DNA from: Yuukianura sp. NJ FZ-2021
Lineage: Eukaryota
Direction of reading: 5' to 3'
DNA length: 64,000 nucleotides
Assembly: GCA_046563655.1 (NCBI GenBank)
Contig: CM102286.1
Coordinates: 8,618,001 to 8,682,000 of the forward strand
Position numbers and translations under genes: made by a program. The notes beneath the pieces were generated by a model, which ran no database searches, was not told the DNA's origin, and worked only from the letters and a program-made list of their open reading frames with translations. This document shows positions 1 through 64,000 of the stretch, in pieces; position 1 is the stretch's first letter, and every line of letters starts with the position of its first letter.

Positions 1-45
1 GTATCACATTTCATGAACAGGATTAGACATTAACTTTTCAATTAA

Positions 46-690
46 GAGACACAGCGTAGTAAAAAGCAGTAGTCTCTATATTTAGGTTACAGTAAGGCGT
101 AAATCTAAAGTTTGTTTAATGAATTGAAGGTTTTAGTAAGTCTTTTGGATTTCAATGAATGTTTTTCGAAAAGTTATCAAGTAAATTAAAAATTTTGTAC
201 TAGTCCATAAGTGAAAGACAAGAATCAGAAACAAATCAGTCACGTATTCCTAGAACTAGATCTGAAAGAGCGGAACATAGCCAGAGTCAGGGAACAGCAG
301 ACACAAAGTCGTCTTGAAAGTCAAATTCAAAGTCAAACTCAAAGTCAGATCCAAGGTCCAAGTTCAGAGTAGAGTGTTTATCCTGGCTTACAATTTCAAA
401 AGTCGAACATAAAGTTACAAACTCAGAGACGCAACGTAGAGTAAGTTGCTGCCTCTTATCTCATTTCGTGTACATGTTTACTTAATTGAGTTCAAAGCTG
501 AGACGCAGCGTACAATAGGCCGACGTCTCTGCAGTTAGGTTGAAGTAAGGCAAAAATAAAAAGGTTGTTAAGTCTCCATTAAGTTAGTACCATGAGTTTA
601 CGAATTGAATGTAGACTTTAGTTCGTTATTAAGAAATTACGAGACGCAGCGTAGATCAAGCAGTCGTCTCTACAATTAGGTTGCATTAAG
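46..690 (+). repeat. Dispersed diverged repeats carrying a GC-rich hairpin motif (GAGACGCAGCGTA...GTCTCT), in the AT-rich 3' region of an LTR element
   Basis: Motif at about 46, 427, 500 and 641, three of them followed by TTAGGTT...TAAGGC; looser copies near 1281 and 2090. Confidence 0.55.
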
Positions 691-2434
691 GCATAAATTT
701 ACAAATTGTTAAAAGAATTGAAGTTATTCCTAAGTTTTTTAGAATTTAATGATTGTTTAAAGAAAAGTTAGAAAGTAAATTGAAAAGTTTAAAAGTAAAT
801 GAGTTATAAAGTAGAATTTAATGCTAAAAAAGTAACTTGGTCGCATATTTGAAGAACTAGAGCTGAAAGAGCTGAGAATAGAGATAGAGTTAGAAAAGTA
901 TAGAGTCAAAGTTGAACTTAAGGTCAAATTAAAAGTCAAATGGAAGTCGATGTCGTATTTTCGAAAAGTGTTTTTTGGAATAGCAGATAATGCAGTTAGT
1001 AATGGTCAGAGTCAGGAAGATGATGTTCTTTGTTACCAGCTGATCTTATTTAAGCGTTATGGCTCAGTAGAATTAAAATTAAGGGAAAATAAAAGATTTC
1101 TTGTGTTATTAGAACAAAGTTATTAGAAAATAAGGGTTGAGATAATGTTTATGTTGAAAATAGAATAATAAAGTTAAAATAGTGGCAGTTGCACTACCCA
1201 GAGCTCCAGTTAAAGCTCTTAAAGAAGTTTAAAGTTACTTGAAGGTTAAAAAAAAAGAAATTATGAGGTATTGCTAAGTCTGGGACGACGCGAGTGGCGA
1301 CGACCCAAGAAATATTGTACATATTTAGAAGTCATGTTATATTAAAAAAAGGCATAGAAGATGCTCAGAAAAAGATTTAGAGAATTGAAAGCTAGAATAG
1401 AGCTTAAATAAACCGCAGATGGGTTTAAAAAAGATTATGCAATGTAGAAATTATTTTGATGAAAGATTTAAAAATCCTGTTTAGGATAGTGCACTTAAAA
1501 AAGAATAGGAAAGAATTGCGGAAGCGCAAAGGGGAAGCATGACCCCACAAATGGACAGAATTAGGTCCACAAAGCGGTATTACAAACGAAAAGGTGTTTT
1601 GTATCGAGTACCGATAAAAGAGTAAGACTCCCAGAGGATTTTGCCTGGTAGAGCACAAAGGGTGATGGCCCTAAGGACCAAGAGAGTCCAAAGAACAATG
1701 TGGGATGCCAAGGTGCTCTCCGTTCTAAAAGAACAATGTGGGATGCGAAGATGCTCCTCGTTCTAAAAATAAAGTACGTACATGTTTTGAAGATGAAGCT
1801 AGCGTGAGTATTAAGTTAGATTAAAAGGCCTGTTAAGTTAAGCTAAATATAGAAATTTGGTTAGTGAGCTCATAGGTTATCTTAGAGTAAAGTAGAGTAG
1901 AGTAATGAGTGAATGCATTTTGTTAGTGTGAGCTTAGATTAAGTTAAAGTAAAGTAGTGTTATTTTGTTGGATTATATTAGATTGTTAATGAAATATTGA
2001 TGATTTAAAATTTTAGTTTAAAGTTGAAGTAAGTTTAAAAGTAATTTGTTGAAATAATTATGAAGTGTATAGATAAAACTGAAAAGCAAGGGACGCAGCG
2101 AAGTAGCAGCGATCCAGAATTTAAGTTTGTATATAAATTGCAGTTAAAATTACTAAATTTTCTCGAGTTTCATGCACCAATTGTTAAGAATTTACCGTTT
2201 ATGAGAAAACTTTCGGTATAAGTACAGTTATTTATTAAGAATTAAGTTGTTATGATGTTTCAAATGTTTAAATTGTTAATTTGAAAAGAATTAGAAGTTT
2301 CATGCACAACTATTAGCTAAGTTGGTTCAACTATGCCAAGTTTTCGGTTGGTAACTACAGAAAGTGGTCAATTGTCAATCATAATGACACAAGGGTCAAA
2401 GTTACCCGGTAAAGAGGGCTTTGTCGCAGGAGAA

Positions 2435-2691
2435 TGTGACGGTTGGGGTATTTCCCCCCATCAGAGGATTAGGAGGGGACCCGAGCAGCATAGAGGAGGA
2501 GAGGAGCAGCAGCAGAGCCACTCACTCTCCGACGGACCGTGGACGAGACAGGATGGAGGACCACACTGCACCTTTAGTTTTAGTTTCTTTTTAGATCTTT
2601 ATTGTTAATAAAGATCAGTTTGCCTTTCACCAGACACGGGAGAGAGCTTTCAGGTCATTCTTGGGTCAGTGGTGGCCCCCTCTATTCTACA
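2435..2691 (+). mobile_element. Probable 3' LTR of an LTR retrotransposon whose internal 3' region fills 1-2434
   Basis: TGTGAC...CTACA termini, purine-rich stretch (AAAGAGGG...GCAGGAGAA) just upstream, internal AATAAA at about 2607; partner LTR not in window. Confidence 0.5.
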
Positions 2692-4899
2692 GCATATGTG
2701 CAAAATCGGACTTTCGAAAAACTCCATTTTTTTTCTAATGGCAAAAGTCAAATTTAGTTGCAGATACTGAAAACGCCCCATTTCCAAAAATTGTGAAAAA
2801 TGTCACGAACTTTTTATAGATTTGATCTTTAGTCATTTTCTACTCCTCCACACTTTGCACTTTTTGTATCCCGAAACCATTTTGGCAAAAGTGCCAAAGT
2901 TGAAACTACTACTATATTTCCGTCGTTGAGGCATGGTATCGCTCCGCTTCTCCAGCAGTTTATACTAGATAACTTTGGAGGAGTGAAAATGACATATGAA
3001 ATTGGGAGATTAGACAAAGTTACTAACAGTGTCACACTATGGTTTCTTTCGATATACGTTTTCAATTTTCTTCAACTTAGGCTCTGAGTATACCACTAAC
3101 CCAACATAACTTGACTGCAACTGCCGAAGGGTTTAAATGTTTGAATTACTTTCACTGGTAACCGATAACAATAAACCACACATTTGTAGGTTTTCAAATT
3201 GCTTTTCTCAGATTTTTCATTTTCCTACTTGAGGCACAAAAATATTGCTGTGGCTACTGTAAATTCTTTTTTTTTTCAATTCAAATTTTTTGTAACTCAA
3301 TTTATGAAATACCGATGGAACGATTATTCTTTGAATTCGTTTAGATTTTTGCCGTAGTTACAGCCACATTGAATTTCGACTTTTGAATCCATCAGAATTT
3401 GTAATAAAGTGGGCGGCTTGGTACTTCTCTCTTGGAGAAAGAATATAGAATCTGTAGCGAAATCAAAGCTAGAAATCCCCTGATGCCGCTTAAGTTCGCT
3501 CGAATGAACAAGTAGGGAAATGAGTCTCGTTGGCTGCTGTTCGGCTGCCTGGTTGCCGTGCTTTAACTTTGGGGGACATATAAAAGCGAAAAGTCTTCTT
3601 TTGTGCAATGTTTGTTGCTTGAGACGAGATACAAAGTCGATTCAAGTTTATAACTTCGGCTGAAAATAACGTAATAACAGAAGCACTACTCTAAAAATCA
3701 AACGCTATATTTTGAAAATTTGAAAATACGCACGCTACACTTTCAATGTCAATAAGTTATAGTAGTTAGTTCCGTTCACGAAAGCTCCTTCACAAAAACC
3801 CAAGTGAAAATTAATATGGCAATCCCAGTGATACTGGTTCTATCTTCTTCATCTGACTGACATGACAATAGAACGAAAGAATCCGATATTCCCCTTGTCA
3901 TCTCTCCAAATTTGTGGCATTTTTTAAAACTTAATTTTAAGTTCCATGGGCACTGACAGGCATCGTAAACTCATTCTGCCAACTCTCGTCAAAGTGGAAC
4001 AAAGGCAAAATTCTTGTCCAGTATTTTTAAAATTAAAAACATGTTTTCAAAGCTGAGCTAAACTCTAGATTCTAGATCTCACTTCAATGTATGTAAGTAA
4101 GGTGGCTCTAGGCCGATCGTTTTCCTTGTCCTTTTTTTTCCTTTGGCAATTTTATCTCGCTAATAAGTCTACCACAAACCACACGCCAGTTAATTAGGTT
4201 TCCTCTTTCGAATTTCAAAGAGTGAACCCTCAGCTTCTGTCACTTACCAAAAAAGTCGACAATTTACTCACTCTAAAAATGAAAAAAAAGTTTAATAGAA
4301 TGATGAAAAAATAAAAATAAAAATAAAAACTAGGTAACTAGTGATTCTGGATTAGTTTTCGATTAAAGCTGTAAATTGTAGGATTTAAGATTACTTTTTT
4401 ACAAATAGTTTGCAAATTTTTTTGCGCAAAATTGCCGAGTTGGAACCCATATTTTACAATGTAGTTTCAGGCTAAAAGTTATACTAGGACTTCCAAAGGT
4501 TTCGTAGCTTTACTATATTTTCAGCAAGTTGATGGATGAAACCGGAAAAGTTGTACCATATGCAACGCTCCTGTAATTGGTTTTAATTGAATTAAATCCA
4601 GGAAAACCAAAATATTAAGCAACTGGTGAGCTTCTTCCGACACAGTTTCTAGGACGAAGTCATGCTAAAACCAGTTTTCAAAATTAATAATAATTAAGCT
4701 TAATTATTAATTTAGGAACGGCCCACCTTCAGCTAGCATTTTTACTTAAGCGCTGCCTAACTTCATATAGAATTTCGGTTTGTATATTCTGATACTCGTG
4801 GCCCGTTTTTTAAAATCAACTTTCTAGGAAATGCGTATTATAAAACTCTCAGTTTTTATGGTAATTCTACAAACAAAAAGTCGGAAGCTTTATCTTGCA

Positions 4900-6520
4900 C
4901 AAATATTTTTACAGTTCGGCACTAAAAAAATTGGTTCTAAAATAGAAGCAAGAAAAATTTGAAGAGGTTCCTCCAGTGTTTATAAAAGAAGCTCAAAAGG
5001 AGTTGCCGTCACCAGTTCCAGTGAAAGGAATTCAAATAGAAAAGTTTTTAGAAACTGTCTAAATCCAGTGAGAGACTAGCACTATGTTAAGAATCTTCTG
5101 TAAATATTAGGACCAGCAGCATCATAAAAATGAAACTTTTTTCCGTCTTACCCCACCTGTGTAATCAAACTACTGTTCCCACCATCTACTTCTTTACATT
5201 CTCTAACCCAACCTAAACAACCTAATGTCCTCACGTTCACTGTACAAAAATTCACTTTCTATTGTAAACAACACTGACATAAAGGCTACACAGAGGCACT
5301 GTCATGTTTACAACTTTCTCTTTGTAAGGTGTTTCAAGTCCATTAGGAAGCAACGTCTGCTGTCAACTGTCTCAGAATCTCACGACTCTCTTCAAATCGA
5401 AGCCAATAATCTAAAGCTGTTTAGCTTGAAAATATTAGGGATAGCATTGGTGCTATAAACCAAAATCCAGAAGTCTAGAGATACACACTTTTAACAAAAG
5501 AACATGTTATGCTTACCTTTAGAATGTTGGATTTTAAGTAGGGCGTGAGTGGCAGCAGGCGCTGTGACAAATCCCAACTGTGACAAAAACTTGGCTCTGC
5601 ACCGAACCAAACTTAAGTCGAAAGTTGTTTCACTCTGGAAAGTCAGAATGGTACTGACAGTCAAGCCAAGTCTCTTGGAAAGAACTTTTCTCGGGAACTG
5701 GGAAGCGGGAGGAGAGAGGGAATTGAACCGATTTTCGGAGGAGTCCGTACGACCTCTCCGTCTAACAGAAGCAGAAAGTTCAGGAGGAGGAAAAAGTAAA
5801 GCGACGACTAGCGGATTTTTAGCACTGCACCACAAGACCTATAAGAAGCTAGGCAAGCCGCGTAAAGAAATACCCACCTAAGTTTGGATCTTTTAGGATC
5901 CTGGAAGGATATGGAGAGAGAGATGCTGCTGCTGCTGCAGAAAAAGAGAAAGCAGCTTCACAGCACCACCTCTACCGCTCGCCGCTTTTCATCGGCTTCG
6001 GTTGCCCGAAAAGACATCTTTCCCATACAAACTAATTTTAAGGCAAAACCCGCCGCCACTCGCTCCTCCGCTTTCAGCTCTAGATCACTAGTACACTCAG
6101 GCTAGGCCCTTTAAGGTCCCTTTACTTTTACTAGGTCTAACCTCTTCAGCTCCAGACCAAAAGCCGCACTAGTACGCACGTGTAGCCCACTTTCAAAAGT
6201 TTTTGGCAAATAAGAACCGCAACATTATCACCACCACCAACTCCGACTGCCAGAATCCCCGAATTCGGTGGCAAATTTGTTACAAATCCAAGCTCTTTCC
6301 CTATTCACGTTCCTTCCAGAATTCAGATTCGGCTTCTCACTTCACTTCTTCTCGTCTCCAGGTTGATCACAGTACAAATGAGACGCTTGCTATTCCACTG
6401 TACTCCGCTCGAAGTAATTTGGTAGATTCATTATGGTAATGGCGGAAGTTGAGTTTAATACGGCCGCACAAAGGTTCCTGTTGCTCTCACTTTTAGATTT
6501 TAAGCTCACTTTTAGTTACA
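4900..6520 (-). mobile_element. Degenerate LTR retrotransposon remnant (putative LTR 6278-6520 plus decayed gag-like sequence)
   Basis: Minus strand reads TGTAAC...TGTAACA followed by a PBS-like TTGCCACCGAATTCGGG; a decayed frame near 5010-5030 reads IPFTGTGDGNSF, loosely gag-like. Confidence 0.3.
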
Positions 6521-8004
6521 TGTATTCCATTTAAGTCCATTACGAAAACGCTCGTAATAGTCTCTAATGACCCACGATTTGTTCGTAAACTTGAGTGGCC
6601 TGTATGGTCTAATTGAAATGCAGTGGATGTGGCCACTTTACGAAAACCAAATGACAGAGGATGTTCCAAAAGGCTTTTAAGCAAGATCAAGATACACTTA
6701 GATTCCTAATTTTAAACAACATCTCTGATATCTGTTCAGAGTCTAATAAGCTAACAAGCTAATGTGCTCTGGAGGTAGATTACAGTCGTACTTTAAATAC
6801 TTTTCATTGTGCTCTAACACACACCTAACCTTCAAATCTTCATTAAATATTTATTCTCCCTCAACAAAAATTGTGTGATACACAAGCAGTTTTTTTTTTT
6901 TTTTTGCGAAACGAGTTTGAGTCACTTTTACAAATGGGTTGTTTACCCGGGATAATTAAATCACTAATGAATTTCCAAATCAACATTTGCGGAGCGCTTG
7001 CAAAGAGAAATTATCAGATAATTGGGGCTGCCACAATTAATGCCAATTATAAATTCTTTATGCCTAAACATTTGGACTAGTTTTTTAGAGTTTAAGGTTA
7101 TTGCTAAACTCTGTTCAAGGAAAAACAGTAAGTTTTGGGAAGTGATAAACGGAAAAGGCCAAAGTTTGCAATTTAGTTTAATTTTGAAACGACTGACTTT
7201 TTAATTAGCGTTGATTGGAATGATTTTACCTCCAGTCTAGGGTTAAATTGAAAAAAAGTTTGGAGCTGATGAGGCAATTTTCGTTTTGCAGGTGGTTTTG
7301 ATGCTATTCTTATTTTATACGTAGGTTACTTGAAGGGTAGCACGCCATTGGTCCGAATGAATTGGTCCGAAGCGCAATGCTACGAATGAATTGCTACGAA
7401 ACCATATTTGCTCCGAAAGTACTTTGCTCCGAAACAGCATTGCCACGAAACCAATTGCTCCGAATGGTACACTGCTCCGAAAGATTATTTTCTCTGAAAA
7501 GTTATTTTCTCCGAAAGATTAGTTTCTCCGAAAAATTATTTTCTCCGAAAGTTTATTTTCTCCGAAAGATTATTGAGTGAATTGCAGTTATCCGTCCCGA
7601 GTTGAAATGTGAAGGAGGAGCCAGGAGGAGGAAACTATTTAAAGCGAATTTGGCTTTATGGTCCCACGCCGAAGGCGCAGTGTTAGGTGTTTTGAAAGTT
7701 CGCAATACAGATTACGTCTCGAGGGTTAGTGAAGTGAGCAAACCCCAACCAACCCTAAGCCCTCGAGACGTAATCAGTTTTGCGAACTTTAAAAAAACCT
7801 AACACCGCGCCTTCGGCGCGGGACCATGAAGGCAAATTCGCTTTAAATAGTTTCCTCCTCCTGGCTCCTCCTTCACTTTTCAACTCTGGACGGCTAACTG
7901 CAATTCACCCAATAAACTCTGGGAGAAAAGAATTTTTCGGAGAAAATAATCCTTCGGAGCAGTGTACCATTCGGATCAAGTGGTTTCGTGGCAATTCATT
8001 CGTA

Positions 8005-9630
8005 TGTAGTGAAATAGGCCTTTTAGGCCTAAAAGAAACGAAAAACACACTACAAGTTTTGGTTGTCCGCTTGTTGCGGAGTCTAAAGTTCAATGAACTC
8101 TTTATTTTCAAAAATGAAGGTCAAACTGGCGAGTAGTAAAGGTCACTCTGTTCCAAGCGGAGCAGAGGCAAGAAGTTGAATGAATTGTATGCACAGGCGG
8201 CCCTGGGTCCTTTTATAGGGCCCAGATCGGACACCACAGGAGTAAGGTTTAGCTTTGTCTTACTCCAGTTTTACACAAAAATCTATTTCTAGTAAAAACA
8301 AAGGGAGACTAACTACAGGACTCCACCAGTTTTAACAACTCGCTCTGATTGGCTTACTCCTCTATTCTCCTCCCACGGTTACCGTAAAACTCCAAGGCGA
8401 AGAGTAAAACAGTAAGTCTTTGTCAAATGTGTAAAAAAATGAATTTTTTTGTGTTACATGTATTTTTTGATCTTTTCGAAATTTTCTGGACATGAAGTCC
8501 CTATAAAAAGAAAAATTCTGGTGAAAAATGTTTGACCTAGGTCAACCCATTATGGAGATATCGAAGGTCAAAGTCGCCATTTTGGAAATGTTGCGGCACG
8601 ATTATCTCCGGAACGGCTCATCCGATTTAGGTCATCTTGGGCTCAAATGAAAGGGCTCAACATGCTCCAGACCTCATTTTTTTCTCAAAATTTTGACAAG
8701 GGCCCATGGGCCCTTAATTCTTGAAAGTATAACTAGTTGGGGATTTTCACAGCAGAATACTAATTTTCTGGTTAGAATTACATGGAATGTTAACAGTAGA
8801 CCAGAATTACCCTTAAGGGCCACATGAAGACCTTAAGGGCCCCCTACAAAATTTTACCATATGCTGCCAAATTACGATTAACCAAGTTGTGACGTTTAAT
8901 TAAGCATATTTTGCATAAATTTTGTAGGGGGCCCTTAAGGTTTTCAGTGGGCCCTTAAGGGTAATTCTGGTCTACTGTTAATATCCCATGTAATTCTAAC
9001 CAGAAAATTAGTATTCTGCTGTGAAAATCCCCAACTAGTTATACTTTCAAGAATTAAGGGCCCATGGGCCCTTGTCAAAATTTTGAGAAAAAAATGGGGT
9101 CTGGAGCATGTTGAGCCCTTTCATTTGAGCCCAAGATGACCTAAATCGGATGAGCCGTTCCGGAGATAATCGTGCCGCAACATTTCCAAAATGGCGACTT
9201 TGACCTTCGATATCTCCATAATGGGTTGACCTAGGTCAAACATTTTTCACCAGAATTTTTCTTTTTATAGGGACTTCATGTCCAGAAAATTTCGAAAAGA
9301 TCAAAAAATACATGTAACACAAAAAAATTCGTTTTTTTTACACATTTGACAAAGACTTACTGAAAAGTGAACTGTTAAGATTAAGTAGACAAGAGACAGA
9401 TCAGCTGCTTACATTTTTCCCTCCACCCGTTGGAGTTTCGCGGTACAAGGGGAGGGAGAAAGAGCGGGAGCGTCGGTTGTTAAAACTGGTGGAGTCCTGT
9501 AGTTTGATCTGGTTTGGGTCCGTTATGGGCCCAAACCTACATTTTTACAAGACAAAGATCTAATTAGCAGATTTGAATATTTAACTCACGTGAAATTGGA
9601 GTAGCTGGCTGAAACGGTCATTTCATGACA
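8005..9630 (-). mobile_element. Solo LTR (Gypsy-type 4-bp TSD) inserted in the foldback element
   Basis: TGTAGTGAAA...TTTCATGACA termini; TSD CGTA at 8001-8004 and 9631-9634 splits the host arm; minus-strand AATAAA at about 8101-8106. Confidence 0.7.
8410..9362. mobile_element. Near-perfect foldback MITE (arms about 440 bp) inserted in the solo LTR
   Basis: CAGTAAGTCTTTGTCAAATG...CATTTGACAAAGACTTACTG, flanked by AAAA on both sides; short non-palindromic centre near 8860-8915. Confidence 0.85.
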
Positions 9631-10674
9631 CGTAGCATTGCGCTTCGGACCAATTCATTCGGAGCAATGGCATGGAACCACTTGAAGTTCCAATTTTAAG
9701 CTTCTTTGCTTGATAGCGTTTTCCGTTAACAGCTACAAACGTATTTATAAAAAGCCGGCTTACGTAACTGAGGTATACCAAGTAGTACATTTAATTAAGC
9801 TTGCCAGTTTACTCGACTCAAGGGCAAATTTCATGGCCACGGGTTAGACAAACTGGTCAACCAAGGTGAGTCTTCCTAATGAACAATCAAAGTTGTCTTG
9901 AAATCAATTTCTAATTGGAAGTTATCTCTGCTACGAGTTCGGAATTATAATGAATATGTAAAGAAAACTTCCTTTGAACAACAACACACTTTGAAAATTC
10001 TGTTCAACTTTGTTTTTGCAAGGCAAAGCAGCTTTCGGCTTCTTTTGTCTAAAAGTTTCAATCAATTTAAACTTCAACATTTTTCGTAGCGCATTATTTC
10101 AATTTCTCAGTCCTATTTATGTCTATACTCAATTAAATTAACGGGTTATAAAAGTGCTTGATACGAGCAATGCATTTTTATATTGAGTAGTAGCGAATAA
10201 GGAGTTTGCTTTGTAAATAAATTACACAATTTAATGAAAATGTAAAATTTATGACGTCACGAAACTTCTCGGACTTCCATTTATAAATAGGACATGTATA
10301 AACGTGTACATACATGTGCATGTATAAACATTTGATAAACATATGTTCCATATCTTGTATAAGAAGAGTTTGGAAAGTAACAGTCACAGATTTGAAATCA
10401 TCCATTCACGGAAACCGTAACAAACCAGGTGGAGAAAGAGGAAACGCGCGGGACTTACTAAATTCTGTGCTTTTAATAAATTCTATTATTTTTAACGCAA
10501 ACTCCCTAATATGCAGGAACTAGCCTAATTCGGAAACTGATTTGGGAAAGTACTGAAACATTTTGAGTACATTTCTTCCCAGAGAGTAACTTTCAAAAGT
10601 TTTTTCGTTTTCAAGTAAAATTAAAAGGGCAGTTTCCACTACTACAGTAGTGGAAATATTAGATTGGATGGGAA

Positions 10675-10870
10675 ATGGGAAATGGCCAAAAGTGAAATTG
10701 TCAGAGGTGAAAAGGCCACAAGTAAAATGGCCAAAAAATGAAAAGATCAGAATTTAAATGGCCAAAAAGTGAAATGGCCAAAATGTAAAAACGCCAGAAA
10801 GGAAATGGCCAAAAAGTAAAAACGCCAAAAAGTGAAAAAGCCAAAATAAGAAAAGACCATAAAGTGAAAA
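10675..10870 (+). repeat. Degenerate A-rich tandem repeat (AAATGGCCAAAA-like)
   Basis: Motif repeated about ten times; probably MITE subterminal repeats. Confidence 0.6.
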
Positions 10871-11075
10871 CATCAGAATTTGGAAAAAAAAATTATTTTC
10901 AGTGGCTAACTCGGATTTTCTTCAATTTTTTTCCCACAAATACGTCTGACTCCCTGACCATGAACATATATACAGCGTGAGCCAGCAGAAAGTAAACGCT
11001 CGAACACAATCTGATTGTTTATATGAGAAAATATGAGGGGGAAACCGTTGCAAATATTAGAAAAATTAGCAATCA

Positions 11076-11388
11076 TTAGAGAGTAATTTTAAACCGAAAT
11101 ATAGAGCGAATTATAGAATATAAATATAGATTCTATATGTGTATTCTATATTTTGAAATATGGAAGCACAAGTAGGGCTAAGTTTAAAACCATGGCTATT
11201 GTCTAACAACTACGCTGTGCGTCTCAATTTTGCCAATCAGCGAAGTTTTATCCTGTATTCTATATTTCATAATCAAAATATAGAACCATTCTGTGTTTGT
11301 CATAATCGCAAAATATAAATATGGAGCGCTCCATATTCTATATTCATATTCTATAAACTCTACAAAGTGAGTTGCAATTACTCTCTAA
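11076..11388. mobile_element. Small MITE
   Basis: TIR TTAGAGAGTAATT / AATTACTCTCTAA with subterminal TATAGAATAT inverted repeats; no clear TSD. Confidence 0.6.
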
Positions 11389-11389
11389 G

Positions 11390-12991
11390 GGAGATCGGGA
11401 ATTCCTGACTCTGAGACAAAATACTCTGACTCTGACTCTGAGCTCAGCTCAGAATCAGAAGTGAGAGTAAATGGATAAAATTTTTATTCCCTTCTCTATT
11501 TCTGATTCTACGCTGAGAATTGAGTCTCAACTTGGGAAATGTGAGACTTTTCGGTGGAGGGAAAACCTTAAGTTTAAAAGTTAAAAAAAGGAACCATATA
11601 AACACCCTCTCTGGATTGAATAGTTTTGTCATTTGTTGCTGTATTCTTACAATTTAGCATCAATTTAAACATCAACTTAACTTTAAAAATCGGTGATAAC
11701 CCGAAATGGAGTCGCAAATTACAATTTGCAACATCTGCTTGGAGAATCTGGCCTCATCTCCGGGAATTAGCGGATTCGTGGGCGCCCACGTGAATACGCA
11801 GTTCGGTCATATGTACCACGAGCAGTGCTTGAGCAATTGGCAGCAAATTGCCCTACCAGGCGCATTTCCGTAAGTTTCCTAATATGTTGTTATTTATACA
11901 TTTATAATTTTAATTAGTTTTATATTTTAGTATTTATTCTCATTTAAACAATTTTGTATTCTCCGGTTGTGTCGCTTCTCATTTCAGGTGTCCATCATGC
12001 AGAGAACCCGTGAATCCTGCTCAGGTTATCCAAATCAATCCAGCATTCCAGAACACAGATGACGAACTGATGAGACAGAAGAAAACGGATGATCTGAAAC
12101 AGAAGGTGGAGGAACTCCAATTACAGTTGGACGAACAACTTACCGAAAATCGGAAGTTGCTGAGAACAGCAAATGAACTCGGCGCCGGGTTGAGCGGGCT
12201 CCAAATGCTTCGGAAATTCAATGATGCAGCTTGCTATCACTGTGAATCTAACGCTCACACTACCATTTGTGGTATATTTCGAAATATACCATGTGTGGTA
12301 TATTTTGAATGTATACCATTTGTGGTATATTTTTTCGAAATGTAATGATTTTGAAAACCAAATTTTCATCCAAACGAACTTAACTTTAAGGAGAATTATA
12401 CCAAAAATGGTATATACCGCAAATTTGCGGTTTTCCGAAGCCTCTTGTTGTCTATTTAAATATGACTTTCTTTTTTAGATACCGGGGAAAAACAACATTC
12501 GAAATGTACAAAGAGAGTGGTTACTATTAAATCATAATTATTATTAATATATAATTATCATATTAAATCATACTATAATAAATCAATTTTGCATCGAGGC
12601 GCCTCGTATGTGTCAAAGTTGAATTTTGGAGCTGTGTTATCTCTTTTCGCTTCTAATTGTTCAATCGCAAGCAGAAAAAATATGTTCTTTTCAGTGAGTA
12701 AAGCTAATCCCAGTAATTTTCGGGTAAAAACTGACATAGTTAAGTATTATAATGACAATTAACACTGCCCAAATGCCTAACAATTATGGTTTTTATCAAT
12801 CTGAGGGCCCTTTGCCCTTGCTAAATTTTCACATCAATTTCAAATTCCACAGGATAGGTTTCCCGCCAAAATTCCAGATGATTTCAAAATCTCAGAATCA
12901 AAGTAACATCAAATCCCGAACTCTACTGTTCATAATCATGTTCTGTGAGAAAATACTGTGTCAGAGTCAGAATCAGATATTCCCGATCTCC
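11390..12991. mobile_element. TIR-bounded segment carrying a RING gene (Pack-TIR-like)
   Basis: GGAGATCGGGAAT at 11390 and its inverse ATTCCCGATCTCC ending 12991; subterminal CTCTGA/TCAGAG repeats at both ends; no TSD found. Confidence 0.6.
11706..12537 (+). CDS. Spliced RING-H2-like finger plus coiled-coil protein (exons 11706-11869, 11988-12271, probable 12479-12537)
   Basis: GT-AG splicing gives MESQITICNICLENL...NTQFGHMYHEQCLSNW...FPCPSCREP, then coiled coil (DDLKQKVEELQLQLDEQ) and a Cys/His-rich tail; third zinc-ligand Cys is Phe; AATAAA near 12577. Confidence 0.7.
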
Positions 12992-13119
12992 ATATTGTCA
13001 TAAAAACTTCACCAAATTTAGTTCTCTTTTTTCTATCAACGTTTTCCCCTCCATCTTTCTAGTTTTTCCTTAACTTGCTCCTAGCAATTACTAGACGTTT
13101 ACTTTATGCCTTACTTCAG

Positions 13120-13227
13120 GAAGAAGAAGAATTACTGCAGACACAGACAGAGTTTTTTGACTCACTTAATGACATGAATCAACACGAAGCGCAGGCGCTA
13201 CATAAACTATACAAACGGGAGCAGTGA
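13120..13227 (+). other. Possible orphan terminal exon (EEEELLQTQTEFFDSLNDMNQHEAQALHKLYKREQ*)
   Basis: Acceptor CTTACTTCAG then 36 codons to TGA; upstream exons not found. Confidence 0.3.
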
Positions 13228-13282
13228 AAAATATGAGTTGACAAATACCGATGAACAAAAAAAATATTGACTTATACTCAAT

Positions 13283-13500
13283 GTTAACTAATAAAAATTT
13301 ATTTCCACTCATCGTCAACACGTAATGACGTTAAGGTTCTTTAATTTATAAAAGTATCGTCAGTATTCATGAAAACTTGGTTCATAAATACATACGTTAT
13401 ATATATGAACAACAAGGGTCGAGATGGCGCAAGACCAACGGGTTGCCAAGGTTTAAAAAAATCTTGTACAATCAAGGGCTCGTTCCCCATCAAATGACAT
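13283..13500 (-). pseudogene. Second, diverged copy of the SMAD4/Medea last codons and 3' UTR
   Basis: Aligns by eye to 32978-33190 (AACTAAT.AATTTATTTCCACTCATCGT...CAATCAAGGGCTCGT); minus frame MSFDGERALD vs MPIDGAGARALD. Confidence 0.7.
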
Positions 13501-14231
13501 TGAATTGAATTGAGAGGAATTCTAAATCATCACCTTCACTTCTGAAAATTTCATATGCATGAAAATTCATAAACACTTCCCAAGCGTTTCCCACTTCTGG
13601 TAATAGGCTAAGAGGATTACGACAAAATTCTGAGGATTCAGAGTTTTCAGAAGATTCAGAGGATTGGTCAGGCCCGTTTAATTTTAGCCGTTTTGACGAG
13701 AAAGAAACAAAGAAACGGGGAGCAAGAACAAGACGACAAACAGAAGAAGAATTCTCCGTAGAATCGTTAATTGCGAGCACAATGGGCTTGAGATCAAAAA
13801 TTTGAATCCGGATTTGACGGATTTTTTGTTCAATTTCAGGGCATGGAGAATTGGAAAATTGACGTCGAAAACCGAAAAATTGAGTTAACATATAAAATAA
13901 TTTCGAAAATTAAGTTAATCAAAAATGAGCATTCCTGACGTCGTTATCCAATTTGATGGTACTTGGAGTATAAAACCAAGGTTGTTTTGTTCTTAATTTT
14001 GAAAAACAAAAAAAAAATTCTAATGGGAATGTGTATTCTACAATTTAACCTATGTATTCTAGAATCCGGATTTAAACCGGATTTTTTTAATGAAAACCTG
14101 TCAAAATCCGAACTCCGGATTTCTCAAAAGCAGTGACGGATTTAAACCACTAATTGAATGCCATGGGCCGAAGATTATTTGAAAAAATTTTCATAGCTTC
14201 AAAGGTTAGGTTCAAATCAAATTCTAGGTCC

Positions 14232-14666
14232 TAAGAAATTACGATTGGAAACTGCGCGGTGGTCTTGAGCTGACCTCTGCTGAATACACAACTTCAAATT
14301 CTAGCTTCAAATCAGAGTGAACATTTTATCTGTATATTTTTCTGTTCAGATTGTCCTCTTCCTTGTATTAACTCAAATTTTCATGCATTTTACTGGAGGA
14401 AACGGAAACATTGATCTCAATATTGGGTTCTGCATTTCGAAACAGTGTCCTGTACCACAATCTATTTCGCATTTCAGATCTTAGTTTTACAATTTAAGGA
14501 ACAAGGTAATAAATGCAAATACATTTTATACATTATGCAAAAAAAGCTAATTCTAAACTAATTTTTGCCGGTGCAAGACGTCTTCTTTGTTTATTTTGAG
14601 AAGTTGTGTTGTTAAGCAGAGGTCAGCTCAAGACCACATCGCAGTTTGAAATCGCAAGTTCTTACG
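14232..14666. mobile_element. Diverged MITE upstream of the TEP gene
   Basis: Inverted repeat AACTGCG..GTGGTCTTGAGCTGACCTCTGC / GCAGAGGTCAGCTCAAGACCAC..CGCAGTT. Confidence 0.55.
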
Positions 14667-17059
14667 AAACGTGAAATGATTAAAAAGTCTTCTGCATAGG
14701 CTAAGGGCTAATAATTCCAAGGTTTTGCTGCGCGTTTTAGCTAAAAATCACAGTTGAAGTAAACTTTGGCCTTGATATATATTGATATCAATTTCCAAGA
14801 ATACCGTTTTTCTTACGATTTTTTTAAATTTTGTTTTTGTGTAATAAAAATAATATTACTAAACTGAGGGTTTTTTTCATTTGGCAAGTCAGTAACAGTT
14901 TGTCACTTGGTTTGAATAAAACAACATAAAATATATCTCCATGTACTAGGAGTACCTCACTTCACAAAATGGAGTTCAAAGCCGTATTTTGGCTTATAAT
15001 ATTTATGTCAGGATCCATACAAGCTGGGTTAACACAAGTAAGACAAATCAAATTGTATTTGAGAAATATTTCCGAAATGACAGGAATGTATTATAACTAA
15101 ACATAAAGAAAACGTAAAAGGAGCACGGAACATATTAGAATGTTTCAAAAGTTAATGAAGTTCATTAAGTAAATCAATCACTATTACTAAATGTTGACTC
15201 ATATATTTAAGCGTCAGAAAGGTAGAAATAAATATTACTATATGTATAGTATGGAATATGGATATTTTATTTCACTCTTTTTACATAGGAAAATCCATCA
15301 GTATCCGGACCTTATATTCTCGTGGCCCCTAAAATAATTGTGCCTTCTTGGAACTACACCATTTTGGTTAGCAGAAACCCGTTTCAGCCAGGAAATGAAG
15401 TTTGCCACATTTCTGTTGCGATTGAATGTAAATTTGAATGCACCCGAACAACAACTTACACGGAATTACTAGCTAATTTTACGCTGATATCAGCTGATTC
15501 GCAGAGTGCAACCCTTGCCATACCTCAATTTTTATCATCTCAGTACTACCACTCTTGTCACCTTGTTCTAACAAATATAAAAAATGGAATGGAATTTGAA
15601 CGGCGTGAACTAACGCTTTCGTCGTTGCTAAGTATTGGACTGGATTCCAAAATTTTGATGCAGTTGGACAAACCAGCTTACAAGCCCCTCGATACCGTAC
15701 GGCTCCGATTAGTCGTCCTCGACAAATTCAACCTTCCGGATCTGCATCCTCAAAATATCCAGGTGAGATCGAAAAAATTATTTATACATTCCCGGAAATA
15801 TGAGCATATAAAATGATGTTTTCTAAAACTAAATTATCTGAATTTCAAGGTGACTTTTCACGACCCCAATGGCTTTACTATGAAAAAATGGCCTAAAAAC
15901 AACAATAATATAACGATGGATCAGAATGGCCTCATGAACCTGGAATTGCAGTTGGCCGATGAGCTTGTCTATGGTAGGAAATTACACAAAAATTACAGTC
16001 GGATTAAACATAAAACAATGAAAATAAGATCGTAAACGAAAATGAAATGAAAGGAAAATGAAACCTTCGAACTGTGCTTGGCTTCTGAAAATTTTTCTTG
16101 AACTCAGTCGAACTGCGCTTTCCCCAAAACTCTGCAGAGTTTTTGGGCGTGTGTCAGGCGCGGTTCGAAAATTTCGACCCCTAAGGTCCGGCGAACCAAA
16201 AATTTACGTCTCTGCATATTAGTTATGACATAACCGTACCATATAAATGTTATGACAAAAATCTAATTTACATTTTTAGGTACTTGGAAGATTGAAGTTT
16301 CAGCCAATGGTAAAACCGTCGCAAAGAATTTCGTGATAGATCGCTATGCCATGCCCAAGTTCGAGTTAACATTTTTCGTCCACCCAAAACCATACATCAC
16401 AAAAGACACTACAACCCTCCGGGTCGACGTCAGCGCCACACACAGTTCCAAAAAACCCCTGGATGGACGGCTAGTTTTGTCACTTCTAAATCCATCTGCT
16501 CCTACTACAAATACTACAAAAGTCGTGCAATTGACCAATGGCAGAGCAGCATTCACTTTCAATCCCGTACGGGAACTTAGCACAGATTTGGTCAAAGAAG
16601 GAGTTCAGCTTGAACTTCATGCTAATGCATCGGAAGCCAGAACTGGTCGGTCCCAGGCTGCGGTTCACGTCATTCCTGTTTTCGCTAACGATCCATTCAA
16701 AATAACATGGCTCAATCCAATCAGTTTTTACAAACCGGGAATTCCAATCACTCTGAAGCTGGCTGTTTCGGATTTTGAGAATATGCCGGTCGTTGACGGA
16801 AACTCAAATGCCATCAAGGTCACAAGCAAAATTGGTTCCGGTTTTACTTTATTTCAACGCACAGCTTTGCCTATTCCTGTGAGTGGCATCGTTACTTTTC
16901 TCCTTCACCAGCCTCCAACAGGTCAAGAGTTCCAGTCAATCACGGTTCAGTAGAAAGACACAATTCTGGATATCCCGCGACCAAGAAGAGTTGTGTCATC
17001 AGACCAATCTGGAACAAACTACTTAAATCTACTTCTTGAGACTCGGGCGGAAGAAATGA

Positions 17060-17680
17060 TGTGAGGAGGTTACTCCCTCTCCCGTCCGAAAATCATTTCT
17101 TTTTAGTCTTGGTTTCTAATGAAACCAAGACTCCTCCCCAAGTCCAGTATTTTCCCCCACTAGCCCTTGCCATGCTCCTGCAAAGGAACATGACAAGGCG
17201 TTTTTCCCACTACGCCGTGTGTTTTCCCCATTGCCGAATCCCCCAAACCACCTTCGAGAAGATTCGAGAACTTTCTGCCTGTGAACAGGCAGAAGCCCAA
17301 TCCCACTTCCTCCTGGCAGTCTCCCTCCAGTCACCGAGCCGTGCAGTCCACGACTCAGCTCTCTCCACCGGCAGCCATACTTCTTTTTGGTCAGTGGACC
17401 ACGCCGTGACCCCAACCATCACTGGACAAGACCCACCAAGCACTGTACAAGACCCACCAAGCACTGGACAAGACTCACCAAGCACTGGACCCTCTCTCAC
17501 CATACTGGTTTATCGTTTTTTTCAATTATTTTCGTTAAAATAAAGTTTTCCTCTTGTTTTCCCCATTATCCGCCCCTTTGTCACCGATTTATTTGTGTCC
17601 AGGTCACTCTGGTGACCTGTCCTTGACCTCTCATTCCGGGTGCCCTTTGTGGCGGCCCGTGAGGAGCCTACCTCCTCATA
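17060..17680 (+). repeat. Gypsy 5' LTR
   Basis: TGTGAGGAGGT...ACCTCCTCATA; 21-bp tandem repeat CACTGGACAAGACCCACCAAG at about 17420-17490; AATAAA at about 17539. Confidence 0.97.
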
Positions 17681-17682
17681 TG

Positions 17683-17700
17683 TGGGGCCTCAGACGGGCT
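17683..17700 (+). promoter_or_regulatory. Primer-binding site, tRNA-Pro-like (imperfect)
   Basis: TGGGGCCTCAGACGGGCT two bases after the LTR resembles the tRNA-Pro PBS TGGGGGCTCGTCCGGGAT. Confidence 0.5.
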
Positions 17701-19125
17701 ATATTTGACCTTTGACCCCAACCTGACCCCAAACCCAAACCTCACTCCCACATCCGAATTCATTTTTGTTTTTTTTTTCAGCTTATTTTTTGGTTCATTT
17801 TTATTTATTCTTTTTCGATTTTTTTCAGCTTCCTTTTGAGCCAAGGAAGCGAGAGCCACCGATTTGTCTTCTGAGCCACCGATTGTCTTCTGAGCCACCG
17901 ACTTTCTTCTGAATCGTCTTCCCCCTTTGAGCGACAACTGAGCCACGTCATCAGAGTCAACAACCGAAGAGCCACCAAGGTCAAACTAAGGTCAGGTTGT
18001 TGTTTTTCTGCGTTGTAGCGCCCCACCCCCCGGCGTTTATCCCCCTGCTCCCTTAAAGTGACCCCATTTTTCGCGCTAAATCGCTTTCCCTAAACCTCCC
18101 CCGCGCAAAATTTTTTCAAAATTTAAAAACTTAGCGTTTTTTTCGTCCCCACCAGCCCCACCAAAGTCCAAAAATAGTCCCACTACCAGATAAAGTCATT
18201 GACTCTCCTCCAAGTGACCTTCCCTTCCCTAAGCCTTACCTTAAATTGAAATTCTAAATCCCTAAACAAAACCCTGTCCAAAATTTTCTAAAATTTCAAA
18301 TACTTTGCCGATTTTTCAAAAATTTTGTACCCCCCCCACTGAACAATACCTAAATTGGCTTTCCCTCACCCCGTAACAGAACTCTGCCCAAATTTTTCCC
18401 AATTCCCAAAACTTAGCAAGTTTTTCAATTTGTTTATCCGCCCCTTCGCCCCCCCCCTATTGAAACATAACCCAATTTGGAATTCCCTCACTTCGTACCA
18501 AAACGCTGCCCGATTTTCCAAAAAGTTAAAACACTTAGCGGTTTTTTGGCCCAAGTCCCACTGGGTATCCTCCCAACTGCCACATCCAACTACACAGTCT
18601 GCGCCGATCGCAGTCACTTGCGACTTGGACGCAACCAGGTGCGACTTTTTCCCAGACTCATCGGATAATTCCCCAATTGCGATTTCGCATATCCCCACGA
18701 CGCAGTACCCCACCTAATCGTCGGAATTCTTCGGATTTCTCGGATTTTCAATTCCAAAAGCCCTTACCCACCCCAAATTTGCTCAAAGTCGGTGTGTTAT
18801 GGTTCAACCCTCCCCTCTTTTGGTTGAATTCTTTCTTTGGTTTTGCGGTGTGTTAATTTGGCTCTCGTTAGCCAAAGTGACTACTGCACTTTTGGTTTTC
18901 GCGTGTTTTTGGCTCATTCTTCATCGGATTTAAAAGGTTTTGGTGGAATTTGGTGAAAACCATAGCCCCATAGCCCATCTTCGTTTCTCTAATAATTTTC
19001 TTTTGTTCCTAGGTTTTTGGTATTTAAATTTATAAATAATTTAGCCCCTAATTAAGAAAACAATTATTTTTTTGTCCAATTACTAATTCTCCCTATATTT
19101 TAGAAAAGTATCCCCGCTCCCCCGA

Positions 19126-19245
19126 ATGATTGAAACGACCGTGTGGCTAATCCTGGTCCTGGTACTCACTGTCATCTACGAAGTCCTACGAACCATTTTG
19201 GAACGATTCCTCCTCCGACAACTGAGACGGCTGTTCCCCCAGTAG
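19126..19245 (+). CDS. 39-aa single-pass membrane sORF upstream of gag (below ORF-track cutoff)
   Basis: MIETTVWLILVLVLTVIYEVLRTILERFLLRQLRRLFPQ*: hydrophobic stretch then Arg-rich tail; splice-acceptor-like TTCTCCCTATATTTTAG ending 19103; C-rich tract before the ATG. Confidence 0.6.
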   Translation: MIETTVWLILVLVLTVIYEVLRTILERFLLRQLRRLFPQ

Positions 19246-19299
19246 CAAGTTACTTCGAGTAACTGTTGAAAAACCCCCCCCCGCCCCTGACCCCCACCC

Positions 19300-19674
19300 A
19301 TGTGGAACTTTCTCTACTGGTTGCGATTGTCCCTGATCTTAGTCCTTTCCCTGGTTGGCATCTATTTGGGTGCCCATCTCATTTTTGGCTGTTACTTCCT
19401 CCTAACCTCAGCAACTAAGAGTTGTTTTTACGGAACCCTAGCCACTGTCATTGACTTTCTGGTTCTCCACCTGTTCCCCATTTACCGATTGCGACAATAC
19501 CCAAACGAATACCAGATCTTTCTGAAAGTCCTACCCTATACCGAAGCCTACTATTACATTGCCCTAATAGTACGGTTAAACCACTACCATTGGAGTTGGT
19601 TTGGTCCCTGGTACAGAACCCTTCTTGTCATCTTTGCCCGTTACCAAGGACTACTTGTCATTGACGAGTATTAA
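19300..19674 (+). CDS. 124-aa hydrophobic, probably multi-pass membrane ORF upstream of gag
   Basis: ATG-initiated intact ORF with several hydrophobic segments, rich in W/Y/F/L; ends 18 nt before the gag ATG. Confidence 0.7.
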   Translation: MWNFLYWLRLSLILVLSLVGIYLGAHLIFGCYFLLTSATKSCFYGTLATVIDFLVLHLFPIYRLRQYPNEYQIFLKVLPYTEAYYYIALIVRLNHYHWSWFGPWYRTLLVIFARYQGLLVIDEY

Positions 19675-19692
19675 CCCCCCCCCTTCCCAAAA

Positions 19693-21048
19693 ATGGTGTG
19701 GTTCAGTACCCATTACGCCCCGGAGATCCAACCCCAACCCCGCCAAAGACGAAACAGTCAGACAAACACTGTTGCTATGCCAGTCCCAGCCGCCTCAACC
19801 CAAGGTACGTCAATTCCAGTACCCACCAGTATTCCCCGCCCAGTAACCCCTACGCCCAATGTATCCCCCAGAGCAGCAGGAAGTTTCCCCAATGCAGCCC
19901 AAATGGTGTCCCCTCCCCAAGCCCTGGCCAATCAACAAGATTCCCGCCCTGACATCAAAGTTTTCAAGTACATTCGAAAATATGATGGGAGCAGTGACCC
20001 AGCCGAATTCCTTGCCCGTTACAAGTACGATCTAGCTGACTCTGGTTTTGGTCCCAAAGGAGCCCTTTGCCATTTCGACCGTGTAGTAACTGGAGTTGCT
20101 CAGTCTTGGTTTGCATCCGTGTGGCCAAGACTACGCGAACGAATCGAAACTCCCAATGCCAACTACGAAGAAATCTGGAACGACTTCGAATTGCGGTTCG
20201 TTGCTCATTTTTCCCTACGCGAACGAGCTGAAGAGCTTCGTAACATCAACAAAGCCCTACGCTACAAACTGGGTGACAACATCGACAAGTACGTTGCAGA
20301 AAAGCTGGAACTAATGTCCAAGATCAACCCCTACATGAGCGAAGAATCCAAAGTCAAACGTCTTGTCCGCGGTTTACCCCCAGACTTAGAACAGTCTTTC
20401 GTTCTCCAGTCCATCCCCACTACTGCTGATTTCCAAAAGCTTCTGCGCAGAGTCGCAGAAGTTCATACCCGCCCCAAAGAAGTTTCAGCCCAAGTCCTTA
20501 CCCTCCATGCTCTGGAATCTGGAAATAACCCCCCACCCCAGCCCTATTACCCCCCAGTTGGTACACAACCAGCTCCCCAGTACCCAGTACAGCAGCCAGT
20601 CTCTCAGTACCAAACCCAGACCCTAATTCCCGCAGCACAAGCAGCCGGACAGACACAGCCACAACGTAGACGTGCAGAAGATGGACGTCCTATTTGCGAC
20701 TTTTGTAGTCGCACAGGCCACATCCAACGTTATTGCCACAACTGGTGGAGAAGCCAAGGCAAGGATCCCCTCGCCAACGGATGTCACCCCCTCAAACCCC
20801 GTCCCACACAGCCGCAAGGTTATGGTCAGTTCCCACAGCAGCCTGTGTCCTATGCTCAGGCTGTTGCCCCCCAGACTTCTGTGGTTTACAAACCATCCCC
20901 TGGACCCTCCCAAGCCCCACAAACTGCTCCAAACCCCCAAAACCCAGACGACCATTGGGGTCCCCGGATTATCCAAGGCTTTTCTGCCATGACTGATCTC
21001 CTCAAGAAGATTGGAGATGCCATTGTTCCCAAGCCACCGGAAAACTAA
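19693..21048 (+). CDS. gag: Gag (capsid plus CCHC nucleocapsid)
   Basis: KYDGSSDPAEFL...AQSWF...WNDFELRFVAHF capsid motifs; CDFCSRTGHIQRYC knuckle. Confidence 0.93.
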   Translation: MVWFSTHYAPEIQPQPRQRRNSQTNTVAMPVPAASTQGTSIPVPTSIPRPVTPTPNVSPRAAGSFPNAAQMVSPPQALANQQDSRPDIKVFKYIRKYDGSSDPAEFLARYKYDLADSGFGPKGALCHFDRVVTGVAQSWFASVWPRLRERIETPNANYEEIWNDFELRFVAHFSLRERAEELRNINKALRYKLGDNIDKYVAEKLELMSKINPYMSEESKVKRLVRGLPPDLEQSFVLQSIPTTADFQKLLRRVAEVHTRPKEVSAQVLTLHALESGNNPPPQPYYPPVGTQPAPQYPVQQPVSQYQTQTLIPAAQAAGQTQPQRRRAEDGRPICDFCSRTGHIQRYCHNWWRSQGKDPLANGCHPLKPRPTQPQGYGQFPQQPVSYAQAVAPQTSVVYKPSPGPSQAPQTAPNPQNPDDHWGPRIIQGFSAMTDLLKKIGDAIVPKPPEN

Positions 21049-24000
21049 TAGCGCTGTCGTTGCAGGGACGACAGCCGCTTCCAGTCCCATCCCCTACTAT
21101 GACCTTACCACCAAATAATGCCCAACTAAGAACCAAAAGACGTAAAAACAAACAACCAACTTTCCCAATTTACAAGAACTTGTCGGCTTTTGGCAGAAAG
21201 CCTAGTTCTCAAAGTCCAGTTATTCCCCAAGAGTTATACACCAAACTCCAACAAGCCCTAAATCAAAAAGTGTCCTGTCCCAAATGTTGTTCCCACAATG
21301 ACCGTACTTTACCCTTAGTCGTTGGGGAGGCAAGCCCACCCTCTCCACACGATTTTCCCGCCGTTTCCAGACCCAAATCCCGTTGTGTGCCTTCCGATGT
21401 TTCCGTAAAGCCTGTCGTTTCCGTAGCCATTGGTACTTCTGACCTTTGTGTTTTCCCCCCATTGAACCCCCCAGCCGTTATGCCCCCTCCATGCCCCGAG
21501 TTTTCGTTGACCTCCAGATTTGGGATCCATCCGAACAATGTGAGCCGAGTTGATGATTGGGTTGCTACAGCCAGTCCAGACGCAGACGCAGTTTCCCCCG
21601 TATTTCCGCCCCAAGCCCCAATGTCCCCAGACCCAGACTCTGACCTACCCTGTGGTGTTTCCGCCGCGAATGTAATAGCCGCCCTCAATGCCCCAAAGTA
21701 TTCCACCTTCCATATTGACGTCGTCTTTGCCTCAACTACCATTCCAGTCCTTTGCGATAGCGGAGCATCGCTCTGTTGTGTCCATCCCAGTTTCTTGACC
21801 AAATTCCCCAGCGTTGTTTCCAATGTGAACAATGTTCAACCCGTAAGGGTTAAGCTGTCTTTTGGAAGTTACATTCCATGCGATTCCCTCCAATCAGTCG
21901 ACATTGAGTTTTCCATTGCTGGCGTCCCCTTCAAATATCCCTTCCATATTTTCCCCCATTTGTCTAACGACATAGTCATCGGTTCGGATTTTCTCCGTTC
22001 CGAGCGGCTTCTCCTTGACCCCCTTAACGAACGCCTTGTACGAGGTGAACTCCCATGCACTGATCTCAGAAATGAGTATGTGCTAGTCAAGAAGTCCGAC
22101 TTTAATGCCCTCCACAAGCTGTCTCTGTCCGATTCGTCGGATAGAGATGGTTCAGATCCCTCCAGTTCACCCCCCGAACCCCCAGTCCCCAAACCCAGAA
22201 AAGTAAAGCCCAAACCCCCTAAAGAGTCTCCAAAGTGTCAGCCCAAACCCCAGAGTTCGTCCGAAAATTCCGATTCTTCCCACCATAGCACTTTACGTGA
22301 CTCCGAAGCATCCTTCGTTGATAATTCCAATTTGTCCCAAAGTGCCACTTCGCCTGACTTTCTCCGGTTGGCTCGTTCCTACATCATCAATCCACGGACC
22401 ATGAAACGCGTCAGCGTTCGGTCAGATACTCCGTTCACCGGGGATATCCTAATTTCTCCACGAAAAGAGCTGCAATATGCTCGTCACGTCGCCATAGGAA
22501 ATTCAATTTCCCACTTACACGATGGCACTGGAGTTACCTACCTCTGGAACTTGAGCGACCGGCCAGTCAAACTTCTACAAAATATCTCCATTGGCACCTA
22601 CGAACCCTTTGCAGAATCCTCTGTGATCTGTAACCTTGACGAATTCGACCCTGTAAATAACAAATCTTCCCAATCTTCCCTCCCAGCGCATTCGATCTGT
22701 AATTTTGTCGTCAATGATGACGACGATGCCGAAATAACGGCTCTGAGACTTCAAAAACGGATCGATGCGTTCCAAATTTCCAAAACCCTAACCCCCGAAC
22801 AGCAAGCGAAAATGAAAAATTTCCTTGTTTCCAACATGGATGTTTTCAACTTTGACCCCAAAACCCTAGGACGAACTCATCTTGTTACCCACAAAATAGA
22901 CACTGGAGATGCCCCTCCCATTCGTACCCATCCCCACAGAACTGGGTTCACTGAAAGACGTGAAATCCAGAAAGAAGTTGAAAGACTTCTAGACCTTGGA
23001 GCGATTACCCCGAGTGACAGTCCCTGGTGTTCCCCCGTCCTTCTGGTTAAAAAGCCAGATAATAGCTGGAGGTTCTGCGTGGATTTCCGCAAGCTCAATG
23101 AAGTTACCCGAAAAGATTCCTACCCCCTCCCCAGAATAGACGATACCCTTGATCGTCTCAACGGCGCCAAGTACTTCTCTTCGATGGACTGCGACCAAGC
23201 CTACTACCAAATCGAGGTTGACCCCCAGGATCGCGAAAAGACAAGTTTCGTAACCCCCGACGGACAATATGAGTTTGTCGTCATGCCCTTTGGTCTGTGT
23301 AATGCCCCCAGTACGTGGCAGCGTCTCATAGACAATGTCTTGGGACGTTTAAAATGGACAGTTGCCCTAATCTACCTTGACGACATTACTTGTTTTTCCC
23401 GTACATTTGAGGAGCACCTTGACCACCTTTCCCAAGTCTTCTCTTGCCTTCGACGTGCTGGACTCAGTCTGAAGCCGAAGAAGTGCAATTTTGGAGAAGA
23501 TTCCCTCAAATTCCTTGGCCACATAATTTCCCGCGACGGAATTTCCGTTGACCCCGCCAAAACCCACGCAGTTCGAGAGTTCCCCACCCCCAAAAATTCC
23601 CGAGGTGTAAGATCGTTCGTGAGTTTGTGTAGTTACTACCGCAGATTTGTAGAGAACTTTGCGAACATTGCCCGTCCCCTCCATGTCCTCTGCGCAAAAA
23701 CCCGAACTGACCCCTTTACTTGGCCCCCAGAAGCTGAAGAAGCTTTCCAAACCCTCAAAGACAAATTGACCTCAGCCCCTGTCTTAGCGTTTCCTGATGA
23801 GGAAGCGGAGACAGCGGTTCATTGCGACGCGTCAGGACTCGGTTTTGGTGCTACGTTGACCCAGATGCAAGATGGACAAGAAAGAGTCGTCGCCTACGCG
23901 TCCCGTGCCCTTTCCCCTTCCGAATCCAAATTTGGTACTCCCCAGCTCGAAATGAAAGCGTTCGTTTGGGCAGTTGAAAAATTCCGTCCCTATCTCTACG

Positions 24001-25952
24001 GTCGACACTTCAAAGTTGTTACAGACCACCATTCCCTCTGTAACATGCTCAAATTTAAAGATCCGTATGGACAAATATCCCGTTGGTCCCTAGCCCTCCA
24101 ACCCTACGACTTTACGGTGATACATAGAAACGGAAGAGTTCACACAGACGCGGATCCCCTTTCCCGTAACCCCGTTGACCCAGCCCCATCCGACACTGAC
24201 CATTTAGCGATTGAGCACCATTTGTTGGCGCTCAACGTTTCCCCAGATGCCCCCCGAAGAGTTCGTGACACCAAACTTCGTGAGCTCCAACTTAAAGAGC
24301 CGGATTGGTCACCGATAATCGAATATCTTAAAGCCGAGCAGTCTGGTAAACAACATTCCCTTAAAGAGCCGAAATACGTACGTGAGTATAGCCTACGAAA
24401 TGGTGTCTTATACAGAATTAATTATTCTGAGTTTGGTAACTTGTGGCGTTTAGTTCTTCCTAAGTCCCTTAGAAAATCCACCATGGAATCGGCTCATACA
24501 GACTCCCTAAGTCACCTCGGACTCCACAAAACATGGCATTTACTCCGTTCCCGCTTCTACTGGCCTCGGATGTACCGTGACGTTGTCAAATTCGTCAATT
24601 CGTGTCATGAATGCCAAATCCACAACCGTCGGCACTTTCCCCTTCCCCCAAATAGCGTCGGACTAGACGTTCCCTCCGTCCCCTTCCAATCCCTAGCGCT
24701 GGACTACATTGGCCCCTTTCCCTTAACGGCGAGAAGAAACACGTACATCTTGACCATTGTTGACCTCCACACCCGCTACGTGGAAGCCTGGCCAGTCCCC
24801 GCGGCAACTTCTGCTCACGCCATCAAGGTCCTGACGAAACATGTCCTCTACCGACACGGAGTCCCCAAAATCCTTCTCTCCGATCGTGGTTCGGTTTTCC
24901 AGTCGGAAGAATTCGCTGAGTTCTGTAAGCACCACGCCATTGAACACCGCAGTACGACTTCCTATCATCCCCAGTCAAATGGCGTTTGTGAGCGTCACAA
25001 CGGCACTGTCAAATCCGTCATAGCGAAATTCGTTTCCGACAATCACAAAGATTGGGACCTCCACGTTCCCCGTGCCGTCTTCTCCCTGAATTGTTCCGTC
25101 CACAAAACTACGACTTTCTCTGCGTACTTCCTGGTTTACGGTCGTGAGCCTGTTCTTCCCGTTGACAAGCTCTTCCTTTTGCCCCCTGACGAGTTACCCC
25201 AAGACGATTACTTAGATCGTTTATTTGAGGCAAATAATGTCGCTCATGAGCTGTCTCGAGAACAACAAATCCTTCGTGCCCAAGCCCAAACGCAAGTCCA
25301 CTACCCTAAATACGTCGTCGGGATGAAAGTTCTTGTCAGAAATTTCCAACGGAAAAAGTCCCATGTCAAAAAGTTCACCCGAAAATGGAATGGTCCCTAC
25401 AAAATCCTCGAAGTCTACGCAAACTCCACCGTTCGTATCACTTCCCTTGTCCCCCATAAGCCCTACGAGACAGTTGTCAACATCCAGCGTTTAAAACCCT
25501 ATAAGGCGCGTGAGGAAAGCTCCTCTGCGTCAGCGGAAAGTAGTTCCTCCACTTACGAGTCGTGTGACAGCGATTTTGAGCCCCCTCCCGTCGTTTCCGA
25601 ACCAGCCGTCGCCAGAAATTTCCTGCCCCAAACCCAAATTAAGTTACCCCAACGACAGAACCAATTGCCCCAAAACGACCCCAGTACTTCAAAACCGCCC
25701 CTCCCCCAAAATTCTGACCCTCCCGATAATGTCATTCCCAGTCCCGAATCGCGTTGTGACCACGAAATCCCAATTCCATCGATTGCGCAAGCGCAGGAAC
25801 CCCTGCCTCCTGTTGCTAGCGAAAATCCCATTGTTTGTGCCCCTGCCAACACAAATCCCCCGATTTCTAATCGCCCAAAACGCGCTGCTGCCCCAAAAGC
25901 TACTTTCCGTTTAGCGCGAAAATACCAGCGCAAAGCACATCTGACTGAGTAA
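21039..25952 (+). CDS. pol: Pol polyprotein (protease, RT, RNase H, integrase) in the -1 frame; probable frameshift at GGAAAAC before the gag stop
   Basis: LCDSGAS, WRFCVDFRKLN, YLDD, CDASGLG, VTDHHSL, H-H-C-C zinc finger and DDE core (LDYIGP, SDRGS, GVCERHN). Confidence 0.95.
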   Translation, partial: GKLIALSLQGRQPLPVPSPTMTLPPNNAQLRTKRRKNKQPTFPIYKNLSAFGRKPSSQSPVIPQELYTKLQQALNQKVSCPKCCSHNDRTLPLVVGEASPPSPHDFPAVSRPKSRCVPSDVSVKPVVSVAIGTSDLCVFPPLNPPAVMPPPCPEFSLTSRFGIHPNNVSRVDDWVATASPDADAVSPVFPPQAPMSPDPDSDLPCGVSAANVIAALNAPKYSTFHIDVVFASTTIPVLCDSGASLCCVHPSFLTKFPSVVSNVNNVQPVRVKLSFGSYIPCDSLQSVDIEFSIAGVPFKYPFHIFPHLSNDIVIGSDFLRSERLLLDPLNERLVRGELPCTDLRNEYVLVKKSDFNALHKLSLSDSSDRDGSDPSSSPPEPPVPKPRKVKPKPPKESPKCQPKPQSSSENSDSSHHSTLRDSEASFVDNSNLSQSATSPDFLRLARSYIINPRTMKRVSVRSDTPFTGDILISPRKELQYARHVAIGNSISHLHDGTGVTYLWNLSDRPVKLLQNISIGTYEPFAESSVICNLDEFDPVNNKSSQSSLPAHSICNFVVNDDDDAEITALRLQKRIDAFQISKTLTPEQQAKMKNFLVSNMDVFNFDPKTLGRTHLVTHKIDTGDAPPIRTHPHRTGFTERREIQKEVERLLDLGAITPSDSPWCSPVLLVKKPDNSWRFCVDFRKLNEVTRKDSYPLPRIDDTLDRLNGAKYFSSMDCDQAYYQIEVDPQDREKTSFVTPDGQYEFVVMPFGLCNAPSTWQRLIDNVLGRLKWTVALIYLDDITCFSRTFEEHLDHLSQVFSCLRRAGLSLKPKKCNFGEDSLKFLGHIISRDGISVDPAKTHAVREFPTPKNSRGVRSFVSLCSYYRRFVENFANIARPLHVLCAKTRTDPFTWPPEAEEAFQTLKDKLTSAPVLAFPDEEAETAVHCDASGLGFGATLTQMQDGQERVVAYASRALSPSESKFGTPQLEMKAFVWAVEKFRPYLYGRHFKVVTDHHSLCNMLKFKDPYGQISRWSLALQPYDFTVIHRNGRVHTDADPLSRNPVDPAPSDTDHLAIEHHLLALNVSPDAPRRVRDTKLRELQLKEPDWSPIIEYLKAEQSGKQHSLKEPKYVREYSLRNGVLYRINYSEFGNLWRLVLPKSLRKSTMESAHTDSLSHLGLHKTWHLLRSRFYWPRMYRDVVKFVNSCHECQIHNRRHFPLPPNSVGLDVPSVPFQSLALDYIGPFPLTARRNTYILTIVDLHTRYVEAWPVPAATSAHAIKVLTKHVLYRHGVPKILLSDRGSVFQSEEFAEFCKHHAIEHRSTTSYHPQSNGVCERHNGTVKSVIAKFVSDNHKDWDLHVPRAVFSLNCSVHKTTTFSAYFLVYGREPVLPVDKLFLLPPDELPQDDYLDRLFEANNVAHELSREQQILRAQAQTQVHYPKYVVGMKVLVRNFQRKKSHVKKFTRKWNGPYKILEVYANSTVRITSLVPHKPYETVVNIQRLKPYKAREESSSASAESSSSTYESCDSDFEPPPVVSEPAVARNFLPQTQIKLPQRQNQLPQNDPSTSKPPLPQNSDPPDNVIPSPESRCDHEIPIPSIAQAQEPLPPVASENPIVCAPANTNPPISNRPKRAAAPKATFRLARKYQRKAHLTE

Positions 25953-25986
25953 TTTGTACTCATACTGTTCTTTTATTTATTTTTAG

Positions 25987-27174
25987 ATGGACGAGGAGAT
26001 GGACCTTGGGCCTGAAGAAGGCATCGCTGAAGTTGATCTGGCCAAAGAGGAAGAAGAAGCGTTGCTACGAGCATCTCCACCGCCTACGGATTCGCCTTCT
26101 TCCTCCGATTCGTCTTCGTCATCCTCTCCAGCCACTGTCATCGCCTCTCCAGCTCTTCCAGCACCCGTCGTTGTCGTCTCTCCGCCACTACCAACTCCGT
26201 CTACTTCAACTCCTGCTCAAAATGCTGCTCCGACGCCAATGGACGCTGCCGATGTTGATTGGGATTCTCCTGCCCCTCCGAAGACTCCCCCCAAGACCCC
26301 CCAAATACTTCCCCATTATTCTACCCCAGCACACGGTTCCCTTCGTAGCCTCCAAGAGATGGTTTCTGCCCCACCCTCATCTTCTGTAACCCCAAAGCTC
26401 CGATCTGTTGTCGTTGTTCCCCCCAAATCCTGTTTGAACCCCAATTCCCGTCCCAGCGGCTCAAAAACCGTTCCCACTTCAATTCTTAAGAGAGGTGCGG
26501 CCACTAAAGTTCCCTCCCTTATGGATTTGAAATTCCCTGATGGCCCACCAAAACTCCCCAAAGCTGGATCTTCCAGTTCCCGCCCCACTCCATACCCCCC
26601 ACGTCCACTCAACCCACCAATTCGTCCACTTGTCCCACCAATTCGCCCACAACCACTTTTCCCACCAATTCCGTCTTCCTCTGGTTCAATTCCCCCAATT
26701 CCTTCCACATCTCGTTCCATTCCTGCCCAAGCTACTTCAGTTCCCACCCCCACTACAGTCACTTCCTCTAATTCGGCTTCTGCCTCCGTTTCTCCCATGC
26801 TATCTGTCACTTCCCAAGTACTTTCCCCAAATTCCGGCACTTCCATCACCATTTCCTCGCCCCATAACCTCTCCACACTTTTGCCCTCAAATTTCCCTGG
26901 TTATGGACTCCTGTACACCCTAATCCCCACTGGAGTTACTTCCGTTACTGTCACTTTTGGCAGTACTCCCCAAAATTCCACTTCCCCCCAATTGGTTTCA
27001 CCCCCCGTTCCAGCACTAGCCCCAGCACAAGCCACAGCTCCAGTCCCAATTCCTCCTCCACCCCAAAATCCACCTCCGATGCCCCCTCCACCACCCCGCC
27101 ATCAGCGTCGAGCTCAATTCTGGGCTTCGAGCTCCCAAAACCCGAACCGTCACCCCCAAAATCCCCCCAAGTAG
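25987..27174 (+). CDS. 395-aa acidic then Pro/Ser/Thr-rich ORF3 in the env position (not Env)
   Basis: Intact ORF between pol and the 3' LTR; polypyrimidine tract and AG directly before the ATG; no signal peptide or TM helix evident. Confidence 0.75.
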   Translation: MDEEMDLGPEEGIAEVDLAKEEEEALLRASPPPTDSPSSSDSSSSSSPATVIASPALPAPVVVVSPPLPTPSTSTPAQNAAPTPMDAADVDWDSPAPPKTPPKTPQILPHYSTPAHGSLRSLQEMVSAPPSSSVTPKLRSVVVVPPKSCLNPNSRPSGSKTVPTSILKRGAATKVPSLMDLKFPDGPPKLPKAGSSSSRPTPYPPRPLNPPIRPLVPPIRPQPLFPPIPSSSGSIPPIPSTSRSIPAQATSVPTPTTVTSSNSASASVSPMLSVTSQVLSPNSGTSITISSPHNLSTLLPSNFPGYGLLYTLIPTGVTSVTVTFGSTPQNSTSPQLVSPPVPALAPAQATAPVPIPPPPQNPPPMPPPPPRHQRRAQFWASSSQNPNRHPQNPPK

Positions 27175-27239
27175 AGCCTCTGTCCCGCTGCCAGTCACCC
27201 GTGTGATGTCGCCGGGTCGGCTGACAGTCGTTGGGGACA

Positions 27240-27860
27240 TGTGAGGAGGTTACTCCCTCTCCCGTCCGAAAATCATTTCTTTTTAGTCTTGGTTTCTAAT
27301 GAAACCAAGACTCCTCCCCAAGTCCAGTATTTTCCCCCACTAGCCCTTGCCATGCTCCTGCAAAGGAACATGACAAGGCGTTTTTCCCACTACGCCGTGT
27401 GTTTTCCCCATTGCCGAATCCCCCAAACCACCTTCGAGAAGATTCGAGAACTTTCTGCCTGTGAACAGGCAGAAGCCCAATCCCACTTCCTCCTGGCAGT
27501 CTCCCTCCAGTCACCGAGCCGTGCAGTCCACGACTCAGCTCTCTCCACCGGCAGCCATACTTCTTTTTGGTCAGTGGACCACGCCGTGACCCCAACCATC
27601 ACTGGACAAGACCCACCAAGCACTGTACAAGACCCACCAAGCACTGGACAAGACTCACCAAGCACTGGACCCTCTCTCACCATACTGGTTTATCGTTTTT
27701 TTCAATTATTTTCGTTAAAATAAAGTTTTCCTCTTGTTTTCCCCATTATCCGCCCCTTTGTCACCGATTTATTTGTGTCCAGGTCACTCTGGTGACCTGT
27801 CCTTGACCTCTCATTCCGGGTGCCCTTTGTGGCGGCCCGTGAGGAGCCTACCTCCTCATA
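27240..27860 (+). repeat. Gypsy 3' LTR
   Basis: Identical by eye to 17060-17680. Confidence 0.97.
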
Positions 27861-30611
27861 ATGAGACGTGGAATGGGCGTTCAAGTGAACATTCTATCTA
27901 CAAAACCGCTAACTAACACAACAGTAAACTATGTTCTGTGGAGTGGCAAAGAAATAGTTGGATTTCGTACTGAACTGGCGATTAATAATGGTCGAATCAG
28001 CGTTTATCTTCCGCCCGAAGCGAGGTATTCCCAACTGAAGCTCATTGTCTACGCTCACATCAAAACAGGAGAAAATTCAAGCAAGTGAGTTGAATGACGA
28101 AATTGTTGGAGAGATTTTTAGACAATCGCAGGAATCCCTCCGCTTCTCGCAAAGTTTTTCTCTCAAATTGCGCTAACCTCTTTCAAATCTGTGCAGTATA
28201 ATAATAATTGTATAATTATAAATGGAATTGTAGGATTATTTCCGGTGCTGTCACAATTCCAACTCAAAATTACATTAAGATGACCCTTGGAGACACACAG
28301 GTTAAACCCGGAACAAATCAGCCGATTAAGTTTGAAACTCATCCTGGATCAACAATTGCCATTCGCGGAGTGCACCAGTCGCTACTGCTGTTGTCCAGGG
28401 ACAAGTTTGTCAACGACATTTCCCCAAGTGATGTACCTTTTAATCCATTCTACCATGCATACACAGAACAAGACAGCTACTCTGATTTTGAAGGGAATGA
28501 TTTACTTTTACTAACAAACTCAAACACCACACATAGAAGAAGGACAAGGCAAGCTGCATTTTATGACTATCGCCCTACTGTGTCGGACTACACTTACTAT
28601 GATGGACATATTCGCACAAACCCAAATTTTGCTGAAACATCGGTTTGGAATCAAATATTCGCCAGGGGTTTTGTAACGGATTTTTCCGTAGATGTTCCAG
28701 TGGTACCAGACACAGTCAGCTCTTGGTTTGTAACAGCTATGTCACTCAATGCAAACAGCGGAGTGGCGGTAACTGAAATGCCATCATTGCTAACAGTTTT
28801 CAGACCATTTTTTATCACTTTGAATCTACCTAATTCCGTAATGTTGGGAGAACTGTTTGAACTTCAAGTCATCATTCACAACTATTTGGACGACCTTATT
28901 CTAGTCAAAGTGACATTCCACAATGAAGGTAATATTCAATTCGTTGATTCAAGGGAGAGAGAAATGGAGAACGTTGTCAGAACCGAGCTGGTAGAAAAAG
29001 CTAATGTAGGCCATGTAAGGTGAGTGAATATCCTTGTGCGTAGTTGCAAACACACGGTTTTTGATTCAGATTTTTAACAACGTTTTTTGTTGCAGTTTTG
29101 TAATTATGCCACTTGTTTCCGGGCTAATCCCATTGAGAATTCAAGCTGTCACTGCAGCGGCAGGAGACGCCATTATGCATCCACTTCGCGTTGAAGTCCC
29201 AGGGGCAACGAAATTTAATTTCGTCGACTGGAGACTGTACGTCGGCAAAAGCGAAACTCATTCCGAGAAATACACGATCCAGCGCAAAGGCACAAGCCGC
29301 GACACGCGACATAAGTTGGAATTATCTGCAGGTCCGATGTCCGCCAGTTCAATTATACCTGCTAAAAAGCTTAACGTTTCTGGCCTAATTCTGCTGCCAC
29401 GAGGAGGTAGTGGAGAGCAGGGTATGTACTCCTTTGCGCGAAATATAATGGCACTTGACTGGCAAGCAGTTAATGGCATACAGAATCGGGAAATGGAGAC
29501 TAAAGCCAAAAAGAACTTAGCAGTGGGTTATCAACACCAAATGCAGTATTACCAACCGGACGGAAGTTTTCGCTATTGGATTGATGAAGTCTACAAGAAG
29601 CCAACAGCTGACGTGACTTGGCTTACAGCCTACGTCTTACGATGTCTGGCTGGAGCAGCAAAGTACATTACCGTTGACCACGATGTCTTAATTAATGGTC
29701 TAAAATTCCTCGTTGGGCAACAGAATGCTAATACCGGTCAATTCGTTGAGACCGAGTCTTCTGTCGGTGGATACTGGGCTGTTAGGGGAGTTCAAGATAC
29801 ACAGTCAATCAATTATGCCATTACAGCTTACGTTACGCTGTCCATCATTGAAGTCAATTCCTCCATTTCAAGTAGCATCAGTCGAACAGGCAAACTTCGA
29901 TTTCACAATGCCAAAACACTGAGCCTTCGGTTTTTATCCACGGAAAATAGCTTGATGGATTCGGATCTCTACAACTTAATCTTAGTAACCACCACACTCG
30001 CAGCCGCTAACCATACCAGTAGTAGTCTGTTCTATGACAAAATGAATGCTGCAGCAAAGACTAAGGACAATGGAAATCTCAAATTGTGGGAAATGAGCCC
30101 AGAGACAACCCCAAGTTCAGTGACAATAGAGATGACTGCTTATGCTCTACTTGCTAATTTGTGGATGAATAGAGACACTGCAGCGAATAGTTTGCCGATA
30201 GTTCGGTGGCTATTGGAACAAAAGAAAGAAAATGGTGCATTTTACTCGACGCAAAGTTCGGTTGTAGCTTTCACAGCTCTTTGCAAGTATGTTCAAATGA
30301 CAACATCGGGAGATTCAGATCGTGTATCCATTGACGTGTTGAACAACGGCGAACTCCTTGGGACAGTCGTACTAAATAAAACAAATTGGGTAACACCCAT
30401 GGAATTCTTGTTGCCACCAGATTTAGAAGACGATGAGTTGACGGTTTTCGTCAGAGGAAAGGGAAAACTTTTCATTGGATACACCGAAATAAATTACATT
30501 CAGAACATCCAAAACACAACCAACCTCTACGACATTACAGGCGAGGTAATTTGCATCTTCGTAAAAAACCAAAAAACAATGCTCTGGGGGTTATAAATTT
30601 GAAGGAGTAAC

Positions 30612-32285
30612 CTGGGTGCCAGGGTTGGTTTTCCCACGTGGGCAATTTGTGGAAAACCCCAGAAAACCGAGTGCCGGAAAAAAATTGGCAGGCAATAGTT
30701 TAAATGATGTGAATTAGGTGTGGGAAATTTAATTTGAATGGGTTAGGTTTCTCAAACTATGACACACACAGTAGAAGAAAAATTGAAATTTGGAGACAAC
30801 ACTTTAAATGCAGTTGAGATGGGATTCTCCATGAAACCAAGTGGTGAGTAAGTGATATCGATAACGTGAATATTTCCTCCTGAATATTCAGCTTCAAAAT
30901 GCCCCTTTTCGATTTGTAATTTATTCACCGCTTAATAGGTGCAAAAATGGTGAATCCGCTTATGCAGTGCAGTTCTGTTGCATACTTTCCGTACGAAAAC
31001 TCTACCACATTCCCAATGCTTAATATGTGATGTTTTAGACGCACAGCATAAAATTAGTTAAACTCTACAAAAAATTCACTCATAAGATACTTTATTCACA
31101 TAAATATTATCCTAAATATTGTTTACTAAATTTACTAAATCACTAACCAACTAAATGATTTATGCTGGATTAGTGGTCTCACAGCTGGTTTCATAGCTCA
31201 AGCGTGGCTAGGGTCGGTCCTGAGTTGATTGATTCTTTGACTGCGATATCTATCTAGAAAATCAAATTTTAAAAATTAGCACAGATTTGGTTAGGGTGTA
31301 TCTTATATCTGTAAACTAACCTGTCAAAGTATGAAAGACTTACCTGGTGCAATGTGTATTCCAATGTTCAGTTGACAGCCGGGTAGAAGCCAACCGTAAA
31401 CAGTTTTCAAATTTAAAGTAGATTGGATAAATTGTAAATTAGTAGTCCAGTTGAACACTTTACATCACCTGATAATCTTAAATTACTGAATGTGCATGGT
31501 GCAATCCCACCATGTGCTACCGGAATTATGATTGATTTCGATACATAAAACGTATCAGTTTTTAATGTGGAGGAAAAGCGATGATTTTTACGCACCTCCA
31601 ACTCACTGCTCAAACAGTGTATCAAATTTTGCAGTATTTATGTACAACTTTCGCGATTTTTTCGGTGTAAAGATTTTGTGCTGCAGTTGCGGTGCTACAT
31701 ATGTAAAACCTTCATAATTATTTCGGTGCACCGATTTAGTGCTGCCGTTACGGCGCTGCATATGTACACAAATCCTGCATGACATTGTATTTGTCTAGCA
31801 GTAAGCACTTAAAATGTAAATAACCACTACCTAGGTATGGACAGCGATGCTTTATTCACGATTTTTTTACCTAAAATTTTCAAATATTCACGAAATATCA
31901 CTTCTGGTTTCATTGGCTCTGTCTCCAAATGAACACTTTTCCCATTGTTCATGGGCCGTTACGCCGCCTCAAAACTTATTGAACAGAAAGTGGCTGGAAT
32001 GTGGCTCAATTGAAACTGTTCCGAAACCCTTATAACCTCATTTTCATTACAACCTACCCAACACATTATCTTCCATTTAAATTAATTATTTAGTTATTGT
32101 GAATTATATATGAATATATGAATTAAATGCAAGCCAACTGATTTATAAAAGGTTTGAAGGTATAGTATACAAGGATGGAGCCTCACGTATTTTGCCCCTT
32201 ATTACCCGTCTTTTCCCGGAAAAGAATGGGGCTTTCCATTGCCCGAGAACAGTAATGGTATTACCCGGACAATTCCGGAACCCTG
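30612..32285 (-). mobile_element. Decayed hAT transposon in the last TEP intron
   Basis: Termini CTGGGTGCC / GGAACCCTG (CAGGGTTCC-type); near-TSD GGAGTAAC / AGAGTAAC; BED-finger-like remnant SCRICVHMQRRNGSTKSVHR on the minus strand. Confidence 0.6.
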
Positions 32286-33153
32286 AGAGTAACTATTATG
32301 AAACTCTAACAGACAGTTACTTCCTACAGCTGACGCGATTTGGTTATTCTTAAATGGAAAATAAAATTTCAATTGAATTTTTGTTAACAAACTTCGAAGA
32401 AAACATTACATTTATAAAATGATTTTTTTTACATTTGTTTTCAGTGGAAAGAAATTGATGATCCAGACTATGAGGCCATGTCTCGCTTAAAATTTTGTCT
32501 GCAACTGCGAAATAATTCGTATCCTGCATCTCACAATCAAGAAATTTATGCAGAAATCAAACTCCCGACCGGGTTTGCATTTGAACAAGATGTACTGGGG
32601 ATTGTAGAAAAAATTCTGAACGAACCATGGAATACTGTTCGACTAATCGAACTGAAGGAAAGGGATACCAGGGCCATTATTTACTACCACCACTTGAATG
32701 CACCCAAACAGTGTATGTATTTACCTATACACAGATACATCGACTCGACTACTCGTCATCCGGGAACTATTCGCGTAACGGACTTCTACAAGCCACAACT
32801 CAGTGACATCTCCATTATTTATCCAGATAGAATCTTGACGGCTTGCGACCTTTGCCTTTCGACCAATGCTTGTGATATTGTTTCTGGCTGTGTCTCAACC
32901 AACCATACTGGAAAATAAGTTTCTTTCTTCAAGTTCCGGCTTGCTCCACAATACCCCATTTCCTTGCCAGTGCGCGAGTTAACTAATATAAATTTATTTC
33001 CACTCATCGTTAACACTAAATAACGTTAAGGTTGTTTAATTCATAATAGTATTGCCTGTATTCATGAAAAACTGAGTTCATAAATACAAATACAAATAGA
33101 ACAAAGACCGAGGCCGCGTAAGGCCAAGAGCCTACATAGGTTTGAAAATTCTT

Positions 33154-34585
<1,432 letters not shown>

Positions 34586-35205
34586 CTGAAAATCCACAAA
34601 ATCAGTCTCACTTGACCCCAATTCCTTTCAAAAATTTTGCATTTGTTCAGTTTTCTCACGATCTTACGATAGCCCAGGTGAGTTTGAGTTTATTTCACTG
34701 CAAGTACCCGGCATGCAGGGCATTACACTTGAGTTTAAGTTGAGAAAAGATGTAAACTTTAGTTAATTAGTAGGTCAATGAAAACAAATATTGAAAAACA
34801 TGAGGCAATTTAAAAATAGTTACATTGGTAAAATTAAGATTAAAAGTTAAAATTATTTCACACAAAAGAATTGCTTAGGGTCGAGTCAAGACAGGACATA
34901 TTTGCTAGGTTTGAACTTTTTGTCGGTAGGGCGCAGATTATTTTAGCAATTGTAGGAATAAATGACTTTGAATAGAAACGTTTCTCATTCACACAAACGT
35001 AGGATCCGCTTCGTGTGGATTTTGTTTGTCTTAGGCAGTTTTCATTCTGTAAGGTGGTCTCCTGGAAGTATGGAACTTGGTAAAACTTCAACTTGGCAAA
35101 GACTTGAACCAGTTCAAAAAGATTGAGATGACTGGCCAGTAACCATTCAAGTTCATTGTTTAGTTTCTCCATAACGAGTGAGATCGGAGATCGGCGAGTA
35201 GAGGT

Positions 35206-35625
35206 ACTTGTGTAATCATAATTCGGTGGAAAAACTTGATTCTACGCAAAGACTGATATGAAATTGGTCGCGTTGTCGCTTCAAACTTTCAGCTGAAAAA
35301 TTTGACTGCATTAAAGAGCTGTGGAGGCTCATGGGTAGGCTGAAAAATTTATATTTTGTAGCGGTATAATAGAGGTTTGGTATCAATGTTTTTATCGTTG
35401 TAGTTTCACTCTAACTTTAGTATGCAACTCCCCATTGGTTACTTGTGTAATGATAATTCGGTGGAAAAACTTGGTTGTACGCAAAGCTTGATATGAAATT
35501 GGTCGCGTTGTCGCTTCAAACCTTCAGCTGAAAAATTTCACTGCATTAAAGAGCTGTGGAGGCTCATGGGTAGGCTGAAAAATTTATATTTTGTAGCGGT
35601 ATAACAGAGGTTTGGTATCAAAGGT
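35206..35625. repeat. Two-copy direct repeat with about 234-bp period
   Basis: TACTTGTGTAAT...GGTTTGGTATCAA at about 35206 and 35440. Confidence 0.8.
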
Positions 35626-35626
35626 T

Positions 35627-38600
35627 TTTGTATCCTCTTCATTAGTTTGTGGAAATTGATACTGCTGAGAAATGAGAAATAACATACCATGCTCAACGTA
35701 TTACCGCCAACATCTCGACGCGCTGAAATGTGGCGCCAATTACGTTTTATAGCAATGGGAGTGCAAAGGAAGAACTAGATATCCTTCACTAATTTGTTAT
35801 GGCCGGGAAGCCAAGGGGTATGTATCCTCCTGGGTGAGAAGCCAATGGTCTGTATCCTCTTCATTAGTTGGTGGAAATTCATACTGCTAAGAAATGAGCA
35901 CTAACATACCAAGCTAAACGTATTACCGCCAACATTTCGACGCGCTGAAATGTGGCGCCAATTACGTTTTATAGCAATGGGAGTGCAAAGGAACAACTTG
36001 ATATCTTTCACTAATTTGTTATGGCCAGGAAGCCAAGGGGTATGTATCCTCCTGGATGAGAAGCCAATGGTCTGTATCCTCTTCATTAGTTGGTGGAAAT
36101 TCATACTGCTGAGAAATGAGCACTAACATACCATACTCAACGTATTACCGCCAACATTTCGACGCGCTGAAATGTGGCGCCAATTACGTTTTATAGCAAT
36201 GGGAGTGCAAAGGAACAACTTGGTATCTTTGACTATTTTGTTATGGCCGGGAAGCCAAGGGGAATGTATCCTCCTTGCCAAGCTTGTTTAACTCGAAATT
36301 GTGTATATTTCTTCTTATAAGGTTGTCAAAACTCCTGCTTTCTTGATTTTAAGTTTTTTGAATCACACGTCTTGCGCTACCATTACACGCTTCCGTTGCG
36401 TTAGCAATTCGATATCAAAACTAAAGATTCCTATAGCAAAGCGTAAGAAAAAGAAACAATATTTTTGGTCGGAAACAAAATTCGTCCAAAAGTTGCTTTT
36501 TCTTGCTTTTTTGAAAAGTCGGAGTTATGACAAAACCTCTTACGCCATTTTAGTATAAATGGTCGCTATAGCAATCTTACTCCTGGCTGAGAAGCCAATG
36601 GTCTGTATCCTCTTCATTAGTTTGTTGAAATTCATACTGCTAAGAAATGAGCACTAACATACCATGCTCAACGTATTACCGCCAACATCTCGACGCGCTG
36701 AAATGTGGCGCCAATTACGTTTTATAGCAATGGGAGTGCAAAGGAAGAACTTGATATCCTTCACTAATTTGTTATGGCCGGGAAGCCAAGGGGTATGTAT
36801 CCTCCTGGCTGAGAAGCCAATGGTCTGTATCCTCTTCATTAGTTGGTGGAAATTCATACTGCTGAGAAATGAGCACTAACATACCATACTCAACGTATTA
36901 CCGCCAACATTTCGACGCGCTGAAATGTGGCGCCAATTACGTTTTATAGCAATGGGAGTGCAAAGGAACAACTTGGTATCTTTGACTATTTTGTTATGGC
37001 CGGGAAGCCAAGGGGAATGTATCCTCCTTGCCAAGCTTGTTTAACTCGAAATTGTGTATATTTCTTCTTATAAGGTTGTCAAAACTCCTGCTTTCTTGAT
37101 TTTAAGTTTTTTGAATCACACGTCTTGCGCTACCATTACACGCTTCCGTTGCGTTAGCAATTCGATATCAAAACTAAAGATTCCTATAGCAAAGCGTAAG
37201 AAAAAGAAACAATATTTTTGGTCGGAAACAAAATTCGTCCAAAAGTTGCTTTTTCTTGCTTTTTTGAAAAGTCGGAGTTATGACAAAACCTCTTACGCCA
37301 TTTTAGTATAAATGGTCGCTATAGCAATCTTACTCCTGGCTGAGAAGCCAATGGTCTGTATCCTCTTCATTAGTTTGTTGAAATTCATACTGCTAAGAAA
37401 TGAGCACTAACATACCATGCTCAACGTATTACCGCCAACATCTCGACGCGCTGAAATGTGGCGCCAATTACGTTTTATAGCAATGGGAGTGCAAAGGAAG
37501 AACTTGATATCCTTCACTAATTTGTTATGGCCGGGAAGCCAAGGGGTATGTATCCTCCTGGCTGAGAAGCCAATGGTCTGTATCCTCTTCATTAGTTGGT
37601 GGAAATTCATACTGCTGAGAAATGAGCACTAACATACCATACTCAACGTATTACCGCCAACATTTCGACGCGCTGAAATGTGGCGCCAATTACGTTTTAT
37701 AGCAATGGGAGTGCAAAGGAACAACTTGGTATCTTTGACTATTTTGTTATGGCCGGGAAGCCAAGGGGAATGTATCCTCCTTGCCAAGCTTGTTTAACTC
37801 GAAATTGTGTATATTTCTTCTTATAAGGTTGTCAAAACTCCTGCTTTCTTGATTTTAAGTTTTTTGAATCACACGTCTTGCGCTACCATTACACGCTTCC
37901 GTTGCGTTAGCAATTCGAAATCCAAACTAAAGATTCCTATAGCAAAGCGTAAGAAAAAAAAACAATATTTTTGGTCAGAAACAAAATTCGTCCAAAGGTT
38001 GTTTTTTCTTGCTTTTTTGAAAAGTCGGAGTTACGGCAAAACCTCTCACGCCATTTTAGTATAAATGGTCGCTATAGCAATCTTACTCCTGGCTGAGAAG
38101 CCAATGGTCGGTATCCTCTTCATTAGTTTGTTGAAATTCATACTGCTAAGAAATGAGCACTAACATACCATGCTCAACGTATTACCGCCAACATCTCGAC
38201 GCGCTGAAATGTGGCGCCAATTACGTTTTATAGCAATGGGAGTGCAAAGGAAGAACTTGATATCCTTCACTAATTTGTTATGGCCGGGAAGCCAAGGGGT
38301 ATGTATCCTCCTGGCTGAGAAGCCAATGGTCTGTATCCTCTTCATTAGTTGGTGGAAATTCATACTGCTAAGAAATGAGCACTAACATACCAAGCTAAAC
38401 GTATTACCGCCAACATTTCGACGCGCTGAAATGTGGCGCCAATTACGTTTTATAGCAATGGGAGTGCAAAGGAACAACTTGATATCTTTCACTAATTTGT
38501 TATGGCCGGGAAGCCAAGGGGTATGTATCCTCCTGGCTGAGAAGCCAATGGTCTGTATCCTCTTCATTAGTTTGTGGAAATTCATACTGCTAAGAAATGA

Positions 38601-38770
38601 GCACTAACATACCATGCTCAACGTATTACCGCCAACATCTCGACGCGCTGAAATGTGGCGCCAATTGCGATTTATAGCAATGGGAGTGCAAAGGAACAAC
38701 TTGATATCTTTGACTAATTTGTTATTGCCGGGAGCCACAGGGGTATGTATGTATGGGGTCCTCCTGGCAA
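35627..38770. repeat. Satellite: about ten 222-bp monomers with a 753-bp higher-order repeat (2 x 222 + about 309 bp spacer, three copies)
   Basis: Identical spurious ORFs recur at 753-bp (36301/37054/37807) and 222-bp (38160/38382) spacing. Confidence 0.92.
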
Positions 38771-38929
38771 ATCCTGTACAAATTGTTTTTTACTTTCTCC
38801 TTAAATAGGTTTTCTTCTTAATACTTTAAACGAGCTGCAGGAATGTAATTGATAGGGCATTGGCCAAGATCAAAGAAACTGGTTGATTGATTGATTATAC
38901 GTTCTACATTTCTATTCCAAGCCGCACTA

Positions 38930-39570
38930 AGTTCTCAAAATCATTGCCTGGAACAATGTACACTGAAATCTACGTTAGATTAACGACACAGACACCGCTC
39001 TAGAAGCTGACTCTATGTGAAACAAATGTTCCGCCTTAAGTACTCGAATGCAAAGGGTCCTAAAAGCACAACAGACGAAGTTGTATCAATAGTCTTCCTC
39101 AGCATGTCGTAGACATGGGTCTGCAGAAGACTAGAATCGGCTTTTCAACAAATTGAAGTCCAGGTGCTGCTGTAACACACAAACTGGCTAATGATGCCCT
39201 ATAACGCGCTTGGTAAAGAGTTTAAACAATGGCCGGGAAACTTCCGACTTAAATTTGAAAGAACGAGACATGTTAGAGCTTGCTGCTCTTATACGTTGTA
39301 ACGTTATATACTAAGCCCCACTAAGTTTTCAAAATCATTGCCTTGAATAATTTACACTGAAATCTACGTTAGATTAACGACACAGACACCGCTCTAGAAG
39401 CTCGCTCTCAGTGAAAGAAACGCGACTGTCCCGGCTTAAGTACTCGAATGCAAAGGGTCCTAAAAGCACAACGGACGAAGTTGTATCAATAGTCTTCCTC
39501 AGCATGTCGTAGACATGCGTCTCCAGAAGACTAGAAGCGGCTTTTCAACAAATTGAAGTCCATGCGCTGC
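38930..39570 (+). mobile_element. Two tandem Helentron/HINE-type 3' ends (400-bp period)
   Basis: TAGTCTTC-CTCA-GCATGTC GTA GACATG-...-GAAGACTA nested hairpin at about 39090 and 39490; related internal pieces at 41653-41720 and 42635-42740. Confidence 0.65.
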
Positions 39571-41588
39571 TGTAACACCTAATTAATTTTAGATTGATTG
39601 CATCAATAAATTTGTCACACACATTTAATTGCGCACCCTGCGCGCGTATTTGATTATCGTCGTCACAGCTCATATACACCTCGCTGCGCAAGTCACTTAA
39701 TTTAGTTTCGAAACCCTCTAGTTTCTTACGCTCCATAGCCATCCTGGACTTGGACACAAGTGCTGGAGTAGTCGAGTACTCCTCAATTTTTTGCTGAAAA
39801 TATTTGAGATCAATGTTAAACCCCCTGATGGCTTTTACCATTTTAGTCTTCTGGAGACGCACGTCTACGACGTGCTGAAGAAGACTATTGATACGACTTT
39901 GTCCGTCCGTCTGTCCTGTTTTTTAGCAATCTTTCCACTGAAACATGAGCCCAATCCCGTTCGGGGGGTTATGTATGGCTTAAGTGTTTTTATTAGGTCT
40001 ACATTGTACTCAAAGTGGTATATTAACAACGTGAGAATGGCCGGTCACTTTTGCAGTGCTGCTTCTTAGGTCCTCAAAATGTTTGTATTATGTCTGCATT
40101 ACGCTCAAAATATTTTTTAACAACGAAGTTTTGATCTTGTCATTTTCTGACAGTTAGTTTAATTTCGTTGTTAAATTAAGCTTAGTTTGAGGGTAGCAAA
40201 TACGTGTTAAATCAGTAACACGTAAACAGTGCATGACAGGGTTCAAATTTGCCTTTGCAAGAAATTTTGATAATTTTGATTTTACACAAGTGATACTCGA
40301 CTCTATTACTTATGCACTTGATTTAACACATGGTGCAAGTATTTGAACCGATTTTGATTTTAAAGAAGTTATATTTGACCACTGATCCTCAATGTTCAAT
40401 TTTGTGCACACTTACACGTAGTTACACGTAGATGTGCATAAATGTCGAATTTCGCAGTTATTTTGACCATGGAAAATGAACGTTGTTATTTCAAAATATG
40501 TGCATACTGGAGAACCACTGCACATACTGCTTTTATAATGGTGATTACCTGCGAATAATTGTGCATTTACATGAACAGATTTAAGGCCATTCTGATTTTG
40601 TGCATACTTGAGAGCACTTTGATACAAAACGTTGTGCATCAAAAAATCTGAACAAAGTGAAATCTGAGCTAAATTTGCACAACATTTTTATGCAAACGGT
40701 TTTTTCACATTTTTGTGCAATTGTGCACAAAAAGGTCCCACATCTGCACTGAAAATTATGAGCGACGTTTCGTTGCATAAACCTCGTGAAAACGGTTTCT
40801 TAACGTTTTTCTTCAACGGATTTGCGGACAGCAGGTCTAAAAGCCGTATCAATTGCCAACTCCCTCCAGAAGACCAATGCTCAACCCTTGAGCATCGCCC
40901 TACCTTGTTTTGTAAGTTTTCAGACTCCACCAACGGCAATGACACGCTCAGCGAAGATTTGGAGCCAGTCGGCTTGACCTGACCTTGACCTTTTGCTGCA
41001 GCCACCTTACTCTCTTGTTCTTGGTCAGACATGGCCAAAGACGATTCTTTGGCTTTCTTCCTGGTCAACAGTTTGTCAACTTTGATTAATTTTACTCAAA
41101 ATGAGCCACACACGTTAAGTTAGCCAATGACTGTTGCCAGTAAACACAATGACATGACCCAAGATTCAAGATTACACAAAGTACACAATGACACAATTCA
41201 ATTTTAGACACAATGATTAATCATCACCACATTTGTTCAATTGACACTTTGAACTCACCTTGTCAACTGTTACGTTGTTGACTTTACCAATTATACCGCA
41301 TGCTTCATCCTCTGCTGATTGGTGGTTCGTTGTCTTGTCGACGCAACCAGGCTTTCGGCACCATGAAGTGATTTGGATGGAAAAGCGGATGTTGGATTTT
41401 TGTATTTTTATTATAAAACGTTAATACTTTCAATTCTTTACATTTAATTGATTATTTTTAATTAGAAATCGCAAAGTGCAGACCATGCTGCTTGAAATAC
41501 AGAATTGAAGTGAAGGTGGCAGTTCATCTGCTCATCTTCTTCGAAAACCACACTTTTTACACACTTAAAGATATACCTATATCTAACA
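39545..41588 (-). mobile_element. Truncated LTR element, probably BEL/Pao: 5' LTR (about 41588-41364), tRNA-Phe-like PBS, gag N-terminus split by a HINE
   Basis: TGTTAG...CTTCA then TGGTGCCGAAAGCCTGG; ORFs 40688-41068 and 39545-39862 rejoin in frame (ENLQKMVKAIRG) when the HINE is removed. Confidence 0.65.
39844..40909 (-). mobile_element. Helentron-associated non-autonomous element (HINE/DINE-1-like)
   Basis: 5' AACAAG, palindrome ATGCTCAAGGGTTGAGCAT, subTIR GTCTTCTGGAG; 3' GACGGACA microsatellite and nested hairpin; inserted in an A-run with no TSD. Confidence 0.8.
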
Positions 41589-42744
41589 CCTTTTCGACAA
41601 TTTGAATTTGGCGCTTCCCTGTTGAGAAGCGTCTCAAATGCCAGAACAAAAACAATGGCCGGGAAACTTCCGACTTAAATTTGACAGAACGTGACATGTT
41701 AGAGCTTGCTGCTCTTATGCGTTGGAACTTTATATACTAAAGCTTCCCGCTCACCAAACTTTCGGCCCGAATAAGTGGCGACCACGATTTGTCTGCGCCA
41801 CTTTGTCGTTTCAGAATCTGAGTACAGCACTCTGCCATGACTCAATCGACGGCGCGTCGGTGCCACATTTGGAGCCGAACTTTCTTCGTCTCCACTTTTT
41901 CTCTGCATACAGCACACTGCCAAACTGAAACGAAAAAGTAGCGCCGACGACGTTCGGCGGCCAACCTTCGTTTCACTTGGTGTGCTGTATGTCTCAATCC
42001 GTCTTCCATAAATTGCCGGCATTCTCAGAAATTCCAAAATAAGGTTTGTTTACAAACCTTATTACATATGCTGATTAGCAAAAGAGCATAGAGCTATGCT
42101 AATATAACGCTGCAGTTACAGCTCTAATTAAGTTATAGGATAATTAATTATTATAAAGATTTTGCGATCTTTGCATGTCTAGTGTTTTCTATAAGAGAGA
42201 TGAGCATTAATTACTATCATGATAATTGCTATGATGTACTGTTTTGAATGAAAGAAGAAATAGGTTTTACATTATTACCTCTCATTTGGTGTGCGGTATG
42301 CACAGAAAAAGTGGAGCCGCCAACTTTCGTCTCGGAAGTTTAAAAAGTTGAACTTTCCGAAACGACAAGATACTGGCCGCCGACATGGATTCTATCGGCA
42401 GTGGGCTGGGTGCGACGACAAAAGTGAGAAGGAAAAATTCTTTTCACTTTTGTCTGACGAAAGTTGTCGCGCGACGTGACTCCCGGTGTGCGGGTGTCAT
42501 GAGTCAAAGTGAGACGAAACTTTTCGTCTCACTTTCTGAGACGAAAGTTGTCTCACTTTTTGGGCAGTGTGCTGTACCAAAGCGAGACGAAAAAGTGGCG
42601 ACGACTGTCGGCGGCTGTTGTCTCACTTTGAGACAGACACCGCTCTAGAAGTTGGCTCTATGTGCGACTGTTCCGCCTTAAGTACAACAGTGCAAATGGT
42701 GCTCAAAGCACGAGAAACCGACGAAGTTGTATCAATAGTTTTAG

Positions 42745-43140
42745 TGAAAAGTGGGGGGAACACACCTTCACTCCCCCCTGAGAAAACCTAAGGCGAACAC
42801 ACCCCCACTCCCTCTGGGGGAGGGCGGGAAAGTGGGGGAACACACCTCCACTGCCCCTGGAGGCGGGAAAGTGGGGAAGACACCCTCACTCCATCTAGCG
42901 TGAGGGCGGGAAAGTGAGGGAACACACCTTCACTTCCTTTTGGGGAAAACCAGGGGGAACACACCCCCGCTCCCTCTAAGGGGAGGGCGGGAAAGTGAGG
43001 GAACACAGCCTCAGTTTCCCTTGCGGAAAAGTGGGGGAACACACCCCCACTCCCCCTGGAAGGCAGCAAAGTGGGATAAACACCCCCACTCCGCCTGTGG
43101 GCAGGCGGCAAAGCAGAGGAACGCCCACCCACTCCATCGA
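42745..43140. repeat. G/C-rich minisatellite (about 40-bp AAAGTGGGGGAACACACCCCCACTCC units)
   Basis: About nine diverged units, many self-complementary. Confidence 0.75.
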
Positions 43141-43307
43141 GAAGGGAGAGTGCTTCAGTATGTTTTAGAAAACTACCATGTTGCTTCCCTATTATCATTT
43201 TCATTACTTTACAACCGGTTTATTTCAAATTATTTTGGCCAAAATTAAATGTTGAGCGCCCTCCAAAATTAAACCTTGAAATATAATAGAGCTTTACAAT
43301 TCGAGTC

Positions 43308-43440
43308 AATTGCAAAGTTGCCAATTGCAGTGTTGCCAATTGCAATGTTGTCAATTGAATGGTGTCAATTGCAATGTTGTCAATTGCAATGTTGCCAATT
43401 GCAATGTTGCCAATTGCAATGCCAATTGCAATGTTGCCGT
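43308..43440. repeat. 15-bp tandem repeat AATTGCAATGTTGCC
   Basis: About eight copies seen directly. Confidence 0.85.
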
Positions 43441-44407
43441 AACCTGTCACTAATTACATTGTTGCCATAACCTGTCACTAATTGCGTGTCAAAAATCAAT
43501 TGGAAAAGGGGGGAAACACGCCTCTCAGCTGTCTCGTTTTCTTGAAATAAGTTTTTTCGTTTTCGGACTCTACATAAATGGTGTACTCATTCGGGCCAGT
43601 AAAATTAAAGATAATTTTGACAATAATAATTTTTGGTTAATTTTGCGTTGAATACTGTTCGGGAATTTGCTTCCTGTTTGGCAGACAGGAATTAGGCTAC
43701 TAAGTTTAGTCTACCTTTAACTCTAGAATGGCTCTGGAAGAGATGAGACTGAAAGTGAAAGGGTTAGATTTACTTTTAGTGCTATTTACATTTACTCTGA
43801 TCCACTTGTGTGGAGTGAGAAAGGGTTAAGCGTGAATCTGGTTCTGCATGCAATTTACTACTGTAAGGACCTGCGCAGTGAGATAGTACAGTAAGTGTAA
43901 TTTCCAAGTAACCGCTCTCTTCACATTGCTATAGTGTAAGTCGCCGCTCTTTGGTGTATCTTTACTAATAGCATAAGCAAGGAGGAGTGTTCCTCCACTA
44001 TATTCATTCATACAACAGTCTTCTTCTCATCTTCCTACTGTAAGGTTCTCTTTCAATGAGTCATCGAGTAGCCATCTTAGCTTTTCCTTACTTTCATCTT
44101 TTACCAATTACTAATTAGTCAAAATAAACACTAAATCAAATCCACTTGACGTCAGAGCGGTCATCGATTATTTAGAACCACAAACATCAAGCATTCTACA
44201 GTTCATGGTCCTTCGAGTCGAGCATTGCGGTTGTGGATGGTCGTCTATCGTCATTTTTGGGTTTGACTAGTAACTTCCATTACTAGTACGGTAATTGGTT
44301 GACATAAATTGGTCATTTAGGATATAACATTGGTAAATTCGAATCGGTTGTGTTGATTCGAACGGGTTAACTGTTTGCCGTGTCAGTTTTATTCCATTTT
44401 TGCAGCA

Positions 44408-47400
44408 ATGGCTTATTATATGAAGTACGTGTCAGTACGCACAGCCATTAAGGGAAAGTTGTCTCGGATCCTGTCTGAATTAAATGCGGATGGAACGCAG
44501 TACACAGTACCCCAGCTACAAGTAATGGTGGACACGATCAAGCAGCAGCAAACCAAACTGGATGAAGTCCAATTGATGTTATTTTCCTACGTCAAGGAGG
44601 ATGACGAAATCGCTATTCAGTTGGAGGCTGGAGCGGTTGTTGAAGACTTAATTATGGCTTGTAATTTGCTTTTAGGTCAGAAAATTGCTGATTTGAAAGC
44701 AATTGATTCTTCTAAAGCTGTGGCTCCTCAGGCCAGTGGAAGTGGAACTACCAATCGTTTGGAGAACTGCGCCAAGTTGCCAAAATTGGAGTTGCCGACT
44801 TTTAATGGATCAATTGACCAGTGGATTGGCTTTCGTGACAGATTCACTGCAGTCATCAAAAATAACGATTCGCTCTCGCCGTGTGACAAACTCCAGTATC
44901 TCAAGTCCTGTCTGAAGGGTGAGGCTGGAAAATTAATCAATCATTTTACCATTTCAGATTTAAATTTCGATCCAGCATGGGAAGTGTTGCTGGCCCGTTA
45001 CAACAATGAAAGAGAAATCGTGTTCTCTTTAATTCAAAAATTCTTTGGAGTTCCAAAAGTAAGTGGAGGTAGTAACCTCGCACAGCGCCTGCGCGAAACT
45101 GTCGATTCTTTTTTGCAGATTCGTAAATTACTGCAGGCTATGGGACGCAAAGTCGAGGATTGGGATGATCTGATGGTCGTGCTTTTAGTTGAGAAGTTGG
45201 ACTCTGACACCACGTGAGGAGTGGGCAAAGTCACTTTCTGGAACCAAGATGCCGACGTTTGCTGATCTGGACAAATTCCTCGCTAATTATATTCCCAGTT
45301 TGTTTGCCTTTACTTGCAGTGAGAAAGTGAAGGAGAAACCTCAGACTCAGACGCAGGGAGAAACTAAAAATTCTCATTTGGCCAAAACGAAAGAGTCAAG
45401 CTGCCAACTATGTACTGATTCACATCCATTGTTCAGATGTCCGAAATTCGCAGGCCAAAAGCAGGAGGAGAAGCTGTCATTCCTCAGAAAGAACAACATT
45501 TGTTTCAACTGCTTATCCAGAGGTCACTGGACTGAGAAGTGCCGCTGGAAAGGGTCGTGCCGTAAGTGTGGTGAGAAACATAACACTTTAATTCACAGGG
45601 ATGATGATTAGGAGGGAAAGAGACAGGAATCAAAGACTGTCCAACAACCTAAGGTCGCTCAGCCCAGTCAGTCAAAATCGGTATCTGCCAATTTTGTAAG
45701 TGGAGTTGGTGTACTTCTGTCCACCGCAATGGTTGACATTGAGGACTCGTGTGGATCAAACCAACGTTGCCGTGTCTTCCTTGACAGTGGATCGGAAGCA
45801 TCATTCATCACTGAAAAATGTGTAAGTAAATTGGGACTTCAAAGACGTAAGTGTAACGTGGAAATTAATGGTGTTGGTGCCAATGGTGTAGCCAAAGCCA
45901 AAGGAAATGTTGAGTTTCGCCTAAAGTCATGTACTAATCAATTTGAGATCGATGTATGTGCTTTGATTTTACCAAAAGTTACAGGAAACTTGCCTTCTTT
46001 CACTGTGGGCTCAGAGTGGAAGTCATGGGATCATCTCGTTGGAGTGACCTTGGCTGACCCCAGATTTTACGAGCCACGAGAAATTGATGTACTGTTGGGT
46101 GCTGACGTTGTGGAGCATATTTTTCTGGACCGACGGATGACAGGAAGTCGTTTTGAGCCCGTGGCCCGCTTTAGTCACCTCGGTTGGATTCTCTCTGGTC
46201 CCGTGTCCAGTTCAGATGGAAGGGATAATGTGATGTCGTCCACTGTCAGTATCAAAGTACACTCCGCGTCCGTGGATTGCGAAGATGTTTTGCAACGATT
46301 CTGGGAACTGGAGAATGTTCCGAATCATCCCAATTGGACTCGGGAGGAGAAAGAGGCAGAAAACCACTTCGTAAATCATGTCCGTAGGGACAACGGAAGG
46401 TACGTTGTGGACATTCCGTTCAAATCTAACATTTCAGGTCTTGGAAAGTCGAGGGACATTGCTCTCAACCGTTTTTTCTCAATGGAGAGAAAGTTGGCCA
46501 AAGACCAGGAGCTCAAGGCTCAGTACGTGGACTTCATGAACGATTATCTGGCTCGAGGTCACATGGAATTAGTTCCAAAAGCAGAAGTTGGTGAGAAGGT
46601 TGGTGTGACTCACTATTTACCTCATCATTCTGTCCTGAAAGAGGATAGTCTGACAACGAAATTGAGAGTTGTCTTTGACGGGTCATGTAAGTCAACCACT
46701 AATTTGTCTTTAAACCAATGTATGCTGGTCGGACCCGTGGTACAGCCAGATCTTTTTACTCATTTGTTGAGATTTAGGTTGAAAAATGTTGCCTTAAAGT
46801 CTGACATCCAAAAGATGTACAGACAGTTTTTAGTCTCCCCTGCAGATTGTGACCGACAGAGGATCTTTTGGAGAGAGACTCGAAATCAACCAATTCTAGA
46901 GTACAGGCTGAAAACGATTACCTACGGGACAGCTTCGGCTCCATTTCTGGCCACCAGACTGTTAAATCAAATAGCAGACGATGGGAGCGAGCAATTTCCA
47001 AAGGCAGCTGAGACTCTAAAGAAGAATTTTTACGTTGATGACCTACTCGCCAGTTTCGATTCGGTTTCTGAAGCGATTGAGGTAAGACAACAGTTGGAAT
47101 CTGTTTTGTCTAGTGCTGGTCTTGTCCTATGTAAGTGGGACTCAAATGTGTCTGAAATTGTGTGTAATTCTGTGGAAAAGTCTAATCTCATTAATTTGAC
47201 CAAAAGTGACGTGTCAAAAGCGTTAGGAGTCCAGTGGGATTCCGTAGTCGATTGTTTCTCTTTTCCAGATTACAGATGTATCCAGAAGTCATTTACAAAG
47301 AGAGATCTCCTAAAGGAAATAGCGAGAGTCTTTGACCCACTTGGTTTCCTTTCTCCATTTACGGTTCGTGGGAAATTGATTTTTCAGAGTCTCTGGGCCC

Positions 47401-50400
47401 TTGACCGTGAAAGTGGTAAGAAAATGGAATGGGATTCTGTCATCCCCGATTCCATTTTCGAGGGGTGGAATGCCTGTCTGGAAGGCATGAGTAAGTTATC
47501 CATCCTGAAAATACCAAGGTTAATTGAAGAAGCCAGAACAAGAAGTACACCTATTTTTATTTTATTTAATTTTCTAATTCTGTTACCCAGGAGATTTTGG
47601 GAACGGATTGAAAAATAACATTCACGTACCACGCACAACACGCAAAACCCTTTACTTTTGGAGTACGGGGGTTTTCTATTTTACAAAATGGTAACAAAAT
47701 TTTGAAGCTTGTTTCGAAACGTAAGCATTGAATTTATGTGGAGCGGGCCAAAACAAGACAGCAAGAACAAGGACGTAGCTGGCAATATTGTGGAAATAAT
47801 TGGGGTGAAAGCAATAATGTCGCAATAAAGTCGCAGGAAGCATGCCTAAGAGAAAAAGATCGAAAAGTAGTAAGATCGCAAGTGCATGCGTCGCAATATG
47901 AAAAGGTCTGCATGTGAAATGGTCGCAATAGAAGCTGGTCGAAACGTAAATATTGAAAAGTAAAACCAATCAGAAAAAACTCTGAATTTGGAGAAAAAAA
48001 ATCAGATAGCCCGAGAGTTTAAACGCCGTGAAATAGAGTAACCTAAGCCGGAACGAATCGTCCAAATGGCAAACCTAGTAATATATTAATCTAGCGAAAA
48101 TCTCAGATGTTGCCAAACGCGAATTTGGAAGAAAATGTTAAACCGATGTCTGCGGGGGTTAAGGAAGGCAACGCAATTATTGTGAAAACATTTCCGGTCG
48201 CACGTGAAATTTGGCGCCGCTGGTAGAGAATGGCGACATCAGCGAATTTCGTCGCAGCAAGCGCAAGAGCATTATGGAACTGCATGATCTGTTGTTATAT
48301 TTATTGTAGTAAAATCTTACTTCACGAATGACTACTTTCGCAATACGTTATGTGATATCGGATAAGCATACGACCAAAAATCGGCGACGAAATTCGCCCA
48401 TTATCGCGCTGAACGGTGTGACCATCAAATTTGCTATATAAATTTATAAACTTTAAACATGAGCTATATATATTTTAATAGATGTTGCCTCGCGAATGGC
48501 CACATTCTTAACGCGAAATTGCGGATGGGAGCGAGAAAAGTGTCATAATTCCACATGTGTCGCGTGACTTCAGCTGGCAATAAAATCTGATTCTCGTGAA
48601 AATGTTGCCATTCACTACACGCAATGCCAACTTTCGACTGCGACTGGAAATGACGTCGCGGTTCTATAGTTGTCCAAAATTCGTGAATGTCGCGATGTGA
48701 AATTTTCAACACCTGCTAAAAACCCAGATTTCCCTTTTTCGGTGATCTCTGTTTTGTCAAAAATGTCAAAAACCCATTTTTTACTGGATAGTAGAACCTT
48801 TTGTCAGGCAGGCAGTGAAAAACTCTGATCTCAAAATTCAAAATTTCATAATTCAAAATTTTGATTAAACTTTTGCGGTGGAACGATTCGTCCACGTTAG
48901 GTGAAGACGGGTTCCCTTTCATTCGGACATTCCCCTCCTTTGGGTGACGTAATTTGTGAACTGTAGTTTTTCGAAACAAAATTTCGGTTCAAACCAAGAT
49001 GCACCAAAAAATAAACAATTAAATTTTGAGAAATAAAAATAGGTGTACTTCTTGTTCTGGCTTCTTCAATTGTGTGTCATAACTTGTACGAATTCCATGG
49101 CTTCTGTGATGCGTCCGAAAGGGCGTATGGAGCAGTAATTTACTTGCGTTCCTTTAGTTCACCAATTTCAGTCCGACTTGTAGCCGCTAAGACGAAAGTG
49201 GCACCTCTCAAGGCCCAAAGTCTCCCAAGATTGGAATTATGTGGTGCCTTACTCTTATCCAGACTAATGACCGCGGTGGTGACAGCGACTGAGCTACAGT
49301 GTCCAATACACTGTTGGAGTGACAGCGAAATTGTGCTGAAATGGATCTCCTCACCATCACGTAGGTATGCTAATTTTGTTGCCAACAGAGTTTCAGAGAT
49401 ACAGCAGGCAGTCCCATGGAGTCGTTCCATTTCGTTCCTGGAATAATCAATCCAGCAGACTGTGCCAGTCGTGGTATGTCTGTAGAAGAATTGGCGACAT
49501 TTGACTTGTGGTGGACTGGTCCTGACTTTCTACGCCTACCAGGAATCATTAACTTCCAATTTGAAAAGGAAATTGACAAGGAGAAACTGGAGGAGCGTAA
49601 GACAATATTGGTTGCTCATAATGATTTATTTAAGTCCATTTTAGACAGGTTCTCAAGTACTGGAAAGCTCATCCGTGTCATGGGATACGTGTTGAGAGTC
49701 TTTGCCAGAGATAAGAAGCCGAAACTCTTGCCATTGTCAGCTGATGAGTTGCAGATTGCACTGGAGAAGTGTATTTGGCTCAGTCAGTCTCGGAACTTTG
49801 AAGTGGAGATTGATCGGCTCAAGAGAGGAAAGAAGGTAAAAGTGTCAAGTCGAATTGTGTCACTTAATCCTTTTTTAGATTCCAATGGACATTTAAGAGT
49901 CGGTGGGAGACTCCAGAAGGCACTGGTAAACGACAGTGTCAAACATCAATTCATTTTGGATGGAAGATCCAACTTCGTGAAGCGCCTTGTGGAACATTAC
50001 CACAACAAGTTACATCATGCTGGAGCGATGCTGCTGACATCTGAGCTCAAGCAACAATTTTGGATCCTAAGGGTGAGAAATTGTGTAAAGTTTGTCTTAA
50101 GATCATGTGTTAGGTGCAAACGGATTCGTGGAGTTGCTTGGAAGCAACTAATGGGTAATCTCCCGGAGGCCAGAGTCCGTCCAGCAGCAGTCTTTGAAAG
50201 AACTGGCGTTGATTACTGTGGACCATTCAAACTCCAATCGATTGGCGGAAGAGGAATGAAGCAATTCAAAGCGTACATTTCCGTCTTCGTCTGTTTCGTT
50301 GTGAAAGCAATTCACGTGGAGGTGGTCACTGACTTGTCAACTGAAGGATTCCTAGGAGCCTTCAAACGATTCATTGCCAGGAGGGGTAAACCAATTCACA

Positions 50401-51170
50401 TGTATTCGGATTGTGGTAGTAACTTCGTTGGCATGGACAATGAGTTACGTAATTTAATCTCATCTGAGGAATTTAACCATGATCTTTACGAGACTTTAGC
50501 AAACGATGGGGTTACATGGCACTTTAACCCACCTGAGGCTCCACATCAAGGTGGATTGTGGGAGTCCGCGGTAAAAAGTGTGAAATTCCATTTGAAATCA
50601 ATAATTGGTTGTGACATGTTAACGCTTTCTGAGTTTGACACAGTTTTGTGTCAGGTGGAAGCTATTCTTAATTCCAGGCCCTTATGTGAACTGACTGAAG
50701 ACCCTGATGATCTAGAGGCACTTACTCCTGCTCATTTTCTCATTGGACGTTCGTTAGTTGCCATTCCACAAAAGAACTACGAAGAGATTCCCATGAATCG
50801 TTTGTCCAGATGGGAACGGCAGGAAAGAATCAGCCAAACATTCTGGAGAAGATGGACAAAGGAGTACTTGGCTGCATTACAGCAACGTGTGAAGTGGCAA
50901 CGGCCCATTGAAAACATCAAAGTTGGCGATTTGGTAGCAATTGTGGACGAGGATTTACCCACACTGAAGTGGAAGTTAGCCCGTGTCATTGAAATTCATC
51001 CTGGAGAAGATGGATTAGTTCGTGTCGTCACATTGAAATCAGCAACTGGAGTCTACACTCGTCCAGTAGTGAAAGTCGTCCCTCTGCTGAAATCTACTGA
51101 ATTGGAACCATCAGCTGAACATTTAATCTGGATCCAGCAACGTGAATCCAAGATACGTAACAAAGAATAA
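44408..51170 (+). pseudogene. BEL/Pao gag-pol polyprotein, disrupted
   Basis: KLPKLELPTFNG gag motif, three Cys/His knuckles, FLDSGSEAS protease, YVDD RT, HGFCDAS RNase H, integrase GVDYCGP/SDCGSNF/GGLWE; frameshifts near 45200 and 49420, stop at 45611, insertion at 47526. Confidence 0.92.
47526..49067. mobile_element. Non-autonomous TIR element with 4-bp AATT TSD (Sola-like) inside BEL pol
   Basis: TIR GAAGAAGCCAGAACAAGAAGTACACCTATTTTTATT at both ends; removal restores [21 protein letters not shown]. Confidence 0.85.
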
Positions 51171-53119
51171 AACTAGTTACTTTTAATCTTTTAATCATAG
51201 GATATGAACATTCAATAATTTTAAGTTTAGTTTGTAAGTCAGGGACTTGCCAATTTTAAATACTAATTTCACTTTCTTTTATTTTTGATTTCCAGCTGCA
51301 GCAGAAAGCAAATCGACATGTCGGATTTTGGTTTTCTTTACTCCTTCAGGGAGACGGACTTGACAGTGACAGTTGCTTCAAATCATTTCAAATCTTCTTG
51401 CCTCAGTGAAGGTTCATTCGCAAATTGAGCTTACCCTTAGTTCTGACGGGGAAGGGAGTGCTTCTGGCTTCCTTATTAGCTCACCCGATCACTGAGGTCC
51501 CATTCTGTTTCATTTCTGTTTAGCAAATGTCAAGTGTCATGGTCCTTAATTTAATTTTAATTTCTGGAATGACAGAGTGACTCTGTCATTGCCGGGCGGC
51601 ATGTTCGGGAATTTGCTTCCTGTTTGGCAGACAGGAATTAGGCTACTAAGTTTAGTCTAACTTTAACTTTAGAATTGCTCTGGAAGAGATGAGAATGAAA
51701 GTGAAAGGGTTAGATTTACTTTTAGTGCTATTTACATTTACTTTGATCCACTTGTGTGGAGTGAGAAAGGGTTAAGCGTGAATCTGGTTCTGCATGCAAT
51801 TTACTACTGTAAGGACCTGCGCAGTGAGATAGTACAGTAAGTGTAATTTCCAAGTAACCGCTCTATTCACATTGCTATAGTGTAAGTCGCCGCTCTTTGG
51901 TGTATTTTTACTAATAGCATAAGCAAGGAGGAGTGTTCCTCCACTATATTCATTCATACAACAGTCTTCGTTTCATCTTCCTACTGTAAGGTATTCTCTT
52001 CTAATGAGTCATTGAGCAGCCATCTTCACTTTTCCTTACTTTCATCTTTTACCAATTACTAATTAGTCAAAATAAACACTAAATCAAATCCACTTGACGT
52101 CAGAGCGGTCATCGATTATTTAGAACCACAAACATCAAGCATTCTACAGTTCAAATACCCTCATTGCTTGCAGTGTCGGAAGGTACAAATGTATCCATCC
52201 GGTGGGTACAATGGGTGGGGCCAATTACAGCGGCGCGAAAATTGGAAAGGGTGGGTGTGTTCAATCGTTGCGCCCAAGTTTACCTCGACCAAAGGTGGCG
52301 ATGAGTCGAATTTATTGTTTTGAAACTATATAGTAAAACCGAATATTTTCAGTGACGATTGCATTGTAAGACATATCGTAGTTTTCAGAAGTAGTTCCCG
52401 AGTTCTTTTTACTTTTTTTTGAATCTCTCGGCGCGAAAGTGAAAAAGTGAGAGCCAACTCAACTAAACTTGAGTCGGTTAAATGAGAACAAGATCCTGTG
52501 ATCTCGCTGTTTCGACAATCTCGATCCAAAGTCTTATTTAACGTTTAATTAGTACCGATTAACTAATTGAAATTTTATAAGCTATAATTGAATTGACCCT
52601 GAATCAATACCTAACCATCTCCTACTTGTCCACCACCTGGATCCTGACTGACAGTCAACCCCCCTGAAGTTATGAGCATCATAAGCCCTCATATTGGTAT
52701 TGGTAAAGTTTCAGTTAATGATTAATTTTACTAAACTTTGTCGGTGGTCATTTTTAACTATCAACAAACTGCACTTCGTCACTTGAAACAACTTGGAGTC
52801 TACAGAAGAAGTCTTCCTGGAAACACCGATACCACTTTTGCCAGTGCTCGGGAGGTAAACGATCAAATTTTTGCTACTTTTCGTTCAGTACGCATTTTTG
52901 GACAGATTCACGCCTCAGCTGCTTTGTATCGGTAGACGGGCAAATATAATCATCGTACATCATTCAGAAGTAAGAGCTCTATCCAAACCATCAATAGCCA
53001 TAACTGATCTGACCCCGTTAACAGTGAATTAATCGGTTAACGCATCACATCTGAAATATCCTTGTATCTGAGGAATAGTCACCCCCAACACCTTTTCTGA
53101 CATCCCGATTCAGGGAACC

Positions 53120-53690
53120 CAGGCCCTTTTCGATTACACAAAAATTGTAATCGGTTACAGATTACAGATTACATTTCCAAATTGTGTAATCAATTACATC
53201 GTTCGATTACGATTACTGGAGGGTGTAATCGTATTCGAAAGTTTGTAATCTGTAATTGTAATCGTAATCCCGTGCAGTTTCGATTACATTTCTTCGATTA
53301 CATTTTATTATGAAAAATTCGACCAAATCCTGCTCTGTCCGCAGAATAAGGACTGATAAGTAATGAATGAGTTATGAAATTGAATTCAAAACAGTCCGAA
53401 TCTTAACGGTTGGCGAGCTATGAAGTATTTCATGCGTTTCATTGTGTAAAAACAGCATTTTTACATAGAAAACGCGTCTGTTTCTAATTTTTTTTTGTAA
53501 TCCAAGTAATCGAACTCATTGACAGTGGAATTCGATTACGATTACGATTACCTATGCCAAAAAATTGCAATCGAATACACCGTTCGATTTCGATTACACC
53601 AGGTATTTCGATTACGATTGCAGATTAGTAATCTGTAATCGTAATCTGTGTAATCCTGCAATCGAAACCCCTGTAATCGAAAAGGGCCTG
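53120..53690. mobile_element. hAT-type MITE
   Basis: TIR CAGGCCCTTTTCGATTAC, perfect 8-bp TSD AGGGAACC, GATTAC/GTAATC subterminal repeats. Confidence 0.92.
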
Positions 53691-53829
53691 AGGGAACCCT
53701 GCCTAATCCTCCGACAACCTAAAATCCCGATTCTGGGAACACTATCTAATCCTCCGACAAGCAGATATCTCATCTTCTCAATCCTCGCATCCCGCGTTTA
53801 AATCTCCGATTCAGGAGTTACCTTGAAAA

Positions 53830-54115
53830 TTTCCAATTTAAGGAATTCTCACTTCAGAGATCTGTCAAAAACAATTTCCAATTAAGGAATACTCGCTGCA
53901 GAGATTTGTCAAAAACAATTTCCAATTAAGGAATTCTCGCTTCAGAGATTTGTCAAAAACAATTTCGAATTAAGGAATTCTCGCTTCAGAGATTTGTCAA
54001 AAACAATTTCCAATTAAGGAATTCTCGCTTCAGAGATTTGTCAAAAACAATTTCCAATTAAGGAATTCTCGATTCAGAGATTTGTCAAACAATTTCCAAT
54101 TAAGGAATTCTCGCT
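53830..54115. repeat. 44-bp tandem repeat in the LINE 5' region
   Basis: TTCCAATTAAGGAATTCTCGCTTCAGAGATTTGTCAAAAACAAT about six times. Confidence 0.9.
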
Positions 54116-54183
54116 AAAGAGAGAACTAGACGACTTCCACTACTGTTCTGCTTTGGAACTCTGATCTCGGCCAATACAGCAAG

Positions 54184-55622
54184 GTGATGCCAATCTCACG
54201 ATCCCCCACTTCCCAGAAGATGTCCCAAACGACTCTGCCGTTCACCCCACAAAACAAAGGAAGTAAGCGAGCTGCCGAGTCGGATCCAAACGCTGGAATC
54301 GAACCATCTTCAAAAAGATCAAACTTCTCGAACGACGATATGATGGAGGCTATAACAAAAATGTTTGGAAATATCGAAAAAAAATCGAAAAAATCGATAC
54401 AAAAATCGAGAACGTAGAAGCAAAGATTGACACGAGGTGTGACTCAATCGAACTCAAACTCGAGAAATACCAAGAACAAATTGAAGAACTACAAACGAAA
54501 CCCGAGATGCAACAAAAAGAAATTGATAAACTGAAAAAACTCAACTCCCGACTAACTGACGAACTTAGGCAAAACAACGTTCTGATCCACGGACTCCCAG
54601 AAGCTACAAGTGAAAACACAAAGAACATTACCAACGACTTCTTCCACCATTACCAAGTTCGTGTCGATGTAGAAGATGCTGTTAGGATCGGAAAATTCAA
54701 CGCTTCGTCAGATAAACCGCGTCCAATTAAAGTGCGCATCTCTACCTACGCGCAACGTATGCAAGCCCTCCAACTGCGGAAGACACTCATTCAAAACAGG
54801 GATGTCTACTCTATCACTGAAGATCTAACCGCTGAAACCAGAATGGAAAGGCAAAAGAGCTGGGAATTACGACAAAATGTTCAAGGTAGTCGCCTCCGCG
54901 CACCTGCTCCATCGACTATTGCAGTTGGTAAAACCTTCGCTTCTGCCACGCGATCCTCCTTCCCAACCCCTAAATGAGAACACGGCCGCCCTATCAACGC
55001 ACTCCAGACAAACCAGACTCAAAATTTCGATACATCATCATGCAGCGACCACAATTTAAAAAACATGACAATATTTTACTTGAATGCAAAAAGTGTAAAC
55101 AACCTAGGACCAACCATCTGGAATGAATTCCTCTCACTTAAGCCCTCTATATTCTGTTTCTCTGAATCAATGCAATGGGAAAATTACAAAAACCACAAAC
55201 TACAACAGTCTTACTCTATCCATCAAATCCCTGCCAAAAAGAAGAGCCAAGGACGTCCATACGGCGGGTTTATTTTTGGTTGGCACAATTCATTCGTCCC
55301 TAAAGTAACAGTTCTGTCTACAACTGATCACTCAATCCAACTACACATTCAGGACCGTACACCACATTCCCAGCTCTTATTCACCTACACTCCACCAGAC
55401 AAGGCCAATCAAAGACTAGTATCAGAATCTCTCCAATTTGCCAAATTCACCAACATTCTGGTGCTGATAATGGGGGACCTCAACTCGAGGACGGGCGAAA
55501 GAAACTCCACACCACTAATAAAAAGGACAAGCAAGGACACATTGGTAAATGGAAACGGTAGAAACCTAAGTAGAGTGATATCCACCCAAACGGAACCACT
55601 TATCATAGCTCACGATGACTGA
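54184..55622 (+). mobile_element. 3'-truncated LINE (CR1/L2-type ORF1, frameshifted near 54380, and APE endonuclease start of ORF2)
   Basis: ORF1 coiled coil plus RQNNVLIHGLPE, RIGK, PRPIKV, ITEDLT; ORF2 IFYLNAKS, FCFSES, MGDLNSR, NGNGR; no RT. Confidence 0.85.
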
Positions 55623-55710
55623 GGACCTATGCGCCAAAAATGTCAACAAGGATGAATGTTAATGAATGAAAAACAGCGACAAAAATGTCGACAACCAAAA
55701 AGTTTAGTTG

Positions 55711-55894
55711 ATTGAATGGCTTCGCGGAAAAAGGGTTAACTAGAATTTGGTTTTGCTGTTTCCAAGGGATACCAAGATCTAGAATTCTATTTCAAGGCTA
55801 AAGTGCATGCACTTTTTTTTGTTGATAAATAAGTTTTTGAAAATGAAATTTTCAACGATTTCGAGTTAACCCTTTTTCCGCGATACCATTCAAT
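55711..55894. repeat. Short inverted repeat / mini-MITE
   Basis: ATTGAATGG..TCGCGGAAAAAGGGTTAACT / AGTTAACCCTTTTTCCGCGA..CCATTCAAT. Confidence 0.65.
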
Positions 55895-56347
55895 TGTCAG
55901 TTAAAGTTAATTGACAAATGTCAATGACCCTGTATGCCCGGAAAAGGTATTGGAATGTGACCCCAACCTTTTTCCGGATTAGGATGTATATTTTTGTACT
56001 TTCCAGAATTTCGTCTTTATACCTACAACGACAAAGTTTAAAAGTTTTCGAGTTGGAACTTTTTAAACTTTTTCGTTTTACGAACAAATATGATATTCTC
56101 AACAGGAAAATTCGGAGAATTTACAAGTCAATGTTATTACTATTTTTGAAGTTCTTGGAAAAATGTCTTCTCTCAAGAAAAACGTTTTTTTTTCTTGAAA
56201 AGTTCTCAAAATAACATTTCTTTAGAAAAAAAAAGCGGTTTTGAAAAATTTCAAAATAGCATTTCAAACGTTGTTCCAAGTAGTACTTAAACAGCGAGTT
56301 TTGAGACTAGCAATCATAAGTTCTGAAACCAGTCTCAATCCGCAACC

Positions 56348-57135
56348 ATGACCGTGGAAGGGTTTCGACCTTATATGGAAGTTTTAACGCCATTTAGTGA
56401 CACGGAAGATGTCATCGGTATCAAGATTGCTGAACACTCAATTCTGCCAGCAGCAGAGGAACTCCCGACCGTGGTCAAAAACTGGTTAAAGCATACATCG
56501 AAGCTGGGAGAATGATGAAGGATCTTCCACATTTTGAAAGAATCATGGCAAGGAACCGCAAGAATGGATTCCTGAAGTTATTCCGAGTTCTAGAAAGACC
56601 ACAGGCATCGGAAATCCAAATAATGAAAGAAAAGCTCGATACGCCACTTCTTCCAATCCACTGCATAAAAAACGAATCAGACCAAGTGTTTCTTATTAGA
56701 AGCGGTGGTCCTCTCACAGTGAACATCAGTGATATTCCACTTCTGGTGGAATCGCTTCTAAAGTGTGTCTGCTTTCCTACTTCTTATCCGGAAAGGAATC
56801 TGGACGAGCATATTCATGAAACAAAGTGTGTTTTCCTCAATAAGCTGCGCAAGGAAGGCCTCAACACTTGCGCCAACAGAATTAAAAACAAGATTGGGAA
56901 AGTCGTAGGAGTGCATCCAGACAAGAAAATTCATCCGTACAAAAGTGAAAAACGAAGTATTTTTCAGCGATTTAATTACTGCTGTCCAATAGTTGATGAT
57001 ACTCTGAAGCCGCGCTATAGGATGCACATAACGGACGTTACCAAAGACCAACAGGAACGCATTAACAAATCAAGGATTGTTTCAGAAGGAGATTTTGGAG
57101 ATGCCAACTTGCCAACATCGAAAATTACCGATTAG
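56348..57135 (+). CDS. Intronless ORF of unknown function (207 aa from 56512; about 260 aa from ATG 56348 if a +1 frameshift near 56480 is corrected), convergent with the ATPase copy
   Basis: Long globular-looking ORF with AATAAA near 57271; no motif recognised. Confidence 0.5.
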
Positions 57136-57332
57136 CGCCATATTACTCTCAAGCCGTCCACATGATTGTTCATCATATTGAAAGAGATCATTCTGCATAT
57201 GACATGTTCTGTTAAACTGAATTTATGTCTATGTATTTAAGCATTTTTTTTGCGATGAGCGTTATGAAATAATAAAGAATTAAATATTTAAATAATTCTT
57301 AAGAAAGAAGAAAGAAATATGCACTTTTCTTT

Positions 57333-58532
57333 GGTTTTGGCAACTCCGTTGGCTTGTCTTCTTCCACGCTTTTCGGCTCAACTTCCAATGCTTTTGTGTT
57401 CTTCGAATCAACTGGCTTATGCGGTTCCACGTGTCATCCATTCTGGAATTGACGAAGAAGGGCATGGGGCATGTGGTTTTGAAGTTCAACCGATGTCCTT
57501 CCACTGTCGAGCTCATCGTTCAGTCGAGTAACTTCTTGCTTCAGCAAAGTTTTTTTGAGTCCCCAACATTTGTTTCAAATGGAATAGTTTCCTTTTTCTG
57601 TTCCATTGTCGGTATCCATAGAGATTTAACCTGTGACGTGTTGGAAGTCAATTTGTCATATTCTGCTTCCTCCAGCACCATGTATGGGCAAGTTTTGTCT
57701 TTCACGTAAACTTTGCACTTTTCAGGAAAAATGTTGTCTCTAATGCGAAATAAATCCTTCTGACGCTGTGTTAAATCTATAAAGAGGTATCCATAGTCTT
57801 TGGACATGCAATTTTTGTACGCAGTCTCCATTGTTGTATTTTTCTTTCCACCATTCATTTGACGGCCCAGGCAAGTCACAATCTGAGAGTCTCGAGGGTT
57901 CTTCATTAGAACCAAGTAATGGCAGTTTGCAGTAATTTCCTTCAAGTTCTTGTGAAAAAAGTTTTGCACAAGAATAATGAGCGATACATTGCGGTGATGA
58001 GATGTTCTAGTGAACGCAGTGCCAACTTCGGATTTTTTCCAACTTCATGCATTAAATCATCCAGCACAACAAGAGACGGTTTATCAGATCCGTCATGCCA
58101 TTTATCCAGGAGCCCTTGGTGAAACTTTATTTGAGGCATGGCATATTTGAGTTGTGCAAACAAATCTGGCTGCAATTCTGTATAACAGTATGTAACACGG
58201 TTGATTGATTCCCCTGTAGACGTCACGATGATTTCATTCCGACACAGGATGATTTCCTGAACCAGAGTACTTTTTCCGCTCTGCGTCATCCCGCTGATGC
58301 ACATCGTAAAAGGAGCACGTAAATGATGATCAAATGTTGCCCCGGATAACTCGTCCATAAACAGCGATGCTTTGACAGGCTCTTCCGACACATATTCGGC
58401 AGGAGTCAAGTGATAAGCAATGTTGTCGTTAACAGGAATGGGGGCTTGCGTAGTCTGGCATGTCGATTTGTGACGTTTAAAGTTATCCGACCGTCCAAAC
58501 TTTTTTGAACAACCTGAACAACTGTATTCCAT
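57333..58532 (-). pseudogene. Frameshifted, C-terminally deleted copy of the zinc-finger plus packaging ATPase gene
   Basis: Same protein as 61197-62924; 1-bp losses near 58035 and 57550; homology stops after ELPKP. Confidence 0.88.
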
Positions 58533-58759
58533 TTTTATAGTCACTACGGCAAGGTGTTTACGGTCTGTGAATCCGTTGTAACTGATTTTCACTCAGCGAG
58601 AAAAAGAGAGATAGAGAGAGAGAATATATCTTGTCCCCTTCTAATCTTTGACTGAATGAATTCTCCATCGGCGTATAGGACTTATACTCCTCCTCATCCT
58701 GCTTCTCAGACAACCCAACAGCACGTTTCAACTCCTCACTCCTCTTCCTCTTCCATCTT

Positions 58760-59060
58760 CTCCTCAGATAACTAAAAGCATACCTATATTCCTCCTCCTC
58801 CTACTCCTCAGATAACTGAAGAGCATGCCTATACTCCTCCTCCTCAAATAGCTCAAGAGAATGCCTATACTCCTCCTCCTCAGATAGCTCAAGAGCATGC
58901 CTATACTCCTCCTCCTCAGATAGCTCAAGAGCATGCCTATACTCCTCCTCCCCAAATAGCTCAAGCGCGTGCCTATACTCCTCCTCCTCAGATAGGTCAA
59001 GAGCATGCCTATACCCCTCCTCCTCGGCCGAAGAGCTTACCTATACTCCCCCTCCTCCTC
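58760..59060. repeat. 36-bp tandem repeat (mirror copy at about 59735-60035)
   Basis: CTCCTCCTCCTCAGATAGCTCAAGAGCATGCCTATA units. Confidence 0.9.
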
Positions 59061-59149
59061 CTCAGTCCACGCGCATGCCATCACCCATTACCTAACCTAA
59101 CCTAGCCTATCCTTACGGCATCCTACTGGAATCATTTTATTCTATTACA

Positions 59150-59400
59150 CTGTACTTCAATCAATTACACTGGAATTTTCTAAAACTGCTTTGTAATTTC
59201 AATCAACTACACTGGACTTTACTCAAGCTGTTTTGTAATTTCAAAAAATTGCACTGGACTTTTCTAAAACTGCTTTGTAATTTCAATCAACTACACTGGA
59301 CTTTACTCAAACTGCTTTGTAATTTCAATCAACTACACTGGACTTTACTCAAACTGTTTTGTAATTTCAACCAATTACACTAGACTTTTCTCAATTGCCG
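59150..59400. repeat. About 42-bp tandem repeat (shorter mirror array at about 59520-59645)
   Basis: CAACTACACTGGACTTTACTCAAACTGCTTTGTAATTTCAAT units; about six left, three right. Confidence 0.85.
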
Positions 59401-60256
59401 TGGTATTTCCACATTAATACGTTGCACTTGCGTAATGCTATGCTTCCCACTTCAGCTACAACGTGCTAACACGAGTTAGCGCGTCCAAACCAAATTTGAC
59501 TTAGGGTGGAAATACCCCGGCAATTGAGAAAAGTCCAGTGCAATTTTTTGAAATTACAAAACAGTTTGAGTAAAGTCCAGTGTAGTTGATTGAAATTACA
59601 AAGCAGTTTTAGAAAATTCCAGTGTAATTGATTGAAGTACAGTGTAATAGAATAAAATGATTCCAGTAGGATGCCGTAAGGATAGGCTAGGTTAGGTTAG
59701 GTAATGGGTGATGGCATGCGCGTGGACTGAGGAGGAGGAGGGGGAGTATAGGTAAGCTCTTCTGCCGAGGAGGAGGGGTATAGGCATGCTCTTGAGCTAT
59801 CTGAAGAGGAGGAGTATAGGCACGCGCTTGAGCTATTTGGGGAGGAGGAGTATAGGCATGCTCTTGAGCTATCTGAGGAGGAGGAGTATAGGCATGCTCT
59901 TGAGCTATCTGAGGAGGAGGAGTATAGGCATTCTCTTGAGCTATTTGAGGAGGAGGAGTATAGGCATGCTCTTCAGTTATCCGAGGAGGAGGGGAGGAGG
60001 AGGAGTATAGGCATGCTTTTAGTTATCTGAGGAGAAGATGGAAGAGGAAGAGGAGTGAGGAGTTGAAACGTGCTGTTGGGTTGTCTGAGAAGCAGGATGA
60101 GGAGGAGTATAAGTCCTATACGCCGATGGAGAATTCATTCAGTCAAAGATCAAAAGGGGACAAGATATATTCTCTCTCTATCTCTCTTTTTCTCGCTGAG
60201 TGGAAATCAGTTACAACGGATTCACAGACCGTAAACACCTTGCCGTAGTGACTATA

Positions 60257-61194
60257 AACAAGGTAGGGCGATGCTCAAGGGTTGAGCATAGGTCTTCTGG
60301 AGGGAGTTGACAATTGATACGACATGTAGACCGGCCTACCGCAAAACTGTAGACGAACTGAGAAACCGTTTTCATGGAATTGAAGCTCTAAAACGTTGCT
60401 AAAAATTTTCAGTGCAAATATGAGATCCTATTTTGTGCATGAGTTGCACCAACATTGTCTTGACAATTTTACCGGTTATTTAAACCAAAATCATGTTAAA
60501 GCTTTGAGGCCCAAAATACCTGCTCTGAATTGTTGTTAAATTGGTGTGCACAAAATGCACAAAATTGAACGCTTAGAAGGAGTCAAATATCATTCTTGAT
60601 TGATGTTCTTAATTTGTTGAAGAAGATGCACATAATGCATTGTCGATGTTGTCATGGCAATGCTCAGGGTAGTTCTCAAACCTACACAAACCTTCAATTG
60701 TGTGCATCATGCACAAAATTGACGTTGATAGGAATAGTCGAAAGTGGTTTCTTTAAAATCAAAACCAAAAATTCCTTGTGAATGCAATTTTGACCCATTT
60801 CATTCACTATTCACATATTAAACATTTAAGCCGGATTTTCTACCCTCTAACTAGGCTTAAATTAACAACGTAAATTAACATATTGTCGGAAAATGAGCAG
60901 ATCAAAACTTCGTTGTTAAAAAATATTTTGAGTACAATCGAGACCAAAAATGTTTTGCGGAGCCACGATACTGCGGGTACGTAAAGTAGCCGCATACTTT
61001 GGCGTTGTTAATGTACGACTTTAAGTGAAATGTAGAGCTAATGAAAATACTTGAGCCATACATAACCCCCCGACTGCGATGTGGCTAATGTTTCAGTGGG
61101 AAGAGTCCTAAAAAACGTTACAGACGGACAGACGGACAAAGTCGTATCAATAGTCTTCTTCAGCACGTCGTAGACGTGCGTCTCCAGAAGACTA
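60257..61194 (+). mobile_element. HINE/DINE-1-like element inserted directly before the ATPase start codon
   Basis: Same termini as 39844-40909; the empty site GACTATAAAAATGG is present in the left palindrome arm. Confidence 0.85.
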
Positions 61195-61196
61195 AA

Positions 61197-62924
61197 ATGG
61201 AATACAGTTGTTCAGGTTGTTCAAAAAAGTTTGGACGGTCGGATAACTTTAAACGTCACAAATCGACATGCCAGACTACGCAAGCCCCCATTCCTGTTAA
61301 CGACAACATTGCTTATCACTTGACTCCTGCCGAATATGTGTCGGAAGAGCCTGTCAAAGCATCGCTGTTTATGGACGAGTTATCCGGGGCAACATTTGAT
61401 CATCATTTACGTGCTCCTTTTACGATGTGCATCAGCGGGATGACGCAGAGCGGAAAAAGTACTCTGGTTAAGGAAATCATCCTGTGTCGGAATGAAATCA
61501 TCGTGACGTCTACAGGGGAATCAATCAACCGTGTTACATACTGTTATACAGAATTGCAGCCAGATTTGTTTACACAACTAAAGCATGCCATGCCTCAAAT
61601 AAAGTTTCGCCAAGGGCTCCTGGATAAATGGCATGACGGTTCTGATAAACCGTCCATCGTTGTGTTGGATGATTTAATGCATGAAGTTGGAAAGAAATCC
61701 GAAGTCGGAACTGTGTTCACTAGAACATCTCACCACTGTAATGTATCGCTCATTATTCTTGTGCAAAACTTTTTTCACAAGAACCTGAAGGAAATTACAG
61801 CAAACTGTCGTTACTTGGCTCTGATGAAGAATCCTCGAGACTCTCAGTTTGTTGCTTGTTTGGGCCGTCAGATGAATGGCGGAAAGAAAAATACAACAAT
61901 GGAAACTGCTTACAAAAATTGTTTGTCTAAAGACTATGGATACCTCTTCATAGATTTAACCCAACGACAGAATGATTTGTTTCGCATTAGAGACAATATT
62001 TTTCCTGAAAAGTGTAAAGTTTACGTGAAAGACAAAACTTGCCCGTACATGGTGCTAGAGGAGGCAGAATATGATCAGCTGACTTCGAATAAACCACGGT
62101 CCAAATCGGTATGGATGCCGGCAGTGGAACAGAAAAAGGAAACGGTTCCGTCTGAATCATATATGAGCGACGCAAAAAGAAATTTGATGAAAAGAGAAGT
62201 AACTCAACTACACGACGAGTTCAACAAGGCAAATACATCAGTTGAACTTCAAAACCACATGCTCCATGCCCTCCTTCGTCAATTTCAGGATAGACGAAAC
62301 GTGGAACAGCCAAAGCAAGCTGATTTGAAAGATACAAAAGCAATTGAAGTTGAGGCGAAAGGCATCGAAGAGCACAAGCGGAAGGAGTTGCCAAAACCGA
62401 TTCCGGAACAAAAAAACTTTAATTTTTTATACTTTCCAAAACCAGGACGCAATCTCCTTCAACTTTTTGTGAATAACGGAGCAATCTTACAAGGAGAAAC
62501 TGTCGCTTTCGGTGGTGAACAAATGCAACGATGCGACTTTGAAGACGGAATTCGTGTTCTTAGTGATGGCAGGCGCAGGCTAAATAGTTCATTGTTTGCG
62601 GGAATGATTCAGTTTATGAAATCCCGCAAATTTCCAATACATGAATTACCGGAGGCAAGACAATACCTGTTTCAGACGTTTCAAGGGATGAATCCCAGAA
62701 AGAAGAGACGTATTGTGGAGGATTCTTCCTCTAGCACAAGTGAAGAAGAAACTCCCAGCTCGAGTGATGGTGAAGAAGAAGATGATGACGCAGAGAACGA
62801 GAGCGATCAGGAAAATGCAGTTCATGATGAGCCTGAAAACGAACAAACTGGACATGGGAAAATTGATGATCGCGATGAAGCCTTATATCGCTTTTATTCT
62901 CGCGGGCAACATATGTACCGTTAA
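61197..62924 (+). CDS. 575-aa C2HC zinc finger plus A32/FtsK-HerA-type DNA-packaging ATPase (Polinton/Maverick-type) with long C-terminal extension
   Basis: YSCSGCSKKFGRSDNFKRHKSTC; Walker A GMTQSGKS, Walker B VVLDD, SHH...ILVQNFF, KNPRD, LGRQ, YGYLFIDL; intronless; AATAAA at 63061; first 7 aa of the ORF-track call are HINE-derived. Confidence 0.85.
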   Translation: MEYSCSGCSKKFGRSDNFKRHKSTCQTTQAPIPVNDNIAYHLTPAEYVSEEPVKASLFMDELSGATFDHHLRAPFTMCISGMTQSGKSTLVKEIILCRNEIIVTSTGESINRVTYCYTELQPDLFTQLKHAMPQIKFRQGLLDKWHDGSDKPSIVVLDDLMHEVGKKSEVGTVFTRTSHHCNVSLIILVQNFFHKNLKEITANCRYLALMKNPRDSQFVACLGRQMNGGKKNTTMETAYKNCLSKDYGYLFIDLTQRQNDLFRIRDNIFPEKCKVYVKDKTCPYMVLEEAEYDQLTSNKPRSKSVWMPAVEQKKETVPSESYMSDAKRNLMKREVTQLHDEFNKANTSVELQNHMLHALLRQFQDRRNVEQPKQADLKDTKAIEVEAKGIEEHKRKELPKPIPEQKNFNFLYFPKPGRNLLQLFVNNGAILQGETVAFGGEQMQRCDFEDGIRVLSDGRRRLNSSLFAGMIQFMKSRKFPIHELPEARQYLFQTFQGMNPRKKRRIVEDSSSSTSEEETPSSSDGEEEDDDAENESDQENAVHDEPENEQTGHGKIDDRDEALYRFYSRGQHMYR

Positions 62925-63257
62925 GTTATTATCTTCTTTTTGCCAACGCAGAGTACTTCATTTCAGTAGCCTCATATCCTGTATGTATTGTATGTCTATG
63001 AAGTGTACTTTCGAGTTACGTAACATGTTACTGTGTGTGTATATTCTAATGTTGAAAATAAATAAAGTCGAATCTAAAACGATTTTTCAATTTCTTCTTT
63101 TTTAAGTTATTTGAACATATATTTATTTTTACTAAAGTGGTCAACAATTCACAATTCAAAAACAACATGTTTTTCAAGTTTTAAGTTTTGAATTTTTGAG
63201 GAGACCCTTTTTTCAGGGGGGGTTAGGTTACAAGACTGTGGGGTACAAGACTGGCTA

Positions 63258-64000
63258 GGCTTCGTAATTTTTTCTTACTTAAATTTTGTGCTTAAAATGC
63301 ATGTCAGTTAAGATGAATAAAAAGGCAGTTAATTAACATTCTTAATTGAGACTCTCTACAAAGAATTCTGACGGTGGCAACATCTCCTTTCATGTCACTT
63401 GTACCTTGTTATGAATAGCAGTGGACCTGATACAGCTTTTGTGTAACGGTTTATCGCAGCCTAAGATTTCGTTCAAAAAAATATTTCTCCACATGTATGA
63501 AACGGCATATCATCAAAGTTCTCCACACGACATTTGGCAGCAGCAAGGAATATGTAATATTTTACTTGCTAACAACACTCTCTTGTTTCCACTTTATTTC
63601 GATAGCAGTTCAAATCTACGGTGTAAGTTGGGCTTCGTAATTTTTTCTTACTTAAATTTTGTGCTTAAAATGCATGTCAGTTAAGATGAATAAAAAGGCA
63701 GTTAATTAACATTCTTAATTGCGACTTTCTACAAAGAATTCTGACGGTGGCAACATCTCCTTTCATGTCACTTGTACCTTGTTATGAATAGCAGTGGACC
63801 TGATACAGCTTTTGTGTAACGGTTTATCGCAGCCTAAGATTTCGTTCAAAAAAATATTTCTCCACATGTATGAAACGGCATATCATCAAAGTTCTCCACA
63901 CGACATTTGGCAGCAGCAAGGAATATGTAATATTTTACTTGCTAACAACACTCTCTTGTTTCCACTTTATTTCGAAAGCAGTTCAAATCTACGGCGTAAG
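63258..64000. repeat. About 373-bp tandem repeat, two copies, running off the window
   Basis: GGCTTCGTAATTTTTTCTTAC at 63258 and 63631. Confidence 0.9.

Follow-up and report, generated by a model that had tools for sequence, protein, structure and literature searches.

The window, by which is meant the whole stretch of 64 kb that was analysed, contains an LTR retrotransposon of the Ty3/Gypsy type, in which a long leader with three small hydrophobic ORFs precedes a conventional coding backbone. The element is defined by the following features:

17056-17059 (5') and 27861-27864 (3'): target-site duplication ATGA, read directly at both LTR ends
17060-27860, + strand: Ty3/Gypsy element, intact
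17060-17680, + strand: 5' LTR, TG...TA, with an imperfect terminal inverted repeat
17681-19692, + strand: leader, 2.0 kb, G-poor, T/C-rich and weakly structured
19693-21048, + strand: gag, 451 aa
20997-25952, + strand: pol frame, with a protease-like region, RT, RNase H and integrase
21039-21079, + strand: probable -1 frameshift signal, made up of GGAAAAC, where gag ends, and a downstream hairpin (z-score -2.4)
25987-27174, + strand: ORF395, 395 aa, Pro/Ser-rich, downstream of pol, without a hydrophobic segment
27240-27860, + strand: 3' LTR, 100% identical to the 5' LTR

Membership of Ty3/Gypsy is indicated by the paired LTRs and their duplication, by a gag with a zinc knuckle, and by the order of the pol domains. 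The two LTRs, of 622 bp each, are 100% identical and flanked by the 4-bp duplication ATGA, and the element is apparently young, recently inserted and intact; an earlier sequence-only reading had likewise described a young element with identical LTRs. Within the 5' LTR, AATAAA occurs at 17539 and the final internal ATG at 17190. The translation of gag matches Retrotrans_gag (Pfam, E=8e-8) and includes a CX2CX4HX4C knuckle, and its start codon lies in an optimal context, with A at -3 and G at +4. The pol reading is in the -1 frame relative to gag and open from 20997; its Pfam matches comprise RVT_1 (650-810), RNase H (875-1003) and integrase (1121-1291), in addition to a weak protease match (209-310), and the GGAAAAC motif and hairpin at the end of gag form a probable -1 frameshift signal. 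The lack of env noted by the same reading holds, as past pol there is no ORF with a transmembrane segment, the 395-aa ORF found there being non-hydrophobic. ORF395 is longer than any ORF in 1000 of 1000 shuffles of its region, and three of its six variants are synonymous among the best-supported 40 of 1345; neither the gag-pol nor the background model fits its codon usage, and its ATG adjoins a T-rich tract, terminated by TTTTAG (25981-25986), that resembles a 3' splice site. Contigs from four runs, two studies and two organisms reveal a multi-copy, diverged family of genomic copies. No Rfam family was matched between 17000 and 28000. The 64-kb window also carries a gene of the TEP/CD109-like type, which points to an animal host in general and not, as the sequence-only reading had assumed, to an insect in particular.

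The sequence-only reading had described two sense-strand ORFs, of 39 and 124 aa, just ahead of gag, and both are present as described; a third small ORF, ORF44, had escaped it. The region between the 5' LTR and gag is organized as follows:

17680-17715, + strand: mini-ORF of 11 codons at the border of the LTR and the primer-binding site, with a weak start context
18099-18548: degenerate repeats of 110-170 bp, within the leader
18799-18933, + strand: ORF44, 44 aa, very hydrophobic
18990-19103, + strand: AT-rich island between ORF44 and ORF39
19126-19245, + strand: ORF39, 39 aa, a hydrophobic stretch followed by an Arg-rich tail ending in RQLRRLFPQ
19300-19674, + strand: ORF124, 124 aa, a predicted polytopic membrane protein
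19672-19692, + strand: ORF124-gag junction, TAA plus six codons in the gag frame, C-rich and unstructured

The leader, whose fold has a z-score of -1.8 (20 shuffles), is extremely poor in AUG. Between 17191 and 19692, ATG occurs four times versus 22.3 expected from a first-order Markov model, while CAT occurs 34 times versus 35.8 expected, so that the depletion is limited to the sense strand; under the same type of model gag-pol has 78 ATGs for 70.2 expected, and the observed-to-expected ratio of the leader is the lowest among 492 windows taken over both strands of the 64-kb window. The four ATGs that remain are the start of the mini-ORF and those of ORF44, ORF39 and ORF124. From 18799 to 19693, ATG is found in any frame only at the three small-ORF starts, and none lies between 19300 and 19693. 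The start contexts are graded: optimal for ORF44 (G at -3, G at +4), weak for ORF39 (C at -3, A at +4) and weak for ORF124 (C at -3, T at +4). The AT-rich island holds the element's only TATAAA, at 19031, as well as an array resembling a 3' splice site (TACTAAT at 19082, a pyrimidine tract, and TTTTAG at 19098-19103); the splice-site-like signals near 19103 and 25986 suggest that mRNA templates may be spliced and lack the full leader. A splice joining ORF44 to ORF39 in frame was considered and discarded, since on reading the sequence none keeps the frame.

The three small ORFs share an unusual composition. In the internal region of the element, no other sense-strand ORF of 25-210 aa that begins with ATG has a hydrophobic 17-mer, and their GRAVY values are 1.61 (ORF44), 0.97 (ORF39) and 0.69 (ORF124), where reads of the same length taken from the remainder of the leader average about -0.2; the fraction of such reads that reach the observed value is 0 for ORF44, 0.028 for ORF39 and 0 for ORF124. 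Their hydrophobicity is thus not explained by base composition. In addition, synonymous codon choice in all three fits that of gag-pol, with P=0.031 (ORF44), 0.028 (ORF39) and <0.0004 (ORF124) against the leader background. Their mutual similarity does not exceed that of shuffles (z-scores 0.4-2.2), and Pfam returned nothing for any of them. ORF39 consists of an N-terminus of approximately 5 aa, one hydrophobic helix, Tyr18, and then R22, R27, R31, R34 and R35, an arrangement that, on a Kyte-Doolittle scan, fits an N-out/C-in topology under the positive-inside rule; T occupies 56% of its second codon positions and 8-13% of its first and third.

These properties bear on the notion that the small ORFs are chance frames in a T/C-rich, G-poor leader in which stop codons are scarce, and that their hydrophobicity merely follows from its composition. 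The length of an ORF proves nothing by itself, because one of at least 124 aa turns up in 7.7% of leader sequences shuffled by dinucleotide (P=0.077), and the failure to find matches in Pfam, the PDB or a word-indexed protein search would also be expected of such frames. Nonetheless, the depletion of AUG spares exactly the starts of the small ORFs, their hydrophobicity lies well above that of other leader reads, and ORF124 displays synonymous-only variants, a significant homologue and a codon usage like that of gag-pol, all of which makes an origin by chance highly improbable.

It is for ORF124 that the evidence of coding function is most direct. Among the best-supported 40 of 1345 variants, all five that fall in ORF124 are third-position synonymous changes, three of them co-occurring on the same contigs, whereas the expected synonymous share is 0.274 (P=0.0016). 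A contig piece covering 19355-19650 shows 36 differences and 0 gaps, versus 16 gap letters in a similarly diverged piece of the leader. Furthermore, a phmmer search of 1.84 billion representatives identified a metagenomic protein of 112 aa, P0002 (E=4e-8), which is 45% identical to ORF124 over 71 aa in pairwise BLASTP (E=2e-18) and whose Smith-Waterman score lies 18 sd above those of 2000 composition-preserving shuffles. ORF124 is hydrophobic at about residues 3-36 and 43-61; Asp52 in the second segment, an R-L-R motif that follows it, and an aromatic-rich region at 66-103 are conserved, as are polar residues in general, and P0002 likewise has no internal Met. P0002 is the sole homologue found and is known from its protein sequence alone. 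Together with its codon usage, these observations mark ORF124 as a true accessory gene that encodes a protein and is under purifying selection, and the sequence-only reading's view of the small ORFs as real genes is supported in this case; for ORF39 the scarcity of AUG and the value of P=0.028 speak in the same sense, though only indirectly. ORF39 and ORF44 are probably translated as well. An AF2 model of ORF124 from a two-row alignment is all-helical, with two long helices, at low confidence (mean pLDDT 67, pTM 0.37); nothing in this model, and no match in Pfam or among PDB sequences, hints at its biochemistry.

Other searches for relatives gave little. The word-indexed protein search had no match for ORF124, and the alignment of ORF124 with P0002 recovered P0002 only; the ORF124 profile found nothing among PDB sequences. 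The same was true of gag, both among 8000 scored candidates of the word-indexed search and in the PDB sequence search, and an exact-sequence look-up found none of the proteins of the window. Scans of viral contigs with ORF124, gag and pol, and of genome contigs with ORF124, were empty. Three candidates were set aside: a second phmmer match, which is a repetitive receptor-like protein of 3171 aa whose score sums seven weak matches to a short aromatic motif; a metagenomic locus on an AT-rich contig, where the pattern of the search itself produced a fortuitous match; and the only locus returned by the genome-contig scan with pol, an unrelated fragment of 36% identity without a leader.

The scanned leader and its graded start contexts would also suit regulatory uORFs, which tune the flow of ribosomes to gag while their peptides are without function, and control of translation by short upstream ORFs is common in retro-transcribing viruses, according to the portion of the source available (PMC5902531). 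ORF39 and ORF44 are short, have no known homologue and carry no variant among the best-supported 40 of 1345. Such a role might apply to these two only, even with ORF124 as a true gene. Variation restricted to synonymous sites, a homologue of 45% identity and extreme hydrophobicity are not expected of uORFs that act independently of their peptides, 124 codons is long for a regulatory uORF, and all three ORFs share the codon usage of gag-pol. As an account of the small ORFs, regulation of this kind is improbable.

A different proposal makes ORF124 a membrane-anchoring N-terminal extension of Gag, fused to it in other copies or by read-through of the stop codon, with normal Gag being made in addition from the internal AUG. 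The precedent is MLV glyco-Gag, an extended, membrane-bound form of Gag whose hydrophobic extension is encoded upstream in the gag frame. ORF124 resembles it in being a hydrophobic coding region upstream in the gag frame, separated from gag by one TAA and six codons, with C immediately after the stop; all five ATGs at 17680, 18799, 19126, 19300 and 19693 lie in this same frame, and purifying selection on ORF124 would fit such an extension equally well. It differs from glyco-Gag in having its own AUG and in that the frame is interrupted, in the copy in the window, by TAA at 19672-19674. This stop is UAA, generally the least leaky of the stop codons, there is no RNA structure beyond it (z-score +1.5), and no variant affects 19672-19674 among the best-supported 40 of 1345. 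In addition, gag has an AUG of its own in optimal context, frame sharing has a one-in-three probability by chance, and P0002, whose 3' end may be incomplete owing to a contig edge, has a Met aligned with the start of ORF124, indicating that the ORF start is conserved. An extended Gag is consequently considered unlikely.

The reading that we favor, with a probability of approximately 55%, is that of a young Gypsy element with a 5'-polycistronic RNA, read by leaky scanning, whose small hydrophobic ORFs serve a membrane step in place of env. The genomic RNA would be polycistronic at its 5' end, with ORF44, ORF39 and ORF124 preceding gag. Ribosomes would scan from the cap, and some would translate ORF44 and then resume scanning; the weak contexts of ORF39 and ORF124 and the lack of any other AUG would then allow a share of them to reach the optimal gag AUG. 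The optimal context of ORF44 would curb initiation downstream unless reinitiation is efficient. The products of the small ORFs would insert into membranes and, replacing an envelope protein, act in a step of its cycle that takes place at membranes; this could be the anchoring or routing of capsids there or passage from cell to cell. Their role is probably such a step in particle trafficking or spread, and would be comparable but not homologous to that of sORF2 in the MDG1 group of Drosophila. The sequence-only reading had similarly suggested a membrane module, for budding, spread between cells or modulation of the host.

The sequence-only reading had started from the premise that typical Ty3/Gypsy elements possess gag-pol with or without env and nothing else, which is outdated: elements of the MDG1 group (412, mdg1, Stalker, Blood, Tabor) have long been known to carry sORF1 and sORF2 upstream of gag, as set out in the available parts of two sources (10.1101/2025.03.14.642691; PMC13486581). 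As far as the accessible text of the 2025 report by Voichek et al. describes (10.1101/2025.03.14.642691), sORF1 is a nuclear, helix-turn-helix protein of about 110 aa, and sORF2 a FAST-like transmembrane protein that carries capsids from soma to oocyte; sORF2/FAST-like ORFs also occur in insect Metaviridae. The screen given there calls for 60-210 aa, a single N-out/C-in transmembrane helix, an ectodomain of 10-50 aa with MGxxxS/T, at least three K/R in the 15 aa that follow the helix, and a Tyr just behind it. ORF39 could be regarded as a small cell-cell fusogen of the sORF2/FAST kind. It has a single hydrophobic helix with a terminal Tyr and three to four Arg in the following 15 residues (Y18, R22, R27 and R31; four by script count), features that match those named for sORF2-like proteins, a moderately amphipathic helix after the Arg residues (hydrophobic moment 0.34-0.41), and a sense-oriented location ahead of gag in an element that lacks env. 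However, it has 39 aa, where sORF2-like proteins have 63-107 and FAST proteins 80-200, and an N-terminal stretch of approximately 5 aa, versus roughly 30; it begins MIETTV, with neither MGxxxS/T nor an amphipathic or hydrophobic patch in an ectodomain. The FAST likeness suggested for it earlier fails the published limits on size, ectodomain and myristoylation, and no sense-strand ORF of the element passes the published screen, as ORF44 is also too short (44 aa), ORF124 has the right size but is not single-TM, and no hydrophobic ORF on that strand begins with MG. A fusogen of this kind is thus a rather remote prospect.

A further, tentative version of the favored reading, which is on the doubtful side, holds that the element possesses a three-gene membrane module of its own, formed by a two-helix peptide, a basic-tailed single-pass peptide and a polytopic 124-aa protein, unrelated in sequence and layout to sORF2 or FAST, expressed by leaky scanning from a leader cleared of AUGs, and replacing env in bringing capsids to cell membranes or across them. 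Before 2025, LTR retrotransposons without env were held to stay within the cell that expresses them. At the position of sORF1 and sORF2, the element described here has other genes for small, predicted membrane proteins, of which at least one is selected and none passes the sORF2/FAST screen, and its leader appears to be built for polycistronic translation. This suggests that other membrane modules escape screens that admit only single-pass ORFs with a myristoylation motif. If the three-gene module is real, env-independent spread between cells arose more than once in retrotransposons through different protein solutions, and extends outside the insects screened so far; the multi-copy family, present in two sequenced organisms, offers a test case for the generality of such modules in env-less elements. 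That a tiny membrane protein encoded ahead of gag can confer virus-like transmission is reported for sORF2 in the accessible part of its description (10.1101/2025.03.14.642691).

Among known systems, the MDG1 group, judged by layout and published description in so far as the latter is accessible, comes near in being env-less Gypsy elements with sense-strand accessory ORFs upstream of gag, in encoding at least one small transmembrane protein, here a predicted one, whose helix is followed by a Tyr and a basic stretch, and in having sORFs on the full-length transcript under purifying selection, to which a selected ORF124 and a putative transcript correspond here. It differs in having two such ORFs, versus three, all hydrophobic, in the present element; in place of sORF1 stands the similar-sized but strongly hydrophobic, predicted polytopic ORF124, and ORF39 is far shorter than sORF2, with no ectodomain or myristoylation motif. 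In the literature on MDG1/sORF2, plant extra ORFs and rotifer ORF3 that was covered, no polytopic small pre-gag ORF is described; the 105 sORF2-like candidates could bear on this point. The reovirus FAST proteins (p10, p13, p14, p15) are small and single-pass with a polybasic juxtamembrane region, as is predicted for ORF39, and in avian reovirus a tricistronic mRNA that begins with the p10 cistron is translated by leaky scanning (PMC2978376, in the part accessible); they differ, in the available descriptions, in their 80-200 aa and functional N-terminal ectodomain, of which ORF39 has essentially none, while ORF124 has several hydrophobic segments. Vesta4-type LTR elements of bdelloid rotifers likewise encode short ORFs with transmembrane regions, proposed as stand-ins for env in the accessible text (PMC5408684), but these ORF3s lie downstream of pol, have 220-230 aa, and are Cys-rich with RXXR and coiled-coil features that are absent from the ORFs upstream of gag described here. 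Finally, rice tungro bacilliform virus and the badnaviruses (Caulimoviridae) express ORF I and ORF II by leaky scanning, according to the portion of the review available (PMC5902531). These are pararetroviruses of plants, none of their accessory proteins is a small membrane protein, and their leader is bypassed by shunting, whereas the 2-kb leader of the present element is AUG-poor and weakly structured. Both systems are reverse-transcribing and place accessory ORFs ahead of the capsid-polymerase ORF; in both, the upstream ORFs are devoid of internal AUGs in all frames, and weak or moderate upstream start contexts lead to a strong last one, save that ORF44, with G at both positions, would call for reinitiation.

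The Ty3/Gypsy LTR retrotransposon that occupies positions 17060-27860 of the plus strand is complete: its two LTRs, of 622 bp each, are identical, the 4-bp target duplication ATGA is present on both sides, and no second copy exists within the window. The sequence-only reading had described an env-less element with two small membrane-protein ORFs, of 39 and 124 aa, stacked upstream of gag. Both are present exactly as described, and the observation is confirmed and extended by a further hydrophobic ORF, 44 aa long, in the same leader (the 2-kb stretch between the 5' LTR and gag) and by a long ORF located 3' of pol.

Sense-strand features of the Ty3/Gypsy element
18799-18933, + strand: ORF44, 44 aa, hydrophobic
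19126-19245, + strand: ORF39, 39 aa
19300-19674, + strand: ORF124, 124 aa
19693-21048, + strand: gag, 451 aa, with a retrotransposon gag domain (Pfam)
long ORF ending at 25952, + strand: pol, with reverse transcriptase, RNase H and integrase in Gypsy order (Pfam)
25987-27174, + strand: ORF395, 395 aa

The last bases of gag read GGAAAAC-TAA, with a hairpin (z-score -2.4) behind them, and the pol frame, at -1 relative to gag, is open from 20997; a -1 frameshift is therefore the probable route to pol. A Gypsy-type pol fragment that is 36% identical to this pol was also found in a contig of an uncultured SUP05-cluster bacterium assembly (L002:2-1265), and probably represents host DNA that entered the assembly of a symbiont. 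The element is inserted, in the same orientation, in a gene for a thioester protein of the alpha-2-macroglobulin/TEP/CD109 type (parts at 16267-16953, 28208-30596 and 32418-32918; MG3, A2M, TED and receptor-binding domains), in which large exons are separated by at least one intron, roughly 75 nt long; the host is therefore an animal. Elsewhere in the window lie a BEL/Pao LTR retrotransposon (43656-52153; DUF1759 gag, Peptidase_A17, RT, integrase and DUF5641) with a short leader and LTR segments that are 96-98% identical, and, within 53782-54133, 58762-59982 and 61089-62924, tandem-repeat arrays of 36-44-nt units together with a 611-aa ORF. The latter displays a weak match to Pox_A32-type packaging ATPases (E=1.7e-4, just below Pfam's cut-off), and arrays and ORF may belong to a Maverick/Polinton-like element.

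The length of ORF124 is not in itself evidence of a gene: when the 2-kb leader is shuffled with its dinucleotides preserved, 7.7% of the shuffles hold an ATG-started ORF of at least 124 aa. None of the small ORFs has a Pfam match, and a PDB sequence search with the ORF124 profile retrieves nothing. A HMMER search of ORF124 against 1.84 billion representative proteins yielded two matches. One is spurious: it consists of seven matches of a single short aromatic motif to a repetitive, receptor-like protein of 3171 aa. The other, P0002 (112 aa), comes from a metagenome catalogue and forms a singleton cluster; from its first Met it aligns over residues 4-104 of ORF124, with 45% identity over 71 aa (pairwise BLASTP, E=2e-18) and a Smith-Waterman score 18 standard deviations above 2000 composition-preserving shuffles. 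Conservation is densest in residues 42-103, where 31 of 62 aligned positions are identical, and extends to polar and aromatic residues: an Asp within the second of the hydrophobic segments, an R-L-R directly behind that segment, K76, E82, a Tyr triplet, R92 and H97. An internal Met is absent from P0002 too.

Evidence of selection was obtained from contigs of four public runs belonging to two studies (three runs from one sample of organism A, one from organism B), in which the family is multi-copy, with copies ranging from more than 99% to less than 90% identical. Among the best-supported 40 of 1345 single-letter variants, all five that fall in ORF124 are synonymous third-position changes, where 27.4% would be expected from the run's own mutation spectrum (P=0.0016), although three of the five are on the same contigs and represent one lineage. 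Read in either other frame, all five would alter a residue or a stop. Among the same best 40, synonymous changes account for 5/6 variants in pol, 1/2 in gag and 3/6 in ORF395. A contig piece over 19355-19650 carries 36 differences and no gaps, whereas a similarly diverged leader piece (18265-18708) shows 16 gap letters alongside 59 differences. In its choice among synonymous codons, furthermore, ORF124 follows gag-pol, to an extent reached by none of 3000 simulations under leader base composition. ORF124 is thus a selected, protein-coding accessory gene for a small hydrophobic protein; selection, homologue and codon usage bear out that part of the earlier interpretation. Its layout comprises hydrophobic stretches at approximately 3-36 and 43-61, a basic turn, the conserved region rich in aromatic residues and, at the C-terminus, a further hydrophobic stretch; an AlphaFold2 model from a two-row alignment shows two long helices (mean pLDDT 67, pTM 0.37), too weak for a fold search.

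The leader itself is nearly free of AUGs. In the 2502 bases that run from the LTR's last ATG (17190) to the start of gag there are four ATGs, where dinucleotide content predicts 22.3. The reverse complement, CAT, occurs about as often as predicted (34 against 35.8), the remaining orderings of A, T and G occur 15-33 times each, and in gag-pol 78 ATGs are seen for a prediction of 70.2. When 492 equally long windows from both strands of the 64-kb window are compared, this stretch is the most ATG-depleted, with an observed/expected ratio of about 0.2 (median 0.97, 5th percentile 0.67). The four survivors begin an 11-codon ORF at the LTR border, ORF44, ORF39 and ORF124; beyond 19300 there is no further ATG in any frame until gag. 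At -3/+4 the start context reads G/G in ORF44, C/A in ORF39, C/T in ORF124 and A/G in gag. The leader contains little G and is weakly structured, and no RNA fold was found around the gag start. Upstream of the small ORFs, at 18099-18548, a 46-nt core recurs in four degenerate copies at spacings of 109-173 nt. In rice tungro bacilliform virus and badnaviruses, the accessory ORFs that precede the capsid-polymerase ORF are described, in the available part of the source, as "devoid of internal AUGs" and read by leaky scanning (PMC5902531). Because the AUG depletion and the pattern of start contexts match that signature, as far as it is set out there, we infer by analogy that the leader is scanned by ribosomes and that ORF44, ORF39 and ORF124 would be translated.

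All five ATGs from the end of the LTR to gag (17680, 18799, 19126, 19300 and 19693) share one frame, a coincidence with a chance of about 1 in 81, for which the sole explanation at hand is that ORF124 serves, in other copies or by read-through, as a membrane-anchoring N-terminal extension of Gag. A single TAA and six codons are all that separates the two ORFs; however, gag has its own optimal AUG, no RNA structure lies 3' of the ORF124 stop, and UAA is a stop at which termination is efficient, so that such an extended Gag is unlikely.

On indirect evidence, ORF39 and ORF44 are probable accessory genes for small hydrophobic proteins; both belong to the handful of frames in this leader that begin with AUG. 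Their hydrophobicity is extreme in comparison with other reads of the leader, their codon choice fits gag-pol usage (P=0.03 under background for both), and ORF39 shows strong codon periodicity, with T at 56% of second positions against 8-13% at the others; neither contains a variant among the best 40 of 1345. ORF44 is almost wholly hydrophobic, with space for two short helices, and ORF39 consists of about five residues, one hydrophobic helix ending at Tyr18, and an Arg-rich, moderately amphipathic tail. That the small ORFs are purely regulatory uORFs is contradicted for ORF124 and, for these two, has a low probability; that they are open frames arising by chance is highly improbable.

ORF395, which the sequence-only reading did not include, is longer than any ORF in 1000 shuffles of its region (25953-27174), and is composed of 22% Pro and 16% Ser. 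It has no hydrophobic segment, and is therefore not env-like. Its ATG directly adjoins a long T-rich tract ending in TTTTAG, resembling a 3' splice site, which suggests that ORF395 could be expressed from a spliced subgenomic mRNA, as is env or, according to the available text of PMC10309623, the CERV protein of Cer1 in C. elegans. The internal region holds only one other TTTTAG, just before ORF39, in an AT-rich island 20-95 nt upstream of its start that includes the element's only TATAAA (19031) and, at 19082-19103, a branch-point-like TACTAAT, a pyrimidine tract and TTTTAG. This island could act as an internal promoter, as a splice acceptor or as a polyadenylation region; in MDG1 elements of Drosophila, a premature poly(A) site between the small ORFs sORF1 and sORF2 is mentioned in the accessible part of 10.1101/2025.03.14.642691. 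The acceptor-like signals before ORF39 and ORF395 suggest that spliced mRNAs may exist which, if real, would change the first AUG.

The closest known case is this same MDG1 group (412, mdg1, Stalker, Blood and Tabor), in which, in the portions available of 10.1101/2025.03.14.642691 and PMC13486581, sORF1 (about 110 aa, helix-turn-helix, nuclear) and sORF2 (about 70 aa) are located upstream of gag. sORF2 crosses the membrane once and combines an ectodomain of about 30 aa with a polybasic patch, a Tyr behind the helix and, in most cases, a myristoylation motif. It is similar to the FAST fusogens of reoviruses and reportedly moves capsids out of follicle cells into the oocyte; in the former source, explicit criteria identified 105 sORF2-like ORFs in insect Metaviridae. 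ORF39 has the Tyr and the polybasic patch of these criteria, as seen in that portion of the source, and in a Kyte-Doolittle scan one hydrophobic stretch that would be the single helix, the Arg residues behind it fitting an N-out/C-in orientation by the positive-inside rule. It is, however, 39 aa long rather than 60-210, has an ectodomain of about 5 rather than 10-50 aa, and lacks MGxxxS/T, so that the FAST-like identity earlier proposed is not supported. None of the element's other sense ORFs passes the criteria, and ORF124 is unlike sORF1; a polytopic small ORF upstream of gag was not found described in the literature searched, and a relative of this element may be among the 105 candidates. 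Because of this mixed outcome, membership of the sORF2/FAST-like class, judged by the criteria as available, is not supported. A membrane role in spread is nevertheless plausible, by analogy, for the products of the small ORFs, and the architecture is common to this element and the MDG1 group, whose logic it likely also shares.

Follow-up and report, generated by a model that had tools for sequence, protein, structure and literature searches.

The mirrored ATPase genes in the window analysed here, a 64,000-nucleotide stretch of Yuukianura sp. NJ FZ-2021 (GCA_046563655.1, contig CM102286.1, positions 8,618,001 to 8,682,000), belong to a family of non-autonomous Polinton derivatives, as evidenced through Polinton ends and 5-bp target duplications. 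The family is probably, at roughly 0.68, a helper-dependent Polinton/Maverick derivative with a snap-back genome that is palindromic over its whole body. An intact sister copy (C4:8,283,652-8,291,569) is a 7.9-kb palindrome within a 5-bp target duplication, and its arms of 3,799 bp are 99.76% identical. Each arm carries an ATPase fused to gene X, then ORF-T, then the terminus, which is the gene order of the right half of full Polintons, and the arm is colinear with the right half of the full elements at C3:7.457 Mb and C6:1.099 Mb. The genome as a whole thus consists of one parental end duplicated in inverted form, as in snap-back defective genomes.

A non-autonomous Polinton family with mirrored arms

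AGTAG termini are found at 55,569 in the window copy, whose first five bases are identical to the sister termini, and at both ends of the sisters and of the full elements that are candidate helpers. Target duplications flank 19 of the 22 elements examined, five whole-body palindromes among them, and the mirror symmetry ends at the termini, with a flank mirror identity of 5-15 of 40 in 21 of the 22. These five were therefore already palindromic at insertion, since each stops precisely at a terminus on either side, inside a direct target duplication. A subterminal 23-mer is common to the full elements and most sisters (54 matches, control 0) and is absent from the window copy and from C4:8,283,652. 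The first-pass annotation had proposed a chance head-to-head junction of two elements, which does not hold for the family, as the sisters are single palindromes within one target duplication; for the window copy the idea survives only weakly, in that its outer arms derive from two lineages.

The two arms of each element evolve in concert. Over the first 372 nt of the ATPase, the arms show 0-3 differences within each of four two-armed copies, whilst between copies there are 3-32, with 28-32 separating the window copy from all others, and the C1 copy has a TA-site transposon at the identical site in both arms. Loops are not alike from one copy to the next, and most copies carry broken ATPase genes. 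Mirrors of the left half, with pPolB facing pPolB, are present at C3:13.25 Mb and C9:1.27 Mb, and two related pPolB-only palindromes are 86-95% alike. A 26-kb mirror at C10:443,439-469,620 has the same core without AGTAG ends or a target duplication, and counts against the proposal of a snap-back genome.

Integrase, pPolB, capsid and protease genes are absent from both the window element and the intact sister. The search for pPolB, capsid and integrase beyond the window that had been suggested earlier did find them in full Polintons elsewhere in the genome, though not in the palindromic element. These full elements are 17 kb long, and those at C3:7.457 Mb and C6:1.099 Mb encode pPolB motifs, an rve integrase (E 4e-10), a major capsid protein and a protease homologue. 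The polymerase is assigned from motifs, Pfam, NCBIfam and PDB sequence searches having given it no name, and the capsid protein from the names of its homologues, a single-sequence model (pLDDT 31) being useless. The ATPase of the mini-elements is ~70% identical to that of the helpers and groups apart from it in the tree (support 91/86 and 93/90, neither starred), and therefore the family did not arise recently by deletion from the extant helpers.

With Polintons/Mavericks (polintoviruses, animal adintoviruses) the family shares AG-type ends, the 5-bp target duplication, the A32/FtsK ATPase, gene X and gene order. It differs in being about 8 kb rather than 13-25 kb long, in having no pPolB, integrase, protease or capsid, in the fusion of the ATPase to X, and in inverted repeats of 3.8 kb that span the whole body and hold the genes; for Polintons, target duplications of 5-8 bp and inverted repeats of 100-1,500 bp are given in part of a preprint (10.1101/2023.08.22.554363). 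Type A two-gene mini-Mavericks of the same genome share the termini, a sister ATPase clade, an X homologue and long inverted repeats, but their centre is unique, with one ATPase opposite a separate gene that contains X, their repeats are different, and the 36/42-bp core is missing. One of them has captured the ORF-T arm end.

The copy in the window

The extent first given, 57,333-62,924, is too narrow, since the left end of the element lies at 55,569 and one more ORF falls inside it (Table 1). The giant palindrome claimed for it is real as regards the mirrored arms, but it is imperfect and its right arm is split by a 937-bp insertion. The inner inverted arms (58,534-59,268 and 59,524-60,258) are 97.8% identical over 737 bp and the outer arms (57,333-58,535 and 61,194-62,398) 89.8% over 1,205 bp, with identity falling from ~99% near the start codons to ~80% distally.

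The central features described earlier were all recovered, namely the 93-bp spacer (59,413-59,505) between 35-bp inverted repeats, the iterated 42-bp and 36-bp repeats on both sides, and the short TAACC runs, of about three CCTAA/TTAGG units per side. A telomeric reading of these runs was ruled out by the small number of units and their internal position. The centre folds far better than its shuffles (z -10.0; 0 of 200 shuffles as good). The 42-bp repeat has 53 pattern matches genome-wide, at seven loci that are all Polinton derivatives (control 0), and the 36-bp repeat is also present in the loops of the two pPolB-only palindromes. Several frames are open in the 36-bp array, which has neither a start codon nor a protein family and is taken as non-coding. 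There was no look-alike of the central core in the other DNA windows compared.

Table 1. Features of the palindromic element and its surroundings, in positions of the window
Feature	Position	Strand	Remarks
Host LINE, ORF1 and endonuclease start; insertion target, outside the element	54507..55568	+	Match to 13 LINE homologues ends at 55,567-55,568
Left terminus (AGTAG...) and terminal-repeat region	55569..56348	+	Matches TIR regions of C4:8,283,652, C5:855,707 and C9:1,272,341
MITE-like 185-bp insertion, 35-bp inverted ends	55711..55895	.	Inside left terminal region; 92% match at C3:6,949,104
ORF-T, conserved, inward-pointing, here in three broken frames	56349..57210	+	95% DNA identity to C5 and C1 copies
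Left zinc finger-ATPase-X copy, broken	57333..58532	-	Frameshifts near 58,036 and 57,552; ends early, at 57,333
36-bp tandem array, 7.3 copies	58798..59057	+	Degenerate units reach back to about 58,690
CCTAA run, about 3 units	59090..59109	+	Read from sequence
42-bp tandem array, 5.7 copies	59156..59394	+	Repeat present at 7 loci
Symmetry axis	59378..59540	.	93-bp spacer, with homologues at 5 further loci, between 35-bp inverted repeats
42-bp tandem array, 2.7 copies	59524..59636	-	
36-bp tandem array, 7.3 copies	59735..59992	-	
937-bp secondary insertion, right arm only	60257..61193	-	3 bp upstream of ATG
Intact 575-aa gene: C2H2 finger, packaging ATPase, gene X, acidic tail	61197..62924	+	
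Possible right terminal-repeat remnant of another subfamily, weak	63165..63220	-	77% over 56 bp to C9:542,790 TIR region, E 4e-4
373-bp satellite cutting off right end	63258..64000	+	Continues 53 kb up to assembly gap

Two later insertions are present. The 185-bp one is skipped in contigs of runs X1-X3, and the 937-bp one, which we take to be DINE-1/Helentron-like, has short inverted repeats, a hairpin and a GTCY microsatellite, sits between two T without a duplication, and has other copies at 39-41 kb of the window and a very high contig depth. Neither a right terminus nor a target duplication was found in the 60 kb downstream, where the satellite ends in an N gap, and the LINE has no matching continuation near the right side. 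That neither feature could be found in this copy, and that its outer arms are unequal, counts against the proposal. The window copy is best read as an aged mosaic, with inner arms recently equalised, two later insertions, and its right end lost in satellite. As had been stated, no recognisable pPolB, capsid or protease ORF stands among the 33 listed ORFs of the window, which were inspected by eye; the integrase-like frames within it belong to LTR retrotransposons.

The ATPase-X gene and ORF-T

The head-to-head genes do face outward, each with C2H2 and ATPase frames, but only the right one is intact. Its 575-aa product has a C2H2 finger at residues 5-25, an A32/FtsK-type ATPase at about 62-290, a fused Polinton gene X (E 7e-18 for the homology) and an acidic tail. 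Walker A, Walker B and an arginine-finger region lie at residues 81, 154 and 176, as located with motif patterns. The earlier assignment to the Polinton-type packaging ATPases was borne out by Pfam (Pox_A32, E 1.6e-4, with a score of 21.7 under the 22.8 cutoff), by a fold search (best match STIV2 B204, Z 14.7, rmsd 2.9, 168 residues aligned, with VirB4 within 1 Z) and by a viral structure library, in which adenovirus IVa2 and A32 ATPases were the top matches. The fold search with the fusion protein was filled by ATPase-domain matches and speaks only to that part; for gene X, 215 candidates of comparable length yielded no sequence homologue, and Atlas matches were all <0.9. Between the outer arms, the ATPase core differs at 29 synonymous and 12 non-synonymous codons among 160. 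Two metagenome contigs from other organisms (P0004, P0005) also carry ATPase-X fusions. The metagenome contigs (24 loci) are mostly 1-5 kb, a length at which a palindrome would not be visible, and an inverted repeat was absent from all 23 with a good ATPase match.

ORF-T encodes 292 aa in intact copies, has 45 matches in the genome and is 63% identical in full Polintons. Pfam and PHROG held no family for it, Atlas no usable match, and the searches no outside homologue, whilst a profile search gave four matches, repeat-like only. The annotation of a new non-autonomous element thus had the right class, a non-autonomous Polinton family, but an ATPase-only element it is not, as the ATPase is fused to a second Polinton gene and accompanied by ORF-T.

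Origin of the mirror symmetry and its meaning

Under the snap-back proposal, the helper's protein-primed polymerase would start at either end and displace one strand, which, being self-complementary, would fold into a long hairpin. A strand broken or stalled beyond the central inverted repeats could prime on itself and copy its own arm, so that a change arising in one arm is carried over to its partner, and the helper's integrase would insert the resulting duplex. The central 36/42-bp module may act as a fold-back seed that is swapped between derivatives; an iteron-like centre had been one suggestion, but an origin there is not supported, as the repeats are absent from type A minis and full elements, both of which are multi-copy. 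The hairpin is more likely an intermediate form than the end of the genome. No extrachromosomal or hairpin form was seen, and no contig piece among those listed crosses the centre.

Palindromic phi29 mini-genomes and symmetrical adenovirus minichromosomes offer parallels among protein-primed replicons, and in Tetrahymena rDNA a giant palindrome forms from a short inverted repeat, a palindrome that is host-programmed, telomere-capped and unrelated in sequence, an analogy only. A hairpin derivative of the kalilo plasmid has been reported (cited in part of PMC11161782), and in phi29 template switching yields subgenomic molecules derived from the ends, mostly the right one (PMC4974454, in part). 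These derivatives likewise duplicate one end in inverted form and rely on the parental polymerase, whereas the present family is integrated in an animal genome, multi-copy, old and gene-bearing, with a common central module. Copy-back or snap-back defective genomes, whose complementary ends are copied from one terminus and which depend on a helper (according to a portion of PMC6140465), are mainly those of RNA viruses and short-lived, whereas the family is DNA, inherited and under purifying selection.

It is unlikely that the family is an established satellite or a member of a complementing set, that is, an old lineage whose own ATPase-X motor redirects helper capsids, beside polymerase-only and capsid-only minis. 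This would agree with the separate grouping of the mini-element ATPases, the synonymous excess between arms, the metagenomic ATPase-X fusions and the two pPolB-only palindromes. Complete helpers are, however, present, making complementation between minis unnecessary, the ATPase is broken in most copies, and the stretches that were read contained no element with integrase alone or protease alone. Such a satellite extends the snap-back explanation more than it contradicts it. Its boldest form, which we hold to be fairly unlikely, is an old, expressed satellite of animal Polintons encoding its own packaging motor, in which the central module is a transferable fold-back seed making captured Polinton halves self-symmetrising, and ATPase, polymerase and single-ORF mirrors may complement one another as a proto-multipartite virus.

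Ordinary, internally deleted Polintons may instead have been made and kept palindromic on the chromosome, where foldback repair would act on the central inverted repeat and gene conversion between the arms, without hairpin replication. Palindromes can indeed be equalised by chromosomal arm-to-arm gene conversion (PMC7953838, in part), identity in the window copy drops away from the axis, and the C10 mirror lacks Polinton ends. Host foldback repair, however, would mirror host flanks or leave one end without a terminus, and the five mirrors bounded by exact termini and direct target duplications make a chromosomal origin quite improbable.

A fold-back chimera or misjoin in the assembly is highly improbable. 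Palindromes are prone to misassembly (again from part of PMC7953838), the locus adjoins satellite and a gap, and no read spans the centre, but divergence between the arms reaches 20% and is biased towards synonymous changes, the 937-bp insertion is in one arm only, and other loci, whose flanks are unique, show the same architecture. Contigs of run X1 also carry sequence specific to the left arm at 57,273-57,674 (0 differences) and right-arm sequence at 62,384-62,649 (2 differences), although these runs may stem from the assembled sample and so not be independent of the assembly. The integrated concatemer junction of a poxvirus- or N15-like hairpin-telomere replicon, akin to the hairpin-ended intermediate of the first-pass annotation, would account for the head-to-head symmetry and the iterated repeats near the axis, but is largely refuted already and can hardly be correct, given open AGTAG Polinton termini with target duplications, helpers that encode a protein-primed polymerase, loops that vary between copies, and elements in which no ORF resembling a resolvase or protelomerase was seen.

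The window copy is degraded and non-autonomous Polintons are already known, which tempers the finding, whilst a literature search, in which subscription papers were thinly covered, found no palindromic or snap-back Polinton. Knowledge of Polinton replication comes almost wholly from in silico work, with gene content as the basis of inference, and a whole-body mirror with its arms in step is a rare clue to how Polintons are copied. Integrated snap-back genomes of both halves, together with concerted arms, are the footprint expected of protein-primed strand displacement, and the molecules implied would be linear, protein-capped, fast-renaturing DNA of 6-13 kb. The recurrence of the ATPase-X fusion suggests that X is a partner in packaging, and the family shows that helper-dependent Polintons can hold viral genes under selection over a long time.

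A mirrored Polinton derivative and its fusion protein

The palindrome described in the first-pass annotation is real, its arms aligning as inverted copies, and the spacer of 93 bp agrees with that description, as do the tandem arrays on either side of it, with 5.7 and 2.7 copies of the 42-bp unit and 7.3 copies per side of the 36-bp unit; the centre folds with a z of -10.0 against 200 shuffles. Of the two mirrored ATPase genes reported there, only the right-hand copy is undamaged (575 aa), the left being frameshifted twice and truncated. The right arm holds an insertion that had been overlooked, with further copies within the window, which we take to resemble a DINE-1/Helentron-type element. 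Since the match to LINE homologues ends at 55,568 and AGTAG comes directly after, the element starts at 55,569. The 373-bp satellite near the right end extends over 53 kb at 98–99% identity, with retroelement insertions, and ends at an assembly gap (N), beyond which lies a different, shorter satellite.

The 575-aa protein carries a C2H2 finger (residues 5–25), a packaging ATPase (about residues 62–290; Pfam Pox_A32 E 1.6e-4, slightly below cutoff) and a C-terminal half homologous to gene X, a separate 218-aa gene in full Polintons (29%, E 7e-18). The best fold match of its predicted structure (mean pLDDT 70) is STIV2 B204 (Z 14.7, rmsd 2.9, 168 aligned), with VirB4 tied at 13.9, and in a viral structure library the model matches adenovirus IVa2 and A32 ATPases. 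Two metagenome proteins, P0004 and P0005, are comparable ATPase-X fusions. A 3,868-bp metagenome contig (L106) has an ATPase-X fusion facing a 380-aa frame and a GGT tract at its upstream end; its layout is like one palindrome arm, the contig being too short to reveal a mirror.

Related elements in the same genome

Mapping of the genomic copies gave 106 matches to the ATPase, with further head-to-head pairs at C4:8.286 Mb, C1:4.526 Mb and C10:0.553 Mb. The intact palindrome on C4 has arms of 3,799 bp (99.76% identical), each reading terminus, inward ORF-T (a further conserved gene), outward ATPase-X and repeats. A C5 copy has lost most of its second arm and two sister elements half of the core of repeats and spacer, the latter being consistent with the instability of perfect palindromes.

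The polymerase, capsid and integrase genes that the annotation could not recognise in the window are all present in full elements, or helpers, which share the family's ends and, with most of its members, a subterminal 23-mer (54 matches, control 0). They encode polymerase motifs, integrase, a protease homologue and a capsid protein with homologues named F54H12.2-like or major capsid protein, the nearest named one being 44% identical. The palindrome arm is colinear with the right half of these elements, in the order ATPase, X, ORF-T, terminus, and lacks the integrase, protease and capsid genes. Left halves are mirrored as well, in two elements that read terminus-polymerase-polymerase-terminus and are 86–95% alike, and a third type is a 6-kb palindrome with one 256-aa frame of no assigned function per arm.

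The 42-bp repeat pattern has 53 matches at 7 loci (control none), namely five ATPase-X copies, the single-frame mirror and the loop of a 26-kb mirror, and the 36-bp repeat is present in the loops of both polymerase mirrors too, where it adjoins a CCN tract found at the helper ATPase start. A contig of run X1, which may derive from the very sample that was assembled, has a joint with letters fitting the C3 fold-back point. The core is absent from the full elements read and from type A minis (two-gene mini-Mavericks, ATPase facing a separate X-containing gene), and is therefore not required as an origin. Among the termini of the elements compared, AGTAG and the downstream 23-mer are constant and bases 6–30 differ strongly, also between one end and the other within C5:2,110,284 and within C9:1,272,341.

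Positions of features; bare coordinates are those of the window, and C-numbers are contigs of its genome (G000), C4 carrying the window
Feature	Position	Remarks
Host thioester-protein gene	16,351-32,918	alpha-2-macroglobulin-like; Pfam TED E 2e-51; split by the next feature
Gypsy-type LTR element	about 17.2-27.7 kb	long open gag and pol frames
222/235-bp tandem arrays	35,205-38,750	
BEL/Pao-type LTR element	44,055-52,153	in pieces
44-bp tandem array	53,828-54,122	
ORF-T	56,349-57,210	broken copy; 292-aa gene without known family
Gene-bearing arms	57,333-58,535 / 61,194-62,398	89.8% over 1,205 bp
Inner arms	58,534-59,268 / 59,524-60,258	97.8% over 737 bp
Insertion in right arm	60,257-61,193	937 bp
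Putative right terminal-repeat remnant	63,165-63,220	weak match, E 4e-4; cut short by 373-bp satellite
373-bp satellite	63,258 to C4:8,734,314	
Intact palindrome	C4:8,283,652-8,291,569	7,918 bp
Full elements	C6:1,099,481-1,116,207; C3:7,456,823-7,473,760	about 17 kb
Polymerase-only mirrors (L071/L072; L073/L074)	C3:13,248,785-13,259,198; C9:1,272,341-1,285,124	5-bp target duplications
Single-frame mirror (L060)	C4:5,640,198-5,646,245	type A 21-bp repeats and 42-bp core; some type A minis have this frame in their terminal repeats
Inverted duplication (L056-L059)	C10:443,439-469,620	26 kb, 99%, another Polinton clade; 42-bp core in 3-kb loop; AGTAG ends and target duplication absent at mirror limits
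Type A mini (L049)	C4:11,360,768-11,367,916	identical inverted repeats of 2.4 kb, each of which has captured the palindromic family's ORF-T arm end
Other Polinton clade (L061, L063)	C11:374.5-376.4 kb; C3:3,585-3,587 kb	two diverged, converging ORF-T paralogues

Arm equalisation and descent

In the opening 372 nt of the ATPase coding sequence, arms within an element differ at 0, 0, 1 and 3 sites, against 3–32 among elements (28–32 between the window copy and every other), and both arms of the C1 copy contain a TA-site transposon with an identical starting point (731 bp, 99.3%). Thus, arms have been equalised lineage by lineage. Those of the window copy differ at 1/360 nt over the inner 120 codons and at 43/480 nt over codons 121–281, 29 of these at third positions (29 synonymous vs 12 non-synonymous codons), with no synonymous bias over codons 301–400, where X starts (12 vs 41). 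By the bias in codons 121–281, the outer arms derive from two lineages, each under selection, which makes the window copy a recombinant.

The ATPase phylogeny proposed in the annotation was run on 37 uninterrupted segments of at least 190 aa, with broken copies excluded. The ATPases of the palindromes fall into one starred group (100/99), whose sister group is that of the type A minis (93/90, not starred), with one metagenome fusion grouping with the minis (91/86); helper ATPases, about 70% identical to those of the palindromes, are set apart (100/100). As judged from these sequences, the palindrome lineage is not a recent deletion product of an extant helper, the deeper branching order being uncertain.

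Origin of the mirrors

With a probability of about 0.68, we infer that the palindromes arose by strand fold-back and helper-assisted insertion. A protein-primed polymerase would initiate replication at the element ends, the inverted repeats at the centre would let a displaced or broken strand fold onto itself and copy its own arm, and the duplex would be inserted by a helper integrase. Palindromic phi29 and adenovirus mini-genomes replicate via hairpins, and a kalilo plasmid derivative is reportedly hairpin-forming. The Polinton polymerase bears its own terminal protein (PMC11161782), so replication should begin at the ends, and in phi29 template switching yields end-derived subgenomic molecules (PMC4974454).

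The elements may instead constitute a true satellite or complementing set, which would agree with their age, selection and fusion; we give this a low probability. Slightly less plausible is chromosomal gene conversion between arms, which could account for their equality but fails for mirrors bounded by a pair of termini and a single target duplication. Such a duplication, of 5 or 6 bp, was found in 19/22 elements with both ends at hand, five end positions having been set manually inside the terminal AGT repeat; the remaining three are C4:8,917,946, C1:4,620,055 and the 26-kb C10 mirror. An assembly artefact is very improbable, since mirror symmetry ends at the termini in 21/22 elements and a fold-back read artefact would not stop there, and a hairpin-telomere replicon is just as improbable.

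No paper on palindromic Polintons was found in the literature listings searched; supplements or Repbase entries may list such elements. Published Polintons have inverted repeats of 100–1,500 bp and duplications of 5–8 bp (10.1101/2023.08.22.554363), compared with the 3,799-bp arms of the intact C4 palindrome. New to the group are gene-bearing arms, mirrors of both Polinton halves, a common fold-back module and the ATPase-X fusion.
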